This document shows positions 1 to 64,000 of a stretch of DNA of 64,000 nucleotides, piece by piece. A program made the translations under genes and the position numbers. Position 1 is the stretch's first letter. The number at the start of each line of letters is the position of its first letter. This DNA is from a virus, in the IMG/VR virus record IMGVR_UViG_3300034072_000514, positions 1 to 64,000 of that record; one strand, written 5' to 3'. The notes under the pieces were generated by a model. It searched no databases, had not been told where the DNA came from, and worked only from the letters and a program-made list of their open reading frames with translations.

Positions 1-2
1 AG

Positions 3-753
3 CCGTACGCTACTATTGAGGAGCAGGTGATTTCTGGTGTACACCCGGTAGTGGCGGAATATATGCTACCTACGACCAAACCTCTGGCCCAGGGTGCCCG
101 CCTTGTGGTGCCCCATGTCCTACCCCCTCCCCCGCCCGCCCGGCCCCTACTTGGTACCGTTCTGGCCCAGGGTGAGGCCCTCTGGCCCGACCACCCGTAC
201 CTCCCCTACGTAGGTGGTCTAATTGAGCATGAAAGCTGCATTTCTCTGACTCATTCAAGGTGCTGGAGCCCTACGTCTCGTCTTAAGACAGAAAAGGAGG
301 AAGGCGCAGGCCTTGGGCAATTTCACCAGAGCTTGGAACCCTAAGACGGGTCAGCTAAGGTTTGATGTAGTCCAAGAGCTTATGGAGAGGTACCCTAAAG
401 AGCTTGGAGAGCTTTCATGGAGTAATATCTATCAGAGACCTGACCTTCAGATCATAGGTATCTATCTTAAGCTTAAAGAAAACTATGATCAATACAAATT
501 TACCAGAGAGCCTCTAGCGTTTGCTGATGCTGCCTACAACGGAGGTAATGCTGATGTTCGTAGGGAGATTCGCGCTTGTAAGTTAGGGAAGGACTGCGAC
601 CCTACAATCTGGTTTAATAATGTTGAACGCTTTTGCGTCAAGAAACCGGGCGCACATACTGGCGGTAGGTCAGCGTGTGAGATCAATAGATACCATGTTA
701 GAGATGTATTTAATCGTGCGGAGAAATACCGTGCAAGCTTAGGTAATAAATAA
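3..753 (+). CDS. SLT-domain lytic transglycosylase, 5'-truncated by the window edge. The reading frame breaks once, from the frame of 27..344 to the frame of 313..753.
   Basis: GGLIEHES (catalytic Glu) and GLGQF lie in the first frame and AAYNGG lies in the second. These three SLT signatures are therefore split over two overlapping ORFs. The first frame stays open back to nt 3. Confidence 0.7.
61..220 (+). repeat. GC-rich element, copy E1. It is a divergent copy embedded in the open SLT reading frame.
   Basis: G+C-rich island sharing ccccatg/tacccc/ttggtacc blocks with 42331..42468. A perfect 14-nt direct repeat tctggcccagggtg occurs at 83..96 and 161..174, exactly 78 nt apart. Confidence 0.6.
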
Positions 754-763
754 TATTACTTAC

Positions 764-804
764 TGGCCACTGATTCCTTAATTGGAGTTGGTGGCCAATT
801 TTTT
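764..804 (+). terminator. Rho-independent terminator after the SLT gene
   Basis: tggccac (764..770) pairs with gtggcca (791..797) and is followed by a run of six T. Confidence 0.6.
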
Positions 805-810
805 CGTATA

Positions 811-854
811 AAAAGTGAGAAAAATCATGTATCTATAATAGAAGAATCTTTTAA
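811..854 (+). promoter_or_regulatory. Conserved 44-nt early-region repeat, copy A (candidate phage-specific promoter)
   Basis: aaaagtgagaaaaatcatgtatctataatagaagaatcttttaa matches 1395..1438 at 42 of 44 positions. It lies directly upstream of an RBS and ATG. Confidence 0.5.
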
Positions 855-870
855 GAAGGAGTGATTCTCT

Positions 871-1089
871 ATGAGTTACGCTAATATCCCTGCTATCTTT
901 GCTGCTGTTTATTCTACTGACGCAAGCAACGAACAGTTCTTTAGCCTTAAAGACGCTAGTGGTAACTTGATGCCTGCTGCTTATCTTAAGGAAGCTCTAG
1001 CATTTGTCGGAGCAAATTCGGTTAATGAGCTCGCCTCAATTATCTCCGTGGTGACCACTACAGATATTGAACTCGAACTGCATGAATAG
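871..1089 (+). CDS. Hypothetical early protein (72 aa)
   Basis: ORF with an aaggag RBS 8 nt upstream. It ends in TAG, and the same frame stays open to 1317. Confidence 0.55.
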   Translation: MSYANIPAIFAAVYSTDASNEQFFSLKDASGNLMPAAYLKEALAFVGANSVNELASIISVVTTTDIELELHE

Positions 1090-1394
1090 ATTTGGGATAG
1101 CACGGAAGTCTGTGCTGTTGAAGGTATCAAAAGAGACGTGTCTACCTGCGACTTTACTTGGGTAGACCTATTTACAGGATATATAAATCTTGGAGACAAG
1201 ACTGTTCCGGTATTCTACACACAAAACGCGTGTCCGATTGCGATATACCTTAGCAACAAACATTTACCTGATTTAAAGGAATTGGCTGACTTCAATACGG
1301 TACTTAAACAATTTTAAATTTAACCAATTAGAAGTCGCTATGGGACTCGAGATTACCTCTCATAATAGACCACCTGCGCAGGAAATTGGGTCTA

Positions 1395-1438
1395 AAAACT
1401 GAGAAAAATCACGTATCTATAATAGAAGAATCTTTTAA
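1395..1438 (+). promoter_or_regulatory. Conserved 44-nt early-region repeat, copy B
   Basis: Differs from 811..854 at 2 positions. It is followed by aaggag and the ATG at 1452. Confidence 0.5.
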
Positions 1439-1451
1439 CCAAGGAGTTACT

Positions 1452-1781
1452 ATGACTGTGTCTATCATTATCGTTTTCGCTATTTTAGCCGTTGCCATGC
1501 TTGTTCTTGTTTTGGTTGGTTACTATCTTATTGTTAAGCTTACCAAACGTGTTAATGAGCTTACCGTGCTGTCTGCAAGTTTGGTTAAGTCAAAAGCAGA
1601 TCAGGACGCTTTGAATGAGATGTTGTCTGCTAGGATGGAAACCTATGGAGAGCGTATCAACTCTTTGCTCGAGAATATGCACAAAGTAGAAAATAGCATC
1701 TTGTCGATTAAATCGGCTTCCGCTACAGTTTCCATTATTAGAAAGCAAAAATCCTTAATCGACCGTGTGTTCAGCCGCTAA
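1452..1781 (+). CDS. Membrane-anchored coiled-coil protein
   Basis: ATG at 1452 follows an aaggag RBS. The N-terminal hydrophobic helix is VSIIIVFAILAVAMLVLVLVGYYLIV. Confidence 0.65.
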   Translation: MTVSIIIVFAILAVAMLVLVLVGYYLIVKLTKRVNELTVLSASLVKSKADQDALNEMLSARMETYGERINSLLENMHKVENSILSIKSASATVSIIRKQKSLIDRVFSR

Positions 1782-1842
1782 TATTTAGCATTTAGTATTT
1801 AATTTCCCTCTCTAAACCTTTTTAAACCAACTGGAGTAAATC

Positions 1843-2145
1843 ATGACTTTCACTATTATCTTCCTGATCGTCGCCCTCTTCGCGCTCATCTCTATCTGGC
1901 TCAGCTTGGATGCCTTCAAGAAAGGCCAGACCGTCTTGACTGCTGTCTACATGTTCTGTGGTATTACGTATACAACTATCGTAATGACTAATAACATCAT
2001 TGCGGCGGTAGCTGCAGTCAATGCAATCGGATACGCCCTTGTCGGGTGTGCCATAGGTGCCATTCTGGGCTTTGCAGTGATGTTCGCTATTGACTGGATT
2101 AAGGAAATGAAGAACAAGCAGCAGGGTCTTGTATATGAAGTGTAG
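1843..2145 (+). CDS. Small multi-pass membrane protein
   Basis: 100-aa ORF that is hydrophobic throughout. RBS is ctggag. Confidence 0.65.
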   Translation: MTFTIIFLIVALFALISIWLSLDAFKKGQTVLTAVYMFCGITYTTIVMTNNIIAAVAAVNAIGYALVGCAIGAILGFAVMFAIDWIKEMKNKQQGLVYEV

Positions 2146-2284
2146 GCTAGCGCGCTGACTATTACAGTCTGTGCAATTATAGTGGGTGTCTTGTTTACTT
2201 AGCAGTAGCAAGATACTCTCATAAGTTAACAAACCTTATCCCTTATTTGTTTAGTCTAATCAACCAATTTATTAGGAACCAATC

Positions 2285-2632
2285 ATGACTATCATTATCG
2301 CTCTGCAAATTGCCTGCATCATTGTGGCTCTGTTCTTCGGCTTTCGCGCACTCCTTGGGGTTATCACAAAGAGGTCTCTCCTTGCTAAGACCACCTCGTT
2401 GGTGATTAATAGCTCTATTGCTGCTGCCGGGGTTTATGTGGCAAAGGCTGGCATGCTTACCTGGATGTCTTGGTATGCCGGTATAAGCGTGGCTCTGTTT
2501 CTTGCAGCACCACTGATTATATTTGTGTCTACCATTGTGATCCTGTTGGTGTACGCCAGCATTAAACTAGGGCGTAAGTTAGAACCAAAGGTTTATGGGT
2601 ATGCTAGACCAGAGTATACTACAGCTTTCTGA
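2285..2632 (+). CDS. Small multi-pass membrane protein
   Basis: 115-aa ORF with three or more hydrophobic segments. Confidence 0.65.
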   Translation: MTIIIALQIACIIVALFFGFRALLGVITKRSLLAKTTSLVINSSIAAAGVYVAKAGMLTWMSWYAGISVALFLAAPLIIFVSTIVILLVYASIKLGRKLEPKVYGYARPEYTTAF

Positions 2633-2697
2633 CACTTAGCGACACCGCGGGCTGCTGAGAGGCGGCCTGCTATTATATCAACTCAATTTTAAAAATT

Positions 2698-3771
2698 ATG
2701 AGCACTGCCACCGCTAAAAAGCCTTTAATCAATTTGAATGCTTACCACTCTAACCTTGGAGTATTTATCCATCCTGTTTCTACTTACCAATCATTTGTTA
2801 AGTGGCCTGATAGTGTTCGGATAAATGGTGTACTTGTAACTGAGTACCCAAAGTTTGGTATTAATAATAACATCATCAAACTGGAATCTATTGATAATCT
2901 CAAGGTAGAAATTCTTACTCCGGGTAGAGATACTCAAGTAGGCTGGCAGCTTATGGATGAGTCCCTTGCGTCAGATAAGATACCGCTGACTTTGACCATG
3001 GAGGAGCTGCACAAGTCATGGTGTGAGGAAGATGACGACTACTTGCTATCTGGCCCAAAACAAAAGCTAGGTGCTCTTTATAAGGAAGCTTACACAAGGT
3101 CAGAGGATGCTTATGTTGAAGCAGAGATCTCTATAACAAACAAAGGAGCTTATCAGATCGATAACTTGTACTCCTCTAACTTCTCAATTAAGCTCGCAAC
3201 TAGCCAGCCTGGGGCTACAGTAGTACAACTGAAAGATATCGCTACTTTTGAAGAGATAGCTAAGATGCTGGTTCCTGAGCTTCTTATTGCAAATGCGCCA
3301 TGCAGGTTATCCGGTACGTTCTTGTTTAATATTATTAGAGCTTACATTCGAGATAACATAAACTCTAAGTATGCAAAGATAACAGCAGATTCAAACAATT
3401 ACTTTATAGTAGCTAGGCGAGTGATAACTCAACCAACACCCTTTAGGAAAGAAGTATTAACTAGAGGAGGTAATAGCTATAGGCCGCCGAGGTTTCAGTC
3501 ATCCTTCGCTAATGAGAAGTATGTGCAGATATTCTCTATGGCATCGCCAGACGCTTACGGTAGCTACCACTCATACGGGCTAGTAAGCGGCTTGGAAGCG
3601 AATAGCCTAGTAGACCTCTATGAGAAGCTAGGAGAAATGTTAAACTTCATTATTCGAGAAATCAACCTGTCAGTATCGAATTGCCCTCACTGCGAAGGGA
3701 CTGGTTTGGTAGAGGCAGGTAATGCGTATACATGGGCAGAAGTCAAGGAAAAGCTCATGAAAAGTGAGTAA
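2698..3771 (+). CDS. Hypothetical protein with a C-terminal DnaJ-type CxxCxGxG motif
   Basis: 357-aa ORF. NCPHCEGTGLVE lies near the C-terminus. Confidence 0.7.
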   Translation: MSTATAKKPLINLNAYHSNLGVFIHPVSTYQSFVKWPDSVRINGVLVTEYPKFGINNNIIKLESIDNLKVEILTPGRDTQVGWQLMDESLASDKIPLTLTMEELHKSWCEEDDDYLLSGPKQKLGALYKEAYTRSEDAYVEAEISITNKGAYQIDNLYSSNFSIKLATSQPGATVVQLKDIATFEEIAKMLVPELLIANAPCRLSGTFLFNIIRAYIRDNINSKYAKITADSNNYFIVARRVITQPTPFRKEVLTRGGNSYRPPRFQSSFANEKYVQIFSMASPDAYGSYHSYGLVSGLEANSLVDLYEKLGEMLNFIIREINLSVSNCPHCEGTGLVEAGNAYTWAEVKEKLMKSE

Positions 3772-3800
3772 ATCTTTGTATCTATAACAGAAGACTTAAT
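3760..3800 (+). promoter_or_regulatory. Early-region repeat, degenerate copy C
   Basis: aaaagtgagtaaatctttgtatctataacagaagactta aligns with copies A and B. It overlaps the stop codon of the upstream gene. Confidence 0.35.
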
Positions 3801-3845
3801 AAAGCTTCTATCTTTTTTGTTAATTATCTTAAATCAGGAGTGATT

Positions 3846-4349
3846 ATGCGTATTGATGAAATTAAGTTGGGTCGTGCTTATCGTGACATCCTGTCGGGTA
3901 TCTCTGGCTACGCAGTAGGTTTCATGGAAACAATGAACGGCAACAAGCAGGTTGAGATTCGTCCATTTCCCACGAAAGAATCGATACAAGAAGGTAAGAT
4001 GTTGGATGGTTATTACATTGATACCCAGACTCTTGTAGACGCACAATATGCCCCGCTTGTATCTACAGAGCCTCAGGTGCTTAACGATATCCAGGTAGGG
4101 GACCGGGTAGAAGACATTGCTACAGGCATCATAGGTACAGCTACTGCAAGGATTATCTCTTTGAATGGCTGCATTGGATTTAATGTTCCTGTTAAGAATC
4201 TACAAACAGATATTTTTGAGTCTTACTATGTAGACCAAGTCCGCTTGGTAGTTGTTAAGCGTATGGAGACCCCTTTGAAGACTACAACAAAGGTAAATGG
4301 GTGTAACCCTGGAGGGCTATCCTCTATTGCTCGTCGCAAAGAAGTCTAG
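3846..4349 (+). CDS. Hypothetical protein
   Basis: ATG at 3846 follows an aggagtg RBS, in the frame of ORF 3840..4349. Confidence 0.65.
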   Translation: MRIDEIKLGRAYRDILSGISGYAVGFMETMNGNKQVEIRPFPTKESIQEGKMLDGYYIDTQTLVDAQYAPLVSTEPQVLNDIQVGDRVEDIATGIIGTATARIISLNGCIGFNVPVKNLQTDIFESYYVDQVRLVVVKRMETPLKTTTKVNGCNPGGLSSIARRKEV

Positions 4350-4386
4350 TCAGATCTGTCAATAAATTTTTAAATTAGGAGCAATT

Positions 4387-4770
4387 ATGCTTGAACATGC
4401 TAATGTGTATGAAGATATCATCTCTGGTATTGCTGATCTCATTGTAACAGCAGGTAATGCCGTTAGAGAGCGAACAGCGGTGGCTCAGTCAAAGAACGTA
4501 GGGTACGAAGCATCGGCCTACTGCAATTACGTAGTTGCCGCCTCTTTAGCTATTGACTTGACTAAGCCGCATACGCCAATTAAGCAGCCACCTAGTATTC
4601 CGGCTCAAATCCAGAAGGATATTAGAGTAATTGACTCTAGTGAAATTGCTAAGGATTGGGATGCGGGTCTGCTAGAGATGCTGGATATGTACACACAGTT
4701 GTGCGAGACTCATGCTGAGATCCTGGAAAGACATCGGCTGATGAGTTCTATTGCTGCTAAAGCTGATTAG
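4387..4770 (+). CDS. Hypothetical protein
   Basis: 127-aa ORF with a taggag RBS. Confidence 0.6.
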   Translation: MLEHANVYEDIISGIADLIVTAGNAVRERTAVAQSKNVGYEASAYCNYVVAASLAIDLTKPHTPIKQPPSIPAQIQKDIRVIDSSEIAKDWDAGLLEMLDMYTQLCETHAEILERHRLMSSIAAKAD

Positions 4771-4855
4771 TAAAGGCTTATAAGTGAGGCTTCTATGAGG
4801 CCTTACTTGTGATGGTTTTGTTTAGTGTTAGTTCAACTTTAACTAGGAGTAAATT

Positions 4856-5170
4856 ATGATCGACCGTATTTTGTCGGCTATTGAATCGTTTGCAAAAAGC
4901 TTTGTGTTCGTTGAGAAGCTGTGCATTCGCTGGGAGTTGTTTGAATGTGCAATGGAAGAAAAAGATTGCGAGCGTTTAGAAAAGTATTTGCGATCTGTTT
5001 GTGTTTCGGAAGAGTCTATCGCTAAACTCTCCAACCCCATTAGGCGTAACGTGGAGAAATACCGCGCTAGCCTCATTGAAAGATGGAATATTATTAACCC
5101 ACAAAAACCCTTAAACCAAAGGAGCGTAAGCTATGAAAACCGCAATGATAGTGTTGAGGTCTCTAACTAA
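4856..5170 (+). CDS. Hypothetical protein
   Basis: 104-aa ORF with a taggag RBS. Confidence 0.55.
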   Translation: MIDRILSAIESFAKSFVFVEKLCIRWELFECAMEEKDCERLEKYLRSVCVSEESIAKLSNPIRRNVEKYRASLIERWNIINPQKPLNQRSVSYENRNDSVEVSN

Positions 5171-5401
5171 AGGAATTGATCCTGTAGACGTGGAGTCTCA
5201 TTCTGCTTGGGTTGATTAGAACAAAGCGGTAGAAAGCCACCGCAAACACCCGTCCACAACATCTGAGAGAGCGCTTAGACAATCAGTTACAAGGCTACAC
5301 TTGGCTATTGGTAAGCGTACTCAAAGAGAAACAAGTAGAGAAAAGCAAGTCAGTGAAGATAGTGGGCTTTCCTTTCTTTAACACACTAAGGAGCCAATGC
5401 T

Positions 5402-5536
5402 ATGGTACTACTCGCGATATTTCTAGTATTTTTGTTGGGTCTTCGTATCTCTTATTTATTAGGAGGAGCGAGGATGGTGCTTATAATTGGAGATATAGAT
5501 AATGCTGGTCATCTTAATCGTGGCGATGCTGCTTAA
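5402..5536 (+). CDS. Small membrane peptide (44 aa)
   Basis: AAGGAG at 5388..5393 lies 8 nt before the ATG. The N-terminus is hydrophobic (VLLAIFLVFLLGL). The ORF is below the track size cutoff. Confidence 0.4.
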   Translation: MVLLAIFLVFLLGLRISYLLGGARMVLIIGDIDNAGHLNRGDAA

Positions 5537-5603
5537 AGCTGCTCTAACAGTGTTTCTTGTTCGATCATTTCTTAAAAATCGTCCAGTGAAGTCTGGTAGC
5601 TAA
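5502..5603 (+). CDS. Small membrane peptide (33 aa)
   Basis: GGAG lies 8 nt upstream. The peptide contains LVILIVAMLLKAALTVFLV. Confidence 0.35.
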   Translation: MLVILIVAMLLKAALTVFLVRSFLKNRPVKSGS

Positions 5604-5634
5604 ACATTCGGTTAGAACAACAGAGGGAGTTGAC

Positions 5635-5811
5635 ATGGTGCTATTATTATTAGTTATGTTTCTGATAGTTCTCGCTTTAGGTGCGAAACTTGTGATTCAA
5701 CAGGCAAGGATAAGTGAGCAACTAAAAGAAGTAGCTAAGAATGTGGAGAATGTTTCTGCAGCTACCAAAGAAACAAAGGACCACGTAACGTCTTGGGAGG
5801 TAGAAAGTTAG
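5635..5811 (+). CDS. Small membrane-anchored protein (58 aa)
   Basis: RBS is gagggag. An N-terminal TM segment (VLLLLVMFLIVLALGA) is followed by a charged tail. Confidence 0.5.
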   Translation: MVLLLLVMFLIVLALGAKLVIQQARISEQLKEVAKNVENVSAATKETKDHVTSWEVES

Positions 5812-5855
5812 TTTAACCTCAAGGCCGGTGGATTGTAGATTAATAGGAGTATTAT

Positions 5856-6068
5856 ATGACCGTTACTTTTGCAATACTTATCGGTGTCGCTATTTTTGCT
5901 TTTCTGACTAACATTACATTTTTCGGTACTGTTATCTATATTGCAAAAATATTTAGCAATGTCATAGCGTGGACGATTGTCGCGCTTATTGGCTTGGGTG
6001 TCTTCAAGACGTTCAAGTGTTCTAGGAAGGCAGTTAACCATGCTGGCGCTGATCAAAGCCCAAATTAA
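5856..6068 (+). CDS. Small membrane protein (70 aa)
   Basis: ORF with a taggag RBS and two hydrophobic segments. Confidence 0.55.
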   Translation: MTVTFAILIGVAIFAFLTNITFFGTVIYIAKIFSNVIAWTIVALIGLGVFKTFKCSRKAVNHAGADQSPN

Positions 6069-6198
6069 CAAATTTTGGGGCTTTATGCTATTGTTCCTTA
6101 TGGTGACAATAGTTTTTAGCAAGGTAATATTTGTGCTACTCATCATGATTGGCCTACTTTATCTTGCTTGTGTGTTTTTTGAAGTTCTGACTTTTTAA
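6040..6198 (+). CDS. Small membrane protein (52 aa)
   Basis: In-frame ATG within ORF 5977..6198. The sequence after KFW is hydrophobic. Confidence 0.45.
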   Translation: MLALIKAQINKFWGFMLLFLMVTIVFSKVIFVLLIMIGLLYLACVFFEVLTF

Positions 6199-6204
6199 AC
6201 CAAC

Positions 6205-6246
6205 GCCCTCTGCCGAAAGGTGGAGGGCTTCTCTCTTTTATTTTTT
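6205..6246 (+). terminator. Rho-independent terminator
   Basis: 10-bp stem gccctctgcc/ggtggagggc with a GAAA loop, followed by a T-rich tail ttctctcttttatttttt. Confidence 0.7.
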
Positions 6247-6355
6247 CTATGAATACATATACGGAGAATTGTTATTACAGCCGCTATTGCAATCATTGGA
6301 GGTATTATTGCAAAATTCATTATCCGTGAGCTATGGAATTGGCTCAAAGTAATCA

Positions 6356-8020
6356 TTGATCGAAAACTCCATAATTTCTAATATAATGTTATCTGAAGAG
6401 CAACAAATACTAGCTGAATCAGACGCAAGCCCTCAAGAGCAAGAACCTGTCACTATTTTGGACTGCTTAGTTGCTGATCTTGCTAAACGGCTTTCAGAGC
6501 TGCGAGCAGACAGACAACGGTATACGCACTACCTAAAAGGTACCGATCCAGCCCATCTTATGGAGCTTGGCTATGTATCTCTGCTTGCTGGTATCCAAAA
6601 GAAGGGCACTCTAGTCGAAGTCTGCAGCTCTATTGGTCGGCAGGTTATGGCTATGAAGAAGATGCCGCTAGAATCAGTAGTGGAAGTACATACTGGTTGG
6701 TTTATTCTGATTAGCTTTCTAGAATTAGATATCATCCACTTCTACACAAAGAAGTCATACCACAACAACCGAGCAAGCCAGTACCCTACTTATCACATCT
6801 CAGTGAAGGATTGGGCAGCTATTGGTCAGTTGATGACTATGATTAACAAGGAGCGTGTAGGAGCAATCTTACCCTCTACTAAAGTTCCTGATCCTTGGAC
6901 TTCTGTTTATCACAGCTCGGGAGCTACTATCGTAAAGAAGATTCACTCTTCGATACGTGGGCAACTATCTCCAGAAAAGCAGCCTATACTGTTTAACAAT
7001 CTAAACAAGCTACAGGCAACCGGCTGGCGAATTAATCCTGAAACCTTTTCTGTTTATGAGCAATGTTTGAAGCAGGCTAGCGGGAAGAAGCCTCCGGTGG
7101 ATTCCCCGTTTAAGTTCAGTTCTGAGGAAGACCCGAACCGTAGAGAATCTTTGTTCAGAGAGGCAGAAACAATTAGCAACATCGCTAAGTTGTTCTTGCA
7201 TGAGCCATTCTACCATATGTACAACTATGATTTTCGGTATCGGTTGTATGTTATGACCGCTTACTTACATGAGCAGTCATCTGACAATGCCAAGGGTCTG
7301 CTATTATTTAATGAAGGCGTCCCGTTAGGTAAGGATGGTTTGTATTGGTTAAAGATTCATTGTAGCAACACCTGGGGTCACGACAAGGACACTAAGGAAG
7401 GTCGTGCAAACTTTACATCCAATAATATCAAAGTTTGGATTGAGTACGCTAAAAATCCGCTGATTAACCGTGGTTGGATGAAAGCAGATGCTCCATTTTC
7501 TTTCCTAAGCTGCTGCTTTGAGCTCAAGAAGCTTAGGGACTGGCTCATAGCTGGAAAGAGTATTGAAACATTTGTTAGTCATCTACCTTGCTATATCGAC
7601 GGCTCAACCAATGGTACTCAGCATCTGACAGCGATGTCTAAGGATGAGTCGATTGCACATCTTGTCAACCTGGTTCCGACGGAGCTTCCAGGTGATCTTT
7701 ATATGTACATCGCGGGGCATACCTGGAATACTATTAAGGAGGCGTATGATCGAACACCAAAAGAGATTGTAGCTAAGTTTCAATCTGTCTGGGATGAAGG
7801 CCGCCGATTGCATTCGCTATATGCATCTGCTCCGCCAAAGTCAGAACAGCGTGTTGCGGCTTATGCTAAAGTTTCAGAGTGGCGTAACCATAATCGGGAC
7901 ATCCGAGAAGCTCTCTTTCCGGTATACTGGATGGGCGTTGACAACCCTAAAGACCAGCGTAAAGCAGTTAAGCGCCCTGTGATGACTCTCGGTTACGGAG
8001 GCACAGCCTACGGCATGGGT
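6356..8020 (+). CDS. T7-like single-subunit RNA polymerase, exon 1
   Basis: DFRYRLY (T/DxxGR region), YIDGSTNGTQH (motif A) and KRPVMTLGYGG (motif B). The start is uncertain (TTG 6356 or ATG about 6386). The exon ends at the U at 8020. Confidence 0.9.
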
Positions 8021-8800
8021 TAATATAGGCTCATGTAAAATCTCGTGAATTCGGTGAACAGCCTCTTAGAGGCCAATACCGAGCCAAGCTTAACCGATAA
8101 GGTTTTGAAGGTGTAACGACTATTCCGAAAGGAAGTACATCCAAGTGGATGGAAGCGCGAGACAGCGTTAAAGCTGAAGAGATAGTCTGATCTATACAGT
8201 AATGTATAGCGGTTGCGTCGCTGTAACCGGAGAATATATGGAAGAGATTTGGAAGAGTGTAGATAATTACGAAGGGGCGTATGAAGTCTCTTCTTTAGGT
8301 AGAATTAGAAGTTTAGATAGAGTAGCCGTAGACGGCTCTAATATTAAAGGTAGATTACTAAAGTTTTCATATGATGGGTCAGGATACCATAAAGTGAACT
8401 TATTTAAATTTGGTGAAAATCAATATTTAAAAGTCCATAGGTTAGTAGCTATTGCATTTGTTCCTAATCCTGAAGGTTTACCACAAGTGAACCATAATGA
8501 TGGTAACAAAGAAAATAATTTCTATAAGAATTTAATTTGGTGCACTAATCAAACAAGTACGATCCATGCATACGAGAATAAGTTAACTACCAATCAAGGC
8601 GAAACACATTATAAAGCTAAGTTAGATAAAGAAAAAGTTTTATTTATTAGAGCTTCTACTTTAAGTGTAGCTGAGCTTTCTGATAAATTAGGCGTATCTA
8701 GCTCCAGTATAAGAGATGTGATTAATCGTAGGTATTGGAAATCTGTGTAAATTAAGCGACGCAACGGTGTTAGCCTAACAAACTGACATGAACATAAATG
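8021..8800 (+). mobile_element. Group I intron in the RNAP gene
   Basis: It interrupts motif B. Joining 8020 to 8801 gives ...YGMG|QQVNDDT in frame. The core gaattcggtgaa..gtaacgactat..gatagtctgatctata is shared with the intron at 17650..18433, and the intron ends in ...cataaatG. Confidence 0.8.
8238..8750 (+). CDS. Intron-encoded HNH homing endonuclease (NUMOD4 + HNH + C-terminal HTH-like)
   Basis: WKSVDNYEGAYEVSSLGRIRS, then HRLVAIAFVPNP..VNHNDGNKENN..NLIW. The ORF is looped out between complementary segments ggttgcgtcgc and gcgacgcaac. Confidence 0.85.
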   Translation: MEEIWKSVDNYEGAYEVSSLGRIRSLDRVAVDGSNIKGRLLKFSYDGSGYHKVNLFKFGENQYLKVHRLVAIAFVPNPEGLPQVNHNDGNKENNFYKNLIWCTNQTSTIHAYENKLTTNQGETHYKAKLDKEKVLFIRASTLSVAELSDKLGVSSSSIRDVINRRYWKSV

Positions 8801-9415
8801 CAACAAGTGAATGATGATACCAAAGGTATGTCTGAATACTTGCGGGATAAGGAACCAATGTGGGGTACTATGCTTGGCAAGCTAGTCTATAAAACCTGTT
8901 ACGAAAAGCTACCTGGACCTGCGCGGATGCTTGCACTGTTTAAGCACCTTGCGGACATCTCTAATGCTCGCGGTGAGTATCTGAGCTGGACAGTACCTAT
9001 CACCAATGCTCCGGTTGTGCAAGCGTATCGGATGCCTGTAGCTAAGCGAACTAAGCTTACTTATGGGGAAGAAGAGTTGAAAGTGCAGATCGAAGCCTGG
9101 GATGAAGCAAGGCTGAATGAGTCTGCGTCTAGCACTGGTGCAGCTCCAAATATCGTCCATAGCTTTGACGCGGCTCATCTTGCTATGGTGCTTGACTCAG
9201 CAGATTTCCCTATGTCTGTTATTCATGACTCATTTGGTTGTCATGCGGGTAATATGGATAAGCTTTTTGTGTTAGCTCGAAAGGAGTTCGTAGAATTTTA
9301 TGAAGTAGACCCACTCGCTCTGTTACTTGAGGAACTGATGGTTCCAGAGCTAATGCCTGAACGAGGTAACTTAGACATTTCTAAAATTATGGAAAGCGAC
9401 TATGCATTTCTCTGA
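8801..9415 (+). CDS. T7-like single-subunit RNA polymerase, exon 2
   Basis: Contains SVIHDSFGCH (motif C) and ends in ...DYAFL. Confidence 0.9.
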   Translation, partial: QQVNDDTKGMSEYLRDKEPMWGTMLGKLVYKTCYEKLPGPARMLALFKHLADISNARGEYLSWTVPITNAPVVQAYRMPVAKRTKLTYGEEELKVQIEAWDEARLNESASSTGAAPNIVHSFDAAHLAMVLDSADFPMSVIHDSFGCHAGNMDKLFVLARKEFVEFYEVDPLALLLEELMVPELMPERGNLDISKIMESDYAFL

Positions 9416-9635
9416 AGACGCTGCCGAGCGTAGACTTTCTTTATCTAAGTGTGTTAACAGAATTCGTGAAATTGTTAATGGTCAAGCTGATGAGCTAGTA
9501 AAGGCAATTTTACCGGAGGTATACAAAGGTATCTCTAGAATGATGGATGAAGGTGAGCTATCTACTGTAGTGCGCGTAGATTGGGAAAGTAATCACTTAA
9601 ACGCAACTGCACATAATAACTCAGGCGCTGCTTAA
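9402..9635 (+). CDS. Hypothetical protein
   Basis: 77-aa ORF overlapping the end of the RNAP gene. Confidence 0.5.
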   Translation: MHFSEDAAERRLSLSKCVNRIREIVNGQADELVKAILPEVYKGISRMMDEGELSTVVRVDWESNHLNATAHNNSGAA

Positions 9636-9706
9636 AGTAAACTATCACCTATTAGGACATTTTTTAGTTAAAGATCTACACACTTACAGCAACGTAATTT
9701 CACTAC

Positions 9707-10078
9707 ATGTTTTTACACGAGATGACTACAAATAATTCTATGGATAAACAGTGGTTGGCAGAGATTGCAGGAGAGATTAAGCGCAGCAAGAAGGTGTACC
9801 ATAGCTGCGCAGTAGCTGCGATACTAAAAGAAGCCAAAGCTGCATTAACCACTATGCAGAGCACTCTTGTGAAGGAGGTCAATTTCTCAGTAACTTTGCC
9901 CGATAAACCAAGTAAAGACTTAGAGGTTAGCTATAGAGAAATCTTGTCGGCTGCGAATGAAGCGGTATCACCTAACTTTAGAATTGTGTGCTTGCAAGAT
10001 ATCAGGGGTAAGACACTAGAGGCTCCAGGTCACTCCGTATCTATAGGCTGTAAGGTTTATCTTGTTGATAGTTTGTGA
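9707..10078 (+). CDS. Hypothetical protein
   Basis: 123-aa ORF. The start codon is uncertain. Confidence 0.55.
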   Translation: MFLHEMTTNNSMDKQWLAEIAGEIKRSKKVYHSCAVAAILKEAKAALTTMQSTLVKEVNFSVTLPDKPSKDLEVSYREILSAANEAVSPNFRIVCLQDIRGKTLEAPGHSVSIGCKVYLVDSL

Positions 10079-10089
10079 TAGAGGTGTAA

Positions 10090-10425
10090 ATGCCATTTGA
10101 GTATTACACAGCTTTGGAAGTCGCGGAGAAGCACAACAGATTCAAGGCGCAGCAACAAAAGATTGCGCTAAGGAAATTGCTTAGTACTATTCATACGGAT
10201 AATGCAGTCTTAGTACTTACATATGTGCTTGACGCTATTGAGCGGTTAGTAGCCTGTGAGGCCTTCTCCGCGGAAGAGAACTATGAGTATGTGCTTATCT
10301 ACGAATGGGCGGACATCTCAGCAGAAGAGCTGGATACGGCTATAAAGTCCCTTAATACTCTAGGCTACTCCACTAGCATAGAATCACACTCATCGATAGT
10401 AAGATTAAAAGTATCTTGGAGCTAA
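10090..10425 (+). CDS. Hypothetical protein
   Basis: 111-aa ORF with a gaggtg RBS. Confidence 0.6.
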   Translation: MPFEYYTALEVAEKHNRFKAQQQKIALRKLLSTIHTDNAVLVLTYVLDAIERLVACEAFSAEENYEYVLIYEWADISAEELDTAIKSLNTLGYSTSIESHSSIVRLKVSWS

Positions 10426-10427
10426 TA

Positions 10428-10709
10428 ATGCATCTTAGCGAACTCAAAGAGCTAAATGAGAGCTTGTTTAAGAATATACCTTCAGCAAAAACTGCAAGAT
10501 TTAAAGAGTTTGAAGAGCGTGTATACGTAAAGATACGTGAAATGTCTTTCCGTGGGGCTCAGGTGGGATTCGTTAAATCACATGATATCGATTGTGGTAC
10601 TGCAATTGAATTCAGAGATCTTGTGAATAGCATCCATATGAGCCTACTGCCATACTTTAAACTAACCCAAGTTAGGTCGGATGTCCGCATTGACGCTATA
10701 CAAATCTGA
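10428..10709 (+). CDS. Hypothetical protein
   Basis: ATG at 10428 lies just after the upstream stop codon. Confidence 0.55.
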   Translation: MHLSELKELNESLFKNIPSAKTARFKEFEERVYVKIREMSFRGAQVGFVKSHDIDCGTAIEFRDLVNSIHMSLLPYFKLTQVRSDVRIDAIQI

Positions 10710-10881
10710 GAAAGATCGCTATGAAGACCTGCTTAAGAATTTTGACTGGCAATTCGAATTTAGCAGTGAGCACTCAGTATGGCGGGAATACAAAGACAAG
10801 CTGGCAGAGCTTAAGAGGCTACAGCCGAAAGTAGATCCAGACCGCACTATCTGGAATAAATATTACCAATCGATGTTTTAA
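10681..10881 (+). CDS. Hypothetical protein
   Basis: 66-aa ORF overlapping the end of the previous gene. Confidence 0.5.
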   Translation: MSALTLYKSEKDRYEDLLKNFDWQFEFSSEHSVWREYKDKLAELKRLQPKVDPDRTIWNKYYQSMF

Positions 10882-10883
10882 TA

Positions 10884-11267
10884 ATGCAAATTTCTGAAAT
10901 TATCCCTAATGTGGCTGAACTGCAAGACGCCTTAACACGCAGCTTCAAGGAAGGGCGCGAAAAGATCATTAAATCCGCTGAGGAGAGTCTCGCTAACCAA
11001 ATCATGTTTAGGTTGTTCGCTGCGGCACAACAATGTAAGCGCTCAGTAGATATCGACTGGCAATCAATGCTAGAAGATTACCCGACAGTATTCCAGAGAA
11101 AAGCTATTAGATCGGTGCACGAGGTACTGCTGCAAAAGGGATATCTTGTATATGCTGAAGGTATGAAAGGTGTTGCTTGGAGGCTGAGATCTAGTAAGCA
11201 TGCAAGCAGTATGACCATTATTGTGCCTGGTCAAGTAGAAATTGAAGAGCCGGAAAATAAAGAGTAA
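10884..11267 (+). CDS. Hypothetical protein, last gene of the early block
   Basis: 127-aa ORF. Confidence 0.6.
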   Translation: MQISEIIPNVAELQDALTRSFKEGREKIIKSAEESLANQIMFRLFAAAQQCKRSVDIDWQSMLEDYPTVFQRKAIRSVHEVLLQKGYLVYAEGMKGVAWRLRSSKHASSMTIIVPGQVEIEEPENKE

Positions 11268-11350
11268 ACATGACAAAGACCTTGATAGCCTTTAATTTAG
11301 GCGTAATGTGGGTGCTTTAATAGCGAGCCTAACAGTAAAATACCTACTTT

Positions 11351-11520
11351 AGCGAGTCTGCTCGGTGGCGGCGACCTCAGGGGTGACCCGCCTGGTACCC
11401 AGGTTGGTCCAGCTAGGTACCCCGGCGCGGGTGGGATGGGGGTACCCATGGGCCGGGTCAACGGCTCGCCCTAGGCCCAACCACCAGGGGACGCTAAAGC
11501 CCCAGTGGCCTCCCCCGGTT
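11351..11520 (-). repeat. GC-rich element, copy E2, inverted relative to E1 and E3
   Basis: Hand count gives about 70% G+C over 11381..11440. 11433..11451 is the exact reverse complement of 42358..42376 (19/19). 11391..11417 is the reverse complement of 42392..42418 (25/27). It contains three GGTACC palindromes. Confidence 0.65.
11481..11510 (+). promoter_or_regulatory. GACGCTAAAGC motif, copy A (candidate phage-RNAP promoter ahead of the replication block)
   Basis: caccaggggacgctaaagc is identical over 19 nt to the copy near 20207..20225. The 11-nt core recurs at 42612..42622. All copies are followed by agtggc or aggtggc. Confidence 0.4.
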
Positions 11521-11742
11521 AATAATAGTATTATTATATTATTGTTAACCATATCTCTTAGTGGTACATACAGTTCCCTGTAGTATCCCTCTCTTGTTAG
11601 CTGTTAGTTTACTTACTAATAACTTACTATGTAGAGCTTACCTGCTGTTAGCTTGCAGTAGGTATTATTCTCATCTAACCTCCCTAATTGCTGTTTTAGA
11701 AGGATAATTTATGTTTAAGTTCTAATAAGGTTTATAAAGCAT

Positions 11743-12303
11743 ATGGCAATTCTCAAGAACATTGAAGGTCGTTGGTTCAAGCTGTCTCCTAATCGTCCAG
11801 CTCCTGCATTTGGTGATTCAGGCCCTAAATGGGAGTTTCAAGCAATTGCTCGTACTAAAGAGCAAATGCAAGAATGGAAAGACCTCGGCATCAATGTCAA
11901 GCCAGTTGAGGAAGATGGTAAAATTGTCTATAAGGCCCGCTTTCAGCGCCCAACTCACAAGCGCCCAAAAGACGGCAAACCTGCTGAGCCTAATGAGCCA
12001 GTGGAAGTTGTGAGTGGCCAGTTGACTCCACTTGATCCTCAGCTCATTGGTAACGGCAGTATTGTTAATATCGTGATCTTTCAATATGATTACGAAGTTA
12101 AGAGCAAGGATGGCAGGTCGAGCAAGAAGGGTAAGGGTACCATGCTCAAGAAGGTTCAAGTAAAGAAGCTTGTTCGTTATGAAGGAACGCCAGAGGAAGA
12201 CTTTGAAGAAGAAGACTTTGAAGAAGTTGAAGTCGCTGAAAAGGCAGAGAGCACTGCTACTAGCGGCAGCGGTGACGCTTCTTCTGAGGATGCAGACTTC
12301 TGA
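11743..12303 (+). CDS. T7 gp2.5-like single-stranded DNA-binding protein
   Basis: LIGNGSIVNIVIFQYDY resembles the gp2.5 OB-fold strand. The long acidic tail has a 15-nt tandem duplication (EEDFEEEDFEE) and the protein ends in ...EDADF. Confidence 0.65.
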   Translation: MAILKNIEGRWFKLSPNRPAPAFGDSGPKWEFQAIARTKEQMQEWKDLGINVKPVEEDGKIVYKARFQRPTHKRPKDGKPAEPNEPVEVVSGQLTPLDPQLIGNGSIVNIVIFQYDYEVKSKDGRSSKKGKGTMLKKVQVKKLVRYEGTPEEDFEEEDFEEVEVAEKAESTATSGSGDASSEDADF

Positions 12304-12372
12304 AAGAAGTTAGTGTCATTTAATAGGGAGGATCAGAAATGGTCTTCCCTTATTTTTCTAATAAACTACGAA

Positions 12373-12717
12373 ATGACAAAACTCTCTATTACAGTTCCGG
12401 CTAATGTTACTCTTAATGAGGAAGCCCTTAAATTAGCTATGCTGCGCGCAAACAGTGCTAGGAAGCGTATCGTGCTGTTTGACTCTAACCAGCCGTTCGG
12501 TAGCTTTGGTATCTGCGCTTATGTTGTGCCTATCAATCACACCGACTCCCTTAGGGTCACAAATAACAAGGGAGCAATTACCAGTAAGGTCTTGGTTGTC
12601 TGTGCAAAATTGATAGATAACACGCCGCGCTTGTTTTATGGTAACGTTAATATCGATACAAATACATTGTATTTCGAAACTAAAAACTCTATTTATGTCC
12701 CAGCAACAAGAAAGTAA
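12373..12717 (+). CDS. Hypothetical protein
   Basis: In-frame ATG within ORF 12313..12717. The start codon is uncertain. Confidence 0.5.
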   Translation: MTKLSITVPANVTLNEEALKLAMLRANSARKRIVLFDSNQPFGSFGICAYVVPINHTDSLRVTNNKGAITSKVLVVCAKLIDNTPRLFYGNVNIDTNTLYFETKNSIYVPATRK

Positions 12718-12778
12718 ACTTTCGGTTATACGTGCAGCTGCTTAAGGTTCTTAATAATCTAATTTAATTAAACGCATC

Positions 12779-13324
12779 ATGAAACTAATTATTGCAGGCG
12801 GAAGAGACTTTAATAACGCCAACATCACCAAGCTTGGTGTTAAAATGATGTCAAAGCTTATGACTGAGCGGAATAAGCTAAGCACACCCTGGCTACCTAG
12901 TTGCATCGTATCTGGAGGCGCTAAAGGTGCTGACTACCAAGGGCAAGTATGGTCTGCAAACAATAATGTTCCGGTTCAAATTTACCCTGCAGATTGGAAG
13001 GCTCATGGAGCTGGTGCAGGAATGATTCGCAACAAAGAGATGAGTAAGCATGCTGATGCACTGCTTGCCTTCTGGGATGGTAAATCGACTGGAACATTCC
13101 ATATGATCAACACTATGGTTGCTAATAATTCACCAGTTATGGTTATCAGTTACGTGTGGCATGCTGCAAAATACTCCAAAGAGCGCGGATATGAAGCGCC
13201 TTTCTGCACGTTAGGCAAAGAGCATACTGCAAAGAATATAAAGGAAGGAGCTAAGAATTTCCTATTCAGAATCAATAACGGAGAGCTCGTCGCTCCCCAC
13301 GAACAGGAGGATTCTGCAGTCTGA
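12779..13324 (+). CDS. SLOG/DUF2493-family protein (Rossmann-like, DprA/LOG-related)
   Basis: MKLIIAGGRDF...SGGAKGADYQG...MIRNKEM...ADALLAFWDGKSTGTFHMI. Confidence 0.6.
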   Translation: MKLIIAGGRDFNNANITKLGVKMMSKLMTERNKLSTPWLPSCIVSGGAKGADYQGQVWSANNNVPVQIYPADWKAHGAGAGMIRNKEMSKHADALLAFWDGKSTGTFHMINTMVANNSPVMVISYVWHAAKYSKERGYEAPFCTLGKEHTAKNIKEGAKNFLFRINNGELVAPHEQEDSAV

Positions 13325-13443
13325 GCTGCATCCTAACGGCCCGAGCAAAGAATACATTAAGCGTCATCTAGAGTCCATAGGTTCTAATTTCAGCCAAGTT
13401 ACTGGTAAAACCGGTAACACGTATGATATATGGAAAGTAGGTG

Positions 13444-13917
13444 ATGCTTACTTCTCATCTCTGGTCCCTAAAAGAGGTTAATGTGGAAACTGCAGTATTA
13501 ATAACGCTAGATTACAAGCAGGTAGTCAATACTAAGGATAGGGTACTCTATTACGGGAGCCCTCCTCCGATATTCACAGATAGCGAAGATTGTTTACATA
13601 CTACACCAGAAATTAAAGCTGAGCTAAAAGAAGCTGAAATCTTTAAGGTATCCCTAAATAATGAAGATGCACTAGATTTTGCTAAGCAAGAGCTAGGCGT
13701 GTCTAAGACTTATTTTGTTGCGTTACCTGAGGATGTTTATACCCTGCTAGCTCCTATTTTCTCAAGCAAACTTGGAGAGTCGGCTATAGATGCTGCTTTC
13801 TACAAGCATGAGCTTCATAGGAGTGAAGCTGTGGTTAGAGATCTCAAAGAAAGAGATTACAAGCGTAGGCTTATACCGTGGTATATGAGAGTGTACCGCG
13901 CACTGCTAAATAAGTAA
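13444..13917 (+). CDS. Hypothetical protein
   Basis: ORF 13441..13917. An alternative start is GTG 13483, preceded by aagagg. Confidence 0.5.
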   Translation: MLTSHLWSLKEVNVETAVLITLDYKQVVNTKDRVLYYGSPPPIFTDSEDCLHTTPEIKAELKEAEIFKVSLNNEDALDFAKQELGVSKTYFVALPEDVYTLLAPIFSSKLGESAIDAAFYKHELHRSEAVVRDLKERDYKRRLIPWYMRVYRALLNK

Positions 13918-13942
13918 CTGTTAATTTACCGATTGAAATACC

Positions 13943-14173
13943 ATGAACAAGACTGTCAAAAGTACCGTTAAGAACACCAACTCTGTAGCTGATCTGGTCG
14001 CAGATCTCAACTCTATTCGTGAGTCTCTGCAAGAAACTTACGATAAAAATCGTGAGATGATTAATAAGCAAGAAGACATTATTGCTCGGGCAAAAGCAAT
14101 CATTGAACAGCACACCGCTGAAATGGAAAAAGCTAAGTTTCTCGCTAAAAACATTAACATGACCCTGAAGTAA
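13943..14173 (+). CDS. Small coiled-coil protein
   Basis: 76-aa ORF rich in charged heptad-like sequence. Confidence 0.55.
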   Translation: MNKTVKSTVKNTNSVADLVADLNSIRESLQETYDKNREMINKQEDIIARAKAIIEQHTAEMEKAKFLAKNINMTLK

Positions 14174-14175
14174 TC

Positions 14176-14883
14176 ATGCCTGTAAATATCTCTAGACTTA
14201 GCCAACCTAACCTGGCCAGCTCGGATTATCCAGCCGCCTTTCCTAGTAACTACACAAACAAGCGAATTAAAGATGAGCCTATGCTGTTCAGCGCATCATG
14301 GGACTTTGCTAGAAAGGTAGGAGGGCCTATCACTCATGGATTTCTTAACGCGATTGAAACTACCCCTAGCTTTAAGGCTAACCTAACTCTACACGGAAAC
14401 CCTATCATTGATAGCCGTGTACATATGCTGATGCCGGGGTGGTACCCTTGTATACCTGGCTGGCACCATGACGATGTAGACAGAGGGGGCCTTAGTAATC
14501 AGCCTATGTATCAATCTATTAATGGTGTTCTTGAGGCACCAGAGCGAGAACACTATTTAGGCTTGGTTAACGCGGAGGTTGCGCCAACTGAATTTATCGT
14601 TGGACGTCTTAACTTGTCAGACCCGTCTAATAGCTCTTCTGTCTACTCAGACTGGCATGAGCAAGTTGAGCAACAGCTGAAGCTTAACCCTTCAATGTTG
14701 CGTAGGGCAGAAAGCGGTCGTATCTACAACTTTGATGAGATGTCTATGCATCGTGGAACCCCTGCTGTAAAGGAGGGCTGGCGGTGGTTCATCCGTATTA
14801 CTTTCAATAGTAATCGTAAGTTCTTCGATGAAACCCGTAATCAAGTTCAAGTGTATCTTCCGGTTGTTAATCAAGGTTGGTAA
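14176..14883 (+). CDS. Putative Fe(II)/2-oxoglutarate-dependent dioxygenase-like protein
   Basis: PGWHHDDVDR (HxD), a distal MHRGTPA (His) and RWFIRITF (Arg). This spacing is typical of the 2OG-oxygenase facial triad. Confidence 0.45.
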   Translation: MPVNISRLSQPNLASSDYPAAFPSNYTNKRIKDEPMLFSASWDFARKVGGPITHGFLNAIETTPSFKANLTLHGNPIIDSRVHMLMPGWYPCIPGWHHDDVDRGGLSNQPMYQSINGVLEAPEREHYLGLVNAEVAPTEFIVGRLNLSDPSNSSSVYSDWHEQVEQQLKLNPSMLRRAESGRIYNFDEMSMHRGTPAVKEGWRWFIRITFNSNRKFFDETRNQVQVYLPVVNQGW

Positions 14884-15248
14884 TGAAAACTATTGCTAAA
14901 TTAAGCGAAGCAGACTCAGCGGGTATTCCCAGTAGTGTAATTGAAAAATTCCTTGATTTCGTTAGTAGCTATTGGAGTGATTTTAGTGCTGAGCTTAGCC
15001 TTATCGAGCAGCTAGGCGGTACCCTCAACCTATGCGAAAGCTTTGAGGACCTCTCCAGCATCACTGCCAATGGTGTACCTGTGCTTAATTTGGAGCACGG
15101 TGTGGATGTACTGTGCATGCTTCCTGATGAAGAGCACTACGTTTTAATATTCATGTCCAACAACGCTGGTGGTAATATTTATTTGATTCCGCGCTCTATC
15201 GTACAAGACTCTGGCGAATTCCGCCGTCTCTACGATTTGTCTAACTAA
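14883..15248 (+). CDS. Hypothetical acidic protein
   Basis: ATG at 14883 overlaps the upstream stop (TAATG). Confidence 0.6.
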   Translation: MKTIAKLSEADSAGIPSSVIEKFLDFVSSYWSDFSAELSLIEQLGGTLNLCESFEDLSSITANGVPVLNLEHGVDVLCMLPDEEHYVLIFMSNNAGGNIYLIPRSIVQDSGEFRRLYDLSN

Positions 15249-15266
15249 TTTGTTTGTGAGTAAATA

Positions 15267-15782
15267 ATGAAAAACACAGTTTATATTGCAGGCCCTATGG
15301 AAGGCCTTTCTCAAAGTGAAATGACAGGCTGGCGAAAAGAATTTACAGAGCTTGCTAATGATCTTCATGTTGTGGACGTTAAAGACCCTACTCGCCGAAT
15401 CCCATTTCGATCAGATGACACGATTAACCAAGCTCGTATGGTGTTTCGTGCAGATCTAATGGATATTAACAACTCAGCAGTAGTCTTTCTTGATTTGCGG
15501 AAGGGTAAAGGCTACGCTTGGGGCACTGCTATGGAAGCTATGTATGCTTGGCAAGCTAATAAACCTTTGATTATCTGGACAAACCAAGAAGACCCCCGCC
15601 ATCCTTTTATTGAATCCATGGCTACAGCAGTAGTGCACAGTCTTCAAGATGGAGTTGAAAAAGTAATTGCGTTGATTGAGCCTCCTAAGCGAGAGGTACC
15701 TGACAGCGGATCTGCTGCCGAAGCTGTAGCAGCAATTTCTCCGAGCTTCTGGCCAAGTCTTTACCATACAAAGGTGCAGTGA
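15267..15782 (+). CDS. Nucleoside 2-deoxyribosyltransferase-like protein
   Basis: VYIAGPMEG...SAVVFLDL...GTAMEAMYAWQANKPLIIW pattern of the NDT/Rcl fold. Confidence 0.6.
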   Translation: MKNTVYIAGPMEGLSQSEMTGWRKEFTELANDLHVVDVKDPTRRIPFRSDDTINQARMVFRADLMDINNSAVVFLDLRKGKGYAWGTAMEAMYAWQANKPLIIWTNQEDPRHPFIESMATAVVHSLQDGVEKVIALIEPPKREVPDSGSAAEAVAAISPSFWPSLYHTKVQ

Positions 15783-16063
15783 TGCCATACATTCCACAAG
15801 AAAATCGAACAGCTATTTGTGAGCATCTAAAGAAAGCCTCACGTAGCATTTCTAACCCAGGTGAGCTTAACTACGCTATTACGAAGTTGGCTGACAACTA
15901 TCTAGCTGACGCACCTAAATCTTACAACACTCTTAACGAAGTTATTGGTGCGATGGAGGCGGCTAAGCTCGAGCTTTACCGCAGAATTGCTGTACCATAC
16001 GAAAATGCGAAAATTGCTATTAATGGGGATGCGTATGAGACCGTTGACAAGTACCGCTCTTGA
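15779..16063 (+). CDS. Hypothetical protein
   Basis: 94-aa ORF with a 4-nt overlap with the upstream gene. Confidence 0.55.
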   Translation: MMPYIPQENRTAICEHLKKASRSISNPGELNYAITKLADNYLADAPKSYNTLNEVIGAMEAAKLELYRRIAVPYENAKIAINGDAYETVDKYRS

Positions 16064-16292
16064 ATATGAGTTTGTTATGTACGAGGGTGGCTCTACGGTA
16101 CCTGAACGGTTCTACCAAGTAGAGAAGTTGATTATTGCTTTTAAGGCCGTTTCTAAGAAGGCATCTGAGAGTAATACAGAGCCTCCTAAAGTGGTAATTC
16201 ATCAACCAATCACTATTCGTAACCCCGCGACTCTATATAACTTGATGCTAGAAATGGGATTCAATAGTACTCAACTAAAGGGTCTAGCTTAG
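16035..16292 (+). CDS. Hypothetical protein
   Basis: In-frame ATG within ORF 15945..16292. Confidence 0.45.
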   Translation: MRPLTSTALEYEFVMYEGGSTVPERFYQVEKLIIAFKAVSKKASESNTEPPKVVIHQPITIRNPATLYNLMLEMGFNSTQLKGLA

Positions 16293-17649
16293 ATGACTAG
16301 ATTAGTGTTCGACATTGAGGCGAATGGGCTTCTTAAGGATGTCTCAAAAATATGGATGCTTTGTGCGGAAGATCTGGACACAGGAGTTAAATACGATTTT
16401 TGTGACTATGACTCTTCCTGCTATCCTCTTAAGGAGTACAAAGATCTGTTAGCGGAAGCTGATGAGTGTATCGGTCACTTTGTGCTAGGCTACGACTTTC
16501 CTGCACTCGCTAAAGTAGACGGCTTCGTTCTACCTAAAGGGGTTAAGGTTAAGGATACGTTGCTGATGTCGCAGGTGTTAGACTATATGCGATTCGGCTA
16601 CGATGGTCATAGCTTAGATCGGTGGGGTGAATATCTTGGAATCCCTAAACCTGAGCATAAAGTCTGGACTGAGTACTCTCCTGAAATGTTGCACCGCTGT
16701 CGGGAAGATAGGAGGATTAACGTTGAAACCTACAAACTTTTAGTTAATGAGTTCAAGAAGCTACACAGCAAAAAGCCGGTAATTGCCCAGTCACTGCGTA
16801 ATGAGCATAAATGTTTACAGTTTGTAACCCAAGCTGAAATCCTTGGTTGGCCTTTTGATGTACCGGCTGCTGAGAAGCTATTGTTGGAGATCGAGGAGGA
16901 AGAAAGAAAGGTAGCACAAAAAGTTGAACCACTTTTACCTCCATTAATTCGTCTTGCAGACAAGGAAATTAAGGAGCCTAAATGGACAGCTTCCGGTAAG
17001 TACCATAGTCATATTGCTAAGTATTTCGAGATCGACCCTGAAGACGGTCTTCGTGACTTTCCTACAGTAGTAGGCCCGTACATGAAGATTGATCTTATCA
17101 AACCTGATATGGGCTCGATCGAAGCAGTTAAGCAGCTGTTATACTCTATTAATTGGGAACCAGATGATTGGACTTGGAAAAAGGAAGGACGGTCTCTTAC
17201 TAAGAAAGCCCCTAAGCTCTCCACAAGTTCTCTTTTGCCGCTTGGAGAAATAGGAGAGGCAATCGACAAGTTCTATACGCTTAGAAGTAGGGCTTCAATG
17301 GTCCGCGGACTTCTTGAAGAAGTTGATGATAATGGAAGAGTTCACGGTAGCTGCTTTCTTATTGGAACACCCACAGGACGCTCCACCCACAAAGGAATTG
17401 TTAACATACCAGGTGGTGAAGCTCTATATGGCGAAGCAATTCGGAAACTATTCATAGCTAGACCTGGTCACAAAGTTATTGGTGCGGACTCGTCTGGTAA
17501 TCAGATGCGTGCTTTTTGCCATTATCTGCGTAACGATGAGTACACGAATGAGGTGATCAACGGGGATGTCCATACTAAAAATATGGAGGTTCTGCAAGAG
17601 ATTGTCCCGTCTACCACACGGAAAAAGGCTAAGCCATTTTTGTATGCGT
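16293..17649 (+). CDS. Family A DNA polymerase, exon 1
   Basis: VFDIEANGL (Exo I), GADSSGNQMR (motif A) and RKKAKPFLYA (first half of motif B). Confidence 0.9.
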
Positions 17650-18433
17650 CGAATGAGAGCGCAGTTTAAACCGGGAGAATTCGGTGAATCCCCGCTAGGG
17701 CAATACCGAGCCGAGCTTAAGTAGCAATACTTTTGAAGGTGTAACGACTATCCCGAAAGGGAGTACACTCAAGCGAGTGGAAGCACCCGGCATGAGAAAT
17801 CATGATGATATAGTCTGATCTATATAGTAATATATAGCTGTTGCCGCACAACAGAGAAATAAATGGAAGAAGTTTTTGTACCAATAACAAATTACGAAGG
17901 TATTTATGAAATATCGAATTTAGGTAGAGTCAAGAGTTTAGCCAGGGTATCTGCAAGCGGAGCTAAACTAGCACCAAAGATCTTAAAGACATCAGTCAAT
18001 GGCGCTGGTTACCTTAGCGTTTCGCTGTATAAAGGCGAAGGTAAGTGGACAACAAGAGTTCATTGCTTGGTAGCCGCTGCTTTTGTAGAAAATAAGAACC
18101 CCGCTAAATTCAATATAATAAACCACCTTGATGGAGACAAACTCAACCCTGCTAGCACAAACTTAGAGTGGAGCGACCACTCAGGCAACGCACTGCACAG
18201 CTACGCTAGCGGTTTAAGTAGTAACCAAGGTATAACTCACCGATCGAACAAGCTAACTGAAGATGAAGTTAGGTATATTAGATCACAAAAGGGATTGGTA
18301 CATATAGATGAGCTAACTAGTAAATTCAACGTACACCGCCAGACCATTTACGGTATTTGGCAAGGTAAGTACTGGAAGAGTTTGAAATAAGCGGCAACGG
18401 TAGTAATCTAGCGAATTACTGCGAACACAAATG
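17650..18433 (+). mobile_element. Group I intron in the DNA polymerase gene
   Basis: Joining 17649 to 18434 gives KPFLYA|FLFGGGADK, a complete Pol A motif B. The core is highly similar to the intron at 8021..8800, and the intron ends in ...cacaaatG. Confidence 0.8.
17863..18390 (+). CDS. Intron-encoded HNH homing endonuclease (NUMOD4 + HNH)
   Basis: ITNYEGIYEISNLGRVKS, then HCLVAAAFVENKNP..INHLDGDKLN..NLEW. Confidence 0.85.
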   Translation: MEEVFVPITNYEGIYEISNLGRVKSLARVSASGAKLAPKILKTSVNGAGYLSVSLYKGEGKWTTRVHCLVAAAFVENKNPAKFNIINHLDGDKLNPASTNLEWSDHSGNALHSYASGLSSNQGITHRSNKLTEDEVRYIRSQKGLVHIDELTSKFNVHRQTIYGIWQGKYWKSLK

Positions 18434-18927
18434 TTTTATTCGGAGGAGGCGCTGACAAGCTTGCGCTGATTCTTGTTGGAAAGCGTGAAACCAAAATTGG
18501 TAAGGCTGCAAAGGAAGTCTTTATTAAGAAGACTCCTGGATTGGAGACTTTGCTGACTAAGGTTAACAACGCATTTGATGCAAGTGCCGAGCGTAATAAC
18601 GGGCAGGGCACTATCCCCTGTATTGATGGTAGGAAGATCTATGTAGACTCTAAACATAAGGCGCTCAACTACCTCCTTCAGAGTTGCGAAGCAGTCACCT
18701 GTAAAGCTGCAGTTGCAATGTTGATGGATGAGCTTGATAAGGCAGGTATCCCATATGAGCCTAGAATCTTCTATCACGACGAGGTCCAATTTGATGTGCC
18801 GGAGGCTCATGCAGAACAAGCCGCAGCAATTGCTAAGATGTGTTTTAAAGAAGCCCCAAAACAGTTTGGTGTAATGATTATGGATGGAGAAGCTAAAATT
18901 GGAAACAACTGGTACGAATGCCATTAA
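18434..18927 (+). CDS. Family A DNA polymerase, exon 2
   Basis: YHDEVQFDV (motif C) and a C-terminal ...NNWYECH. Confidence 0.9.
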
Positions 18928-19372
18928 CCATAGCTATTATGTTTATATACACTTAGAAAATAATATACCTGTATATGTAGGTCAGGGTCAGAATTATAGA
19001 GCATGGAATTCAGGGAGAGATAAGAATCTTTTACATTCAGAATGGATGAAAAACAGTCTAAAATGGATGGATAAGACCCATAACATCTCTATAGTAGAAA
19101 ATTTGTCTCATGAAGACTCATTAAAGTTAGAAAAAGAGTTAATCGCTAAGCATCTACCTAGATTTAACGCTACTCCTATTAGGCTTGAAGAACAAAGAAG
19201 AGAAGCAATAGCTAACCGCATAGCTAATGGTAAGAATGCAGCTGTATGCTCTGTATCAGTAGCTAATCGTAATCTTAAACGGGCGGTGTGCCCTACATGT
19301 GGTAAAGAAGGCGGGATGATGGCCATGGCTAGATGGCACGGTCTAGATGGCAGTAAATGTAATTATCGGTGA
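18884..19372 (+). CDS. Free-standing GIY-YIG-type endonuclease
   Basis: YYVYIHLENNIPVYVGQGQNYRAW plus a C-terminal CPTCG. It overlaps the last 44 nt of DNAP exon 2. Confidence 0.6.
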   Translation: MEKLKLETTGTNAINHSYYVYIHLENNIPVYVGQGQNYRAWNSGRDKNLLHSEWMKNSLKWMDKTHNISIVENLSHEDSLKLEKELIAKHLPRFNATPIRLEEQRREAIANRIANGKNAAVCSVSVANRNLKRAVCPTCGKEGGMMAMARWHGLDGSKCNYR

Positions 19373-19380
19373 CAACTACT

Positions 19381-19653
19381 ATGACGTCCACTAAGATTGT
19401 GATTCTTGAAGTTCGTAGATATTTCCTTAAGACCTCTGATAGGATATTCGTTACTAAAAGTGGGGTCACTCGCGATCCTAGAAAGGCCTTGATGGAGGAG
19501 GTACCTAAATCTAACGGAAAGCGACCAGTAGCGCTTGCTATAAAAACTAAGATGCTATCTTTGCATAAAGGTACTATTTCTGAAAACATGGTTAAAATTA
19601 CTGATTTAGCTGAGGTCACTCAAGATGAGCCAATTATTGCAGAAGCCGCCTAA
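19381..19653 (+). CDS. Hypothetical protein
   Basis: ATG at 19381 within ORF 19369..19653. Confidence 0.5.
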   Translation: MTSTKIVILEVRRYFLKTSDRIFVTKSGVTRDPRKALMEEVPKSNGKRPVALAIKTKMLSLHKGTISENMVKITDLAEVTQDEPIIAEAA

Positions 19654-20155
19654 TAACATATTAAGAGCTTATCGAGGATGTAACTTATTCGAAGAGCTAA
19701 CTCAAACACAAAAAGAAGCGCGGTATAATGCGTTCTATATGCGATGTGCATTTAATGCTGCAGAGCTATCTTTCGCTACTAGGCGTAAGGTAGGCGCAAT
19801 TGCAGTTAGGCACGGTAACATTGTGGGTTTTGGTTTTAACGGCACTCCCGCTGGTGCTGCTAACCAATGTGAAGACGAATGTGGTAACACTTTGCCATCT
19901 GTTATACATGCAGAAGCCAACTTGATATCTAAGCTAAATATGCTGGGTATCATACTTTCTGAAGTTAGTATCTACGTAACTAAGGAGCCTTGTAAGAGTT
20001 GTGCTGGCCTAATAGTTAATGAGTTGGAGTATCTTGACAGCTCTAGCTTTAAACTATTTTTTGCGGAAAGCTCAAAAACTAAACCACAAGAAGGGTTGGA
20101 ACACTTATACCATCTAACAAAAGCACAAATTTTTAAGGTAGAAAAACCATGCTAG
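19625..20155 (+). CDS. dCMP (deoxycytidylate) deaminase
   Basis: Zinc-binding motifs HAEANLI and PCKSCAGLI. Confidence 0.8.
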   Translation: MSQLLQKPPNNILRAYRGCNLFEELTQTQKEARYNAFYMRCAFNAAELSFATRRKVGAIAVRHGNIVGFGFNGTPAGAANQCEDECGNTLPSVIHAEANLISKLNMLGIILSEVSIYVTKEPCKSCAGLIVNELEYLDSSSFKLFFAESSKTKPQEGLEHLYHLTKAQIFKVEKPC

Positions 20156-20868
20156 CTCTGATAGACGGCGACCCTCTCGTGTACACCGCGAGCTGGGGCA
20201 AGGCCACACCAGGGGACGCTAAAGCACACCTCAGGTGGCTGGTGAACGATGCGATTGAGACTACTATGGCTGAGGACTATCTTATAGCAATAGGTAACAG
20301 GGATAGCTCACGTAATTTCAGGTGTGAGCTGTTTCCTTTCTATAAGAAGTCTGCTACACGGCAAGGCTCTAAGGAGAAGTTGCAAGACTGGTTTCCTAAG
20401 ATCAAAGACTGTCTTGCCGGGATGCTTAATGTTTATGAGTGCGATGGGTACGAGGCTGACGATCAGCTGCGTATCTGGGCAGGTGAAGCTGAAAGAAGCT
20501 CTGACCCTTTTGTGATACACTCTATTGATAAAGATCTGGACGCTATTGTTGGATTACACTACAACTCTAAGCGGAAGGAATTTTACAAAGTACCGCAGGA
20601 ATACGCTGATTGGTTCTTTTGGAAGCAATGTCTTATGGGAGACTCCATTGACAATATTCCAGGGATACCTCGCGTAGGTCCTGTTACCGCAGATAACATT
20701 TTAGCTCCCGGCAAGAACTGGGATGACTGGGAACGACTCACAGTAACTGCCTACAAAGGTAAATACGGTGATCAGTGGTGGGAGTACCTTATGGCAAATG
20801 CTAGATTGCTTCATATCTGGCGCTTTCATAATGACCACTTCCAACTTGACAAGGCTAAGTACGACTAA
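20149..20868 (+). CDS. 5'-3' exonuclease / flap endonuclease
   Basis: LIDGDPLVY, YEADDQL, IDKDL and the H3TH segment GDSIDNIPGIPRVGPVTA. Confidence 0.85.
   Translation: MLALIDGDPLVYTASWGKATPGDAKAHLRWLVNDAIETTMAEDYLIAIGNRDSSRNFRCELFPFYKKSATRQGSKEKLQDWFPKIKDCLAGMLNVYECDGYEADDQLRIWAGEAERSSDPFVIHSIDKDLDAIVGLHYNSKRKEFYKVPQEYADWFFWKQCLMGDSIDNIPGIPRVGPVTADNILAPGKNWDDWERLTVTAYKGKYGDQWWEYLMANARLLHIWRFHNDHFQLDKAKYD
20205..20240 (+). promoter_or_regulatory. GACGCTAAAGC motif, copy B, located inside the FEN coding sequence
   Basis: 19-nt identity with the intergenic copy A, followed by tcaggtggc. Confidence 0.3.
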
Positions 20869-20919
20869 GCCTTAATTGCGTTAGCTATTTAATCAATCAA
20901 CTTATTTTACTGGTACATC

Positions 20920-21513
20920 ATGACAAACCAAACTCAAGCTCAAAACACTGTTGAAACTTCTGACGTTGCCGCTCACACCGAGCTGGCCGTACCTGCTACT
21001 GTAGTTAAGGATAAAAAGGTTAAGCCTGATCCTAAGTCTCTTACTCAAGAGCAGTTGAAGGCAGTGCTCGAGCTTCGAGATGACGGCTACTTCTACTATG
21101 TGCAAGACTCTCGTTTCCACCTTAAGGGTGACTTCGCTGGATCTATTCGTGCACACGACGGTTACTACAGCCTCACCCTCAATGGTAACCTGTATAGCGG
21201 TAAGATGCTTGCCCACTTCTACAACACAAACGAATGGGTGAACTTTACAAAGGGAGCTCGACTCGATAAGGATGGTAACCCTATCGCTAAGACTCCTAAG
21301 AAAGAGAAGACAGAGCGTGCTCCACGCACACCTCCCGTGTTCACACCTGAGCAGATTGAAGCTGCAAAGGCTGCGGCTGCGGCTAAGCGGGAGGCTGCTA
21401 AGAAAAAGGCTGAAGCTGCGAATGAAGTAACTTCAGAAGAACCTACCGAAACCAATCAAGCTGTGGCTAACCCGGCTATTGAAACCGAAGTTGAAACTGA
21501 TCCAGATTTCTGA
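20920..21513 (+). CDS. Hypothetical protein, paralog 1, with a Lys/Ala-rich region and an acidic tail ending in Phe
   Basis: LTQEQLKAVLELRDDGYFYYV..GDFAGSI aligns with the next gene. Ends in ...ETDPDF. Confidence 0.65.
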   Translation: MTNQTQAQNTVETSDVAAHTELAVPATVVKDKKVKPDPKSLTQEQLKAVLELRDDGYFYYVQDSRFHLKGDFAGSIRAHDGYYSLTLNGNLYSGKMLAHFYNTNEWVNFTKGARLDKDGNPIAKTPKKEKTERAPRTPPVFTPEQIEAAKAAAAAKREAAKKKAEAANEVTSEEPTETNQAVANPAIETEVETDPDF

Positions 21514-21571
21514 ATTAGTTTTTTAGCTTAACCTGACTTTTAATTGCAATTTTATAGTTTTAAGGATTAAT

Positions 21572-22147
21572 ATGACCGATTTCAACTCTAACACTTCCGA
21601 CATTACTGCTGAATCCGCTGGCGGCGCTCCAACTACCGAAGTGGTGGCTACTGTTAAGAAGACTAGCAAGCCGAAGGACTACGTTACTAAGGAGAACCTG
21701 ACGCAAGAGCTGCTGAAGGAATGGTTGGTGCTGGGTGAAGATAACTATTTCTACTGGGTCAAGCCTACTGTGCGTTCGCTGGCCGGTGACTTCGCTGGTA
21801 CTATCAACATCGCTACTGACAAGTACACTGTTGTGTTCAAGGGTACCACCTATAATGGCGTGGCTCTGCGCCAGTTCTATAACGAAGGTACATGGCCTGC
21901 TACAGCAGTTCGTCAGCCCAAGCTGGATGAGAATGGTAACCCAATTGTGAAGGCTGCACCTGTTCCTCGTGTTCAACGTGTTGCTCCTACCTTCACTCCC
22001 GAACAGCGTGAAGCTGCTAAGAAGGCTCACCAAGACAAGCTGGCGGCTCTGGCTGCAAGTAAGGCTGCTAAGAAGGCTGCAGAAGCCACTAAGGTTTCAG
22101 AAACTGAAGTGGTGCAGCAAGCTCAGGCAGAATCTGGCGAGTTCTAA
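21572..22147 (+). CDS. Hypothetical protein, paralog 2
   Basis: LTQELLKEWLVLGEDNYFYWV..GDFAGTI. Ends in ...AESGEF. Confidence 0.65.
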   Translation: MTDFNSNTSDITAESAGGAPTTEVVATVKKTSKPKDYVTKENLTQELLKEWLVLGEDNYFYWVKPTVRSLAGDFAGTINIATDKYTVVFKGTTYNGVALRQFYNEGTWPATAVRQPKLDENGNPIVKAAPVPRVQRVAPTFTPEQREAAKKAHQDKLAALAASKAAKKAAEATKVSETEVVQQAQAESGEF

Positions 22148-22158
22148 GTTAAACACAC

Positions 22159-22596
22159 ATGGCTACTGTCAAGAAAATTGACAATGGCCACTGGATGTTC
22201 CCTGAACAGCTAGACTTTAAAAAGGCCCAAGGATTCATCTACGTTATTCGTAGAGTTTCTACGGGCCAAATTTATATAGGCAAAAAGAACTTTCGTAGTG
22301 GCGCTAAAAAAGATTTTGGGCGTCAATCAAACTGGAGATCATATACCAGCTCATCAAAAGATGTAAATACGCTTATAGAAACGTTTGGTAAAGAGGACTT
22401 CCGGTTCTTTGTTGTAGAACAATACTACACCAAAGGTGGCTTAGGCTGGGCCGAAACGTGGTCCCAATGCTATGCTGAAGTAGCATCAAATCACGTGAAA
22501 TACCTAAACAGGTTAATTGAGAAAGTCAGCTGGAAATCTACAGAGAAGGTTACAGACAGACACAAAGATAGATTAACTAAACTCATGAATCTATAA
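22159..22596 (+). CDS. Free-standing GIY-YIG homing endonuclease (Seg-like)
   Basis: GFIYVIRRVSTGQIYIGKKNFRSG near the N-terminus. Confidence 0.65.
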   Translation: MATVKKIDNGHWMFPEQLDFKKAQGFIYVIRRVSTGQIYIGKKNFRSGAKKDFGRQSNWRSYTSSSKDVNTLIETFGKEDFRFFVVEQYYTKGGLGWAETWSQCYAEVASNHVKYLNRLIEKVSWKSTEKVTDRHKDRLTKLMNL

Positions 22597-24302
22597 TGGG
22601 AAAAGTAGTCAAAGCACATGTAGCTTGCTACGACACAGAAGGTTGCGGCAGCAGTGATGCGATGAGCATTTATGACGATGGTTTTGCTCACTGCTTTGCC
22701 TGCAACAAAAACTTTAAATCACGTGAGGACGGTGACGAACCAAGTCATACTCATGTGGAACGGAGTCAAAATAAATTGACAACAAAAAACAACGTACCTA
22801 GTATTTTAGAAATCGGTGAGTACGGTGTTCGTGGGTTCCAGAGTCGACAAATTAAAAAGGCTACCTGCGAGCATTTTGGAGTTAAAGTTAGTATTGATAG
22901 CTCCACTGGAGAGTTCGATGCTCATTATTATCCGTATACATCAAAGGGTAATGATGAGATTCATGGCTACAAAATCAGAAGGATGCCTAAAGAGTTTATT
23001 GTGTCAGGTAAGCAAAAAGGCTTATTTGGCGCTAATAAAGTAGACGGTTCCTCGGACAAAATGATTGTAATTGCCGAGGGCGAAATTGATGCTATGTCAA
23101 TTGCGCAAGCTTGGTTTAATAAATACGCAAAGTGGTACCCTGTTGTCACAATGGGTAGCGCGTCAAATGTAAAGGAGCTTCTAAACCACCGAGAGTGGAT
23201 TCGCTCATTTGATAAGGTAGTTTTATGGTTTGACAATGATGAGCCAGGCCGAAAAGCAGTATCTGAAGCTGCGCGCATTATCGGCTATGACAAGTGCTAT
23301 GATGTGCAGTCAGCTTTTAAGGATGCTAATGAAGCACTCTTATCAGACCCGAAAGACCCATCAGTAATCCTAAACCCGATTTACTCGGCTAAGCCATTCA
23401 GCCCGGTTGGGATTGTGTCTTCAGCATCTACTTGGGATATCTACAAGAAGAGCTCAAGCGCACAGTATGTCCCTTACCCTCCGTTCATGGAAACCCTTAA
23501 CGCTAAGAATTACGGCAGGCGTATGGGTAGTATCACGCTGTTAACATCTGGTACTGGTATGGGTAAGACATCTTGGGTGAAAGAGGATCAGTTCTTCCTG
23601 CACAAAACCCGACCAGCGGATGAGCGTATTGGTGTGCTGTCTCTTGAAGAGTCGGTAGCAGAAGCGGTTCAGAATCTTATGGCGCTAGAAGCTAATAAGC
23701 GTATTCAACTGCCAGATGTAGGTATGACAGATGAGGAAGAGCGTGCTTATTGGGAAGCTACTATGGGTAGTGACCGCTTTATGTTCCTGGACCACCAAGG
23801 CTCTATGGAGGACTCCTCGCTGGTAGATAAGATGGAGTACATGTGTCTCTCCGGTTGTAAGTTCTTGTATTTGGACCACATTACTATTGCTGTTAGTGAG
23901 TCTGCTAGTGCAGGTGCTGGTGACACTAATACTGCTATTGACAGCCTTATGTCTGACTTGCTTAAGCTAGCAAAAAGGCATGATGTATGGATTTGCGTTA
24001 TCTCGCATCTGCGCAAGACACCAAATGGTCAAAAATCATTTGAAGAAGGTGCAGTTCCTAGCGAAGATGATCTTAAGGGCTCAGGGTCTCTTAAGCAAAT
24101 CCCTATGCAAACATTTGCCATCTCTCGCAATAAGATGGACAAAGACCCTATTAAACAAAATACATCCATGTTCTGGGTGTTGAAAGACCGATTCACTGGA
24201 CGTACAGGATACGTAGACTCCTACCGATTTGATGAAGTAGATGGTCGATGCCATCGTGTAGATGCGGTGGAAGAGTCTTTTGAAGCGCTGGATTCAGAAT
24301 GA
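22596..24302 (+). CDS. Bifunctional primase-helicase (T7 gp4-like)
   Basis: N-terminal Cys4 zinc finger (CYDTEGC...HCFAC), TOPRIM (IAEGEIDAMS, LWFDNDEPG), and DnaB-type Walker A SGTGMGKT and Walker B FLYLDHI. Confidence 0.85.
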   Translation: MGKVVKAHVACYDTEGCGSSDAMSIYDDGFAHCFACNKNFKSREDGDEPSHTHVERSQNKLTTKNNVPSILEIGEYGVRGFQSRQIKKATCEHFGVKVSIDSSTGEFDAHYYPYTSKGNDEIHGYKIRRMPKEFIVSGKQKGLFGANKVDGSSDKMIVIAEGEIDAMSIAQAWFNKYAKWYPVVTMGSASNVKELLNHREWIRSFDKVVLWFDNDEPGRKAVSEAARIIGYDKCYDVQSAFKDANEALLSDPKDPSVILNPIYSAKPFSPVGIVSSASTWDIYKKSSSAQYVPYPPFMETLNAKNYGRRMGSITLLTSGTGMGKTSWVKEDQFFLHKTRPADERIGVLSLEESVAEAVQNLMALEANKRIQLPDVGMTDEEERAYWEATMGSDRFMFLDHQGSMEDSSLVDKMEYMCLSGCKFLYLDHITIAVSESASAGAGDTNTAIDSLMSDLLKLAKRHDVWICVISHLRKTPNGQKSFEEGAVPSEDDLKGSGSLKQIPMQTFAISRNKMDKDPIKQNTSMFWVLKDRFTGRTGYVDSYRFDEVDGRCHRVDAVEESFEALDSE

Positions 24303-24496
24303 GCTCATTTTCAGAAGCGCTGAATAATTGTACTTGTCCGGAAGAAGCTTACGTGCGTATAATTGGTAGCGAAGAGCACAGTGACTCTTCAAAAGAAGCG
24401 CTATTTCGCTTATGGATGGAACGACATGGTTGGACTGAAGTACCAAATGGTAGTCGCGAAATCCCTAATTACCGCATGATTGTTGTAGAATTTTAA
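24299..24496 (+). CDS. Hypothetical small protein
   Basis: 65-aa ORF with a 4-nt overlap with the helicase stop. Confidence 0.5.
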   Translation: MSSFSEALNNCTCPEEAYVRIIGSEEHSDSSKEALFRLWMERHGWTEVPNGSREIPNYRMIVVEF

Positions 24497-24508
24497 GGAG
24501 CTACTTTT

Positions 24509-26578
24509 TTGATTAACTATTTGGGTATTTGGATTGATACAAACAAGGATAACCAGCTGGAAGGCTACTCGAAAGAAATGCTTGCTAGCTTTTATATGCT
24601 AGGACATGAAACAAGCCCTCAGCATGCCTTTGCTAGAGCTGCAGTTGCTTGGAGTACCTACCGTGGCCGTACAAACTTCAGCATGGCGCAACGGCTTTAT
24701 GATGCTGTGTCTAACAAATGGTTTATGTACGCCTCACCTGTGTTGTCTAACGCATGGGAACACGGTGTCAAAATCAGGGGCTTGCCTATCTCCTGCTTCC
24801 TGTCTTTTGTACCAGACTCTATTGACGGCCTTATTGATCACTCATCGGAAGAGCGCCGCCTCTCTGTAATGGGAGGAGGTGTAGGAGGTCACTGGAGTGC
24901 TGTTAGAACAATCTCTGATATTGCTCCTGGCCCTATTCCGTTTATTCACACAGTAGATGCGGACATGGAAGCCTACAAGCAAGGCGACACTAGGAAGGGC
25001 TCATATGCTGCCTATCTGAGCATTGACCACCCAGACATCGAAGAGTTTATTAATATTCGTGTACCTACTGGAGACGTCAACCGTAAGGCTTTTGCTATTC
25101 ACAACGCTGTCAACATTACTGATGACTTCATGCAGAAGGTTATTAATGGTGAAGACTATGAGCTTATTGACCCGAAGTTGGGACCTACCGGAGAGTTTCG
25201 TAATGCGCGCCGAATGTTCGAGCGTTTGCTAGAAATTCGATTCCGTACAGGCGAACCCTACCTAAACTTTATTGATACTGCAAATGCTGCACTACCTGAA
25301 GTTCAAAAGAAGCTTGGTCTCAAAATCCACGGAAGCAATTTGTGTAATGAGATTCATCTTGCTACTGACGAGACTCGCACTGCTGTTTGTTGCCTTAGCA
25401 GCCTTAATTTGGAGTACTACGATGAGTGGAAGAACACCGATCTAGTTAAAGACTTGATCCGTATGCTAGATAACGTTCTTGAGTATTTTATTGAGAACGC
25501 GCCACCGTCTCTTCACAAAGCAGTACACTCTGCTCGCAGCGAACGCGCGCTTGGACTTGGGCAGATGGGCTTGCACAACCTGCTACAGTCTAAGAACTTG
25601 GTATACGGTAGTAAGGAGGCTCTGGCTCTGGATGATGAGATTAGCAAATTCATCAAGGCTGAAGCAGTAGAAGAAAGTAAAGCGCTCGCAATTCTACGTG
25701 GTGAACCGGATGATATGCGCGGCACCGGCCTGCGTAACAGCCATTTGCTTGCTATTGCGCCAAACGCTAGTAGTGCCCTACTGTTGGCGACTTCTCCTAG
25801 CACAGAGCAAAACAAAGCAAATGCTTACGTGCATCGTACTCGTGGCGGTAGCTTTCTGATCAAGAATCCTTACCTCAAAGCTACTCTCAAGAAGTATGGC
25901 AAGGACAACGATGATACCTGGCTGTCAATCGTGACCAACAAGGGTAGCGTGCAGCACCTAGATTTCTTGACTAATCATGAGAAACTCGTATTCTTGTGTG
26001 CAGCAGAAACTGATCAACACCGCGTTATAGATCACGCAGCTACTCGTCAGAAACACATTTGTCAAGGTCAAAGTGTAAACCTGTTCTTCTATCCAGGAGT
26101 GCAACGCTCTCATGTGAAAGACGTACATATCTATGCTTGGAAAAAGGGTCTGAAAGGTCTCTACTACCTTCGCACAGAATCTAAACAACGCGCTGATAAC
26201 ATTTCTAAAGGGGTTGAATTGAATAAACTTGTAGACGCACATGGTACTGTTATTTATGGCAAGCCAGGGTGCCCTCAGTGCAGTATGGCTAAGAGCCTAA
26301 TGGAATCTCGTGGTATTGAATTCGAGTATGTTGATATCTTAGCAAAATACCCTGGCAAAACTGCAGCAGAAATTACAGGACGGCCTGATGTCCGCAGCTT
26401 GCCTCAGATTTATCTTGATGGTGACTATATTGGCGGCTTTGACGCTTTGTACAAGTTCTTTAAAGATGCTGACGCAGCTGTTGAGGAAGAAGAGGAAGAC
26501 ACTCAAGCGAGCAATACAGCTATCCTAGCTAATGCTCCCCAGCTTGATATGGATACCTGTGTTTCTTGCAGCGGTTAA
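24509..26578 (+). CDS. nrdA: Class I ribonucleotide reductase alpha subunit with a C-terminal glutaredoxin/NrdH-like domain and no ATP-cone
   Basis: LPISCFL, GSNLCNEI, GLYYLR, then VIYGKPGCPQCSMAK...LPQIYLDGDYIGGFD, then the terminal CVSCSG. TTG start follows an aaggag RBS. Confidence 0.9.
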   Translation: MINYLGIWIDTNKDNQLEGYSKEMLASFYMLGHETSPQHAFARAAVAWSTYRGRTNFSMAQRLYDAVSNKWFMYASPVLSNAWEHGVKIRGLPISCFLSFVPDSIDGLIDHSSEERRLSVMGGGVGGHWSAVRTISDIAPGPIPFIHTVDADMEAYKQGDTRKGSYAAYLSIDHPDIEEFINIRVPTGDVNRKAFAIHNAVNITDDFMQKVINGEDYELIDPKLGPTGEFRNARRMFERLLEIRFRTGEPYLNFIDTANAALPEVQKKLGLKIHGSNLCNEIHLATDETRTAVCCLSSLNLEYYDEWKNTDLVKDLIRMLDNVLEYFIENAPPSLHKAVHSARSERALGLGQMGLHNLLQSKNLVYGSKEALALDDEISKFIKAEAVEESKALAILRGEPDDMRGTGLRNSHLLAIAPNASSALLLATSPSTEQNKANAYVHRTRGGSFLIKNPYLKATLKKYGKDNDDTWLSIVTNKGSVQHLDFLTNHEKLVFLCAAETDQHRVIDHAATRQKHICQGQSVNLFFYPGVQRSHVKDVHIYAWKKGLKGLYYLRTESKQRADNISKGVELNKLVDAHGTVIYGKPGCPQCSMAKSLMESRGIEFEYVDILAKYPGKTAAEITGRPDVRSLPQIYLDGDYIGGFDALYKFFKDADAAVEEEEEDTQASNTAILANAPQLDMDTCVSCSG

Positions 26579-26587
26579 GGAGTAATA

Positions 26588-27150
26588 ATGGGTCTCGGTC
26601 ACTTTAGTAAAACATACAAGCCTATGCTTCAACCTTGGGCTTTCGAGCTGTGGGAGAAGCATGAAGATATTCACTGGACGGCTAAAGAAGCGTCTCTTAG
26701 CGATGATGTGGTTGACTGGAAGCGTAAGCTTACACCTCTGGAGAAAGAGTTTGTTATTAATATTCTCCGGCTATTTACTCAATCGGATGTGCAAGTTGGT
26801 AAGAACTACTATGATTTCTTGATTCCCGTATTCAAGAATAACGAAGTTCGAAATATGCTAGGTAGCTTTGCCAACCGTGAAGCTACTCACCAAACAGCAT
26901 ACGCACTTCTTAATGACACCCTAGGTCTACCTGATGAAGAGTTCCATAAGTTCTTGGAATACAAGGAGATGTCAGATAAGATTGACTTTATGGCTGACAA
27001 TAATATCGACACTGAAACAGGTGTTGCGTTAGCTTTGGCTAAGTCGGTATTTTCTGAAGGTGTCTCGCTCTTCTCCTCATTTGCCATGCTGCTCCAGCTG
27101 CAAACGGTAGGTAAAATGAAGGGTATGTGTACCATCGTAGAATGGAGCAT
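26588..27150 (+). CDS. nrdB: Ribonucleotide reductase beta subunit, exon 1
   Basis: NREATHQ (first ExxH) and GKMKGMCTIVEWSI. Confidence 0.9.
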
Positions 27151-27886
27151 TAAATCTGGTGCTCGTAAAATCTATTGAATTGCTGGGATAGCTCTAGTAG
27201 CCAATCAGCAGCCAAGCTTACTGACCTGAAAGAAAGGTCAATATGAAACCACATCCAATTTACACTAAGTACTCTGCTAACGAGTTAGGTAAAATTATTG
27301 GAATTAGAGGCGAGATAACTCCGCACTTCCATAAAAGTACGGGTTACCTGAGATTTTCTATCAGGCATGATGGCAAAATCAAATCTATTGCCGCTCATAG
27401 ATTTATTTGGGAATGTATTAACGGGTTAATTGCCGATGATACACTAGAAATAAATCATAAAGACGGTGATAAGACGCACAATAAGCTAGTAAATTTAGAG
27501 CTGGTTACAGCTTCTGAGAATTGTTTACATAGGTCTACACTTTACTCCGAGACAGGTAGAGGGGAGTCTAATGCAGCTGCTAAACTAAGTGAAATACAGG
27601 CAAAAGAGTTAATATCTCTTCTACCTTATAAACGTAATGTCGAGCTGGGTTTACAATTTGGTCTTCACCCGCAGTATGTTTCTTTAATTAGGACAGGTAA
27701 GCGGTGGAAGCATTTACAATAGTGGTCAGTAAGAAGGTTCAACGACTATCCCTAAGGGGAGTACACCTAAGTAGGTGGAAGCAGTAGATACAGGAAACTG
27801 TAATGATATAGTCTGATCTATATGGCGACATATAGCTGCAAGTAAAGTTGCGGGTATTGATTAACGACCAATACTGAACATAAATG
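27151..27886 (+). mobile_element. Group I intron in nrdB
   Basis: Joining 27150 to 27887 gives WSI|RDETLH (second ExxH iron ligand) in frame. The 5' part (aattgctggga..cagcagccaagctta) resembles the intron at 52628..53392. The intron ends in ...cataaatG. Confidence 0.8.
27243..27722 (+). CDS. Intron-encoded HNH homing endonuclease
   Basis: HRFIWECINGLI...INHKDGDKTHNKLVNLE. The ORF is looped out between tactgacc and ggtcagta. Confidence 0.8.
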   Translation: MKPHPIYTKYSANELGKIIGIRGEITPHFHKSTGYLRFSIRHDGKIKSIAAHRFIWECINGLIADDTLEINHKDGDKTHNKLVNLELVTASENCLHRSTLYSETGRGESNAAAKLSEIQAKELISLLPYKRNVELGLQFGLHPQYVSLIRTGKRWKHLQ

Positions 27887-28295
27887 AAGAGATGAAACCC
27901 TACACGTCCAGGGTAACTCCCGCTTGTTCCGTGAGTGGTGCGCTGAGCACCCAGGGATTGTCACAGATAGCTTAAAGTCCTCTATCTATCTTATGGCAGA
28001 GGATGTAGTTATTAACGAAGATCGTTTTATCGAGCTAGCCTATGGTGAGGAATACGAGTTCGCTAACCTGTCGCGAGATGAGGTTCGTAACTATATTCGC
28101 TACATGACAGATTTCCGACTGAAACAGCTAGGTCTTAAGCCTATTATGGGTGTGTCACAAAACCCGATTCCAGCATTAGATTGGCTGATCAATGGTAGCT
28201 CCCACGACAACTTCTTTGAGAAGCGTGTTACTGAGTACTCAGTTAACGGTATGGAAGGGGATTGGGGATGGCCTACAACGGAAACTAATGAATGA
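27887..28295 (+). CDS. nrdB: Ribonucleotide reductase beta subunit, exon 2
   Basis: RDETLHVQGNSRLFREW... in frame with ORF 27924..28295. Confidence 0.9.
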
Positions 28296-28573
28296 CAAAT
28301 AGTATTAAGGCAACACTGCCGAACATGCAGGCTTATGAAGATCTTAAAGGTATGGTTCGGGTTGCGTCTGTAGCCCGTACCTATCACTATGCTCTCCCAC
28401 CAACAGCAGAACAGCTTTGGGACGAAGTTCAGCAGGTAGTCAACGGTGTTAAGAGTCAGCTGGACCTTAATGGAGAATTAACCAGTGAGCAATCGCAGTA
28501 CTACTGCACACTGGATCAAATCCAATCTGATCTAGCCGAAGAACTCGGTATCGCTACAAATGTCGCATCATAG
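28292..28573 (+). CDS. Hypothetical protein
   Basis: 93-aa ORF with a 4-nt overlap. Confidence 0.55.
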   Translation: MTNSIKATLPNMQAYEDLKGMVRVASVARTYHYALPPTAEQLWDEVQQVVNGVKSQLDLNGELTSEQSQYYCTLDQIQSDLAEELGIATNVAS

Positions 28574-28745
28574 TGAGCATGAATACCGTGAGCTAACCCG
28601 CCGTGACAAACGATTTGGGGACAGCAAACGTACTGTAACACCTTACAAAAGACCACGCAAGGGTGGTAGAACTAACGAAGGAATTGAAAATGACGAATAC
28701 GACGAACGCGCAGACGAGTACGAGTGCCATGAGCGAGTTGCTTAA
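28560..28745 (+). CDS. Hypothetical highly charged small protein
   Basis: 61-aa ORF overlapping both neighbouring genes. Confidence 0.4.
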   Translation: MSHHSEHEYRELTRRDKRFGDSKRTVTPYKRPRKGGRTNEGIENDEYDERADEYECHERVA

Positions 28746-29208
28746 TAGCCTCGGTGATGTAAAAGGTAAGCGCATTTCGATGGACTCAGTGGCAGGTGAA
28801 TATAAAGACCTGGCTATTGAGCTGTTTAAACGTGAGGCGCGGATTGTAGTCGCTGACCGTGACAAGGCTAACGTGCAGGCACTGAACCGCATCTTGTTTG
28901 AGATGTCTGGTAGTGCCGATCGTTACCGCACTGTCCCATTTAGCAATATCATGTTTGAACCTGCAGACCTTTTCCTGTCCATTGACAAACAGTCTGACAG
29001 CGATAAAGACCCGGCCAATGTAGCATTTTCGCGAAAGATCTCTATTAATGAACCAGCAACCAAACCGTCAGCGCAAACAACAACCCAAGCAGCACCCACT
29101 GCGCAAGCATCTGCTCCAGCCCAAGCAGCGCCCGCTCAACCAGCAGCGCAAAAGCAAGCCCCAGCCCCAGCAAAGCCAGCAGGTCAGCCTGCTCCCGCAG
29201 CCAAGTGA
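28690..29208 (+). CDS. Hypothetical protein with an Ala/Pro/Gln-rich low-complexity tail
   Basis: ATG at 28690 follows gaaggaa. The tail reads AQTTTQAAPTAQASAPAQAAPAQPAAQKQAPAPAKPAGQPAPAAK. Confidence 0.55.
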   Translation: MTNTTNAQTSTSAMSELLNSLGDVKGKRISMDSVAGEYKDLAIELFKREARIVVADRDKANVQALNRILFEMSGSADRYRTVPFSNIMFEPADLFLSIDKQSDSDKDPANVAFSRKISINEPATKPSAQTTTQAAPTAQASAPAQAAPAQPAAQKQAPAPAKPAGQPAPAAK

Positions 29209-29215
29209 AACTTTA

Positions 29216-29779
29216 ATGCGGCCTGTATTTGAGAAGCCAGACAATGTGCTTATTGAAAATGGGCTACTTTGGTTGACTGATGACGTATCGGAGGAGACCA
29301 TCCCTCCTTTGGTACGTGCGATATGGGAGATTAATCTTATGCCGCCTGAATTGCAACCTCCAATTATTCGACTGTTTGTTAACAGTTATGGAGGCAGCAT
29401 GACCGACGGTATTGCGCTACTTGATGCAATGAAAATGTCTAAGATTCCAGTAGCCACTATTGTTAGTGGTATGGCTGGCTCGATGGGACAAATCATTGCT
29501 ATGCACGGCTGTAAGGGGCTGCGCTGTATGACACCTAACAGTGTGATTATGGCTCATCAATTTGCAGCTGGTATCGGGACAGCTAAGGAGCACGAGTTGA
29601 AAGCAGTGTTTACACATTTCCAAAACGCAGGCTCTCTGGCTATCCGCTGGTTCAAGGAGTGTACCGGGAAGAGTGAGCATTACATTAGGAAGCACCTGCA
29701 AGGCCCTTCTGATGTGTTTATGACACCGGAAGATGCTCTGAAGCATGGTCTTATCGACATTATTCTGAAAGAAATCTAA
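29216..29779 (+). CDS. clpP: ClpP-family (S14) serine protease
   Basis: NSYGGSMTDGIALLDAM, SGMAGSMGQII (Ser), VIMAHQF (His) and DVFMTPEDALKHGLID. Confidence 0.8.
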   Translation: MRPVFEKPDNVLIENGLLWLTDDVSEETIPPLVRAIWEINLMPPELQPPIIRLFVNSYGGSMTDGIALLDAMKMSKIPVATIVSGMAGSMGQIIAMHGCKGLRCMTPNSVIMAHQFAAGIGTAKEHELKAVFTHFQNAGSLAIRWFKECTGKSEHYIRKHLQGPSDVFMTPEDALKHGLIDIILKEI

Positions 29780-29994
29780 TGCGACAAAATAAAATTAGCT
29801 ACGTAATATTTGCGTCTAGGTTGATTGTTCTTATCTCTATTCTTATGCTGTTCATTTTTGCAGCTATTGGATGGGTTAAAAATATCCTTACTTTAATGAA
29901 ACTGACTTTTGAAGCAAATGCTATTGAAGTTATTTGCCGAATTTTTGGTATCTTTGCAGTACCTGTAGGCAGTGTAATGGGGTGGATTAGTTAG
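29779..29994 (+). CDS. Small two-TM membrane protein
   Basis: 71-aa hydrophobic ORF. Confidence 0.55.
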   Translation: MRQNKISYVIFASRLIVLISILMLFIFAAIGWVKNILTLMKLTFEANAIEVICRIFGIFAVPVGSVMGWIS

Positions 29995-30022
29995 TAGACT
30001 GGTTGTCTTTAATCACCAAACT

Positions 30023-30048
30023 GGATCTCTTCGGGGATCCTTTATTTT
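30023..30048 (+). terminator. Rho-independent terminator
   Basis: Stem ggatctc/gggatcc with a TTCG loop, followed by tttatttt. Confidence 0.6.
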
Positions 30049-30084
30049 GACATTTATCTGTATTGTCTGAAAATAGCATTTACT

Positions 30085-31185
30085 ATGAACTCGAATTTTA
30101 TCGTTTCTGGCTCGGTTGTCCGCGTTGCTGACTCTTCTAACTTAAAGGTATTCCCTGTACTACCGAACAATACTTACGAAGTAAAATTCAATAAGGAGAC
30201 TGGTGAGTTCTTCCTTGAGCAGGTTGACTCCCTAGTCAATCCAACTCAGCTTTACGGCAATATTATTAGTCGCGCTCGTCGGGTAATCGCTACATTTAAT
30301 CATCGTAATCGTAATACAGGTGTTCTGCTTACTGGTATGAAAGGCTCAGGTAAGAGCGCCCTCATGCGTCAGATTTCTATTGAGAGCGGCCTCCCAGTTC
30401 TTCTTGTAAACTCTCCATTCCATGGCCCTGTATTTGCGGGGTTCCTCGCGGGTATTACTCAACCATGTGTGATCCTAATGGATGAGTTTGATAAGGTTTA
30501 TTCTGATGAGGAAGCGCAAGGTGGTATCCTGACTATCCTTGACGGTATGTATAACAGCAATAAGCTGTTTGTAGCAAGTCTCAACAAAATTGAAAAAGTT
30601 GTAGACGCAATGAGGAATCGTCCTGGTCGCTTCTTTTACCATTATGACTACGACACAATTTCCCGCGAAGACTTGCTTGCGTACCTTGAGGCTACACTTC
30701 ATACTGATGCACCAGCACTGAGCCGTAAACGCGCGATTGACTCAGTAGTAGCAGTTTATGACAAGTTCGATTCTATGAACTTTGATATGCTTAAGGCTAT
30801 TGTGGAAGAAATGAACCGCTATAACGAGTTGGCAGACGAAGTTCTCCAGCACTTGAACGTAGCTCCAGAGGATTCTGACGCATTCAATTACGTGTTTACT
30901 GCAACTCGCGAGGGATGGACATGCGTAGAGCAATGGGGCTCTTCAGGTAACCCTCTGGCTCGTAAAGAATTTACACGAACTTTCGTGTTTAATCGTAACG
31001 GCGAAGACGTCCCTGACTTAGACGATAGTGATGCTGCTATTGGCAAATATAATCCTAACCGTGAAAAGGTAGTTGTGTATCTGTCTCAAGACAACTTAGT
31101 GAGCTTTGATTCTGATAAGGGCATCTTTACATTTAAATCACAGGGTATCACTGTCTCTATGTCTCGTATCTCCAAATACCTCTAG
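30085..31185 (+). CDS. AAA+ ATPase
   Basis: Walker A LTGMKGSGKS and Walker B CVILMDEFDK. Confidence 0.75.
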   Translation: MNSNFIVSGSVVRVADSSNLKVFPVLPNNTYEVKFNKETGEFFLEQVDSLVNPTQLYGNIISRARRVIATFNHRNRNTGVLLTGMKGSGKSALMRQISIESGLPVLLVNSPFHGPVFAGFLAGITQPCVILMDEFDKVYSDEEAQGGILTILDGMYNSNKLFVASLNKIEKVVDAMRNRPGRFFYHYDYDTISREDLLAYLEATLHTDAPALSRKRAIDSVVAVYDKFDSMNFDMLKAIVEEMNRYNELADEVLQHLNVAPEDSDAFNYVFTATREGWTCVEQWGSSGNPLARKEFTRTFVFNRNGEDVPDLDDSDAAIGKYNPNREKVVVYLSQDNLVSFDSDKGIFTFKSQGITVSMSRISKYL

Positions 31186-31261
31186 TCTATGCTGCAACTA
31201 TCTGACAATCAAGAAGAGGCGTTAGAGCTGTTCAGGCAACGCCTACCAATAGGACTTAGGC

Positions 31262-31777
31262 ATGAGCTTAATAACATTCTCGATATGGGCAAGGCCAGCA
31301 GTAAGCGCGCTGCTTTGCTTCGCCCTCCTGAATCCAAAGACTCTGCTGGATTTAGGGAAACCAAAAGAGCCCGACATCCGTATGAATTTATCGGAATCGG
31401 AGATTAACTGCATTGCTAAAAATGCTTATCATGAGGCCAGAGGGGAGCCTCAAGAGGGAGTAATCGGTGTCATAGCGGTGACTATAAATCGGATGCTTCA
31501 TCCTAAATTCCCCTTAAACGCCTGTGATGTAGTATACCAGAAGCGTAATAGCGTTTGTCAGTTTAGCTGGCATTGCGCTAACGTAAAACCCCCGAAGGCA
31601 TCTTCGTTAGTAAGGTTTAGGCAGCTTGTGCTTGAATACAATTATAAGATTCATGATGACCCAACGAATGGATCTGTATTTTATCACACACATAGTGTCA
31701 AGCCGACTTGGTCACGTAAAGCAACGCCGGAAGTAATACTAGCAAATCATATATTTTTTAAGGAATTGCACAAATGA
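31262..31777 (+). CDS. SleB-type cell-wall hydrolase with an N-terminal signal-anchor-like segment (candidate SAR endolysin)
   Basis: NAYHEARGEPQEGVIGVIAVTINR..CQFSW..FYHT. The N-terminus ITFSIWARPAVSALLCFALL is weakly hydrophobic. Confidence 0.7.
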   Translation: MSLITFSIWARPAVSALLCFALLNPKTLLDLGKPKEPDIRMNLSESEINCIAKNAYHEARGEPQEGVIGVIAVTINRMLHPKFPLNACDVVYQKRNSVCQFSWHCANVKPPKASSLVRFRQLVLEYNYKIHDDPTNGSVFYHTHSVKPTWSRKATPEVILANHIFFKELHK

Positions 31778-32148
31778 AAGCTCATAACAAATTCACAGTG
31801 TCTGCCCTCCTAGCAGCTGCAGCCGCGTTCATCATTGACAACACTAATGAGAAGACGGGTTCGCACCCTACAGTCCTGACTGCTATCACTGAAGCAGCTT
31901 CGATTAATGGGTTCCGCAAGGAAGTAAGTGTTCGCGCTGTTAAGCTGTTTGAGTTCCTGTCGAATAACGATATCGCAGTACCAAAGACTAAGAAGAAGCG
32001 TAACGTTAAGACCTTTGGTAAGGTTCAGTCTAGCTCTCAAAACAAGTATGCTATTGCAAACGTGATCAAGAACCGTGACGAACGTGTAAATAGCCTCTTG
32101 ATGGCTTCTAAGGTTGCAGAGCAACACCACAGCAAATGGTACAAATGA
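31774..32148 (+). CDS. Hypothetical protein
   Basis: 124-aa ORF with a 4-nt overlap. Confidence 0.55.
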   Translation: MKAHNKFTVSALLAAAAAFIIDNTNEKTGSHPTVLTAITEAASINGFRKEVSVRAVKLFEFLSNNDIAVPKTKKKRNVKTFGKVQSSSQNKYAIANVIKNRDERVNSLLMASKVAEQHHSKWYK

Positions 32149-32294
32149 GCGGCTATCTTTTAGTTGAATCTGGACTAACTGGTGCTAGGGCTGTCTTTAA
32201 ATCTAGATATCACTCACTGACTCTGATTGCTCAATTTGTGTTTGAAGCGTTTAACACAGATCGTTATAAAGTATACCTTATTATTGAGGGATAA
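32145..32294 (+). CDS. Hypothetical small protein (49 aa)
   Basis: ATGA overlap with the upstream stop. It fills an otherwise empty 150-nt gap and is below the track cutoff. Confidence 0.4.
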   Translation: MSGYLLVESGLTGARAVFKSRYHSLTLIAQFVFEAFNTDRYKVYLIIEG

Positions 32295-32295
32295 A

Positions 32296-32583
32296 TTGAA
32301 AAATCAAAACGTAAGTCATGCGGAAATCATAGCTACCTTAGACACCTCTGATGTCGATGTATTTAACCAGATGGTTGCTGCGGCTGAATTCACTGCTGGC
32401 ATGAGTGAGTTTAAGGGTACAGTACTCAACGCGCTTGCCATTTACGAAGAGTACCTATCTGCTGAGCAGAGAATGGCGCTATATGATGCTGCTCGAAACA
32501 AAAGGCGTAATCGATACACAGCGATTAAAGATAAGCGTGCTAAGGTAGCTGCAGCTTGTAAGCTTTTGAAAGGCTTGAAATGA
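32296..32583 (+). CDS. Hypothetical protein
   Basis: TTG start follows gaggg, in the frame of ORF 32227..32583. Confidence 0.45.
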   Translation: MKNQNVSHAEIIATLDTSDVDVFNQMVAAAEFTAGMSEFKGTVLNALAIYEEYLSAEQRMALYDAARNKRRNRYTAIKDKRAKVAAACKLLKGLK

Positions 32584-32864
32584 GTATTAAAATTAAAGAC
32601 AGGAAAGCTAACGCTCTTTTAATGGTAAGGGCTATTTTTAATGAGTATATTGAGTATATTGACTCAAACATTAATAATTGCCAAAAACAAATGAAGGAGT
32701 TTGAAAGCAAAGCCCTCGGTCCTGACACGGGTACTGATGAGTACTTTCAGGATTTAAATAACGCTAAAACGTTCCTTAGAGCGCTATATACCGAGCGCCA
32801 TAAAGTACGTGTGGCGTTGGAAACCACTTGCAAGGCTTTGAAAGGATATGATGCAACAAATTAA
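32580..32864 (+). CDS. Hypothetical protein
   Basis: 94-aa ORF with a 4-nt overlap. Confidence 0.55.
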   Translation: MSIKIKDRKANALLMVRAIFNEYIEYIDSNINNCQKQMKEFESKALGPDTGTDEYFQDLNNAKTFLRALYTERHKVRVALETTCKALKGYDATN

Positions 32865-33099
32865 ATATGAAGTTGTGCTGGAGCGGATACAAGAGTGCGT
32901 AGCTAGTCACCTGTGTGTTGGCAATGACGAGGTACTTCCAGATACAACGTTCGAAAGCTTAGGGGCGGATTCTCTTGACCATGTTGAGATTATTACGGCT
33001 CTTGAAGATACTTTTGGTATTGGAATCCCTGACAACGTAGCTGAGGAGTTTAAAACCTCGCGTCAGGCTGCGGACTGGTTGGCTGACAAAGTACCATAA
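32848..33099 (+). CDS. Acyl carrier protein
   Basis: LGADSLDHVEIITALEDTFGIGIP carries the DSL phosphopantetheine-attachment motif in an ACP-sized protein. Confidence 0.75.
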   Translation: MMQQIKYEVVLERIQECVASHLCVGNDEVLPDTTFESLGADSLDHVEIITALEDTFGIGIPDNVAEEFKTSRQAADWLADKVP

Positions 33100-33620
33100 T
33101 GGAATGGTTTGACCACACAGACATAACACGCGAGAAAGCTATTTCTCATGGGAGGCAGCGTCTGATACAGATCGAAACTTACGATCTTAGCGTGTTGCCT
33201 GGGGTTGTGATGCATCCCGTATTCAAAAATATAACATACTTTATGATTGAGTACGCAAGAGCGTTACAGCTTGATATGGTCAAATACCCAGATAAGTACG
33301 GTAATGTTAGCTTCGACTACATCTACGAAAGGATGGCGACTGCTATAGCGAATAACACCGCAATAGTTCATAAGTCGAAGCCTTTACAGCACGCGTGTAG
33401 AGCTGCCGGTATACCACCAAATAAGTATTGGATACAGACTTATATATGGTATGATCAACCTGTCAAGACTAAGGAGAAGACTAGATTCGTATCAGGTCTT
33501 CGGCGAAGTAAGAGGCAAGGTAACATCATTGTACCGGTAAAAGAATTGGGACAGCATAGAGGTAAGCTAGCTAAAGCAAAGGCTAGGTACAACGAAAGCT
33601 ATCACAGATTATTTAAGTGA
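33099..33620 (+). CDS. Hypothetical protein with a basic C-terminus
   Basis: 173-aa ORF. Confidence 0.6.
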   Translation: MEWFDHTDITREKAISHGRQRLIQIETYDLSVLPGVVMHPVFKNITYFMIEYARALQLDMVKYPDKYGNVSFDYIYERMATAIANNTAIVHKSKPLQHACRAAGIPPNKYWIQTYIWYDQPVKTKEKTRFVSGLRRSKRQGNIIVPVKELGQHRGKLAKAKARYNESYHRLFK

Positions 33621-33628
33621 CACATAAG

Positions 33629-33657
33629 GCTCACCCTAGCGGTGGGCTTTATTTTTC
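33629..33657 (+). terminator. Rho-independent terminator
   Basis: Stem gctcacc/ggtgggc with a 5-nt loop, followed by tttattttt. Confidence 0.65.
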
Positions 33658-33670
33658 GTTCAATGGAGAT

Positions 33671-33829
33671 ATGGCAAAAGTAATAGGATTTTGTAAAGAA
33701 GTCTTTAAAAAGTTTACATGTAGCAATTGCGGAGCTATTGTATAGTATGCTCCACAAGAAGAGCGTACAACTAACCGCACTGATGAGGGTACAAAGATTA
33801 AAGGTCTTAATTGCCCAAATTGCAAATAA
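33671..33829 (+). CDS. Cys4 zinc-ribbon mini-protein interrupted by an in-frame TAG at 33743..33745
   Basis: MAKVIGFCKEVFKKFTCSNCGAIV-TAG-YAPQEERTTNRTDEGTKIKGLNCPNCK-TAA. The two CxxC halves lie on either side of the stop codon. Confidence 0.4.
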
Positions 33830-33846
33830 TTTCACAGAACCAATCC

Positions 33847-34800
33847 ATGACTGCATCCTTCTCCCTGATGTTTGCTTGTGAACCAAAAGACAAGCACCCT
33901 CTTCAATTCCCTGGCTTTGCTAGCTTGAAACTAGATGGTATCCGGGCGGCTGTCCTGCATGGACGTACATGGACACGCTCTAGCAAAGAGATCCCAAATA
34001 AATTTACACGAGCCCGTCTAAATCTATGTGAAGGTATGGATGGTGAATTCATTATCGGCCCTCCTAATGCGCCCGACGTGTTTGATCTAAGCAGCAGCGC
34101 ATTTCGAAGGATTGACGGCTCTCCTGACTTTCGTGTCTACGCTTTTGACCATATCGTACACACTAATCGCAGTGAAGATATTGTTGAAACTCGACTCAAA
34201 CGCCTAGCAGTGGCTATTCCAGAGTACAACTCCGTTATCCGCGCTACTTTTGGTGACACAGTAGATCGAGTAATTCTCTTACCTCAGCGTATTGTGAACA
34301 ATATAGAAGAGCTCGAAGCCTTCTACGAGCAAGCGCTAGCTCAGGGATGCGAAGGCGTTATCTATAAGCCGCTGGGTAAGCTTTATAAGCACGGAAGGTC
34401 TACTTCTTTGTCCCAGGAGCAGATCAAGATTAAACCACTGTCGGACTCTGAAGCGATTGTGCTGGAGGTAATCGAAGGTAAAACGAACCTTAATAAAGCC
34501 TTTATCAATGAGCGTGGACTGCAAGAGCGTAGCAGCCACCAGGAGAACAAGATACCTAGCGGTATGGTGGGTAAACTACGCTGTAAGGATATTTACACTG
34601 GTGTAGAGTTCCTCTGCTCTCCCGGCACAATGTCTCATGCTATGCGCGCACAGGTTCTCCTTGAGAAGGAAAAGTTTACTGGAGCCATCTTTACTTACCT
34701 GTTCTTCCCAGTCGGCACCTATGAGAAGCCGCGTATGAACCGCTTTAAAGGCTGGCGTTCTATTGAGGATATCGACACAACAAAGGCAAAGTTTCTGTAA
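33847..34800 (+). CDS. ATP-dependent DNA ligase
   Basis: Adenylation motif SLKLDGIRA, plus EGVIYKP and QIKIKP. Confidence 0.85.
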   Translation: MTASFSLMFACEPKDKHPLQFPGFASLKLDGIRAAVLHGRTWTRSSKEIPNKFTRARLNLCEGMDGEFIIGPPNAPDVFDLSSSAFRRIDGSPDFRVYAFDHIVHTNRSEDIVETRLKRLAVAIPEYNSVIRATFGDTVDRVILLPQRIVNNIEELEAFYEQALAQGCEGVIYKPLGKLYKHGRSTSLSQEQIKIKPLSDSEAIVLEVIEGKTNLNKAFINERGLQERSSHQENKIPSGMVGKLRCKDIYTGVEFLCSPGTMSHAMRAQVLLEKEKFTGAIFTYLFFPVGTYEKPRMNRFKGWRSIEDIDTTKAKFL

Positions 34801-35180
34801 TGCGCCTCGCTATTCAAACTAACTGGCAGTCTCTTCAAGATCACTTGGGAAAGTCTTTTGAATTCTATCAGGAGCATTTTCCAGAAGTTATCGCAAGCCG
34901 TGTAGACTCTCTGCTAGGCTGCCGATTTATTGTTTACACACCAAAGGGTATTGAAGAGCTTAGCTTTGTAGAGCTACCGGATGAAGAAGACTGCTGGGCT
35001 CAGCTTTGTCATGGAGCCGGAGTAGCTGACGCATTTTATGAAGTAGACGAGTTCGGCTTGTTAGAACTTATATGCGGGGATGCTAAGCTTCATGTGTGGT
35101 TTCCGATAGACCTAGCTGAACAAATCCCTAACTTGAAAGAAACTATAGCTAACACAAAGGAGGCTCAAGGTGAAGTCTGA
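34800..35180 (+). CDS. Hypothetical protein
   Basis: 126-aa ORF, ATG overlapping the ligase stop. Confidence 0.55.
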   Translation: MRLAIQTNWQSLQDHLGKSFEFYQEHFPEVIASRVDSLLGCRFIVYTPKGIEELSFVELPDEEDCWAQLCHGAGVADAFYEVDEFGLLELICGDAKLHVWFPIDLAEQIPNLKETIANTKEAQGEV

Positions 35181-35300
35181 TCAGTTTCTAAAATTCCTCT
35201 CTGATAATGGTTTTGAAGAGGGTCAATATCTGGGAATGGGGGCAATGTCTTTGCGATAAAGACTAGGGCCGATAATTCGTTTAGGTTCGGAGAGCCTTAC

Positions 35301-35780
35301 TTGAACGTGTTTGAAGACAGGTATATTTGGCGGATACAGCTCTCTTTTTACGGGTTGAATATCTACGCTAAGCAGATAGTGCTTGATCTCAATGACGATA
35401 TCAGCCGTATCTGCGGATTAAAGTCTTCAGTCGTTTTCGAAGAGACAAATACTCTATCCGGACACGCTATTTGTTTTAAATGGCGCTTTCCTAAAGTCGT
35501 ATATGACGATATTGAAGCGATCTCTCGCTTCTTTGTTCATAAACTAGCCAAGCTTAACAGAGAGTGTACACTAGCAAAATCAACTAATAAAGCTGCAGAT
35601 AGCTCAGAGATGGTTTCAACCTTGATTATGAGTGATCTAAATAGGGTTGTAGTCAATCGTGTTATGAGCGATAAGGAAGCTAACAAAGTGTTGGAAAGCG
35701 TAGCTAAGCGCAATCCTGGCCGCGAGTATCGTATGTTTAAACAAGTATCAAAATTCGAATATGTTGGACAATCAAGCTAA
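35301..35780 (+). CDS. Hypothetical protein
   Basis: TTG start follows ggagag. See the rejected note on an upstream frame. Confidence 0.5.
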   Translation: MNVFEDRYIWRIQLSFYGLNIYAKQIVLDLNDDISRICGLKSSVVFEETNTLSGHAICFKWRFPKVVYDDIEAISRFFVHKLAKLNRECTLAKSTNKAADSSEMVSTLIMSDLNRVVVNRVMSDKEANKVLESVAKRNPGREYRMFKQVSKFEYVGQSS

Positions 35781-36186
35781 CATCATATTCGGGCCTAATA
35801 AGCTACCTGCAAAGTGTACCAATGGCCCTACAGTGTTTTATAGCGCTGCGTGCTATTCACCGCCTTTTACCGGTTGGTGGGCTTCAACCTTTTCTCCTTA
35901 TCTGTACGGTGCAGACGGCGTGTTCGCTGTTGAACCTGGGTTTGCATGGTACAACAAGGAGACTAATAAGTGGCATAAACGGTATAGTCGTTATGTGTTT
36001 ACACTTGACGAATCGCTTGGTTATGCCAAGAAAGTATTCAAAGACATCCCTGCCAGAGAAGCAGACATCCCTGTTATGGAGTCTTATTCCAGGCTATTCT
36101 TCTGCGACTACTGGCCCTCTGACACTGACGTTAAACGGCCTTATAATGTAATTTCAACAAACAATGGAATCATCATCTCAACCTAA
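35761..36186 (+). CDS. Hypothetical protein
   Basis: 141-aa ORF. Confidence 0.55.
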   Translation: MLDNQANIIFGPNKLPAKCTNGPTVFYSAACYSPPFTGWWASTFSPYLYGADGVFAVEPGFAWYNKETNKWHKRYSRYVFTLDESLGYAKKVFKDIPAREADIPVMESYSRLFFCDYWPSDTDVKRPYNVISTNNGIIIST

Positions 36187-36409
36187 ACTACTCGCCGTGT
36201 ATGCAGGCGCTAAAATAGTTGCTTGTATACATGCTAATAAACCAGTTAATCTTGGGGAGTTCTCTAGAGAACATCTGGAGCTGTTGGAACCTACTTTTGA
36301 GAGGTTGTCTCTATCTCAACTTAAAGAAGCTCCTTACTACGCAGAGGCTCTCCTGCGAATTAGGGCTTACTTGAGAGAACAAAATGTTTCCAGTAGTACT
36401 GCTGTATAA
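36164..36409 (+). CDS. Hypothetical protein
   Basis: 81-aa ORF. Confidence 0.5.
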   Translation: MESSSQPKLLAVYAGAKIVACIHANKPVNLGEFSREHLELLEPTFERLSLSQLKEAPYYAEALLRIRAYLREQNVSSSTAV

Positions 36410-36489
36410 ATCGTACGATGACCGCCAAGCTATCGATCGTATTGTTGATCGTAAATGTGTCTAAGGTGACATAATCGTAGGAGACCTAG

Positions 36490-36759
36490 GTGTTGAATCA
36501 TTTAAACAATTCATTGAAGAGTACCGACTCGGAAAGTACTCAGATGCGACTAATGAGCCAACTGGAAATTCTGACGAATCCAGAAGCTGCACAGAACCAA
36601 ATGATGCAGCTGATGGCGTTCCACAAGCAGATTAAGGTGGATTTACCTCAGGCGCTAGCAAGCAGTACTGAGTTGGAGACTAAGCTGCCAATGGCAGTGG
36701 TCGCGAATGTAATCCGTAAGAAGGTACTTCAAATTGAGCAAAATACCATTAAATCGTAA
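36490..36759 (+). CDS. Hypothetical protein
   Basis: GTG start follows taggag. Confidence 0.45.
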   Translation: MLNHLNNSLKSTDSESTQMRLMSQLEILTNPEAAQNQMMQLMAFHKQIKVDLPQALASSTELETKLPMAVVANVIRKKVLQIEQNTIKS

Positions 36760-36909
36760 GCCCGGTCAGGTAGCTGAGGGTAGCTGCAGTTTTTTGCGGT
36801 AAAAAGTTCGTATTCGGTGATAATGTCTACTCAGAAGCAGGTGCTAGAGAGACATTTATCAGCAGTACTTGCGAGAGCTGTTTTGATGAGATGTTCAAGG
36901 AAACTGAAA

Positions 36910-37269
36910 ATGAAGAATACTAAACTTATTTGCGCTAGCCTTATTGCAATTGCTGCAGTAGCTGTTTCCACGCAATCAGTAGCAAATGAAGATGCTAATA
37001 ATGAGCAGCTTCGCGCCATTGTACGCACTTGCTCAGTTGTTGTTGATATTGCGGAGAGCTCTCGCACACTGTTTAACAGAGGCATGTCTCCTGAAGGCAT
37101 TGTAGAAATGCTCAAAGTAGAGGATGAAAATGTACTTGCTAAATGGTTGATTAAAGACACAGTACCGTCGCATATTGTGTCTCAAGATTCACTATCTGTT
37201 AGGCGAGAGCAGTCAATGTTTCGTTGTGTAGGTAGCTACTATGAGTTCAAGCAGAAAGGTGCAAAATGA
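36910..37269 (+). CDS. Secreted/periplasmic protein with a signal peptide
   Basis: MKNTKLICASLIAIAAVAVSTQSVA|NE has a classic n-h-c region with an AxA-like cleavage site. Confidence 0.6.
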   Translation: MKNTKLICASLIAIAAVAVSTQSVANEDANNEQLRAIVRTCSVVVDIAESSRTLFNRGMSPEGIVEMLKVEDENVLAKWLIKDTVPSHIVSQDSLSVRREQSMFRCVGSYYEFKQKGAK

Positions 37270-37592
37270 GTCTCAATCATGAACAGCTATTATTTCTTGT
37301 TTACGGAGAGGAAGCAAGTGAAGTCGCTAAAGAAGCGTCTAAATGCATTCGATTTACACCTACTCACACTCACGTTGATTTTGTAGATAGCAACTATCAG
37401 CGTCTGCTTAAAGAGTGGAATGAGCAGCTCGCTATGATGAGTCTAATCAAAAAGCATATGCGTGAAGAGTATGGTATTGAGTCGGATGCTGCGCAAGAGC
37501 GTATTTGGCAGCGGAATAAAATTAAGCAGTTTGAAAAATATGCTAAGATTTCCGGTGAGATGGGTACCTATACTAAGGGGCAATCAAAATGA
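37266..37592 (+). CDS. Hypothetical protein
   Basis: 108-aa ORF with a 4-nt overlap. Confidence 0.55.
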   Translation: MSLNHEQLLFLVYGEEASEVAKEASKCIRFTPTHTHVDFVDSNYQRLLKEWNEQLAMMSLIKKHMREEYGIESDAAQERIWQRNKIKQFEKYAKISGEMGTYTKGQSK

Positions 37593-38116
37593 AAATAGCT
37601 AATGTTAAGCTGTCTTATGAAGCGAATTCCTATAGTAGGAAAGGTGTTCCAACCAGTATTAAGGACATGATTGTCGGTGCGCTAGTGTTAGAGTCTCTAG
37701 CAACCGCTGAATTTGTACAGTTGTTTAAAGAGAACGCTGCTGAAAGCGGGGTAACTCCTGAAAACGCTGAAAACTGGTTTTCGAACAACTATAATTCATT
37801 TTACGTTAACCTTGACAAACTGTTCGGCACACAAGTATGGAAATTCCTCGAGATCATCTCTGTTCTTGAAAACAGCAGAGAAGAGTACACACTAGCAGAG
37901 TACGCATCTTCGGCAAATGAAGTTAAGAACCCTGGCGTTTACAATGAGATTTGCAATGTAGCCGTTGGCGGTTCGACTATCCACATTACAAATGTAAAAG
38001 TATTTACCGACCTTTGCACAGAAGAGCTCCAAACAAAACTAGATGAAGGTTGGCGTATTGTAGCTGTTTGTGTGCAACCTAACCAGCGTCGCCCTGATTA
38101 CATTCTTGGAAAATAA
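37589..38116 (+). CDS. Hypothetical protein
   Basis: 175-aa ORF with a 4-nt overlap. Confidence 0.6.
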   Translation: MKIANVKLSYEANSYSRKGVPTSIKDMIVGALVLESLATAEFVQLFKENAAESGVTPENAENWFSNNYNSFYVNLDKLFGTQVWKFLEIISVLENSREEYTLAEYASSANEVKNPGVYNEICNVAVGGSTIHITNVKVFTDLCTEELQTKLDEGWRIVAVCVQPNQRRPDYILGK

Positions 38117-38482
38117 ATGACAAATACGACAGAAGCTTCCACTATGGATGCTAGCCAAAATACAGAGTATTGGTATCGATATGTTGACACTGTAGCCCCT
38201 AATGAATCGGGAGAGTACTCTCTGACAGTAAAGGCGCATCAGTTTAAGGTTGCTAGCAAGACCCCGAAAGGGGTTCTACTTAAAGTAGGTAATGAAAAGA
38301 AATTTGTAAGCTACGCTCAAAATAAGAAGTTTGCTCACCCCACTCTTGAGCTAGCGTATAATGCTTTTATTGCTCGCAAGCAATCCCAGATTAAGATCCT
38401 GAACCATCAAATTCAGAGAGCTACTGCAGCTAAAAATAAAATGCTTCGCTTTGAGATTACCCCAGGTGTAGTTACAGGATAA
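38117..38482 (+). CDS. Hypothetical protein
   Basis: 121-aa ORF abutting the upstream stop. Confidence 0.55.
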   Translation: MTNTTEASTMDASQNTEYWYRYVDTVAPNESGEYSLTVKAHQFKVASKTPKGVLLKVGNEKKFVSYAQNKKFAHPTLELAYNAFIARKQSQIKILNHQIQRATAAKNKMLRFEITPGVVTG

Positions 38483-38543
38483 CTATACTTAAACCCTCAT
38501 GCCCACTACCGTGTGGTCTTTAAACCTTTAGCAATAATTTCCG

Positions 38544-38915
38544 ATGTCAAACTCCGATAAGATTACAGATTACCCTGAGGTGTGCAAGCAAATACTTTCA
38601 GACAGATGCTTCAGCCAACTTAAGAAGCACGCTGATGGGCTTGAAGCTATCGCTGGGAAAAAGGCGGCAGATTTTATCTACGTACTAGCGGCTCTGGTGG
38701 CTTTCGATATTGCCGCTGAACCGGAAAGGATAAATGCGTACGCAGATAAGCGCACCGACACTCTCGGAACGCTTGTCAGTGAGAACTGCCTCGTAAAGTT
38801 AGATGGTAAAAACTTCCGATGTGTCTGCGGGGCTAACGTGTTCCAAAGCTATCGAAAAGGCGAAAAGTCTATCTACAAGTGCAATGGGTGCGGTACAACA
38901 TATACAGGAACCTAA
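38544..38915 (+). CDS. Hypothetical protein with a C-terminal zinc ribbon
   Basis: FRCVCGANVF...YKCNGCGTTY. Confidence 0.55.
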   Translation: MSNSDKITDYPEVCKQILSDRCFSQLKKHADGLEAIAGKKAADFIYVLAALVAFDIAAEPERINAYADKRTDTLGTLVSENCLVKLDGKNFRCVCGANVFQSYRKGEKSIYKCNGCGTTYTGT

Positions 38916-39262
38916 TGAAAGATAGTAGCTTAGACGACTTTAACAACTCTATGAGAGCTAATAAGGAGGACGATGTTACAGTAGTCTTGTTCTACAGCTC
39001 TTGGCTACCAGAAAACGCGTCTAAGAATCTTTTAGACAACTTTGATGCAATATCTAGTAGGTTTGTCGGTACGAAGTTTCTGCAGTACTCTGTCAACAAG
39101 CAAACGCATATCCCCATGTCTCTTGGTGTAAAGGCAGTCCCTGCTATTTTTACATTTAGAGGTAACTCTGTGTTTGACTGCAAGTACGGCTTTATGACTG
39201 CAGAGCGTATTATCGAGCTTGTAGAAAACACAATAGCCAACACAGACGATGATGAGTTCTGA
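38915..39262 (+). CDS. Thioredoxin-fold protein lacking the CxxC active site
   Basis: VVLFYSSWLPENASK occupies the position where WCGPC would lie. VPAIFTFRGN resembles the cis-Pro strand. Confidence 0.45.
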   Translation: MKDSSLDDFNNSMRANKEDDVTVVLFYSSWLPENASKNLLDNFDAISSRFVGTKFLQYSVNKQTHIPMSLGVKAVPAIFTFRGNSVFDCKYGFMTAERIIELVENTIANTDDDEF

Positions 39263-39291
39263 ATACGGCTTAACTTAATCAGATAAACCAA

Positions 39292-39762
39292 ATGAATATC
39301 ACTGAAATCACCGCTAGCACATGCCATATGCTTTCTCCAGTTGACTTGGCTAATTGGGCTTTGGCTCAAGTAGTAAAGCAAGGCGCTTTCTCGTACGACC
39401 CAGAACGTGGCTGCCTTTACCGGGGACCTGACAATCTTAAATGTGCGGCCGGCTTCTGTATTTCAGACGCAGAGTACGATGGTAAGCTCATGGAGGGTAT
39501 TCGGCTTAATTCACTGGTTGCTGGGCATCATTTTACTTGTGGTATCACCAATAAGTTTTCTGACGAACAGGTAAAGGCGTTGTGCTATGCCCAGCGCTTG
39601 CATGATGATTACGCAAGAAAACTAGCAAGTGGTATCTCATCCCTGATTCAACAACACGGCGGTGAGCTGCCCATCATCGCGGCTGAAGCTCTCACTAAAT
39701 CGGTATTTGAGGAGTTTGTATCAAAATCTGTTGTAACTGAAGCCCAGATTTTCTGGGGTTAA
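39292..39762 (+). CDS. Hypothetical protein
   Basis: 156-aa ORF. Confidence 0.55.
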   Translation: MNITEITASTCHMLSPVDLANWALAQVVKQGAFSYDPERGCLYRGPDNLKCAAGFCISDAEYDGKLMEGIRLNSLVAGHHFTCGITNKFSDEQVKALCYAQRLHDDYARKLASGISSLIQQHGGELPIIAAEALTKSVFEEFVSKSVVTEAQIFWG

Positions 39763-39818
39763 GCAACAAGAGCAGCACTTTACCCTACTTCAACTGTTAA
39801 TTACATCACTTGACTATT

Positions 39819-40118
39819 ATGATTATCACTATGCCATGCGAGCCTACTCTCTTGATCAGCCTTATTAATGGAAAGCCCGTTGACGTTGATGTATCTATCG
39901 AAGAGTTTTCGGCAGATAGCTACAAGGATTGTGTATTTCTAGTCGATGGCTCTTTGACAGGTAATCAGGTACTGTTCAAGAAGTCTGGGCCTAGTAGCGC
40001 AATTCCGTACGGCTACATTAGCTCCGGTATTGACCGGCTTCATGTTTTTGCTGACGGTGTATACGGTACATATATCGTAAAGAACCCTAACTGGGTGCGA
40101 ATCACTTCTGCAAGCTGA
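39819..40118 (+). CDS. Hypothetical protein
   Basis: ATG within ORF 39810..40118. Confidence 0.5.
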   Translation: MIITMPCEPTLLISLINGKPVDVDVSIEEFSADSYKDCVFLVDGSLTGNQVLFKKSGPSSAIPYGYISSGIDRLHVFADGVYGTYIVKNPNWVRITSAS

Positions 40119-40160
40119 ATTAATCTTATCTAATCTTAACCATAAGCAATAGGAAACATT

Positions 40161-41357
40161 ATGTATACAACTGCTGTTCAACGCAATCGCGGCCTGTCTT
40201 CCCGTTTCTATCCGCAAATCTGTGATAATCTTAAGGATGCAATGGTCATTAACTCTGATATTGTAGACCATATGCGAGCTCAAGGGGTTGACCCACGTGC
40301 AAGTGCTATCTATAAGCTACGTATGCTGACTGTCAAGGAGATGGACGCGGGGGTCAGTCTTGACGGCGTACGCTATGTTGGTATGAGTGTCAACGGGCAT
40401 CTATTACCTGAAGGTATCTCTGCGTCTATTTTTGAATGGGGTGAGGTGCGTCATGCTGTTCTTAACACGCCGATGTATCATGGGTATCTCAATGGTAAAA
40501 CCCCAGATATTCGTATGGTATTCGCTTACGAAGAGAAGCTGAATCCTTCTGACAACTTGAGCTCTAATGTTAAGTCTGGAGTCTCATTCCATGATATGAT
40601 TGCCGATTTTAAGAAACCTAGTAAAGCCAATCCAACCCCTACTCCTGTAAATCAGGCGGACATCTCTCTGAACACTGATGACATCATGCAGCGATTGCAA
40701 AAGGCTATGAGTGATAGCAAGGGTATTGGTAGCAAGGAAGAGTTGGTAAAGCACATCGCTAAGGCGCTTCCAGAGGCAGAAGTCATCTTTGTTGACCCTT
40801 CTAACGGCTATGAGCGCACTCGTAAGCAGATTGAAGAAGAGTATGCGCGGGTACTCCAGCTTGAAGGTCAGGAACTGCAGGAGGAAGTTGAGAAAACTAT
40901 GCAAAATATCTATCCAGAAAGGGCCGAGAGCTACCCAGATAGCAAGGCTAATATCACTGAGTGTAAGGCAGCGAGCTATGAAGAAAAACGCGAGTACATC
41001 TGTGTGACCGATAAAGAGCATGGAAAATACATACCCAAAGGGAATGCGCGATTGATGACACAAGAAGAAGCGGCTACGTGTGCGGATTTCCTTCGTTTCT
41101 GGAGCGAAGAGCCTGTTTCTGTATATAAACTGCTGTCTAAAGAAGAGATTCAGCAGCTCGGTGAGGATGAGGTGGCTTTCAAGCAGGCAGATGCTGACTA
41201 CCGCTTTGTTTGCATGAATCTGGATTCTGCTGAGCCTACGCTCCAGTTTAAAGATTCTGGCCCTACTCGTGCGCATACGGTAATGAGCTTGTGCGTTGAG
41301 CTTAAATCTACGCAGATTCCATCGAATTACTGGCTCTTCAACAAGGTAGATCTGTAA
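40161..41357 (+). CDS. Hypothetical protein (398 aa)
   Basis: Long ORF with a taggaaa RBS. The antisense ORF 40584..41276 is treated as a shadow. Confidence 0.65.
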   Translation: MYTTAVQRNRGLSSRFYPQICDNLKDAMVINSDIVDHMRAQGVDPRASAIYKLRMLTVKEMDAGVSLDGVRYVGMSVNGHLLPEGISASIFEWGEVRHAVLNTPMYHGYLNGKTPDIRMVFAYEEKLNPSDNLSSNVKSGVSFHDMIADFKKPSKANPTPTPVNQADISLNTDDIMQRLQKAMSDSKGIGSKEELVKHIAKALPEAEVIFVDPSNGYERTRKQIEEEYARVLQLEGQELQEEVEKTMQNIYPERAESYPDSKANITECKAASYEEKREYICVTDKEHGKYIPKGNARLMTQEEAATCADFLRFWSEEPVSVYKLLSKEEIQQLGEDEVAFKQADADYRFVCMNLDSAEPTLQFKDSGPTRAHTVMSLCVELKSTQIPSNYWLFNKVDL

Positions 41358-41692
41358 TGCATAGCTTTATGGATTCTGCATTAGGAGTTGAGAAGTATTC
41401 AGTTATGTATGCTCCTAACCATAAATCCTTGCAGGAGGTTCTGGCCCATAATAGCTCATTGACTAATGAGGAAGGTATTATCCCACTCGATTGTAGGAGC
41501 AATCTCTTTATGTCTGATGGCTCACCAGTTATCTTTGATGACGTGGTTAACGCCTCTAAGTACGCGGCATCTTTAGCTAGAACATCTGCTGCGAATTCTC
41601 AATTGTCATCTGCGCTACACTCTAAACCTTCTATGATTTATGACTACTTTGTTGTGTCCCTGCGAAGGCTGTCTGGCCCTGCCTGGCTGTAG
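41357..41692 (+). CDS. Hypothetical protein
   Basis: 111-aa ORF, ATG overlapping the upstream stop. Confidence 0.5.
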   Translation: MHSFMDSALGVEKYSVMYAPNHKSLQEVLAHNSSLTNEEGIIPLDCRSNLFMSDGSPVIFDDVVNASKYAASLARTSAANSQLSSALHSKPSMIYDYFVVSLRRLSGPAWL

Positions 41693-41780
41693 CTTAACTG
41701 ATTGGTTGTCACTCCCCAACGGCTATCTAACGGTATTGGGCCGGAGATAGCCTTTAATACTTAAATGGCCCTATGGGCCG

Positions 41781-41857
41781 CCCTCTTATACGCTTGCTGG
41801 GTACCTTCGGGTGCCTGGTGGGTGTATAAGAGGGGTATTTCTCTTCTATTTTTTTTG
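41781..41857 (+). terminator. Strong compound hairpin terminator closing the replication block
   Basis: 11-bp outer stem ccctcttatac (41781..41791) / gtataagaggg (41824..41834), an inner ggtacc-ttcg-ggtgcc hairpin, then a T-rich tail ending in tttttttt. A further 8-bp hairpin lies at 41731..41762. Confidence 0.65.
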
Positions 41858-41885
41858 CTTTTATTTTGCTATATTTTGGAGGCCT

Positions 41886-42302
41886 ATGAGCTTACTCGAT
41901 AGAAAAGGTCCGGTATTCTATGTATATTTACACTATGAAATCGTAAATGGTAATAGGGAAATTGTGTATGTAGGTAAGGGTTCAGGCGGTAGGGCATGGG
42001 ATGCTAGACCTACTACTAGAGGTAATAACGGAGGGCATAATGACCATTGTGGGTGGATATGCGATAAGATCCTTAATGATGTACCGTTTGTCCAGCTATT
42101 CGCTACTAAAATCCTGAGTAGTGAGGCACTAGAAATTGAAAAGAGGTTGAGAGAACAGTATAAGCCTCGGTTTAATGTCTCTAGTGGTAACTCAAATCTA
42201 AGTAACTCAAATCTAAGTAACTCAAATCTAAGTAACTCAAATCTAAGCGCTAGGGGCATGACTGTTGGCGATCTGAAGGCTTCTGCTTTGACGGTGAGCT
42301 AG
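41886..42302 (+). CDS. Free-standing GIY-YIG-type endonuclease with a C-terminal pentapeptide repeat
   Basis: VFYVYLHYEIVNGNREIVYVGKGSGGRAW, with (SNSNL)x4 near the C-terminus. Confidence 0.6.
   Translation: MSLLDRKGPVFYVYLHYEIVNGNREIVYVGKGSGGRAWDARPTTRGNNGGHNDHCGWICDKILNDVPFVQLFATKILSSEALEIEKRLREQYKPRFNVSSGNSNLSNSNLSNSNLSNSNLSARGMTVGDLKASALTVS
42187..42246 (+). repeat. Perfect 15-bp tandem repeat x4 (gtaactcaaatctaa)
   Basis: Read directly from the sequence. It is in frame inside the GIY-YIG ORF. Confidence 0.95.
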
Positions 42303-42330
42303 CTTTACAGTGGATAGCTCGCCTAAGGTT

Positions 42331-42468
42331 GCTCCACCTTGGGCCTGGGAGCCCTCCCCATGGGTACCCCCATCCCGACCCCACAAGGGTGCCTAGCCGG
42401 ACCAACCTGGGTACCAGACGGGCACACCGTGGGTTCTGGCAGGTGACAGGCGGCTGCGGGGTGACAAA
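42331..42468 (+). repeat. GC-rich element, copy E3
   Basis: Shares 19/19 and 25/27 blocks (inverted) with E2 and is collinear with E1. It is intergenic. Confidence 0.65.
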
Positions 42469-42529
42469 TGGTAATAAGAGAAGTAGCAGACAATTAGTAG
42501 TTCTCATCCTCTAAAGTTACCACTGTAGC

Positions 42530-42936
42530 CCTCACACTGACCATCCCTCATAACCACACCATACCCTCACCTTCCATTCCTACTTCCTCACGGGCACCCG
42601 GTACACGAGGTGACGCTAAAGCAGAAGTGGCGGGTCTGAGAGGTGGACTGCCGGGAGCATGGACTGGGGACTGTAGGGTGGACTGGACCTGGTAGAAACA
42701 TGCTATGAGACACTACTATTAAAGGTAGGAGGGTAGGGTGGAGGGTTCTCTATAATATTATAATATACCTTAAGGTACCTAATATATCCTTAATATACCT
42801 TTAAGATACCGTAGCGTAAGCTGCTAACCATGATTAATCAAATAATTAAAATCAAATAAATAAATTATAAAGAATTTTATAGTATCTAACAGTACCTAAT
42901 AGATACTATAAGGTTCTCTTTATAGGGTTTTTATAT
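42530..42936 (+). promoter_or_regulatory. Structured non-coding region: C-rich tract, G-rich tract with GGACTG x4, AT-rich repeats and a 10-bp inverted repeat
   Basis: GGACTG starts at 42645, 42661, 42668 and 42680. taatatacct-TAAG-gtacc occurs at 42761..42779 and 42791..42810. tatagtatct (42878..42887) pairs with agatactata (42901..42910). Confidence 0.45.
42603..42635 (+). promoter_or_regulatory. GACGCTAAAGC motif, copy C (candidate promoter ahead of the morphogenesis block)
   Basis: acacgaggtgacgctaaagcagaagtggcggg has the same core and the same downstream agtggc as copy A. Confidence 0.4.
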
Positions 42937-43674
42937 ATGAATGATATTCCTTTAGAAGATCTTGACGAGATCAACAGGGGTTTACCCTCATTTGCTCTTG
43001 GTAACTTTACAGGTCTCATTAAGAGGCCTAAGAAGACTACTGGTGGAGCCTCCTCTATTATTAATGAGGAGACTGCAGGGTTACTCAATGGTTATGCTGC
43101 ACTTAAGAAAGTGATTGCTGCTGGAGAAGCTACTGATGACGATATCAGGGCTATTCATGGTGGATACTCTCTTACCCACTTCAAGATCGATTACGATATG
43201 CTTGGGGATCACTATGTATCTGACTATAGGGCTCTTATAACTCCTGAAGAGTTTGATGTGCTTGTCAACATCTATAAGCGTAGGAATGCTAATAAGGAAA
43301 ATTTTAGGTTCCGTATTAGTAGGTTTACTAAGCTAGAGATTCCTACTGCTGCTTCTGTCAGGGAGTACTTGTACGATTATACTCCTATTCTTGAGGCAGT
43401 CCATAAGAACATTGTGGATGGTGTGTCTTTTGAGACTAGGAAGATGAGCACATCTAATAAGTATAAGTTGTATTTGTTGATGTATAATGATGAGCTGCGT
43501 GCAGGCTCTGAGGAGCACCTTGCTGTTGCTGATCAATTACACCTTGAGGCTATGAATCTTGAGTTAGCAGAAACTAATGCTATCCGTCAGATCATGGGGT
43601 TATCTATGGTGTCTGAGGAAGAGATGCTTGATAGGGTCTCTGGTAGAGTCCGTCATGACTCCAATGCGGTATGA
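42937..43674 (+). CDS. Hypothetical protein, first gene of the late block
   Basis: 245-aa ORF. Confidence 0.6.
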   Translation: MNDIPLEDLDEINRGLPSFALGNFTGLIKRPKKTTGGASSIINEETAGLLNGYAALKKVIAAGEATDDDIRAIHGGYSLTHFKIDYDMLGDHYVSDYRALITPEEFDVLVNIYKRRNANKENFRFRISRFTKLEIPTAASVREYLYDYTPILEAVHKNIVDGVSFETRKMSTSNKYKLYLLMYNDELRAGSEEHLAVADQLHLEAMNLELAETNAIRQIMGLSMVSEEEMLDRVSGRVRHDSNAV

Positions 43675-43773
43675 GTTGATTACTTGATAGCTTCTTGTCA
43701 TGAGTCATATGATCATCAAAAATTTTCATAAGTAGTAGGATTACACTTATTTATTAACTAGGAGGGTTGTGCT

Positions 43774-44430
43774 ATGAGCGCAAAGACTACAGGTCCTGGT
43801 AGGACTATTAAGCGCAAGGCACTTGTAAATATTCAACCCTTGCACTCTTCATCTCGGCTCGGTGAGCTTGGGATGGATCCACTTCAGGCTACTATTGATA
43901 ACATTAGGGCTATGGAGTTGCAACTTTATATGATGAGGCAGTTGCCTAAGCGGACTCTTATTGGTGAGGTAACGCTTCAAGGGCAGATCTCTAAGGCTTT
44001 GCAGAGCTTGATTCCTTATGGTTATCTTACTGCTGCTGAGGCTGAACGGCAATTGGCTATTATGAGGGAGAAGGGTGTAGGGGATGCTGAGGGTGATGAG
44101 GGGATTCAGATCTTTCTCACATCGCAGGACAATGCTGTATCTGCGGAGATTTCGATGGGAAAACACAAGGTGAGTACGTTTCCAGAAAACCCGAATATCG
44201 AAACTAACACTATTGGTGCCCCAGAATCTACATCCACTGGTGCCACTGCATTTGTGCCTGATGCAAATATCCCTGAGGAGTTACGTGGAATGCACTATGC
44301 AGACCGTGTAGATATTGAAGCTGGTATCGCTGTGTACCAGACAGAGGATGGTGAAATTAAGGATCTTAGTAAGACCTCAAGTAGCACTATCGGCTCTGTT
44401 ATGTCTAGTAACGGACCTTCGCATGCCTAA
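43774..44430 (+). CDS. Hypothetical protein, possibly the small terminase subunit (by position only)
   Basis: 218-aa ORF directly upstream of and overlapping TerL. RBS is taggaggg. Confidence 0.4.
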   Translation: MSAKTTGPGRTIKRKALVNIQPLHSSSRLGELGMDPLQATIDNIRAMELQLYMMRQLPKRTLIGEVTLQGQISKALQSLIPYGYLTAAEAERQLAIMREKGVGDAEGDEGIQIFLTSQDNAVSAEISMGKHKVSTFPENPNIETNTIGAPESTSTGATAFVPDANIPEELRGMHYADRVDIEAGIAVYQTEDGEIKDLSKTSSSTIGSVMSSNGPSHA

Positions 44431-45739
44431 GATTGTTCTTCATCCAGGGCAATCAAAGGCTATCGCTCATTTGTTCCCTTCTATTGGTGCTAAATACGTA
44501 AGGTACGCACCTGTAGTAGCCTCTCGGGGTTTCGGTAAGTCTTATGCGGCTGCCTCTGCAAGTATGATGGGTGTTAATGAGCTACTGCGCATGCCTATTA
44601 GTGTTCCTAATAAGAATGTGAGTATCATTGCACCTACATTTGACCAAGTAACAGATATCTACTGGCCCTTGCTGGCTCATGTGATGGGCCTTGAACGGTT
44701 AGCTATTAAGTCCTCTAGAGACCTAGGTAGATTCTGGTTTAAGAACGGCACACAACTACGTTTATGGTCTTATGAGGCTATTGAGCGTATGCGTGGTACA
44801 GGCCAGTTCATGGTGGCGCTTGATGAGGTGACCTCTTGGAGAGGTAAGCCTGGTTTGCAAGACGCATGGGAGTCGATCATTCACCCTGCTATGGTAACCC
44901 GATGGGCTGACAATCATCGTGGACTGATCATCTCAACACCAAGAGGCTACGATTACTTCTATGACATGACTAACATGCAGGAGAAGGATGATCGTTGGAA
45001 GACCTTTCACTACAGCTATCGTGATTCTCCGTACCTTAGTGCTGAGGAGATTGAGCGTATTAAGGCCAACACTGACCCACTTAAGTTTGCTCGTGAGTAT
45101 GAGGCTAACTTTAAGGAATCTGGCTCTGGTGTGTTCTACATGTTCAGCCGCGATGATCATGTTACTCGAAACATTGATGACTGGCAGAATGGTGAGGATG
45201 TGCATGCGTGTATCGACTTTAACGTAGGTATTCAAGCGACCAGTATCTTTGCTCTTAGAAGTAACCAAATGCACTTCTTAGATGAGATGCAAGGGCATCC
45301 CGACACAGACTCTCTTGCGAAGAGACTCAAGCACCAATTCATCGACAAAGGTCATAAGGTGTACGCTTACCCTGACCCATCAGGTAACTCTAGGAAGACG
45401 TCTGCTCCTGTAGGGCAAACAGACTTTAGCATTCTTGAAGCTCATGGTATCTCTGTTAGAGTTAAAGGGCAGGTGCCTTTGGTTGATAGCGCTAATGCTG
45501 TTAACCGCATGCTGATGAACGGTAGTGGGCAAATCAATATGTACTTCCATACAGACCGTGTACCTAACACAATTCGTTCTATTGAGCGCACTGTGTGGGT
45601 GGAGGGTAAGCCTGAGAGTGCCACAATTGACAAATCTATGGGTGTTGAGCACTGGTCAGACGGTATCCGTTACGCTACTCAATACTTGTTTCCTATTATT
45701 CGTTTCCAGTTCAAGTCTGGTCAAGGCCATACATTCTAG
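44423..45739 (+). CDS. Terminase large subunit
   Basis: Walker A-like SRGFGKSYAA, Walker B MVALDEV, and nuclease-domain ACIDFNVG and YPDPSGNSR. ATG at 44423 lies within ORF 44315..45739. Confidence 0.8.
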   Translation: MPKIVLHPGQSKAIAHLFPSIGAKYVRYAPVVASRGFGKSYAAASASMMGVNELLRMPISVPNKNVSIIAPTFDQVTDIYWPLLAHVMGLERLAIKSSRDLGRFWFKNGTQLRLWSYEAIERMRGTGQFMVALDEVTSWRGKPGLQDAWESIIHPAMVTRWADNHRGLIISTPRGYDYFYDMTNMQEKDDRWKTFHYSYRDSPYLSAEEIERIKANTDPLKFAREYEANFKESGSGVFYMFSRDDHVTRNIDDWQNGEDVHACIDFNVGIQATSIFALRSNQMHFLDEMQGHPDTDSLAKRLKHQFIDKGHKVYAYPDPSGNSRKTSAPVGQTDFSILEAHGISVRVKGQVPLVDSANAVNRMLMNGSGQINMYFHTDRVPNTIRSIERTVWVEGKPESATIDKSMGVEHWSDGIRYATQYLFPIIRFQFKSGQGHTF

Positions 45740-45746
45740 GAGGACT

Positions 45747-46154
45747 ATGGTGTTCACTAAACTTAGCTCGTCAGATCACATCTTTAAACCTGTTAGAGGT
45801 AGAATTGAGGGTCGTATTTGCAAAATCATGATGGGCTCTACTAAGCCAGTTGAAAGGCTCTACACAGAGAGCATGGGTGAAGTTAGCGAAGGGTTGCTTC
45901 TTAGCATGTCCAACACTAGCTTGGTTAAGGCTGAGCCTATTCTGCGGATGGCCCTTAAGGAGCTCCAAAGAGAGACTGAGATTCCTTTGATTCATAGCGA
46001 TGTGTTTAAGCACAGCAAGGAATGGCTTATTCACATCGTCCCCAAGAGGGCTCTCCCAGAAGCTACTCTAATGAGGTTTAGCACTGTGATTGTAAACAAA
46101 GCAAGGCGTATCGGCTTTGGTAACCTTGATATCACGGTGGTCGCAGAGGAATAG
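45747..46154 (+). CDS. Hypothetical protein
   Basis: ATG follows taggagg, in the frame of ORF 45525..46154. Confidence 0.55.
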   Translation: MVFTKLSSSDHIFKPVRGRIEGRICKIMMGSTKPVERLYTESMGEVSEGLLLSMSNTSLVKAEPILRMALKELQRETEIPLIHSDVFKHSKEWLIHIVPKRALPEATLMRFSTVIVNKARRIGFGNLDITVVAEE

Positions 46155-46206
46155 CTTCACTCTGTTCTACTTATAGTTTATTAACTTTTCTGAGGATCTT
46201 CAATAC

Positions 46207-46959
46207 ATGCCCAAAGGTACTCCACGCAAGGAACGCACTAACGCTACACGACCTGCTCGCGGTAGCTCTAATTATGCAGCTAAGCATGATCAGTATAGTG
46301 GCGGTAAGTTCCATATCACAGCTAAGAACGTTAAACAACAGTTCTTGCTAGATAGTATTGAAGGCTCGGCTATTACGGTAGCTCTCGGCCCTGCAGGTAC
46401 AGGTAAGACTTATGTGTCTGTAAAGAAGGCTGTGCAGCTATTCATGCAGACAGGTTCAGGCTATAGGAAGATTATCCTTGCTCGCAGTATCATCCCTACA
46501 GGTAAGTCTATGGGCTACCTTCCTGGAGACGTGACTGAGAAGCTTGTACCGTGGGTGCTCCCTATGCTGAGCGTTATTGAGGATTCACTCGGTAAGAGCC
46601 AGATGGAGTATCTGATGGCTACAGATGCGATTGAGATTCAACCTCTTGAGACTATTCGTGGACGCTCATTTGAGAATGCGCTTATCCTTATTGACGAGGC
46701 TCAAAACCTTGACTTTGAGGAGATTAAGGCCATCACTACTCGCCTTGGTGAGGGTAGCAAGATGATTCTTATGGGTGACGCATGGCAGTCTGATATTCGC
46801 GGTGACACACCTTTGCTGGACTTCTGTGCTATGTGCGAACGGGCTAACATTAGCATCCCTGTGGTGCAATTCTCTATCAATGAGATTGTGCGTAGTGATA
46901 TTGTCGGTGCGCTCGTTAAGATGTTTCATCTTGAAGGCCGTATGGGCCATCGGGACTAG
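46207..46959 (+). CDS. phoH: PhoH-like ATPase
   Basis: GPAGTGKTYV, ILIDEAQNL and MGDAWQSD. Confidence 0.85.
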   Translation: MPKGTPRKERTNATRPARGSSNYAAKHDQYSGGKFHITAKNVKQQFLLDSIEGSAITVALGPAGTGKTYVSVKKAVQLFMQTGSGYRKIILARSIIPTGKSMGYLPGDVTEKLVPWVLPMLSVIEDSLGKSQMEYLMATDAIEIQPLETIRGRSFENALILIDEAQNLDFEEIKAITTRLGEGSKMILMGDAWQSDIRGDTPLLDFCAMCERANISIPVVQFSINEIVRSDIVGALVKMFHLEGRMGHRD

Positions 46960-47028
46960 ATATGCGTGATCTCAATCCAATCTCTATCTAACCAATTTAA
47001 TAACTAACGATCTTTGAAAGGATCACTA

Positions 47029-48591
47029 ATGCTGTTTAATGTAACAGGACAAACACGGCGTACTGTGGGTGATCCTAATGAGAAATACACAGCCATGCAG
47101 GAGTCGTGGCGACGTGCTCGTGCTATCATGGGTGGAGAGGCTACAGCTAAGGCTGCGGATTTGATTTTGGACACCACTACATTCTCCAATCTGCTGCTGC
47201 CGTTCAGTACTAATATGACGCAGGCTCAGTACGATTTCTACAAAGCAGAAGCAGAGCTACCTGGGCTTACAGGGCAGTATGCTAGCGCACTAATAGGGGG
47301 CTTGCTGAGGAAGCAACCACAATTCACTTTACCTAAATCGTTAGATAACGAAGAGAACCGTACTTGGCTCAATAACTCTTTTGGTGCTCAGGGACAAAGT
47401 CTGGTTAGCTTCCTTGCTGATGCACTTGCTGAGGAAATGCAGACATCTCGTGCGTGGGTTCTTGTTGAGACTAGTGCTGGTGTGAATGCTGCGGAAGTTA
47501 AACCTTTTGCTGTTAATCTTCCTGCTGAGTCTGTTATTAACTGGCGTAGGGATGAGAATCAGCGGCTTATCAAGCTTACTCTCCGGTACTACACTGAAGA
47601 GTTTGAAGAGGACAACCCGCATCATCCAACCTATGTTGACACTGTTAGCGATTACAACATCGTTAACAACCAGCTTGTTGTAACCAAATACAAGCGTAAA
47701 CGTAAGCAGAACACGGCACCTACTCGCGAGGGTAATGTAGTAGTTTCTCCTCCAATGGAAGCTTCTGCCGAGGAATGGGAACAGTTTGCTACACTAGTAC
47801 CTCTGTTGAGGGGTGAACCTATGACGTTTATCCCTGCATGGCCTCTTAATGGCAGCATTGAGGTTCAGAAGCCTATGAATCAGACGCTGGTTGACCGTGA
47901 GATTTCCCTGTACAACAAGGTATCTCGCCGCAACCACCTACTGTACGGGGCGTGTACGTATACTCCTGTTATTAGCGGTAACTTCCCTGATGATGACAGC
48001 TTTCAACGTATGGTGGTCAATAAGGGTCTTGGCAGTTGGCTTAACATCCCTGAGGGTGCATCAGCTACTATTCTACAGACACCTACAGCTGCTATTAAGG
48101 ATATCAACGAAAGTATCGAGCAGAACGTTGCAGAGATGTCCCGTATGGGTATCCGTATGCTTACCCCTGACGGCACTGCTGCTGAATCGGGTGTAGCTCT
48201 TGAGATCAAGAACGCTTCTCAGACAAGTCAGCTAGGTCTGCTTAACAATAAGGCTAGCAAGTCTCTTGAGATCATCATTAGCATGATGCTTCATATGCGC
48301 TATGACATTGCTTTTAGTGACGCGCAGGAAGAAACCAGCTTTACCCTTAGTGTGGACTTCAATCCTACTCCGCTTGGTGCAGACTGGATGCGGTTGGTTA
48401 CTGAGTGGTATGAAGGCCGCAAGATTCCTCGTAGTGTGTTCTTGCAGATTGCTAAGCAGAATGATATCTTACCTATGGACTATGATGACAAGGTCGGTCA
48501 ACAGGAGATTGAGCAAGACCCTCTGATTATGGACGCTATGCCGTCAGCTAAAGTCGATGTAGAAAACGCTCTTAGAAAGGCTCAACAATGA
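47029..48591 (+). CDS. Probable portal protein
   Basis: 520-aa ORF between the terminase/PhoH genes and the MuF-domain gene. The call rests on size and position only. Confidence 0.6.
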   Translation: MLFNVTGQTRRTVGDPNEKYTAMQESWRRARAIMGGEATAKAADLILDTTTFSNLLLPFSTNMTQAQYDFYKAEAELPGLTGQYASALIGGLLRKQPQFTLPKSLDNEENRTWLNNSFGAQGQSLVSFLADALAEEMQTSRAWVLVETSAGVNAAEVKPFAVNLPAESVINWRRDENQRLIKLTLRYYTEEFEEDNPHHPTYVDTVSDYNIVNNQLVVTKYKRKRKQNTAPTREGNVVVSPPMEASAEEWEQFATLVPLLRGEPMTFIPAWPLNGSIEVQKPMNQTLVDREISLYNKVSRRNHLLYGACTYTPVISGNFPDDDSFQRMVVNKGLGSWLNIPEGASATILQTPTAAIKDINESIEQNVAEMSRMGIRMLTPDGTAAESGVALEIKNASQTSQLGLLNNKASKSLEIIISMMLHMRYDIAFSDAQEETSFTLSVDFNPTPLGADWMRLVTEWYEGRKIPRSVFLQIAKQNDILPMDYDDKVGQQEIEQDPLIMDAMPSAKVDVENALRKAQQ

Positions 48592-48692
48592 GTAATAATC
48601 CATCTCTTATTGGTATTTGGGTTACCGTAGTGGCGGTAATCTCTGCGGTGGTGATCACACTATCTAAGGTGATGTATGCTACAGCGTGCTAA
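48588..48692 (+). CDS. Small membrane peptide (34 aa)
   Basis: ATGA overlap with the portal stop. Contains IGIWVTVVAVISAVVITL. Confidence 0.4.
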   Translation: MSNNPSLIGIWVTVVAVISAVVITLSKVMYATAC

Positions 48693-49173
48693 GCTCTTGG
48701 TTACTGTGCTTGCTGTGACACTCTTGATGGGTTGCTCACAGCTTGTAGGCTTGCTTAAACCTGGAGGCATTAACGCTAATGCTCAGCTAGGTAAAGAGAA
48801 CACACAGCAGGTTGTGGCTAATCAGAAGGTTGAGGAGGTTACTGTAACAGGTAATACCGGTGAAACTTCTGTAGTAAAAGCGGAGTCTGCTGTAGTTGCT
48901 GAAAAGGTAGATAAGGTGGTCACTGCAGCTAGCACAAAAGCTGTAGTGGCTGGTCCTACTGTAGCCCCTAGTGTTGTATCGGAGCATGTAGAGCAGATCA
49001 AAACAAGCAATAAAGCTCAAGAAGTCGTAGCTGGCCCTGGTAGTCAGGTGATTGTTAATCAGACTGACCGCTATCCAGCTTGGCTTATTCTTTTGTTGGT
49101 TATAGGGTGGGTTCTACCTACTCCTGTAGCTATTCTAAATTGGGTTCTAAATAAGTTCCGCAGATCAAACTAA
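48676..49173 (+). CDS. Lipoprotein with a C-terminal transmembrane helix (u-spanin-like topology)
   Basis: Lipobox LLMGC after a signal sequence, and a C-terminal YPAWLILLLVIGWVLPTPVAILNWVL. Confidence 0.6.
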   Translation: MLQRAKLLVTVLAVTLLMGCSQLVGLLKPGGINANAQLGKENTQQVVANQKVEEVTVTGNTGETSVVKAESAVVAEKVDKVVTAASTKAVVAGPTVAPSVVSEHVEQIKTSNKAQEVVAGPGSQVIVNQTDRYPAWLILLLVIGWVLPTPVAILNWVLNKFRRSN

Positions 49174-49183
49174 AGGAAGATAA

Positions 49184-52100
49184 ATGTCATATAACCAAGA
49201 GATTTATGACCGTGTAGTGCAGCATTTAGCTGACACAAGGTTATATGAAGCAGAGACTCAAAGTAACGCTTCAAATGCTATTCAAAGGCATCGCCTGCGC
49301 TTGGCTGATCTCTTGGCTAGAGACATTCGGGCAGATGTCGGACCGGAAGTGAACCGTGCTATGACTGAGGTGAACTCTATTACTAGCACGGCAATCACAG
49401 AGTATGGATCTGCTGCTATTACTTTCAATGTTAATAATCTTAACAAGTCTATTGGCAGCTTCTTCACAGTTCGTAAGCCAACTGGAGTAGACGTGCTGCA
49501 AGAGATTGTGGGTAGTAATATTGGTGTTAGCAAAACGCTGGCTCAGCAGTTTAACTCTATCGGAGAGCATGAGCTTATCAGGCTCCAGCAGATCATTGGT
49601 AGAGGTATTCTTGCTAAGGCCTCTCAGGCTGAGATCATTAAGGAGGCTCTTGGTGCTACCTCAATGACAGAGAATCAAGTGCGAGCTCTTGTGCGAACTT
49701 CGCTTACCCGTACTCAGTCAGTAGCTATAGATCGTGTGATGGAGGCTAATGCTGATGTTGTACAAGGTTATAGGTTCACAGCAGTATTAGACGCTAGGAC
49801 TTCAGCTATCTGCTCAGGTCTTGACGGTAAGGTCTTTCCTCTTTCAGAGAAGAAATACCGACCACCAATGCACTGGAATTGTCGTAGTAGTACCGTACCT
49901 GTTCTGAAGAACAAGGCTGACTTGCTATCTACAGACTCCACACGCATCAATAAGAAGGCTCTTGAAGCGCAAAACATAAAGAATCTACAAGGCGATGTAC
50001 CTAAAGTAGAGGATTATGGCGGATGGCTTCGTAGGCAACCTATGGAGGTCAAACTGCAGCATCTAGGTAGCGAAGAACGGGTATCTCTATTTGAGAAGGG
50101 TACGCTTGCTGTTAAGGAATTCTTTACCAGTACAGGTAACCAGATTAGCCTTGCTACTTTACGTAGGCTGGACAACATGCGCACAACAATCTTTCCTAAT
50201 AGGCAGGTCGCATTGGCTAAGGCTGCAGAGGATGGCTTTATGGTTAAGGCTAGCCGTCCTTATGACGTACTACGGTCTCCTCAAATTCAGAATGAGCTGA
50301 AGGCTATGTATATATCTGATGCGAGCAGTATGAACCAACCTATGTCACTAGTAGACTTCCGAGGTACATCACTTGCAGGTAAGCGGGCTACTCGTATCAG
50401 GTCGAATAACGAGTTCGATGAGCGCAACACATCTTGGGATCCTTTTACTGGAGAAGTAAAGAGTACTTTGTTGTACGACCCTGATTTCAATGTGTATCAG
50501 GAGCGTAAAGACTTCTTGTATGCAAGCAAGATTCTGACTAAAGACCAAAAAGACTTTATTGCTTCCTTTGTAGAGAGTCTCGAGGATTCTATTAGTGTCA
50601 ACCAGCAGTCTGCTGTGCTTGAGAATCTTCGCGTTGTGTTTGAGCGTTATGCTAAGGACAAGAAGCCTTGGACAGACCTGATGAATGTCTTGCGAGCAGA
50701 GTCTCAGTACTCTGTAGTAAACGTAAGCCGTATCTTGGACAGGCGTAGTAGAGAGCGGGCTGACTTGTTTAGTAAATACCTCAGTGGTGAGGAACCTAAG
50801 GTGCAGATCTTCGGTGAGTACTACAACTTTGATCAATTATCTGAGCGGCAGCTCGACAATCAGCGGTATATTGACAACTGGAAAAATACTGTAGGTAGGG
50901 AAAAGGCTAGGGACGCTTACTACAGCAAAACTACACCGCTAAGGCAGTTCTTATTTGATCCAAAAGGTAAGTCTAAGAGTTGGTTAAAACAGCTTAAGTC
51001 TGCGCTAGAGAAAGAGTTCCCTGCAGTTAAGCAGCTTGAAGGGTGGGGTAATCCTACTGAGAGCCTCTTGCAAAAGGCTAGTAGGAATCTGCGGGAGAGC
51101 TATCGTAACATCGTTGACCTTGAGTTCTTGTTTCAGCAGAGTAAGAATTCAACCATAAAGTCGCTGTTTAGCCAAATGTTCTTTGGGACTACTAAGGGTA
51201 AAACTTTCACAGATGCACTACTGTCTGAAGGTCTGAATGACGCTAAGGGTATTGACGTATTTGCAGATGTGATGACCCTTGTTGCAGACGGTAAGAGTAC
51301 TGACTATGACTCGCTTGCTATTAACATTGGCAAGAAGATCAACGAGAAGTGGCCTATCGACTTCCCTTTAAGAGCGGTCACTCTGGCTGACCACCATAAG
51401 GCAGGTAGCCGTATTCTTGAAGCTCTGAGGGACCAGAAGAAGATTCGTGTAGTGTCTCGTGGTGTTGTTCGTAGAGCGGCCATTGATATTGATACAGGAC
51501 GTCCTAGCGGTGCATGGCAAGATACTGTCAGCCGTGAGGTTACCATTCTTGACCCTGATATGCTTGAGCTTCAAAAGAGGAACAGGCAGAATATTATCGC
51601 TCAGCGTCTTGGTGTTGTGAGTGATAGGGATAGACTATACGTACGCCCTGGAGAAAAGACTTATTTCGATGCAAGAGGTAAAAATACAGGGCAATCTATT
51701 ATCACTCGTAGGGCGTCTGCTAACTACGATAAGCTGATTGTAGATCGCGATTTTGCAGACATGCTTAATCATACTATGACGGTTGAGTACGAGACTGACA
51801 AGACCTTTGCTAGCTTCATGGATGATGTTGTTCGTTTTAGAGACCCGCGTGGGCAAGTTCAGAAGTATGACGATCTGAATGATTTTCGTAAACTTATTCT
51901 TCAACGGGGAGACCAAGGTTTTGGTTTTATGCAAACAGTTAAATGGCATACTCAGCGGGGAAAGCCCTTTAAGGTTCTTGCTCAAATTGACGGTCGTGGC
52001 CGGGTCTACTATCAAGGCTATCTAACTCCTACCGGGGGTGAGGTGGTTCGACCTTTCCTGAATAGTGCAGTGGCACGACAATTTGGGCCTGAAGAGCTAC

Positions 52101-52627
52101 AAGAGCTATCCATCCAGCTAGGGGCTATGATCGGTCCTGCTACTGAGGCACTTACTCAAGCAGGCCGTATGGAGATATTTATTCGTAATGAAAAGGACGT
52201 TCTTAGTTTGGGTAGGCTGATGATGAGCACTACTCAGAGAGACCGACGAATTAGAGAGTTCCTTGAGCACCCTCTTATTCGCTCTCATGATGCAGAAGAA
52301 ATTCCTAAGATTTCTCGTATGGCACTTGAATATGCCCGCGTATATGATCATGTTGGAGGTAATTTCGGTGATCTCGCTAAGCTACGTACTTATAACACAA
52401 AGCTAATGATTGAGAACGACGCTTCCTCTTCGGGAGCTCAGATTATTGGGCTCTCTACGGGTGATCGATCTATCTCTATTAATAGTAATGTGCTTGCAAC
52501 TGACAAGAAGAACCGACTGTATGACTTGGTCGCTATGGATACTGCTAGTGACCCAGAGTTCCATGCTATCAAGGCTCTTTCAGGAGCTAACATACAGTGG
52601 ACCGATCTTGCAAAAGCAGCTAAGGCT
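49184..52627 (+). CDS. MuF/SPP1-gp7 head-morphogenesis domain fused to a single-subunit RNA polymerase, exon 1
   Basis: YRFTAVLDARTSAICSGLDGKVF..PPMHWNCRSSTVPV (MuF), AQIDGRGRVYY (T/DxxGR) and MIENDASSSGAQIIG (motif A). Confidence 0.85.
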
Positions 52628-53392
52628 TAACATAATGGGTCTTTTAAAATTCCGTTAATTGCTGGGACACCTCACGAAATGAGGCAATCAGCAGCCAAGC
52701 TTAAGTAGGAATACTTTTGAAGGTTCAACGACTAGAGTGTACAATCCAGGCCGGATTATGAGACTCGTAGGGCGCAAGTGCGTTCGAAACGCGGAACAGG
52801 TAGAAATACTTGAAGATATAGTCTGAACTATATAGTGATATATAGGATTAATTGGGACACAAATATGGAAATAATTTGGAAGAATTTCGAAGATACTGAC
52901 TATATTGTTAGTAATACTGGTATAATTATAAATACAAGAACTAACAAAACTATTAACCAGTTTCCGGGAGGTACTGGTGGGTATATGATGGTCAATATCT
53001 GGCACAATAAAATGAACAGAATTGTTGCTGTACATCGTGTAGTGGCAGAAACATTTATTCCAAATCCGTTAAATAAGAGAACTGTAAATCATATCGATGG
53101 CAATAAGCTTAATAATTTCGTAAATAATTTAGAGTGGTCTACCTATTCTGAAAATTTGAAGCATGCAGTTGATACAGGGCTAAACCATCGAGGTATGGCA
53201 AAGCCTAACGCCAAATTAACTGACGATAAGGTAATTGAAATACGTAAACTCTTCCTTAACGGGGCTACAAATAGTGTAATAGCAAAGTTGTATAATGTTG
53301 CTGACGGAACTATTAGCCAAATTCGTAACGGATTCACATGGAAACATGTACAATTAATCGATAGTAATTAACGCCTACTATTTAACATAATG
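52628..53392 (+). mobile_element. Group I intron in the MuF-RNAP gene
   Basis: Joining 52627 to 53393 gives LAKAAKA|QNMVSFYGAG in frame (motif B K..YG). The core aattgctggga..cagcagccaagcttaagtag..ttgaaggttcaacgact..gatatagtctgaactata is related to the other three introns. The intron ends in ...acataatG. Confidence 0.75.
52865..53371 (+). CDS. Intron-encoded HNH homing endonuclease (NUMOD4 + HNH)
   Basis: WKNFEDTDYIVSNTGIIIN, then HRVVAETFIPNP..VNHIDGNKLNN..NLEW. Confidence 0.8.
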   Translation: MEIIWKNFEDTDYIVSNTGIIINTRTNKTINQFPGGTGGYMMVNIWHNKMNRIVAVHRVVAETFIPNPLNKRTVNHIDGNKLNNFVNNLEWSTYSENLKHAVDTGLNHRGMAKPNAKLTDDKVIEIRKLFLNGATNSVIAKLYNVADGTISQIRNGFTWKHVQLIDSN

Positions 53393-54397
53393 CAAAATAT
53401 GGTTAGCTTCTACGGGGCGGGTAAGGCCACTCAGGCAGCTAATATTGAAGCAAAGTTTGCTAAAGTACTAGAGGGTAAGGGATATACCGTTATCACGAAA
53501 GACTCTCTAAAAGCTGCGATAGCTCCTATTAACAAGGCGATTAAAGACGCGGAGTACTTAGGTGCAAGCGAAACCGCTAGGTCTCTTAAAGAAATTAAGA
53601 AAGAGCTCATAGAAGTAGTTAATGGTGAAACAGACATTGGCTATGACCTTATACAAGCGGCTAGGGATGTACATCCTGATGTTAGTCAGTTTGTAGATGA
53701 GCTAACAAACGTAAAAGTGGGTCTTATTGGGCCTGCACAGTTTAAGCAGGTGTCTGAGATTATGTCGAAGCATCTTGCCGAACGTGCTCCCGTTACTGGT
53801 AAGTTCGTGCAATTCTGGAAGCAAGCGTCTAAAGCGTTTATAAATGAAACAGAGAAGGTAGACATCCCGTGGGTAACCTTTGATGGCAAAGTACTTTATC
53901 AGCGTTATAGGCCTAAAATTCAGGAGAGCATCAACTTTATCGATCCTGTCACAGGTAGACGAGTTCGTAATATCTATCAGGATAGCGTAACAGATAGTAA
54001 TCTTCAGGGTAAGTCTAGCATAATTCGTGCTAGTATTGGCTTTGGAGTTAATGGTAACCACATGAATGATGCAACAATTGTTCGCAGATTTCATTTATGG
54101 GGTAAAAAGAATGGTGTAGGTACAGCTACTATCCACGATGCGTTCTTCACTAATATTGGAGATGCAACTAAGGCTAAGTGGGCTCTTAGAGAGATCTATG
54201 CGGATGCCCTTGATGGGGATACCATCCGGAATACACTAAAGAGGATGCGTGATGAAGGTATGTCTGAGGCTACTTATCAAGAGCTTCTTCGCGTAGCGCG
54301 AGAGGACGGCTTAATTGATCCTCCCAACAAAATTACTAGAGCAGATGTGCTAGCAAAGATTCCAAAAGGAATGGACTGGTATGGTATTGGTCCATAG
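53393..54397 (+). CDS. MuF-RNAP fusion, exon 2
   Basis: FYGAG (motif B Tyr-Gly) and GTATIHDAFFTN (motif C). Confidence 0.85.
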   Translation, partial: QNMVSFYGAGKATQAANIEAKFAKVLEGKGYTVITKDSLKAAIAPINKAIKDAEYLGASETARSLKEIKKELIEVVNGETDIGYDLIQAARDVHPDVSQFVDELTNVKVGLIGPAQFKQVSEIMSKHLAERAPVTGKFVQFWKQASKAFINETEKVDIPWVTFDGKVLYQRYRPKIQESINFIDPVTGRRVRNIYQDSVTDSNLQGKSSIIRASIGFGVNGNHMNDATIVRRFHLWGKKNGVGTATIHDAFFTNIGDATKAKWALREIYADALDGDTIRNTLKRMRDEGMSEATYQELLRVAREDGLIDPPNKITRADVLAKIPKGMDWYGIGP

Positions 54398-54464
54398 TAT
54401 TCAATAGGTGCGGTAGATCTGTGATCATAACCGTTATTTCTGGCTGTGCCAAAAGGAAAATTAA

Positions 54465-55124
54465 ATGAAATTCAAACGTAATGCAGATGGTTCGTTGGTT
54501 CTTGATGATGCTGGTAACCCTATCCTGGAAGATGCAGGAGAAGAGGTAAACAACATCGTTCAGAGCAAGGTGTCGGAAGAGCTTAAGGCGATCAAAGAGA
54601 AGCTTGATAACGCTTATAAAGCTCGTGATGCCGCTGCGGCCAAGGCTGCTGAGCTAGCAGAAGCTCAACGTCTTGCTGATGTCAAGCGTCTTGAAGATGA
54701 AGGTAAGCATGCAGAAGTAGCGCAAATGAAGATCTCCCATATGGAAGGTCAACTGAAGGCTGCTCAAGCACGTATTACCGAACTTACTCGGGATGCTGCT
54801 GTGGATAGTGCTATTGGAGGTTTGAACTTCCAAAGCCCTGCTGCAGCTAAGGCAGCGCGCCGTGAAATTATTGACCAACTGGTCTGTGATGAAAACGGGG
54901 TGTGGATGCATAAGACGGGAGTTTCGATTAAGGACGCTGTTCTGGCTTTCGAGAAGCATGAAGACAATGCTTTCTTGTTTAAGCCTAAGCAAACTACTGG
55001 TACTGGATTTGATGCAAGTGGTAAACCCATTGACACATCGGCTGGTATTGGTGGTCGTAAAATGAGTGATATCCCTGTTGCCGAGATGCTCGCTTTGGCG
55101 GCTCAAGGTAAGATTAAAATGTAA
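54465..55124 (+). CDS. Probable scaffolding protein
   Basis: Ala/Glu/Lys-rich coiled-coil ORF immediately upstream of the capsid gene. Confidence 0.6.
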   Translation: MKFKRNADGSLVLDDAGNPILEDAGEEVNNIVQSKVSEELKAIKEKLDNAYKARDAAAAKAAELAEAQRLADVKRLEDEGKHAEVAQMKISHMEGQLKAAQARITELTRDAAVDSAIGGLNFQSPAAAKAARREIIDQLVCDENGVWMHKTGVSIKDAVLAFEKHEDNAFLFKPKQTTGTGFDASGKPIDTSAGIGGRKMSDIPVAEMLALAAQGKIKM

Positions 55125-55138
55125 AGGATTTTTGAAAA

Positions 55139-56230
55139 ATGATCGATCATACCCTCTTTAAGAACATCGCTGTTGCTATCTCTGCGTACAGCCATGAAGC
55201 CTACACGAACGCTAAGAAGATCAATGGTACCGCCATTGTGTCGACTGACGGTCGTATCTCTGGTGATAACGAAAGCTTTATCGGCCAAATGCGCTGGTAC
55301 AAGCCTCAGGCTCCTGTGATTAACAACGCTAGCCTGACTAACTCCGCTGCTGGTACTTATACCGATCTGTCTACTGAAGTCGCTGACTACATCAAGGCCG
55401 CTCGTACTGTCGGTACTCAGCAAGTTAACCTGCAAAGCCTGATCTCTCAGCAAGATGGCCTGGCTAAGATGTCGCGTGACTACGCTGAACATCGCGCTCA
55501 AGATGAGCACAATGCTATCCTGTCGGTGCTGAAGGGTGTTGCCGCTTACGAAGCTTCTCGTGGTACCGGTATTGACACCTTTGATACTAACGCTGATGGC
55601 GCTACCACCGGCTTCTTTGTGGACATCAACGCTGCTGGTGCTTTTGGGGCTGCTGCTGTGGATGCCGCTACTGAGCGTAAGCTGATTGACAACACCGCTA
55701 CTGGCGCTGCTCGTGGCGAGCGTCTCTTCCGCGCTCTGGGCATGGCTTACAAGGACTACGAAGGTGACTTCATGTACATGGTTACTAGCCCTGAACTGCT
55801 GGCTGACCTGCGTGCTGCTAACCTGGTGGATACGACGGTTACCACAGAAGGTAGCATGACCTTCCAGACCATCTTTGGTGGTAAGTTCCGTCTGCTGCTG
55901 ACTCGTGCTGCTCAAGGTAACGTGTCGGCATCGGCTAACGTAAACGATCGTTCTACCAAGACGACTTTCCTGCTGAAGCCAGGCTGTGTATCGTTTACCG
56001 GTATTGCTGTGCCTACTCCTGTGGAAGTGCAGCGTAACGCTGAAGCCTATGCTGGTGGCGGCTCTACCTCTATCTGGTACCGTTGGTCCTTTATTGCTCA
56101 TCCTCTGGGCTACAACTGGGCTGGCGCTACTAATGCGTTTGCTACTGACGCTGCTTATGGCACTGCTGGTAGCTGGACTCGTAAGATGGATGCGCTGAAT
56201 CTGGGCATTCTGCCTATCTTCCACTCTTAA
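55139..56230 (+). CDS. Probable major capsid protein
   Basis: 363-aa ORF after the scaffold gene, with codon usage biased toward ctg/ggt/gct. The long antisense ORF is treated as a shadow. Confidence 0.7.
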   Translation: MIDHTLFKNIAVAISAYSHEAYTNAKKINGTAIVSTDGRISGDNESFIGQMRWYKPQAPVINNASLTNSAAGTYTDLSTEVADYIKAARTVGTQQVNLQSLISQQDGLAKMSRDYAEHRAQDEHNAILSVLKGVAAYEASRGTGIDTFDTNADGATTGFFVDINAAGAFGAAAVDAATERKLIDNTATGAARGERLFRALGMAYKDYEGDFMYMVTSPELLADLRAANLVDTTVTTEGSMTFQTIFGGKFRLLLTRAAQGNVSASANVNDRSTKTTFLLKPGCVSFTGIAVPTPVEVQRNAEAYAGGGSTSIWYRWSFIAHPLGYNWAGATNAFATDAAYGTAGSWTRKMDALNLGILPIFHS

Positions 56231-56244
56231 TAGTAAGGTGACGT

Positions 56245-56745
56245 ATGGCCCTGGTAGTCGGGACTAACTCCTACGTCACTGTGGCAGAAGCTGTGGCTTA
56301 CCTTGCAGATCGTATTGATACTGATATGTGGGACACAGCTACTCCAGAGGACCAGGCCAAGGCGCTCGTTACTGCAACTCGTATGATCGACGACAAAGCG
56401 TTTGTCGGTCAGATGGTTTCTAATACGCAACCTCTATGCTGGCCTCGCGTCAATGCTACGATCAAAGACCCTAAGTTCGGTGGTACTGTAACGTTCCCTA
56501 CGACTACAGTGCCTGAGCGGCTTAAGCGGGCAGTGATTGAGCAAGCCCTTCATCTTTTGAGTAATGAAAATCTCCTAGAGTCTAGAGCGTTGGAGTTAGA
56601 GAAGATAAAGGTCGGCCCTATTGAAATTGAGGGTTCTGCAGCTAACTATAAGGCTCCTCCAAAAGAGTCTCCAATGGTGCGTGAACTTATTGAGCCTCTG
56701 CTTGCACCGGCTGTTAGTAGTAACGCTGTGTGGAGGGCTTGGTAA
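56245..56745 (+). CDS. Head-tail adaptor (gp6-like connector)
   Basis: The N-terminus NSYVTVAEAVAYLADR...W...QAKALVTATRMID is typical of this family. Confidence 0.55.
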   Translation: MALVVGTNSYVTVAEAVAYLADRIDTDMWDTATPEDQAKALVTATRMIDDKAFVGQMVSNTQPLCWPRVNATIKDPKFGGTVTFPTTTVPERLKRAVIEQALHLLSNENLLESRALELEKIKVGPIEIEGSAANYKAPPKESPMVRELIEPLLAPAVSSNAVWRAW

Positions 56746-57092
56746 TGGCAACACTCAAGGATAAGGCTGTTGCAGCTGTTGATAAAGCCTTTAGAAAAGT
56801 AGACTCTCTTATGATGGATGCTACTTTTACCGCTAAGTCAGCTAGCGATTTTAGCTTAGCAGCAGGTGAAACGGTTGAGGTAGTCAACCCTCCTGTCACT
56901 AAGCGAGTGTATCGTATTGAGAAGCTCATTAGGTCAGCTGAAGGCCCTGTCAAGGTCGAGCAATTTCTGTTTAAGTCAGATGGCAAGGACTATACGGTTT
57001 ACGACAGCTTAATTGTGAATAGTATTTCGTACAGGATTGTCACTGCTGTTGATGACGGCTTCACTGTTACTGCAGAGGTGATCCGTGTATAA
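56745..57092 (+). CDS. Neck/head-closure protein (by position only)
   Basis: ATG at 56745 overlaps the upstream stop. Confidence 0.45.
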   Translation: MATLKDKAVAAVDKAFRKVDSLMMDATFTAKSASDFSLAAGETVEVVNPPVTKRVYRIEKLIRSAEGPVKVEQFLFKSDGKDYTVYDSLIVNSISYRIVTAVDDGFTVTAEVIRV

Positions 57093-57480
57093 AGAAATTC
57101 AAGCTTATGTCTACGAACTGATGGCACTCGTTGAGTCTAAAACAGGCTTACGGGCGTATCCTGCTAATTATCAGGGCAGCATCAATGGAGAGTCTCATAT
57201 TAGATTTTACATCATCGGCCCTAGGGTTAAACGATTGAATTCTAGTAAAGGTAAGCTGTACGAAGGGGTACTCAAGGTATCTCTACTAGTGCCTGCGGGT
57301 GCTGGTGATAAGCTTGCATTTTCTCTAGGAGCTGATGTCGCTTCTGTGTTTAACAACAAGACCTTTGACAATGAGCTATCATTTTCAGTAGGTAGTCTTA
57401 ATACTTACGGCTTAGATTCCGTTTTGAAGTCTCACTGGAGAGTGGACTACACAAATAACTTTTTGATTTCTGGAGAATAA
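57085..57480 (+). CDS. Neck/tail-completion protein (by position only)
   Basis: GTG start overlaps the upstream gene. Confidence 0.4.
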   Translation: MYKEIQAYVYELMALVESKTGLRAYPANYQGSINGESHIRFYIIGPRVKRLNSSKGKLYEGVLKVSLLVPAGAGDKLAFSLGADVASVFNNKTFDNELSFSVGSLNTYGLDSVLKSHWRVDYTNNFLISGE

Positions 57481-57483
57481 AAG

Positions 57484-58035
57484 ATGGCACACATTTCCTC
57501 GATCCAGGCTAGTATCTTTACACAGCTGGCCTTTAACCCTAATGCAGTGGCAACTCTGTCTGATGGTAACACTCAAGCTAAACTGGTAGCTCTGTTTGCT
57601 ACAGCCCCTACTCAAGTAGCTAACATCCGTGAGTTCCCTGAGTTCGGCGCCCCTGCTAACATCGTGAACGTTCCCGTTTACGGTAAGAAGACTTCGGTGC
57701 AGGTGCAAGGTCAATCTGACTCGCCTACGCTTGAATTCACGCTGAACTATGTGCCTGCTGAGCACGCTGCTGTTCAGGCTATGGTCGGTAATGGTCAGCT
57801 GTACGCTTTCCAAATCTCGTTGACCTCTCAAGAACCCGCTAACCTGTTGCAAATCCCTACTACGGGTATTGGTACGCCGGTTGGTAATGTTAACACGAAT
57901 AACACCGTGTTTAACTTCTTGGGCAAGTTTGAGTCGTTCCTGGTCACGCCTTCGCTGACTGACTCGACCCAAGCTAAGATTACGCTGTCGATGCAGACTG
58001 AAATGTTCGGCCCTGCTACGTACGCTAGCGTCTAA
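57484..58035 (+). CDS. Probable major tail tube protein
   Basis: 183-aa ORF upstream of the chaperone/tape-measure genes, with biased codon usage. Confidence 0.6.
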   Translation: MAHISSIQASIFTQLAFNPNAVATLSDGNTQAKLVALFATAPTQVANIREFPEFGAPANIVNVPVYGKKTSVQVQGQSDSPTLEFTLNYVPAEHAAVQAMVGNGQLYAFQISLTSQEPANLLQIPTTGIGTPVGNVNTNNTVFNFLGKFESFLVTPSLTDSTQAKITLSMQTEMFGPATYASV

Positions 58036-58103
58036 TCTGTGGTCTAAATTGTAACCAGATCGGAGGGGTCTTATGGCTCTTCCCTTCTATTTAGGAGTTT
58101 TAT

Positions 58104-58334
58104 ATGTCGAATGTAACACCATTTAGCAAGGCTTATGTCCTTGACACTACGATGAATCATATGCATCGTGCTATCAGTATTAGTGTGAAGAAAACACTTG
58201 GCCGCCTTGCTGAATTTGAAGGTAACGCCGCTAAGGGTACTGAAATTATGGAGACGCTCTCCAACTTGCAAACTATGGGTAAACTGCTTGATAACTTTAA
58301 AGCAAATAACCCTTCGTTGTTTGCAAAAGAATAA
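58104..58334 (+). CDS. Hypothetical protein
   Basis: 76-aa ORF with a taggag RBS. Confidence 0.5.
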   Translation: MSNVTPFSKAYVLDTTMNHMHRAISISVKKTLGRLAEFEGNAAKGTEIMETLSNLQTMGKLLDNFKANNPSLFAKE

Positions 58335-58383
58335 TTTAGTTAGACTCGCACCGTTTTGTTAATTTTTAGTAAGGAATACTATT

Positions 58384-58680
58384 ATGAAGAATCTCGTTGG
58401 TAAGAAACTGACCCAAAAAGCTAAGTTCCTGGGTGAAGAAATTGTGATCAACAAACTGCCACTGGGCAAGGTGTTCGATATCCAAGAAGCTGCAAAGGCT
58501 GCGGGTACGGATGAAAAGGGCCAGATGGGCGTGATGCTTATGACCTTCCAATACGCAGTTGCAGGTGCTGAAGATCTGACTCTGGAAGATATGCTGGGCT
58601 GGCCTCTGGATGAGCTGCAAGAGCTGTCTGAGCAAATCATGACATTCTCCGGCCTGGGAAACGCGAAGAAGGCGGAATAA
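58384..58680 (+). CDS. Tail assembly chaperone (gpG-like)
   Basis: 98-aa acidic ORF upstream of the tape measure gene. It contains the slippery heptamer near its 3' end. Confidence 0.7.
   Translation: MKNLVGKKLTQKAKFLGEEIVINKLPLGKVFDIQEAAKAAGTDEKGQMGVMLMTFQYAVAGAEDLTLEDMLGWPLDELQELSEQIMTFSGLGNAKKAE
58656..58662 (+). promoter_or_regulatory. Programmed -1 frameshift site G_GGA_AAC
   Basis: The heptamer is in the correct X_XXY_YYZ phase of the G frame (ctG GGA AAC). The -1 frame is open from 58632 through 59066. Confidence 0.65.
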
Positions 58681-59066
58681 CTGTCGACCTAGATGTTGAG
58701 GATTTGGAGGTCTATGATATGGCCTTCAAATTAGGGATGACTGTACGTAAAATGCTTCATGAGATGGACTATGAGGAATTCCTCGGTTGGCAGTCTTATT
58801 TCATGAAGAGGCCTCCTGGTTGGGAAGAAGACAACCGTACTTATCTTATGATGAGCGTACAGGGAGTTAAGGCTAAGCCTGAGTCCATATTCCCTAGATT
58901 GAAGACTATGAAAGAGGCTTCTGCTCCTAAATCTCAAGCCAAAGCACTGGTGCAATCTGGGTTCTTGGATCGTTTACTTACTACCGCCAAGAAGAACGGC
59001 GTTGACTGGAATCCGGAGATCAGTGATGAAATTACAGGTAAAAGGGATAAGGTCAATTCTCCCTAG
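58662..59066 (+). CDS. gpT-like extension of the chaperone (G-T fusion, join 58384..58662 with 58662..59066)
   Basis: LGMTVRKMLHEMDYEEFLGWQSYFMKRPPGWEEDN resembles the lambda gpT/DUF4035 motif. Confidence 0.6.
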   Translation, partial: REEGGITVDLDVEDLEVYDMAFKLGMTVRKMLHEMDYEEFLGWQSYFMKRPPGWEEDNRTYLMMSVQGVKAKPESIFPRLKTMKEASAPKSQAKALVQSGFLDRLLTTAKKNGVDWNPEISDEITGKRDKVNSP

Positions 59067-59406
59067 CATAGTTCGGCAGATTGAAAAAGTTACTGAGAAG
59101 GTAGCTGATCAATCTGCTGAGCGTCTGCTAGAAGACCTTGTGTTATCGACACCTATCGATACAGGCTTTGCAAGGAGCCAATGGACGTTGAAAAATACGT
59201 CTGCGCCATTAGGGGTAACTTACTATACTAGTAGGTCAACCCCTTTATTTGGCTTAAATAGAACATATGTGTTCAGCAATAATGCGCCGTATATTGATGT
59301 ACTCAATACAGGATGGTCGCAGCAGGCACCGGCTTTCTTTATTGAATCGACCATCTATAAGAATGGGTACAAAATAACGGGTACTATAGTACCGAAACGT
59401 AAGTAG
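59026..59406 (+). CDS. HK97 gp10-family virion protein
   Basis: STPIDTGFARSQW matches the family's DTG..R.S motif. ATG follows ggag. Confidence 0.5.
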   Translation: MKLQVKGIRSILPSIVRQIEKVTEKVADQSAERLLEDLVLSTPIDTGFARSQWTLKNTSAPLGVTYYTSRSTPLFGLNRTYVFSNNAPYIDVLNTGWSQQAPAFFIESTIYKNGYKITGTIVPKRK

Positions 59407-59414
59407 GAGAGATA

Positions 59415-62400
59415 ATGACTGAAACGAACAATCCGAACATTTCGTTCAAGGTCGTCTCGGACTCTTCGCAAGCGCAGGCGGACTTAAAGCGGGTAGATGC
59501 TTCACTTAATAAAGTAGAGAACAGCGCAAACTCGACTGCTGCAGGCTTAGTTTCCTTGGCGTCAAAATTGGCAACAGCATTTGCTGGGGCCGCTATTATT
59601 ACAGGCATCACGAAGACATCGGATGCTTTTACAAATTTACAGAATAAGCTTAAGCTGGTGACTGAGTCTACCCAGCAGCTTGTTGATCTGCAAGATGATC
59701 TAATTTCGCTTGCAAACACAACTAGGTCTAGTGTAGACTCTACCGCTAGTGTGTACTCCTCTTTCGCAAAATCGGTTAAGGGCTCTCAGAAAGACCTTCT
59801 TGCCGTTAGCCAAACAGTTCAGCAAGCTGTAGCTATGAGTGGTGCAACAGCTGAGGGCGGTCAAGCTGCTATCTTTCAGTTGTCCCAAGGCTTGCAGTCT
59901 GGCGTTCTTCGCGGTGAAGAGCTTAACTCTGTACTTGAGCAGACTCCTGCTTTGGCTAGGGCTATTGCTGCAGGTATGGGTAAGACTCTTGGAGAGCTGC
60001 GTGAAGCCGGTCAAGCAGGTCAGCTTACAACCTCTGTTGTGTATGACGCCTTGCGCAAGCAGGCCTCTGTTGTCAACGAAGAATTTAACAAGACAAGCAT
60101 AACCATTGGGCAAGCTAACGCTAATCTTGCAGGTGCTGGCCGCGCAGTGGCGGGTGAAGTATTTACAACCATAGGGTTATCTAACCGTATGGCGCGTAAT
60201 GTCGATAATCTCAGTAAGAAACTTCTTGCTAATAAGGATGCTATTGTCGCCTCTGCTTCCCTTACTAGCTTGGCGGTTAGAGGGTTTGTTGCTGACACAG
60301 GTAGGGTGATCTCTGCGTTTAACCCGTTGTTCAGCGTGCTAGGCGCTGAATTTGAGCGTATGGTGCCTGTTATCAAGTTCATGCGGTTAAACGTCTCTCA
60401 GATATTTAATATTGAAGCGTTGGTGCAGTACAGTGCCCTTACTCGCTATCTTGCTGACCAGCTTACGCTTGTAGGGGTTAAGGCTAAGAACGCTCTTAGT
60501 TTCTTAGGTGCAGACTTTAAACCTGACTTCTTTAATGCAGCTCGTGAGGTGGTACGTTCTAAGAGCATCCCTCAGCTTGAGGCTAATATTAAGAGCTTGG
60601 CAGATGTAATTGAGACACCTACTGGTCTGGGCTTCTTCAAGGATTTCGGCAAGGCACTCACAGGAGACACTGAGCTAGTGACCGCTATGCTTGACGCTAT
60701 TAGCGTAGGCCCTGATAACAAGTCCTTCAGAGACTTTGTCGATATGGGCCTAGAAGTCAGGCAGATGCTCGCTTCTCTAGGTTTGGTAGAAAATAAGCTA
60801 GTCGTTATTGGCAATGTCCGTACGGATAAGCTTCTGTCTCTAGGGGAGTACTTTAAGGAAATCAGCCGGGTAGCTAGGTCATCCGTTCCTTATGCACTGA
60901 CCGAGTCTATTGAAGCCATTCAACGCTTTACGCTTGCTGTTGGTAGCTATTTCCTTGAGGCTCAGCGAAATACAAGCGGCCTCTTGTCTGTTGTGTTCGG
61001 CGCTCTCGGTAAGGCAGCATTTGCTATGGTGGGGTTCTCTGCGGCTACAGACAGATACGCTCGTGGTATCTACAACACAATGAAGGGCCTTGGACTTCAG
61101 TTCATCCTCACTGGAGCTTTGGCCGGGAAGATTGGTAATCAGATTAAAGGCTTATTTACCAATATAGCAACTAGCTCACAAGCTCTTGAGTCATCTATGC
61201 GAGGGCTTGGTAGTTCATTCCGTGCTCTATCTGATGAAGGTGCTAAACAAATTGCGCAGGATATTGTGGCACTAATAAGTGTAGGCGCCAACTCTTTCTT
61301 ATTCAACCGAATAATAAACCTTACACAAGACGCATCTGACTCCTTTGACAGGCTCCGCAAGAGTGTCGGGTTTAGTGTTAACGACATTACAGGTACTTTC
61401 AGTAGGTTCGAGGCTGTAACCGAGCGCATGTTCCTTGAATCTTTGTTCGATGGTCGTGCTGACAGTATGGCCAAAGTCTTTAATCGTATTAGCCGGGAAA
61501 TCACTCAGGCGACTCCAGCGTTAGAGCGTATGCGTAATGTGCTGGGCAGTGGTCTGGTTGACTCTATGGAGAATGTGTTTGGTGACAAGCTTGTAAAGTC
61601 AAGCGCTCAAGCGGTGTTCTTCTATTATGATTCAGCTGTTAATATGCTGGATAAAATCATTAGCATGACCTCTGTTAAGCTGAGACAAATCTCTGGTGTT
61701 ATAGAGAGGTTTACTACTAAAGTTAAAGCGCTATTCTTTGACGTTTACGATAAAGTTGTTGGAAACTCTTACTGGCCTGATATGATCCAAGGGATTATTG
61801 ACTGGTCTAATAGGCTTGATAAAGATGCATTCACGATTGTAGAGAAGTTTACTAAGAAAACTAAACAGGCTTTTGAGTCTATCTCTGCTATTGATATCAC
61901 TGATCCTTTCGGTAATAAGTCATTCTTTAGTATCGATGAAGAAGGTATTCGTAATGGTGTTCGTATCCTCGCTGGCGCTGTTATTATCGGTATTAGCACC
62001 GCTCTATTCTCCCCGGCATTGTTTGCAGCCATGGGTAGCTTCTTGGCCTTTGAGATTGCCAAATCTGTTGCGGTGTCCACTGATAAAATGCTAGGTAAAG
62101 TCTTTAATGTTAGCGCATTTGAAGAGATCGGTAAGAGTGTAGGTGCTGCCGCAGGCGCTCTGGTTGTGAGCATGCTTAAACAAATCCCTGACATGTTCAG
62201 TGCAATCATGAACTTTGCTAGCGGCTTTCTTACCGAGTTCCTTAACCAGTTCGGTCTGATTGGCGAGGCCATCAAGGGTATCGCAAATCTAGTTACCGGC
62301 GGTAATATCGGTCTGCTCCCAATCATGCTGTTTGGCGCAAGCAAGGCAGACGGTATCTTGAAGAGCTTGTCTTCAATCTTTGGTGAAACAAAGAAAGTAG

Positions 62401-64000
62401 GAGATGCGGCTAAAGCTGCTAGTGGCGGAGCTGGCGCATTACCTAGCATCTTAGGTAAGATTGATACTAAGTTTGCTATGGCTGCAGTTGTAGCTCTTAT
62501 ATCTGCTGTCAGCTCCGAAGTTAGTATCTTTAAGGCGTCTATGACGGCGGCTCCGTTGATGCTGGTTGCATTCTTAGGCACTGATGTGACGGGTAAGCTA
62601 ATCCTCAATACTATTAGTGCTGTGCTTACCAAAGTGACAGCTAGTATTGCTGCAAGTACTGCTGCTGGTGGGTTGATTGGTCGTATTCTTGAGCGTATGT
62701 TCGGGTCTAACGGTGCTGCTATTGGGGCCGTAGCATCCAGTGCAGCTAATCGCGCTAAGAAAGCAGTTGAGACTGTGTTTGGTGTGTTAGCTAAGGTGAC
62801 CGATGAGGAAAACCGTAAGGCATATGTTAATGGCCAAAAGAGCTTCACTGAATTCGCTATGGGTGCCGCAGGCGATAAGAATAAGGCGTCCTCTGCCTCT
62901 TATAAGCCAGGTAATATCATGGGCGCTATGCGGTTTAACGAGGAGCAGCAAGAGCGCAAGAAGACATCAGATGCGATAGCTAGCTGGACTGATAAACTAA
63001 AATCGCAAATCAAGGAAAAGGGTAGTATTCTCAAGGATATGCTCTTTGGGGCTAATTCTGGAGGTATGAAGAGCTCATTTGCAGATGCTGTTGGTAGCGC
63101 CGCTGCTATGGCAAAATCGGCGGTTAATGTAAATCCGGCTGATACAGTTATTAATAAAGCTGTTGGGTTGAATCAGTCAGCGATTGCGGCTAACATGGCT
63201 GCTGTTACAAGCACTATCTCTAGCTCTATGACTACGCTTGCAGCTACGACTACAGCTACGGCAGGGCCAGGCGGGCTTATGAGCAAGCTTATGTTTGGTA
63301 AGGTAGGTACTATTGCTGCTGTTCTGCTGTTGTCTAACCTTGCTGCTAAAACAGCGGAGGCTGGCGTAAAAGACGTTGCGAATAAGGCTATGGACTACAT
63401 TGGTACCGGCCTTGAGTTGGGCTTTATTGGTGCTGCTATTCTTGGTACGGATGCTGGCCGGAAGGCACTTGGCGCAATTGGCGGGTTCATTGGCAAGGCT
63501 ATTGGGTATCTGGCGCAGCTTAAAGGTATAGGCGTAATTGGTAGAGTTCTTATCAGCATCGGTGGCGCGGTGAAATCTGTTGTCGCTGGTATCAGCGCTT
63601 TCATTGGAGGAATCCTCACGGTAAAGGGCGCGCTGCTTAGCCTGGCAGGTTTCAGCTTGTACTCGATCTTCTTCGGGGAGGGTGATGGCTGGCTTGAGCG
63701 TATGAAGAACAACCTTAAGGGTATCCTCAATACGCTAGCTAACATTGCGGGTTTCAACGACATCTGGCCCAATGAAGCCAAGATGAAGCCATTGCGATTT
63801 GCAACTCAGAAATCTACTCTTGACGCTGCGAAGTCTATCGGCATAATCGATAAGGGTCTGTCTAAACAAGTCGAAGAGCGGATTGATAGTATCAACTTCT
63901 CTACGCTCACCCAGACGCAAGCTAAGCAGCTGCAGAGCTATAACAAGATGATCACTGAGCAGGTCACTAAGGCTAAGCTTGAGATCAAAGAGCTCGGTGA
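59415..64000 (+). CDS. Tape measure protein, 3'-truncated by the window edge
   Basis: Frame appears open from the ATG at 59415 to the window end (spot-checked by hand at two stretches; the track lists no competing long + ORF in this interval). QGLQSGVLRGEELNSVLEQTPALARAIAAGMG is a typical TMP core, and Ala/Gly-rich hydrophobic stretches follow later. Confidence 0.85.
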   Translation, partial: MTETNNPNISFKVVSDSSQAQADLKRVDASLNKVENSANSTAAGLVSLASKLATAFAGAAIITGITKTSDAFTNLQNKLKLVTESTQQLVDLQDDLISLANTTRSSVDSTASVYSSFAKSVKGSQKDLLAVSQTVQQAVAMSGATAEGGQAAIFQLSQGLQSGVLRGEELNSVLEQTPALARAIAAGMGKTLGELREAGQAGQLTTSVVYDALRKQASVVNEEFNKTSITIGQANANLAGAGRAVAGEVFTTIGLSNRMARNVDNLSKKLLANKDAIVASASLTSLAVRGFVADTGRVISAFNPLFSVLGAEFERMVPVIKFMRLNVSQIFNIEALVQYSALTRYLADQLTLVGVKAKNALSFLGADFKPDFFNAAREVVRSKSIPQLEANIKSLADVIETPTGLGFFKDFGKALTGDTELVTAMLDAISVGPDNKSFRDFVDMGLEVRQMLASLGLVENKLVVIGNVRTDKLLSLGEYFKEISRVARSSVPYALTESIEAIQRFTLAVGSYFLEAQRNTSGLLSVVFGALGKAAFAMVGFSAATDRYARGIYNTMKGLGLQFILTGALAGKIGNQIKGLFTNIATSSQALESSMRGLGSSFRALSDEGAKQIAQDIVALISVGANSFLFNRIINLTQDASDSFDRLRKSVGFSVNDITGTFSRFEAVTERMFLESLFDGRADSMAKVFNRISREITQATPALERMRNVLGSGLVDSMENVFGDKLVKSSAQAVFFYYDSAVNMLDKIISMTSVKLRQISGVIERFTTKVKALFFDVYDKVVGNSYWPDMIQGIIDWSNRLDKDAFTIVEKFTKKTKQAFESISAIDITDPFGNKSFFSIDEEGIRNGVRILAGAVIIGISTALFSPALFAAMGSFLAFEIAKSVAVSTDKMLGKVFNVSAFEEIGKSVGAAAGALVVSMLKQIPDMFSAIMNFASGFLTEFLNQFGLIGEAIKGIANLVTGGNIGLLPIMLFGASKADGILKSLSSIFGETKKVGDAAKAASGGAGALPSILGKIDTKFAMAAVVALISAVSSEVSIFKASMTAAPLMLVAFLGTDVTGKLILNTISAVLTKVTASIAASTAAGGLIGRILERMFGSNGAAIGAVASSAANRAKKAVETVFGVLAKVTDEENRKAYVNGQKSFTEFAMGAAGDKNKASSASYKPGNIMGAMRFNEEQQERKKTSDAIASWTDKLKSQIKEKGSILKDMLFGANSGGMKSSFADAVGSAAAMAKSAVNVNPADTVINKAVGLNQSAIAANMAAVTSTISSSMTTLAATTTATAGPGGLMSKLMFGKVGTIAAVLLLSNLAAKTAEAGVKDVANKAMDYIGTGLELGFIGAAILGTDAGRKALGAIGGFIGKAIGYLAQLKGIGVIGRVLISIGGAVKSVVAGISAFIGGILTVKGALLSLAGFSLYSIFFGEGDGWLERMKNNLKGILNTLANIAGFNDIWPNEAKMKPLRFATQKSTLDAAKSIGIIDKGLSKQVEERIDSINFSTLTQTQAKQLQSYNKMITEQVTKAKLEIKELG

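Follow-up and report, generated by a model that had tools for sequence, protein, structure and literature searches.

Genes and relatives at the locus

The window analysed here is a 64,000-nt stretch of phage DNA, and its largest span without genes lies at 42303-42936, as the original prediction had it. An ORF scan of this span, which we call hub 2 or simply the hub, found no plausible open reading frame (ORF); the span is probably a control region ahead of the packaging and structural genes of the phage. A second intergenic region, hub 1 (11268-11742), separates the block containing the early genes and the RNA polymerase gene RNAP1 from the replication block. On a simple map, transcription would proceed from the early block through hub 1 to the replication block, and from there through hub 2 to the late block.

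On its left side, the hub is bordered by a 138-aa ORF (41886-42302, + strand) whose C-terminal tail, SNSNL repeated four times, is encoded by a tandem repeat. Upstream of this ORF, a hairpin followed by eight T residues (41829-41856, + strand) resembles an intrinsic terminator and closes the replication (middle) block. Assignment of the 138-aa ORF to the GIY-YIG proteins was rejected, as the resemblance is limited to a motif and searches of Pfam and PDB sequences gave no support. On the right side, the first late gene (42937-43674, + strand) encodes a 245-aa protein to which no function is assigned. It is the one gene between the hub and the gene for a 218-aa protein (43774-44430, + strand), which begins 838 nt beyond the hub and lies directly upstream of TerL. 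The 218-aa protein is small-terminase-like (TerS-like) by position only, with no family, PHROG or PDB match, and is homologous to the first post-hub gene of the relatives L002, L003 and L004. No initiator gene was recognised among the neighbours of the hub.

The phage genome carries two T7-like RNA polymerase genes, one of which is fused to a MuF head domain. The free polymerase, RNAP1 (6356-9415, split by an intron), matches phrog_414 (2.8e-79) and Pfam RNA_pol, and the C-terminal part of RNAP2 matches phrog_414 (2.5e-9). The replication genes are likewise T7-like and include a primase-helicase, Pol A and a 5'-3' exonuclease.

INPHARED contained no relative of the hub at the nucleotide level. 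The nearest named relative of the phage is roseophage DSS3_PM1 (Naomviridae), whose TerL is 57% identical and whose genes include those for an RNA polymerase and for a minor-head-like protein of 1463 aa. Like the DSS3 phages, the window has PhoH after TerL, together with an RNA polymerase and a large head protein of MuF type. The metagenomic contig L019 is a closer relative: its 259-aa protein is 41% identical to the 245-aa protein and occupies the same position, and its TerS-like protein is 52% identical. All relatives examined have a hub ahead of the genes for the TerS-like protein and TerL. In L002, L003 and L004 the TerS-like gene follows the hub directly, and in the window, L019 and DSS3_PM1 a single other gene precedes it. 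The pre-terminase hubs of L002, L003, L004 and DSS3_PM1 all open with a GC hairpin and a long run of T.

A predicted T7-type promoter and its copies

The original prediction had singled out GACGCTAAAGC in the hub, and an exact copy is indeed located on the + strand at 42612, with further exact + strand copies at 11490 and 20215. This sequence is the 3' half of a 20-nt motif, ACACCAGGGGACGCTAAAGC, which has three matches in the window at up to three mismatches, all on the + (coding) strand, and none in 100 shuffles. We treat the stretch GACGCTAAAG as a candidate motif read by a phage polymerase. The hub copy spans 42604-42626 on the + strand (positions -17 to +6), with G42621 as the predicted +1. 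The second copy (11482-11504, + strand; predicted +1, G11499) is followed 20 nt downstream by a largely AT tract, and the third (20207-20229, + strand; predicted +1, G20224) sits 57 nt inside the ORF of the 5'-3' exonuclease. Of the three copies, one precedes the replication block and one the packaging block, each in one of the two largest intergenic hubs, and the positions of all three coincide with module starts, the third being the 5' end of the exonuclease gene.

The motif aligns without gaps to the promoters of SP6, T3, T7 and K11 in one register for all four. Compared with the SP6 promoter, whose reference sequence was checked, the hub copy is identical at 15 of 23 positions, a match equalled by only 0.2% of random 28-mers from the window (P ~0.002). 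The core, GGTGACGCTAAAG, agrees with the SP6 sequence GGTGACACTATAG at 11 of 13 positions. As with the SP6, T3, K11 and T7 promoters, a conserved coding-strand motif of ~20-23 nt stands at module starts in a genome that holds cognate polymerase genes. Unlike the T7-family promoters, however, the window has ACAC(C/G) rather than AT-rich sequence at -17 to -13. It also has TAAAG in place of TATAG, a substitution found in T3 as well. In further contrast to T7-family phages, the motif is present in just three copies in 64 kb, there are two polymerases including the MuF fusion, and the promoter is predicted from sequence. A sigma-70 promoter scan returned nothing above chance, a result that speaks neither for nor against a late promoter read by the host polymerase. 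ATCTGTT, the class II pause signal of T7, is no more frequent than chance predicts and is absent from the hubs.

Motifs of this kind are present in the relatives. L019 retains 19 nt of the predicted promoter, AGGTGACGCTAAAGCAGAA, unchanged, and L002 has its own 20-nt motif twice, with one copy in its hub. DSS3_PM1 carries 15 + strand copies of ATAGG[GT][TG][GA]CG[TC]TAAAG, most of them intergenic or located at the ends of genes; one variant has 14 nt, AGGTGACGCTAAAG, in common with the window, and two copies stand in tandem directly after the terminator of the pre-terminase hub. Direct observations are the motif itself, its copies with their strands and positions, the homologous motifs of relatives and a module order, described below, that is conserved.

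From these observations we infer that the motif is a promoter, that it has the start sites given above and that a phage polymerase reads it. A predicted late promoter of T7-family type at 42604-42626 is well supported. A late promoter or operator had been among the roles first suggested for the hub, although GACGCTAAAGC had not been recognised as part of a promoter; the T7-family promoter-like element around it, the repeated copies on the coding strand and their retention in relatives now give that suggestion good support. Two features argue against it: the motif has just three copies in 64 kb, and one of them lies within a coding region. A promoter alone would also not need the ~600 nt of conserved repeat arrays in the hub, which argues that more than a promoter is at work there.

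Repeat modules of the hub

Each of the features first noted in the hub was found where it had been placed, and most exceed chance. The leftmost module is a perfect 15-nt tandem repeat, GTAACTCAAATCTAA (4.1 copies; 42187-42247), which overlaps the end of the 138-aa ORF. L019 has GTAGGTAAATGCAGA twice in the same place, and the L019 homologue of the 138-aa ORF (3-113) stops just before these 15-nt repeats. The functional non-coding hub therefore probably begins near 42180.

The next module is E3 (42315-42468; core, 42357-42428), a GC-rich island (70% GC, compared with 44% for the window) with palindromes centred on GGTACC and, on the - strand, a motif of G-quadruplex type. Its label implies a family of three, and this did not hold. 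The sole true partner of E3 is E2 (11380-11452, - strand), which lies within hub 1 in inverted orientation. The third GC island, E1 (33-241), lies within an ORF, and its similarity score was 21, compared with a null of 18.5 ± 2.4; E1 is not similar, so the family has two members in the window. The E3 core and the reverse complement of 11380-11452 are identical at 60 of 71 ungapped positions, with a local score of 92 (shuffle mean, 18 ± 2). A left extension of E3 is weaker and marginal (p about 0.02).

E3 might be a relic without function rather than a working part of the hub, the sequence upstream of the promoter in hub 1 having been copied as an inverted segmental duplication, although we consider this unlikely. 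Consistent with a relic, there are only two copies, inverted relative to each other and ~15% different (11 of 71 ungapped positions). Neither E2 nor E3 folds better than shuffles on either strand, as RNA or as DNA, and E3 has no Rfam match. Nor does E appear to be a small protein gene, as non-synonymous differences outnumber synonymous ones in all six frames. A host-derived or mobile element was likewise rejected: two conserved 19-mers are absent from IMG/VR, and no viral contig matched. One of the 19-mers, searched against 185,579 genomes, gave just three chance matches in coding regions of unrelated genomes, and blastn of E against the relatives found no similarity. The left flank weakly resembles the promoter in inverted orientation (p about 0.02); the idea that E2 or E3 is flanked by a reverse copy of the promoter was rejected, with only an 8-mer shared or the alignment marginal. 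Two observations argue against a relic. L019 has a GC-rich cluster of six GGTACC sites at the position of E3, including an exact GGACCAACCTGG, and this cluster has exact 12-13-nt blocks in common with E3 and the flank of E2. In addition, the differences between E2 and E3 are concentrated in a 15-nt patch flanked by perfectly conserved blocks of 20 and 19-26 nt, a clustering that looks like constraint.

Immediately upstream of the predicted promoter lies a pyrimidine tract (42528-42595, + strand), which is C-rich and G-poor as originally described (49% C, 7% G) and contains the top C-over-G 60-mer in 64 kb (42529-42588). In L019 (415-490) and L003, too, the promoter-like motif has a pyrimidine tract upstream. 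Just downstream, 42623-42682 is the second-ranked G-over-C 60-mer of the window, so that the G/C asymmetry flips exactly at the predicted promoter.

Short G-rich iterons follow at 42632-42685 on the + strand (+12 to +65 of the predicted transcript), comprising GGACTG four times and two 19-nt repeats 35 nt apart. The GGACTG copies at 42645, 42661, 42668 and 42680 represent 4 of the 15 + strand copies in the window and fall inside 41 nt. None of 20,000 random placements put four copies within 45 nt, and in shuffles of the local region some hexamer reached four copies with P = 0.028. At the same position, L019 has a different iteron, CAGAGGGATTAGGYGC, four times with a 16-nt period. A G-rich tract, ggtaggagggtagggtggaggg (42725-42746, + strand), comes next, with gggagtaggggagtgggggaggtggg as its L019 counterpart, and the leader contains seven runs of at least three G within 130 nt.

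The remainder of the hub is dominated by an AT-rich tract (42751-42864), whose repeats were recovered both by TRF and by a repeat search. It contains TAATATACCT(T) repeats, an TTAAGGTACCTAA palindrome and two copies of AATCAAATAA(T/A)TAA. With 6 G/C in 60 nt, 42830-42889 is the window minimum, the next lowest value being 12. An imperfect 23-bp palindrome (42866-42922), whose arms carry TAGATACTATAA(GG), is the last module of the hub. The inverted repeat reported here earlier is real and perfect; its perfect arms are 12 bp (42877-42888 and 42900-42911) rather than 10 bp, and they extend into the 23-bp stem. No other perfect inverted repeat in 64 kb has arms of at least 10 bp and a loop of 3-30 nt, and the hairpin of this one has a free energy of -20.4 kcal/mol (z = -4.8).

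We regard it as very improbable that the hub encodes a structured non-coding RNA, formed either by E3 or by pairing of the C-rich and G-rich tracts. E3 is GC-rich, and the tracts are complementary over 12 nt at 92% (42557-42568 and 42729-42740), which bears out the partial complementarity first noted; the C- and G-tracts of L019 are complementary as well. However, in addition to the folds of E2 and E3, those of the whole hub region (z = -1.1) and of the entire leader (z = -1.3) were no better than shuffles. Rfam covariance models gave no match at the gathering score in either hub and nothing meaningful up to E = 10. Moreover, the two E copies lie on opposite strands, and the C-rich tract is upstream of the predicted start site. 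No tRNA or tmRNA was found. The Rfam matches were group I introns only, located elsewhere than in the hubs.

L019 follows the module order of the window. Its 15-nt tandem repeats are followed by a GC-rich cluster of GGTACC palindromes and by a pyrimidine tract ahead of the promoter; downstream of the promoter come four short G-rich iterons, which differ in sequence from those of the window, then a G-rich tract and finally AT-rich DNA with TACTATAAG. A conserved module order with iterons that are replaced between phages reads as a signature of co-evolving DNA-protein recognition, and for this reason the hub is a good place to seek the origin or packaging signal of the clade. The repeat modules around the promoter are most likely binding sites for phage proteins.

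Transcription, replication and packaging

We consider it likely that the hub is a transcriptional boundary between the replication (middle) genes and the packaging and structural (late) genes of a phage distantly related to Naomviridae, with a promoter of T7/T3/SP6 type. Transcription of the upstream block would end at the hairpin and T run (41829-41856), and the predicted promoter at 42604-42626 would be read by a phage polymerase, for which the free RNAP1 is the likeliest candidate. The rightward transcript would start at about G42621, and its 316-nt leader would contain the G-rich iterons and tract, highly AT-rich DNA and a stable hairpin whose end lies 15 nt upstream of the first late ATG. 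The surrounding modules (the 15-nt repeat, E3 with its GGTACC cluster, the pyrimidine tract, the iterons with GGACTG and the inverted repeat of TACTATAAG) are most likely sites for phage proteins by which late expression is timed or coupled.

In addition to acting as a promoter, the hub could possibly serve as a transcription-activated replication origin of T7 type, a role we propose tentatively. Transcription would begin at 42621, the G-rich non-template leader would favour an RNA-DNA hybrid that persists, melting would occur in the AT tract 130-300 nt downstream, and the primase-helicase and Pol A would take over. Hub 1 would then be a second or the primary origin. The primary origin of T7 consists of the phi1.1A/B promoters and an AT-rich region. 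The T7-like replication genes, the most AT-rich 60-mer of the window downstream of the promoter, the G/C flip at the promoter and the G runs of the leader are consistent with an origin, as is the conservation of iterons and AT-rich DNA in L019. As in the T7 primary origin and phiOL/phiOR, a phage-polymerase promoter, here a predicted one, is followed by AT-rich DNA, with short repeat arrays in a long non-coding stretch. On the other hand, no initiator gene was identified, and the AT tract begins ~130 nt from the predicted +1 in the hub, whereas it is adjacent in T7. Cumulative GC skew has no inflection at the hub, although coding on one strand dominates the skew. The hub also differs from the T7 elements in the sequence and length of its repeats and in its location between replication and packaging genes, not near known ends.

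It is similarly doubtful, but conceivable, that the hub is a pac, cos or concatemer-junction-like terminal region, in which the small terminase would bind repeat arrays (TACTATAAG, the AT repeats and perhaps the GGTACC cluster) and the terminase would cut nearby. The lambda cos and SPP1 pac sites lie just upstream of the small-terminase gene and have repeated binding sites. The hub resembles lambda cosB/cosN, SPP1 pacL-pacC-pacR and the P1 pac hexamer arrays in its location upstream of packaging genes, as in all relatives examined, its several families of short repeats and its dyad-symmetric element in AT-rich DNA. In the window, TACTATAAG forms a unique 12-bp inverted pair, and in L019 it is present in seven direct copies, all on the + strand and confined to the hub; their spacing is partly 11 nt, which would place them on one face of the helix. 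Unlike cos and pac regions, however, the hub is separated from a putative TerS gene, identified by position, by the extra 245-aa gene, and it also has a predicted phage-polymerase promoter and a cluster of GC-rich palindromes. The independent metagenome contigs L019, L021, L023 and L001 end in or next to the region, but the repeats explain these ends equally well: Logan assemblies, with identical contigs in run SRR10854512, break at the 15-nt tandem repeat, and in L021 and L023 the break falls within AT repeats. Contig ends were therefore rejected as evidence for a terminus. In the 79-kb source contig, as in the 61-kb contig of L002, the hub is internal.

A composite of these roles with the transcriptional boundary is a speculative possibility. 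One T7-type promoter would drive late transcription and, by way of a leader that is G-rich and prone to R-loops, phage-specific iterons and an extremely AT-rich tract, would also license either the initiation of replication or the entry of terminase. The GGTACC/G-quadruplex-type E would be an orientation-independent accessory site common to this hub and the middle-gene hub. Such a transcription-coupled origin or pac would be specific to a clade that has both free and virion-packaged (MuF-fused) T7-like RNA polymerases.

The boundary reading provides a concrete candidate promoter sequence for marine-type phages that are almost unstudied and are relatives of the dU-DNA Naomviridae; the papers searched on DSS3_PM1 and DSS3_VP1 make no mention of promoters, RNA polymerase or termini. 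A polymerase-promoter pair new to the T7 family could in addition be put to use as an orthogonal tool for expression. The hub of DSS3_PM1 and DSS3_VP1 resembles that of the window in having a terminator, one or more homologous promoter-like motifs and a repeat-rich leader ahead of the packaging genes. Unlike the window, it has no E-like element and no nucleotide similarity outside the promoter, and it carries two tandem promoters and different repeats (CCTAATAGGGA and CCCTAATAAGA).

Promoter-like elements ahead of the late genes

A conserved T7-family promoter-like element faces the late genes. A terminator-like hairpin lies upstream of it, and the genome encodes two T7-like polymerases. All genes in the window lie on the + strand (GC content, ~44%), and we mapped them from protein profiles. 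Early genes (about 800-6300) are followed by the gene for RNAP1, a free T7-like RNA polymerase (6356-9415), and by a 475-nt non-coding stretch, hub 1 (11268-11742). The replication block (11743-41692) encodes Pol A, a 5'-3' exonuclease, a primase-helicase, ribonucleotide reductase, and ligase. Next come the terminator-like hairpin (41829-41856), a 138-aa ORF (41886-42302), the non-coding hub 2 (42303-42936), the genes for a 245-aa protein (42937-43674) and a 218-aa protein that is TerS-like by position (43774-44430), and the TerL, PhoH, and portal genes (from 44441). An 1148-aa protein (49184-54397) fuses a Phage_Mu_F head domain to the second polymerase, RNAP2. Both polymerase genes are interrupted by group I introns. 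A search of the INPHARED phage collection with the window returned zero nucleotide matches; among named phages, the roseophages DSS3_PM1 and DSS3_VP1 of the Naomviridae are closest (TerL identity, 56-57%).

The motif GACGCTAAAGC occurs exactly three times in the window, always on the + strand, and forms the 3' half of a 20-nt element, ACACCAGGGGACGCTAAAGC. This element lies on the + strand ahead of the replication block in hub 1 (11481, one mismatch), at the 5' end of the exonuclease gene (20206, no mismatches), and ahead of the packaging block in hub 2 (42603, two mismatches); shuffled sequence yielded no matches to it. The SP6, T3, T7, and K11 promoters align without gaps, in a single register, with all three copies, and this register predicts transcription starts at G42621, G11499, and G20224. 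The hub 2 copy is identical to the SP6 promoter, the reference sequence of which was confirmed, at 15 of 23 positions (AGGTGAC-G-CTA-A-AG), a score that random 28-mers drawn from the window reach in only 0.2% of cases. We infer that the GACGCTAAAGC motif acts as a T7-family promoter for a phage polymerase, which gives good support to the late promoter/operator role that the original prediction had listed for hub 2 beside a replication origin and a packaging region. T7-family promoters are themselves known; the apparent novelty, judged from sequence, is a new specificity in an unstudied clade.

DSS3_PM1 has genes for an RNA polymerase and for a minor-head-like protein of 1463 aa, and carries 15 + strand copies of ATAGG[GT][TG][GA]CG[TC]TAAAG, mostly at gene ends or between genes. 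Two tandem copies directly follow a large terminator hairpin with T24 in its non-coding region before the terminase gene, and one motif variant has the 14-mer AGGTGACGCTAAAG in common with the window. Motif copies in relatives lend independent support to the promoter identification. The more distant relative L002 has another 20-nt motif in two copies, one within its hub. The published accounts of DSS3 phages that we searched mention neither promoters, nor the RNA polymerase, nor termini.

More distant relatives carry a second promoter-like specificity group, CCCGTTAAATTAACCC, GTTAAATTAAC, and TTAACTAAATTAAC, each in or near the pre-terminase hub (L002, 2359-2378 and 8533-8552; L003, 7115-7129; L021, about 100-117). 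The DSS3_PM1 hub terminator (21528-21613; 6925-7010 of its locus L012) consists of a ~70-nt GC hairpin with a T24 run behind it; the hairpin loop includes ATCTGTT, the T7 class II pause/termination signal. Compared with DSS3_PM1, the DSS3_VP1 hub has a T run 15 nt shorter and one duplicated CCCTAATAAGA unit.

Polymerase genes and a proposed transcription program

In the program that we propose, RNAP1, an early-region product, would read the motif at hub 1, 20207, and hub 2 to transcribe the middle and late genes; a distinct early motif of 49 nt, at 806, 1390, and 3755, would be recognized by virion-borne RNAP2 or the host enzyme. With G42621 as its predicted start, the late transcript would have a leader of 316 nt that ends in a stable hairpin, 15 nt short of the ATG. 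This hairpin could serve in processing or stabilization of the transcript; as DNA, it could be an operator-like dyad. The 49-nt repeat, AAAAGTGAGAAAAATCAYGTATCTATAATAGAAGA (806-854, 1390-1438, and 3755-3803, plus a weak copy at 22564), precedes early genes with good ribosome-binding sites and contains no clear -35 hexamer. It is a candidate second promoter class for the virion polymerase or host enzyme.

In the 1148-aa protein, the Phage_Mu_F head-morphogenesis domain spans aa 135-237, and aa 933-1121 match phrog_414 (T7-like RNA polymerase). This fusion points to a single-subunit polymerase that is packaged in the virion and differs from the N4 type; a 2017 survey of polyvalent phage proteins described virion polymerases for N4-like phages only. 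A homologue of equal length occurs in the 27-kb ENA scaffold L019, and the 1463-aa DSS3_PM1 gene is 'minor head protein-like'. The group I intron of the fusion gene (52579-52845, 86 bits) is accompanied by an HNH endonuclease ORF (52835-53371); that of RNAP1 (7951-8209, 71 bits) is followed by a NUMOD4/HNH endonuclease ORF (8202-8750) and exon 2 (8798-9415). The Pol A ORF (16293-17669) has a further group I intron at its 3' end (17581-17837, 54.6 bits), and the conserved intron 3' end recurs a fourth time at 27729-27842, just past the ORF at 27243-27722, but below the Rfam gathering score.

Module order of the hub and its E element

Hub 2 is, as originally predicted, the largest gene-free stretch of the window; we found no credible small ORF inside it, and every feature first listed for it is present. 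Its GC-rich element, E3, is among three GC islands in the window. The C-rich tract is the top C-over-G 60-mer, the G-rich tract ranks second for G-over-C, and the AT tract contains the most AT-rich 60-mer (6 G/C vs 12 in the next lowest). Four GGACTG iterons within 41 nt exceed random placement and local shuffles. The C-rich and G-rich tracts are indeed complementary, but over a mere 12 nt, and the region folds no better than shuffles. The inverted repeat is perfect, with arms of 12 bp rather than the 10 bp first described; it is the only such repeat across 64 kb, and its hairpin has a folding energy of -20.4 kcal/mol (z = -4.8).

When the 218-aa family was used as a profile query, relatives with 52-56% identity emerged, one of them on L019. 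This closer relative retains the gene order of the window, including the MuF-polymerase fusion, and a homologue of the 245-aa protein (41% identity, E = 7e-41). Its 1163-nt hub has the same module order. A homologous upstream ORF stops just 5' of the 15-nt tandem repeats, of which two stand right behind the stop codon in L019; in the window, 4.1 perfect units (42187-42247) form the tail of the 138-aa ORF, read as SNSNL x4. The non-coding state of this repeat in L019 suggests that the functional hub starts near 42180, and the repeat is probably a DNA-level hub component. Next, at the position of E3, the GC-rich region of L019 holds six of the seven GGTACC sites of the locus, an exact GGACCAACCTGG, and an exact 13-mer common to the flank of E2, the hub 1 counterpart of E3. 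A pyrimidine tract follows in both, then the promoter AGGTGACGCTAAAGCAGAA (identical over 19 nt), four short G-rich iterons (GGACTG in the window; CAGAGGGATTAGGYGC with a 16-nt period in L019), a G-rich tract, and AT-rich DNA with TACTATAAG, present once per arm of the 12-bp inverted repeat in the window and as seven direct copies, some at 11-nt spacing, in L019. Retained order and promoter with swapped iterons would be expected of sites co-evolving with specific binding proteins. The hubs of L002, L003, L004, and DSS3 have only the outline in common with hub 2: a long-T terminator, then a repeat-containing non-coding stretch of several hundred bases. In L002-L004 the TerS-like gene is next; in DSS3 one small gene intervenes.

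The E3 core (42357-42428) matches the reverse complement of E2 (11380-11452) at 60 of 71 positions, and E2 is its sole real relative in the window; the GC island E1 (33-241) is dissimilar and lies in an open frame. E2 and E3 differ mainly in one 15-nt patch flanked by perfectly conserved blocks. Both contain GGTACC-centered palindromes and a canonical four-G-tract motif (+ strand in E2, - strand in E3), and L019 retains a GGTACC cluster at the E position. With modest confidence, we take E to be a protein-binding module that works in either orientation rather than a dead duplication. Viral contigs yielded no match to E, and matches in 185,579 genomes did not exceed chance. Comparison of the copies rejected E as coding sequence, lack of an Rfam match rejected a known RNA, and folding rejected a thermodynamically structured element.

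Candidate further roles of the hub

Conserved arrays of ~600 nt are more than a promoter by itself accounts for, and a further role of this repeat-rich hub merits a bench test. A T7-like replication origin is possible, if rather unlikely: G/C asymmetry reverses at the promoter, many G runs in the leader precede the extreme AT tract, an arrangement resembling promoter-plus-AT-rich T7 origins, and the genome has T7-like replication genes, but no initiator gene was seen and the AT tract lies 130 nt from +1. A cos/pac-like packaging region is likewise possible, if rather unlikely. TerS-like and TerL genes lie downstream of the hub in all relatives examined, TACTATAAG arrays occur only in the hub, and this position and these arrays resemble cos or pac regions. 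Four contigs (L019, L021, L023, and L001) end near the hub, a weak indication, but these breaks all coincide with repeats, and the hub is internal to 79-kb and 61-kb contigs.

Hub 1, the second-largest non-coding stretch, contains inverted E2, a promoter copy (11482-11504), a largely AT tract that is bounded by GGTTAA/TTAACC and follows the promoter by 20 nt, and a terminator-like hairpin (11639-11664). This layout is like that of the primary origin of T7, which lies past gene 1.

At the left end, a lytic-transglycosylase-like gene (1-753) appears to leave frame 3 for frame 1 around 310-330 (GLIEHES...GLGQF, then ...AYNGG), which could be a frameshift, sequencing error, or recoding. E1 is its GC-rich, proline-rich linker, and a Logan contig of the same phage begins within this tract, at position 99. 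The precomputed annotation of a Logan contig assigns a 357-aa early protein (2698-3771) to Pfam PF25705 (Gad1, anti-Gabija protein).

Follow-up and report, generated by a model that had tools for sequence, protein, structure and literature searches.

The gene lying at 49,184 to 54,397 of the window (the whole 64,000-nt stretch of viral DNA analysed here) encodes a 167-kDa minor head protein, in which a MuF/SPP1 gp7 module is joined to an RNA polymerase (RNAP). The protein is referred to below as MuF-RNAP. Sequence comparison and structure prediction support the view that residues ~340-1482 form a complete, very divergent single-subunit RNAP of the T7 type, predicted to be catalytically intact. 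With a complete RNAP attached to a minor head protein that targets the capsid, this phage probably begins infection by injecting a polymerase of its own, and this model is strengthened by a second, canonical RNAP and a conserved early element. The features are listed in Table 1.

Table 1. Features discussed in the text, numbered from the first letter of the window
Feature	Position	Strand	Evidence or detail
Early promoter-like element, copy 1	806..854	+	AAAGTGAGAAAAATCATGTATCTATAATAGAAGAAT
Early promoter-like element, copy 2	1390..1438	+	
Early promoter-like element, copy 3	3755..3803	+	More diverged; TATAAC
Canonical T7-like RNAP gene (759 aa)	6356..8020 + 8801..9415 (exons)	+	Pfam PF00940 E 7e-43, 4.5e-24
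Group I intron of canonical RNAP gene, 780 nt	8021..8800	+	Rfam 71.2 bits; HNH/NUMOD4 ORF
Portal protein gene	47014..48591	+	DUF4055 E 1.6e-13, SPP1_portal, phrog_145 E 3e-54
MuF-RNAP exon 1 (codons 1-1148)	49184..52627	+	
MuF/SPP1 gp7-type minor head (capsid-targeting) module, residues ~1-335	49184..50188	+	Pfam, PHROG, fold
Single-subunit RNAP module, first part (residues ~340-1148)	50201..52627	+	
T/DxxGR motif	51989..52003	+	DGRGR
Motif A	52406..52450	+	MIENDASSSGAQIIG; Asp1079 at 52418-52420
Motif B	52622..52624 (exon 1); 53411..53416 (exon 2)	+	Lys1147; Tyr1155-Gly1156
Group I intron of MuF-RNAP gene, 765 nt	52628..53392	+	Rfam RF00028; boundaries from intronless homologues
HNH (HNH_3) homing-endonuclease ORF in this intron	52865..53371	+	Pfam HNH_3 E 1.9e-8
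MuF-RNAP exon 2 (codons 1149-1482 and TAG stop)	53393..54397	+	Pfam PF00940, phrog_414
HD of motif C, TATIHDAFFTN	54134..54139	+	His1396-Asp1397
Scaffold gene	54465..55124	+	Immediately 3' of MuF-RNAP gene
Major capsid protein gene	55139..56230	+	After scaffold gene

For the full protein to be produced, the mRNA must first lose a self-splicing group I intron. The Rfam model is matched over its full length at 52579..52845, scoring 86.2 bits where the gathering threshold is 50 (E 4.5e-22). The 5' splice site follows U52627, for which a U.G pair is possible in P1 (AAGGCU/GGUCUU), and the intron ends in G53392. Roughly the first 220 nt hold the catalytic core, and the endonuclease ORF, which has an ATG at 52865 in a frame open from GTG 52835, lies towards the 3' end. 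The intron is a homing-endonuclease parasite, placed in the motif B codons. Unspliced, the region reads as an ORF of 1148 aa (49184..52630, ending in AAKA and a stop), with a Shine-Dalgarno-like AAGGAAG 5' of its ATG, and a downstream ORF of 335 aa (53390..54397, starting MQNMVSFYGAG). Ligation of 52627 to 53393 gives the single frame of 1482 codons proposed in the earlier note, and both the Rfam match and gap-free alignment to intronless homologues bear this out. The spliced product is 48% identical end to end to the uninterrupted DSS3_VP1 protein (QGH74596.1, 1463 aa), with no gap at the junction between DLAKAAKA and QNMVSFYGAG. An intronless allele, 86% identical at the nucleotide level, reads GCTAAGGCT followed directly by CAGAACATG, compared with GCTAAGGCT and CAAAATATG on either side of the spliced junction in this phage.

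The N-terminal module matches Phage_Mu_F (PF04233) with E 3.9e-10 and 40.9 bits (cutoff 29.6). The core is formed by residues 135-237, with the MuF core peptide encoded at 49769..49903, and the module also matches phrog_241 (head morphogenesis, E 9.8e-51). It was modelled by AlphaFold with a pLDDT of 88.7, and Foldseek found 117 BFVD matches to this model, nearly all of them minor capsid or head morphogenesis proteins. Pfam, PHROG and predicted fold therefore agree with the earlier assignment as a MuF/SPP1 gp7 module. MuF folds carrying ART or zeta-toxin cargo are among the structural neighbours, and the segment at residues ~340-590 is found as well in MuF proteins that have no RNAP. The carrier is also found joined to other C-termini, so that the RNAP acts like a piece of cargo. 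Residues ~592-684 form a linker of low model confidence. SPP1 gp7 enters the procapsid under the direction of the portal and supports the initiation of infection (PMC6316719).

For the RNAP module, RNA_pol (PF00940) is matched by exon 2 at 24.3 bits (cutoff 22) and phrog_414 at E 1.9e-10. In a sequence and profile search of the PDB, T7 RNAP was the sole match, over three colinear segments (E 1e-4 to 1e-5). The polymerase had previously been called T7/N4-like. The first half of this name stands, since HHalign of the family profile against T7 gave a probability of 93.7% (E 2e-7, 394 columns); the second does not, the probability against N4 mini-vRNAP being 0.1%. The AlphaFold model (pLDDT 82, pTM 0.76) confidently predicts a T7-type fold in its entirety, N-terminal domain included, and the best 50 PDB structural matches from Foldseek are single-subunit RNAPs only (E 5e-19 to 3e-15, 880-1300 columns), T7 and mitochondrial RNAPs being among the matches at E ~1e-18. 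The RNAP-homologous part spans ~1,100 residues, rather than the last 550 or so as first thought. The MuF and RNAP motif peptides quoted in the earlier note were each located where it had placed them, and T/DxxGR, A, B and C are all present: D936/R938/G939/R940, D1079, K1147, Y1155/G1156 and H1396/D1397 are invariant across 50 sequences, down to 52% identity. Motif B has no arginine at the position of T7 R627; a nearly invariant Lys1144 lies one residue off.

The fusion is encoded on at least 588 viral contigs, and family members are annotated throughout as "head morphogenesis" only. They include the dU-DNA roseophages DSS3_VP1 and DSS3_PM1, and hundreds of uncultured relatives of the marine deoxyuridine-DNA Naomviridae; dU-DNA in the cultured members is documented (PMC8323127). 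Fusion to MuF is kept over more than 140 clusters at 50% identity, and the MuF part is found in every full-length relative. The gene lies between the portal and scaffold/capsid genes, as had been claimed, both here and in all informative relatives: the portal gene is directly upstream in 34 of 34 loci and a capsid gene downstream in 44 of 44. A single small ORF (165 aa) stands between the portal and MuF-RNAP genes in this phage. The portal is presumed to be the docking partner of the MuF module. The phage was rightly described as long-tailed, given a tape-measure ORF starting at 59415 and cultured relatives that are siphoviruses. No obvious lysogeny genes were seen within the window.

The repeats pointed out earlier at the left end (811..854 and 1395..1438) are real, and a third copy is present. 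The consensus, AAAGTGAGRAA-N8-9-ATCTATAAT, is ~35 nt long. Its sequence and spacing are conserved in DSS3_VP1, with ~20 fixed positions over the 35-nt span; proteins common to the two phages are just 25-59% identical. There are three copies here and two in DSS3_VP1, only at the start of the early region, and copy 1 is preceded by a terminator-like hairpin (764-797) and followed by an ORF at 871. The element heads an early operon holding the canonical RNAP gene, and eight of ten metagenomic contigs carry it ~1.6 kb 5' of that gene in the same orientation; another terminator-like hairpin (6205-6228) separates the early genes from the canonical RNAP gene. The repeats are not hairpin promoters of the N4 type; the small palindrome of the candidate promoter is not conserved. 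In every copy the -10 hexamer is perfect or nearly so (TATAAT or TATAAC), with a GTGAGA box 13 nt upstream in what we take to be approximately the geometry of a T4 MotA box. Overall the element is not sigma70-like, and it has neither a -35 box nor a TGn (extended -10). Sigma70-type promoters were not enriched in the early region, 12 being found against 14.6 +/- 3.9 expected.

The splice junction of the canonical RNAP was checked against the RNAP of DSS3_VP1, which like DSS3_PM1 encodes a second canonical T7-like enzyme. MuF-RNAP and the canonical RNAP of the same genome align by BLASTP with E 0.7 and, judged by sequence, are not recent paralogues. The canonical RNAP is presumed to be a product of early transcription and to serve as the middle and late polymerase; a distinct middle/late promoter motif for it was looked for and not found.

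It is considered likely, though well short of certain, that MuF-RNAP is packaged, is ejected with the DNA and transcribes the early operon in a two-polymerase cascade. The protein would be made late, along with the head genes, and its MuF module would bind the portal and so bring a few copies into the procapsid, as SPP1 gp7 does and as MuF-toxin fusions are proposed to do. In the following round of infection the protein would leave the capsid with the DNA and transcribe the early operon from two to three copies of the conserved ~35-bp element acting as a phage-specific promoter. The canonical RNAP thus produced would carry out middle and late transcription, including that of the MuF-RNAP gene, in a cascade analogous to N4 (vRNAP then RNAPII) and P23-45 but built from different parts. 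We infer packaging (from homology and gene position only), ejection and early transcription. The literature searched contained no virion proteome, transcript map or rifampicin experiment for any family member. A 167-kDa protein would have to unfold to pass through a 230-nm siphovirus tail, and no proteins like the ejection-channel partners of N4 or T7 were recognised.

The gene might instead have been broken by the HNH insertion, giving two polypeptides (a split polymerase, compare N4 RNAPII gp15/gp16) or no functional product. Automated gene callers do report two ORFs, the exact 1148-aa exon 1 product is present in public protein sets, and an in-frame ATG (53390) happens to directly precede exon 2. 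However, this ATG has no Shine-Dalgarno sequence, the group I intron model is matched strongly and over its full length, the boundaries show the canonical U and terminal G, and exon ligation exactly restores an invariant motif. Three further related introns in the same genome split essential genes (RNAP, DNA polymerase and nrdB), so that loss of splicing would be lethal, and a broken gene is very improbable. It is likewise hardly credible that the polymerase-like part is catalytically dead and that the protein is a purely DNA-binding or structural component of the head interior: the extreme divergence from T7 RNAP and the missing motif B arginine would fit such a role, but the metal- and NTP-binding residues of all four motifs are invariant across the family, and the fold is predicted entire.

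If the polymerase is active and packaged, the early element might still be read by host sigma70 RNAP, possibly with a phage activator of the T4 middle type, while the injected enzyme pulls in the genome by transcribing it, makes replication primers or transcribes only a few pre-early genes from other sites. Given the -10 hexamer and the MotA-like box, the element could be recognised by sigma70 holoenzyme on its own or helped by an activator, and in T7 transcription draws the genome into the cell. Against this, the element lacks the other sigma70 signals, its fixed positions exceed the needs of a sigma70 site, an activator would be required before any phage gene is expressed, and the element is common to phages of apparently very different hosts (that of DSS3_VP1 is an alphaproteobacterium). 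We give this reading a small but real chance. It is quite unlikely that MuF-RNAP acts only in the cell where it is made, transcribing late genes or serving at the portal as a factor that couples transcription to DNA maturation and packaging. The gene does lie within the late head operon, T7 RNAP is implicated in concatemer processing, DNA maturation and packaging, and ejection has been deduced here rather than directly demonstrated. Nevertheless, a canonical RNAP is already on hand for late genes, MuF homologues are located inside the head and act when infection starts, and a cytoplasmic enzyme would have no need of the widely kept MuF fusion.

MuF-RNAP resembles T7 and mitochondrial RNAPs (PF00940) in its whole-chain fold, its four motifs and the Tyr at the rNTP-discriminating position. 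Identity is low, however: BLASTP against T7 RNAP aligns two short segments only (29% over 125 aa and 22% over 185 aa), and Foldseek structural alignments give 10-15% overall. An exhaustive HMMER search never reached ordinary T7-like RNAPs. Unlike T7 RNAP, it has an N-terminal carrier of ~340-600 residues, is ~84 residues longer from DxxGR to the C-terminus, and has KxxK rather than RxxxK in motif B.

N4 gp50 is likewise a capsid-carried, T7-family single-subunit RNAP that is ejected to use a few early promoters at one genome end, as proposed here, and in both cases a second phage RNAP (RNAPII in N4) follows. N4 has three early promoters. But gp50 (Schitoviridae), a podovirus protein of ~3,500 aa, has N- and C-terminal domains of its own for ejection and encapsidation and uses hairpin promoters on single-stranded DNA, whereas MuF-RNAP has 1,482 aa, a MuF module for targeting, and a siphovirus setting. 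Thermus phage P23-45 is also a siphovirus with a virion RNAP fused to a structural protein, and this enzyme transcribes pre-early genes including that for a second, non-virion RNAP (nvRNAP). It is a two-barrel RNAP on the tail tape measure; MuF-RNAP is a right-hand, T7-type enzyme on a head-internal, portal-associated MuF protein.

AR9 and phiKZ also have a packaged and a second phage RNAP that make host RNAP dispensable, as may be the case here; the dU-DNA phage AR9, close to PBS2, can infect without transcription by host RNAP (PMC5312081). AR9 and PBS1/PBS2 share dU-substituted DNA with the cultured members of the present family. Their enzymes differ in that AR9 and phiKZ, which are jumbo myoviruses, have multisubunit two-barrel RNAPs, in contrast to one T7-type polypeptide in a 65-75-kb siphovirus.

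MuF polymorphic toxins and phage polyvalent proteins have the same portal-adjacent layout of N-terminal MuF/gp7 and variable C-terminal domain and, in the text searched, are described as carrying cargo inside the capsid to be delivered on infection (PMC6316719; PMC5512222). The cargos given there are toxins or effectors (ART, RelA/SpoT, PRTase, RNases, zeta kinase), and the searched text of one account (PMC5512222) makes no mention of RNA polymerase. The cargo of MuF-RNAP is instead a polymerase of ~1,100 residues that the phage would need for its own programme. No prior description of the fusion was found in the literature searched. Virion RNAPs and MuF cargo are both known; an injected RNAP as MuF cargo in a siphophage appears to be new and, if true, injection by a MuF module would be a form of virion RNAP delivery that uses other parts than those of N4 or P23-45.

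The MuF-RNAP gene is interrupted: two ORFs that together make up the fusion are separated by an HNH endonuclease ORF, and Rfam places a complete group I intron core at 52579..52845 (RF00028, model positions 1-253 fully matched), with 86.2 bits where the gathering score is 50 and an E of 4.5e-22. Read from the sequence, with a slash marking the splice site, the 5′ junction is ...AAG GCU/UAACAUAAUGGGUCUU... and the 3′ junction is ...AACAUAAUG/CAA AAU AUG, which places the intron at 52628..53392 (765 nt). By inspection, the exon end AAGGCU pairs with GGUCUU to form P1, with a U.G pair at the splice site, as is usual for group I introns. U precedes the 5′ splice site, G is the last base of the intron, and ligation of the exons restores the frame, giving 1,482 codons and a protein of 167.1 kDa with a pI of 9.3.

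The junction was compared with genes that lack the intron. The cultured roseophage DSS3_VP1 encodes an uninterrupted homologue of 1,463 aa, which aligns end to end at 48% identity and without a gap at the junction (DLAKAAKA/QNMVSFYGAG in the window, DLAKGAKAANMVTFYGAG in DSS3_VP1). A metagenomic allele that is 86% identical and intronless reads GCTAAGGCT/CAGAACATG at the same nucleotides as the spliced junction of the window, which reads GCTAAGGCT/CAAAATATG. No Shine-Dalgarno sequence was seen before the ATG at 53390 when the junction sequence was read. A split polymerase of two subunits made without splicing, and a pseudogene, were both rejected, since the junction matches the intronless homologues and this ATG has no Shine-Dalgarno sequence. 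The intron and the 1482-codon frame proposed in the earlier note are thus borne out by the Rfam match and the intronless homologues, and the peptides that it quoted are all found where it placed them.

The intron lies inside polymerase motif B, between Lys1147 and Tyr1155. It is predicted from its sequence to be a self-splicing group I intron with a homing endonuclease, and is a passenger, which must be removed for the protein to be produced and has no bearing on what the protein does. The HNH insert was absent from the MuF-RNAP gene in 80 of the 80 related loci fetched. The MuF-RNAP of EBPR siphovirus 1 (about 31% identical) has a group I intron of its own, some 4 codons downstream of the window site, and the two introns are independent. 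In the 2011 record of that phage (JF412302), gp47 ('head protein'), gp48 (HNH) and gp49 ('hypothetical') make up one intron-split MuF-RNAP gene.

The window contains four related HNH-bearing group I introns, with cores about 72% identical, in the genes for the canonical RNAP, DNA polymerase A, nrdB (the RNR small subunit) and MuF-RNAP. They have in common the 3′ core TGAAGATATAGTCTGA.CTATATAGT.ATATATAG. The nrdB intron is under the Rfam threshold (31.9 bits), with its core partly inside an HNH ORF (27243..27722), and the intron in the canonical RNAP gene is inserted just after that gene's own motif B.

Features discussed in the text; positions are those of the window except in the last row
Feature	Position	Strand	Size	Remarks
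Promoter-like element, copies 1-3	806-854, 1390-1438, 3755-3803		49 nt	core nowhere else in 64 kb
Gad1 (Gabija anti-defence 1) homologue	2698..3771			Pfam E 8.6e-35; early region
Canonical T7-like RNAP, exons	6356..8020 + 8801..9415	+	759 aa	PF00940 E 7e-43 and 4.5e-24
Canonical RNAP intron			780 nt	group I, Rfam 71.2 bits; HNH/NUMOD4 ORF 8202..8750
Group I introns	7951..8209, 17581..17837, 27199..27842, 52579..52845			HNH-family ORF in each
YspA/SLOG-domain protein	12779..13324			among nucleotide-metabolism genes
Nucleoside 2-deoxyribosyltransferase-family protein	15267..15782			among nucleotide-metabolism genes
dCMP/dCTP-deaminase-family gene	19625..20155			35% identical to experimentally characterised DSS3_VP1 dCTP deaminase
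SegE-type GIY-YIG endonuclease, free-standing	22159..22596			just before primase-helicase gene
ClpP-family protease gene	29048..29779			far from head module
Perfect tandem repeat	42187..42246			15-nt unit GTAACTCAAATCTAA, four copies
Portal	47014..48591
ORF between portal and MuF-RNAP	48676..49173		165 aa	LLMGC lipobox lipoprotein signal; C-terminal transmembrane helix
MuF-RNAP exon-1 ORF	49184..52630	+	1148 aa	C-terminus ...DLAKAAKA*
HNH_3 endonuclease ORF	52835..53371	+		Pfam E 1.9e-8
MuF-RNAP exon-2 ORF	53390..54397	+	335 aa	starts MQNMVSFYGAG
Tape-measure ORF	from 59415			runs off window end
EBPR siphovirus 1 (L002, JF412302) intron	9824..10050 (of that record)			40.5 bits, E 2e-8

The N-terminal part of the protein matches Phage_Mu_F (PF04233) over residues 135-237, covering positions 8-111 of the 112 in the profile (E 3.9e-10; 40.9 bits, the cutoff being 29.6), and phrog_241, 'head morphogenesis', over residues 2-331 (E 9.8e-51). 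An AlphaFold model of residues 1-340, made with 49 family sequences, was confident (pLDDT 88.7, pTM 0.86). In the BFVD library of viral structures it gave 117 matches at E<=1e-3, nearly all of them minor capsid or head morphogenesis proteins, and including MuF domains with other C-terminal cargo, namely an ADP-ribosyltransferase of Xanthomonas phage Xp12 (E 4e-13) and a zeta-toxin fusion. A Foldseek search of the PDB with the same model found nothing significant, just noise from helical bundles, as there is no solved MuF structure to match. The MuF domain that had been read from the sequence is therefore upheld by Pfam, PHROG and fold matches alike. Both sequence and model indicate a Phage_Mu_F/SPP1 gp7 minor head module, for which portal binding, entry into the procapsid in a few copies and presence in the virion are predicted. 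SPP1 gp7 itself enters the procapsid through binding to the portal and supports the initiation of infection (PMC6316719), and for gp7-like proteins it has been proposed that they load the toxins fused to them into the capsid, ready for delivery (PMC6316719, PMC5512222).

In sequence searches of the PDB, T7 RNAP was the sole meaningful match to the polymerase part (E 1.8e-4 with the single sequence, 8.6e-6 with the family profile), in three colinear segments that take in DxxGR, motif A and motif C. When the family profile was compared with T7 RNAP by HHalign, the probability was 93.7% (E 2e-7) over 394 columns, corresponding to T7 417-838. PF00940 is marginal on exon 2 (24.3 bits against a gathering score of 22); it is precomputed on full-length relatives, and the relative P0167 scores 35.8 bits. 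The RNA polymerase family phrog_414 matches both exons in colinear order. The AlphaFold model of residues 340-1482 has a pLDDT of 82.2 and a pTM of 0.76, and all of its 50 best Foldseek matches in the PDB are RNAPs of T7 or of yeast or human mitochondria (E 4.8e-19 to 3e-15, probability 1.00). These alignments span 880-1300 columns and reach a TM of 0.58 when normalised by the target, and therefore essentially the whole of a T7-type enzyme is present.

The catalytic residues are invariant in a family alignment of 50 sequences reaching down to 52% identity: D936, R938, G939 and R940 (T/DxxGR), D1079 (motif A), K1147, Y1155 and G1156 (motif B), and H1396 and D1397 (motif C). The motif residues align with T7 D421-R425, D537 and H811-D812. 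Motif B has no Arg at the position of T7 R627, and a nearly invariant Lys1144 is found one residue away. The divergence is large: in BLASTP the two RNAPs of this genome, MuF-RNAP and the canonical one, match each other at E 0.7, and HMMER, run exhaustively over 1.84 billion representatives, reached 144 clusters only and never the ordinary T7-like RNAPs. The sequence and the model point to an extremely divergent T7-like single-subunit RNAP, predicted to carry out promoter-specific, DNA-dependent RNA synthesis. Membership of the N4 vRNAP family was rejected (HHalign against N4 gp50 998-2103: probability 0.1%, E 0.46), and N4 chains were absent from the PDB sequence matches at E<=1 and from the Foldseek top 50. 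Of the earlier description as a 'T7/N4-like' polymerase with the single-subunit motif set, the motifs and the T7 likeness hold and the N4 likeness does not.

Relatives of MuF-RNAP make up at least 200 protein clusters, and IMG/VR has at least 588 stretches that encode one. They are typically 1,450-1,600 aa long, and most have precomputed PF04233 and PF00940, so that the pair was already visible in Pfam annotations. The name given to nearly all of them is just 'minor capsid protein' or 'SPP1 gp7 family head morphogenesis protein', and a few short fragments bear the label DNA-directed RNA polymerase. Only three of 50,697 sequenced phage records are carriers: DSS3_VP1 and DSS3_PM1 (Naomviridae) and EBPR siphovirus 1. 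Megablast of the 5.2-kb region against the 50,697 phage genomes gave no match, relatives being seen at the protein level only.

The gene has a constant place in the head module. For the 80 related loci fetched, counting only the informative ones, the portal is directly upstream in 34/34 and a capsid gene is downstream in 44/44. In the window a single ORF separates MuF-RNAP from the portal. With its lipoprotein signal and C-terminal transmembrane helix it looks like a unimolecular spanin (a weak PHROG match to Rz-like spanin, E 1.9e-6), and an ORF of the same size is found at the same place in L003, a close relative. The same MuF domain, with the adjacent ~300 residues, has other C-termini in four proteins (P0203, P0206, P0220, P0221), and three have a further extension C-terminal to MuF and RNAP (P0167, P0178, P0181); the most distant full-length relatives, P0184 and P0201, were left out of the Pfam scan. 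The polymerase thus behaves as cargo on a reusable carrier, because the MuF part occurs with other C-termini. The tape-measure ORF and the siphovirus relatives agree with the long-tailed phage suggested earlier; the DSS3 phages are siphoviruses with tails of 230-240 nm and dU-substituted DNA (PMC8323127).

The window also encodes a canonical T7-like RNAP, whose spliced junction, TLGYGGTAYGMG/QQVNDDT, fits the 'RNA polymerase' of DSS3_VP1 (47% identity). Possession of two polymerases is a family trait, as in N4 and P23-45, because both DSS3 phages also have the canonical gene. In EBPR siphovirus 1, neither a second RNAP nor the promoter-like element was seen in its partial record.

The element forms a three-copy family with the consensus AAAGTGAGRAA-N8-9-ATCTATAAT followed by a purine-rich start. 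It is conserved throughout the phage family, in 2-3 copies per genome that stand at the head of the early operon. DSS3_VP1 has exactly two copies (AAAGTGAGAAAACTAAGGCATCTATAAT) in 75 kb, at 35792 and 36239; this stretch, 35.8-36.3 kb, lies between the tape-measure gene, which it follows closely, and the first small early genes. The ATCTATAAT part of the two copies is at about 35,820 and 36,270, and the RNAP gene of that phage is at 42,436. L053, a related contig, has three. When IMG/VR was scanned with the 17-nt core, 10 related contigs were found in which the upstream box AAAAAGTGAGAAAAA is kept at a fixed distance and the flanks are unrelated. In 8/10 the canonical RNAP gene follows the element at a distance of about 1.6 kb, both having the same orientation, and one contig has both the element and a 63%-identical MuF-RNAP. 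The window and DSS3_VP1 have about 24 colinear genes in common at 25-59% identity, and because their proteins are so little alike the conservation of the element is striking.

A terminator-like hairpin is found directly 5′ of copy 1, and a short inverted repeat, AGAAGA..TCTTCT, follows the element in several lineages. N4 early promoters are DNA hairpins with a stem of 5-7 bp and a loop of 3 nt. A promoter of this type was rejected for the element because it is the linear sequence that is kept, whereas the palindrome TCTA-TAA-TAGA of copies 1 and 2 is disrupted in copy 3 and in one of the two copies of DSS3_VP1. The repeats noticed earlier at 811..854 and 1395..1438 are thus real, and are joined by a third copy, but they are not hairpins of the N4 type. 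When intergenic regions were searched crudely by k-mers, no convincing second (middle or late) promoter motif came out.

We suggest that the MuF part would bring the fusion into the capsid, from which it would exit with the DNA; once injected, the polymerase would transcribe the early operon from the conserved element, and early transcription would in turn switch on the canonical RNAP, which would transcribe the rest of the genome. Packaging taken alone is judged very probable. The chain as a whole, from packaging to the switch to the canonical RNAP, is judged reasonably likely. For the reading of the element by MuF-RNAP, we consider the case evenly balanced.

The main rival to this scheme, which is less likely, keeps the packaging and gives the element to the sigma70 polymerase of the host. 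The perfect -10 box, TATAAT, together with a box at about -30, recalls T4 middle promoters; against this, the element has neither a -35 hexamer nor TGn, and sigma70-type sites are not enriched in the early region (12 found, 14.6 +/- 3.9 expected). It is also less likely that MuF-RNAP acts in the producing cell. The gene might instead be broken, or its product a dead enzyme; each is the less likely reading, the former given the agreement of the junction with intronless alleles and the lack of a Shine-Dalgarno sequence at the 53390 ATG, and the latter given catalytic residues that do not vary in 50 sequences.

A bolder form of the proposed scheme is put forward tentatively, and is somewhat more doubtful than not. 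Naomviridae-like siphophages might be fully independent of host RNAP, with a portal-docked MuF-RNAP that is injected with the first DNA, reads a double-stranded promoter of ~35 bp conserved across phages of different bacterial classes, and turns on the second T7-like RNAP. Virion RNAPs would then have a third delivery route of independent evolutionary origin, and a long-tailed phage would for the first time be seen to use one of T7 type; the scheme would also tie dU-DNA genomes generally to self-supplied transcription, and provide a new promoter/polymerase pair orthogonal to T7.

The deaminase homologue hints that the phage of the window may also have dU-substituted DNA, and the YspA/SLOG-domain and deoxyribosyltransferase-family proteins may be relevant to a modified-nucleotide pathway. 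Among the ORFs scanned, which included part of the small ones, no HD-type dTMP phosphatase, as in the dU pathway, was seen. A tRNA scan found no tRNA. The tandem repeat lies just upstream of a stretch of ~420 nt with no called gene, ahead of the packaging genes.

To our knowledge, virion-packaged RNAPs are known in only a few phage groups, namely N4-like, phiKZ/AR9-like, crAss-like and P23-45, and each such discovery altered the understanding of early infection. If the proposal is true, a T7-type enzyme carried in a siphovirus by MuF, a generic module for targeting to the head, would be a fourth construction principle, and MuF cargo could be core phage machinery and not toxins only. It would also explain how infection starts in the dU-DNA Naomviridae, which is not addressed in the open-access papers on this family. 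The proposal concerns at least 588 viral contigs, and one phage family among them is reported to be abundant in seawater and to escape ordinary sequencing; it is their dU-DNA that largely hides Naomviridae-like siphophages from standard metagenomics. Cultured phages (DSS3_VP1 and DSS3_PM1), a protein (QGH74596.1) and a defined promoter sequence exist, and the polymerase and promoter could serve as an orthogonal transcription system.

Searches of the open-access PMC and bioRxiv literature, with the Naomviridae papers and the polyvalent-protein survey (PMC5512222), brought up no mention of a MuF-fused RNA polymerase or of any virion RNAP in these phages; an Endozoicomonas-phage preprint and the dU-enzyme paper say nothing on the MuF-RNAP protein. 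AR9, a dU-DNA phage closely related to PBS2, is able to infect without host RNAP transcription, using a virion RNAP and a second phage RNAP (PMC5312081), and the presence of MuF-RNAP and a second RNAP in dU-DNA phages would, by analogy, fit this pattern. Like MuF-RNAP, the MuF polymorphic toxins and polyvalent proteins have a MuF N-terminus with swappable C-terminal cargo, but the cargo of the toxins is a toxin or anti-host effector, whereas RNA_pol is the only domain found C-terminal to MuF in MuF-RNAP. The tape-measure-fused vRNAP of P23-45 follows the logic proposed here, with a different enzyme class and a different carrier. MuF-RNAP would work like N4 gp50, but differs from it in size, domains, virion type, promoter type and profile: N4 gp50 comes from a podovirus and has ~3,500 aa, with special domains at its N- and C-termini, whereas MuF-RNAP has 1,482 aa and a MuF N-terminus, in a genome with a tape-measure gene and siphovirus relatives.
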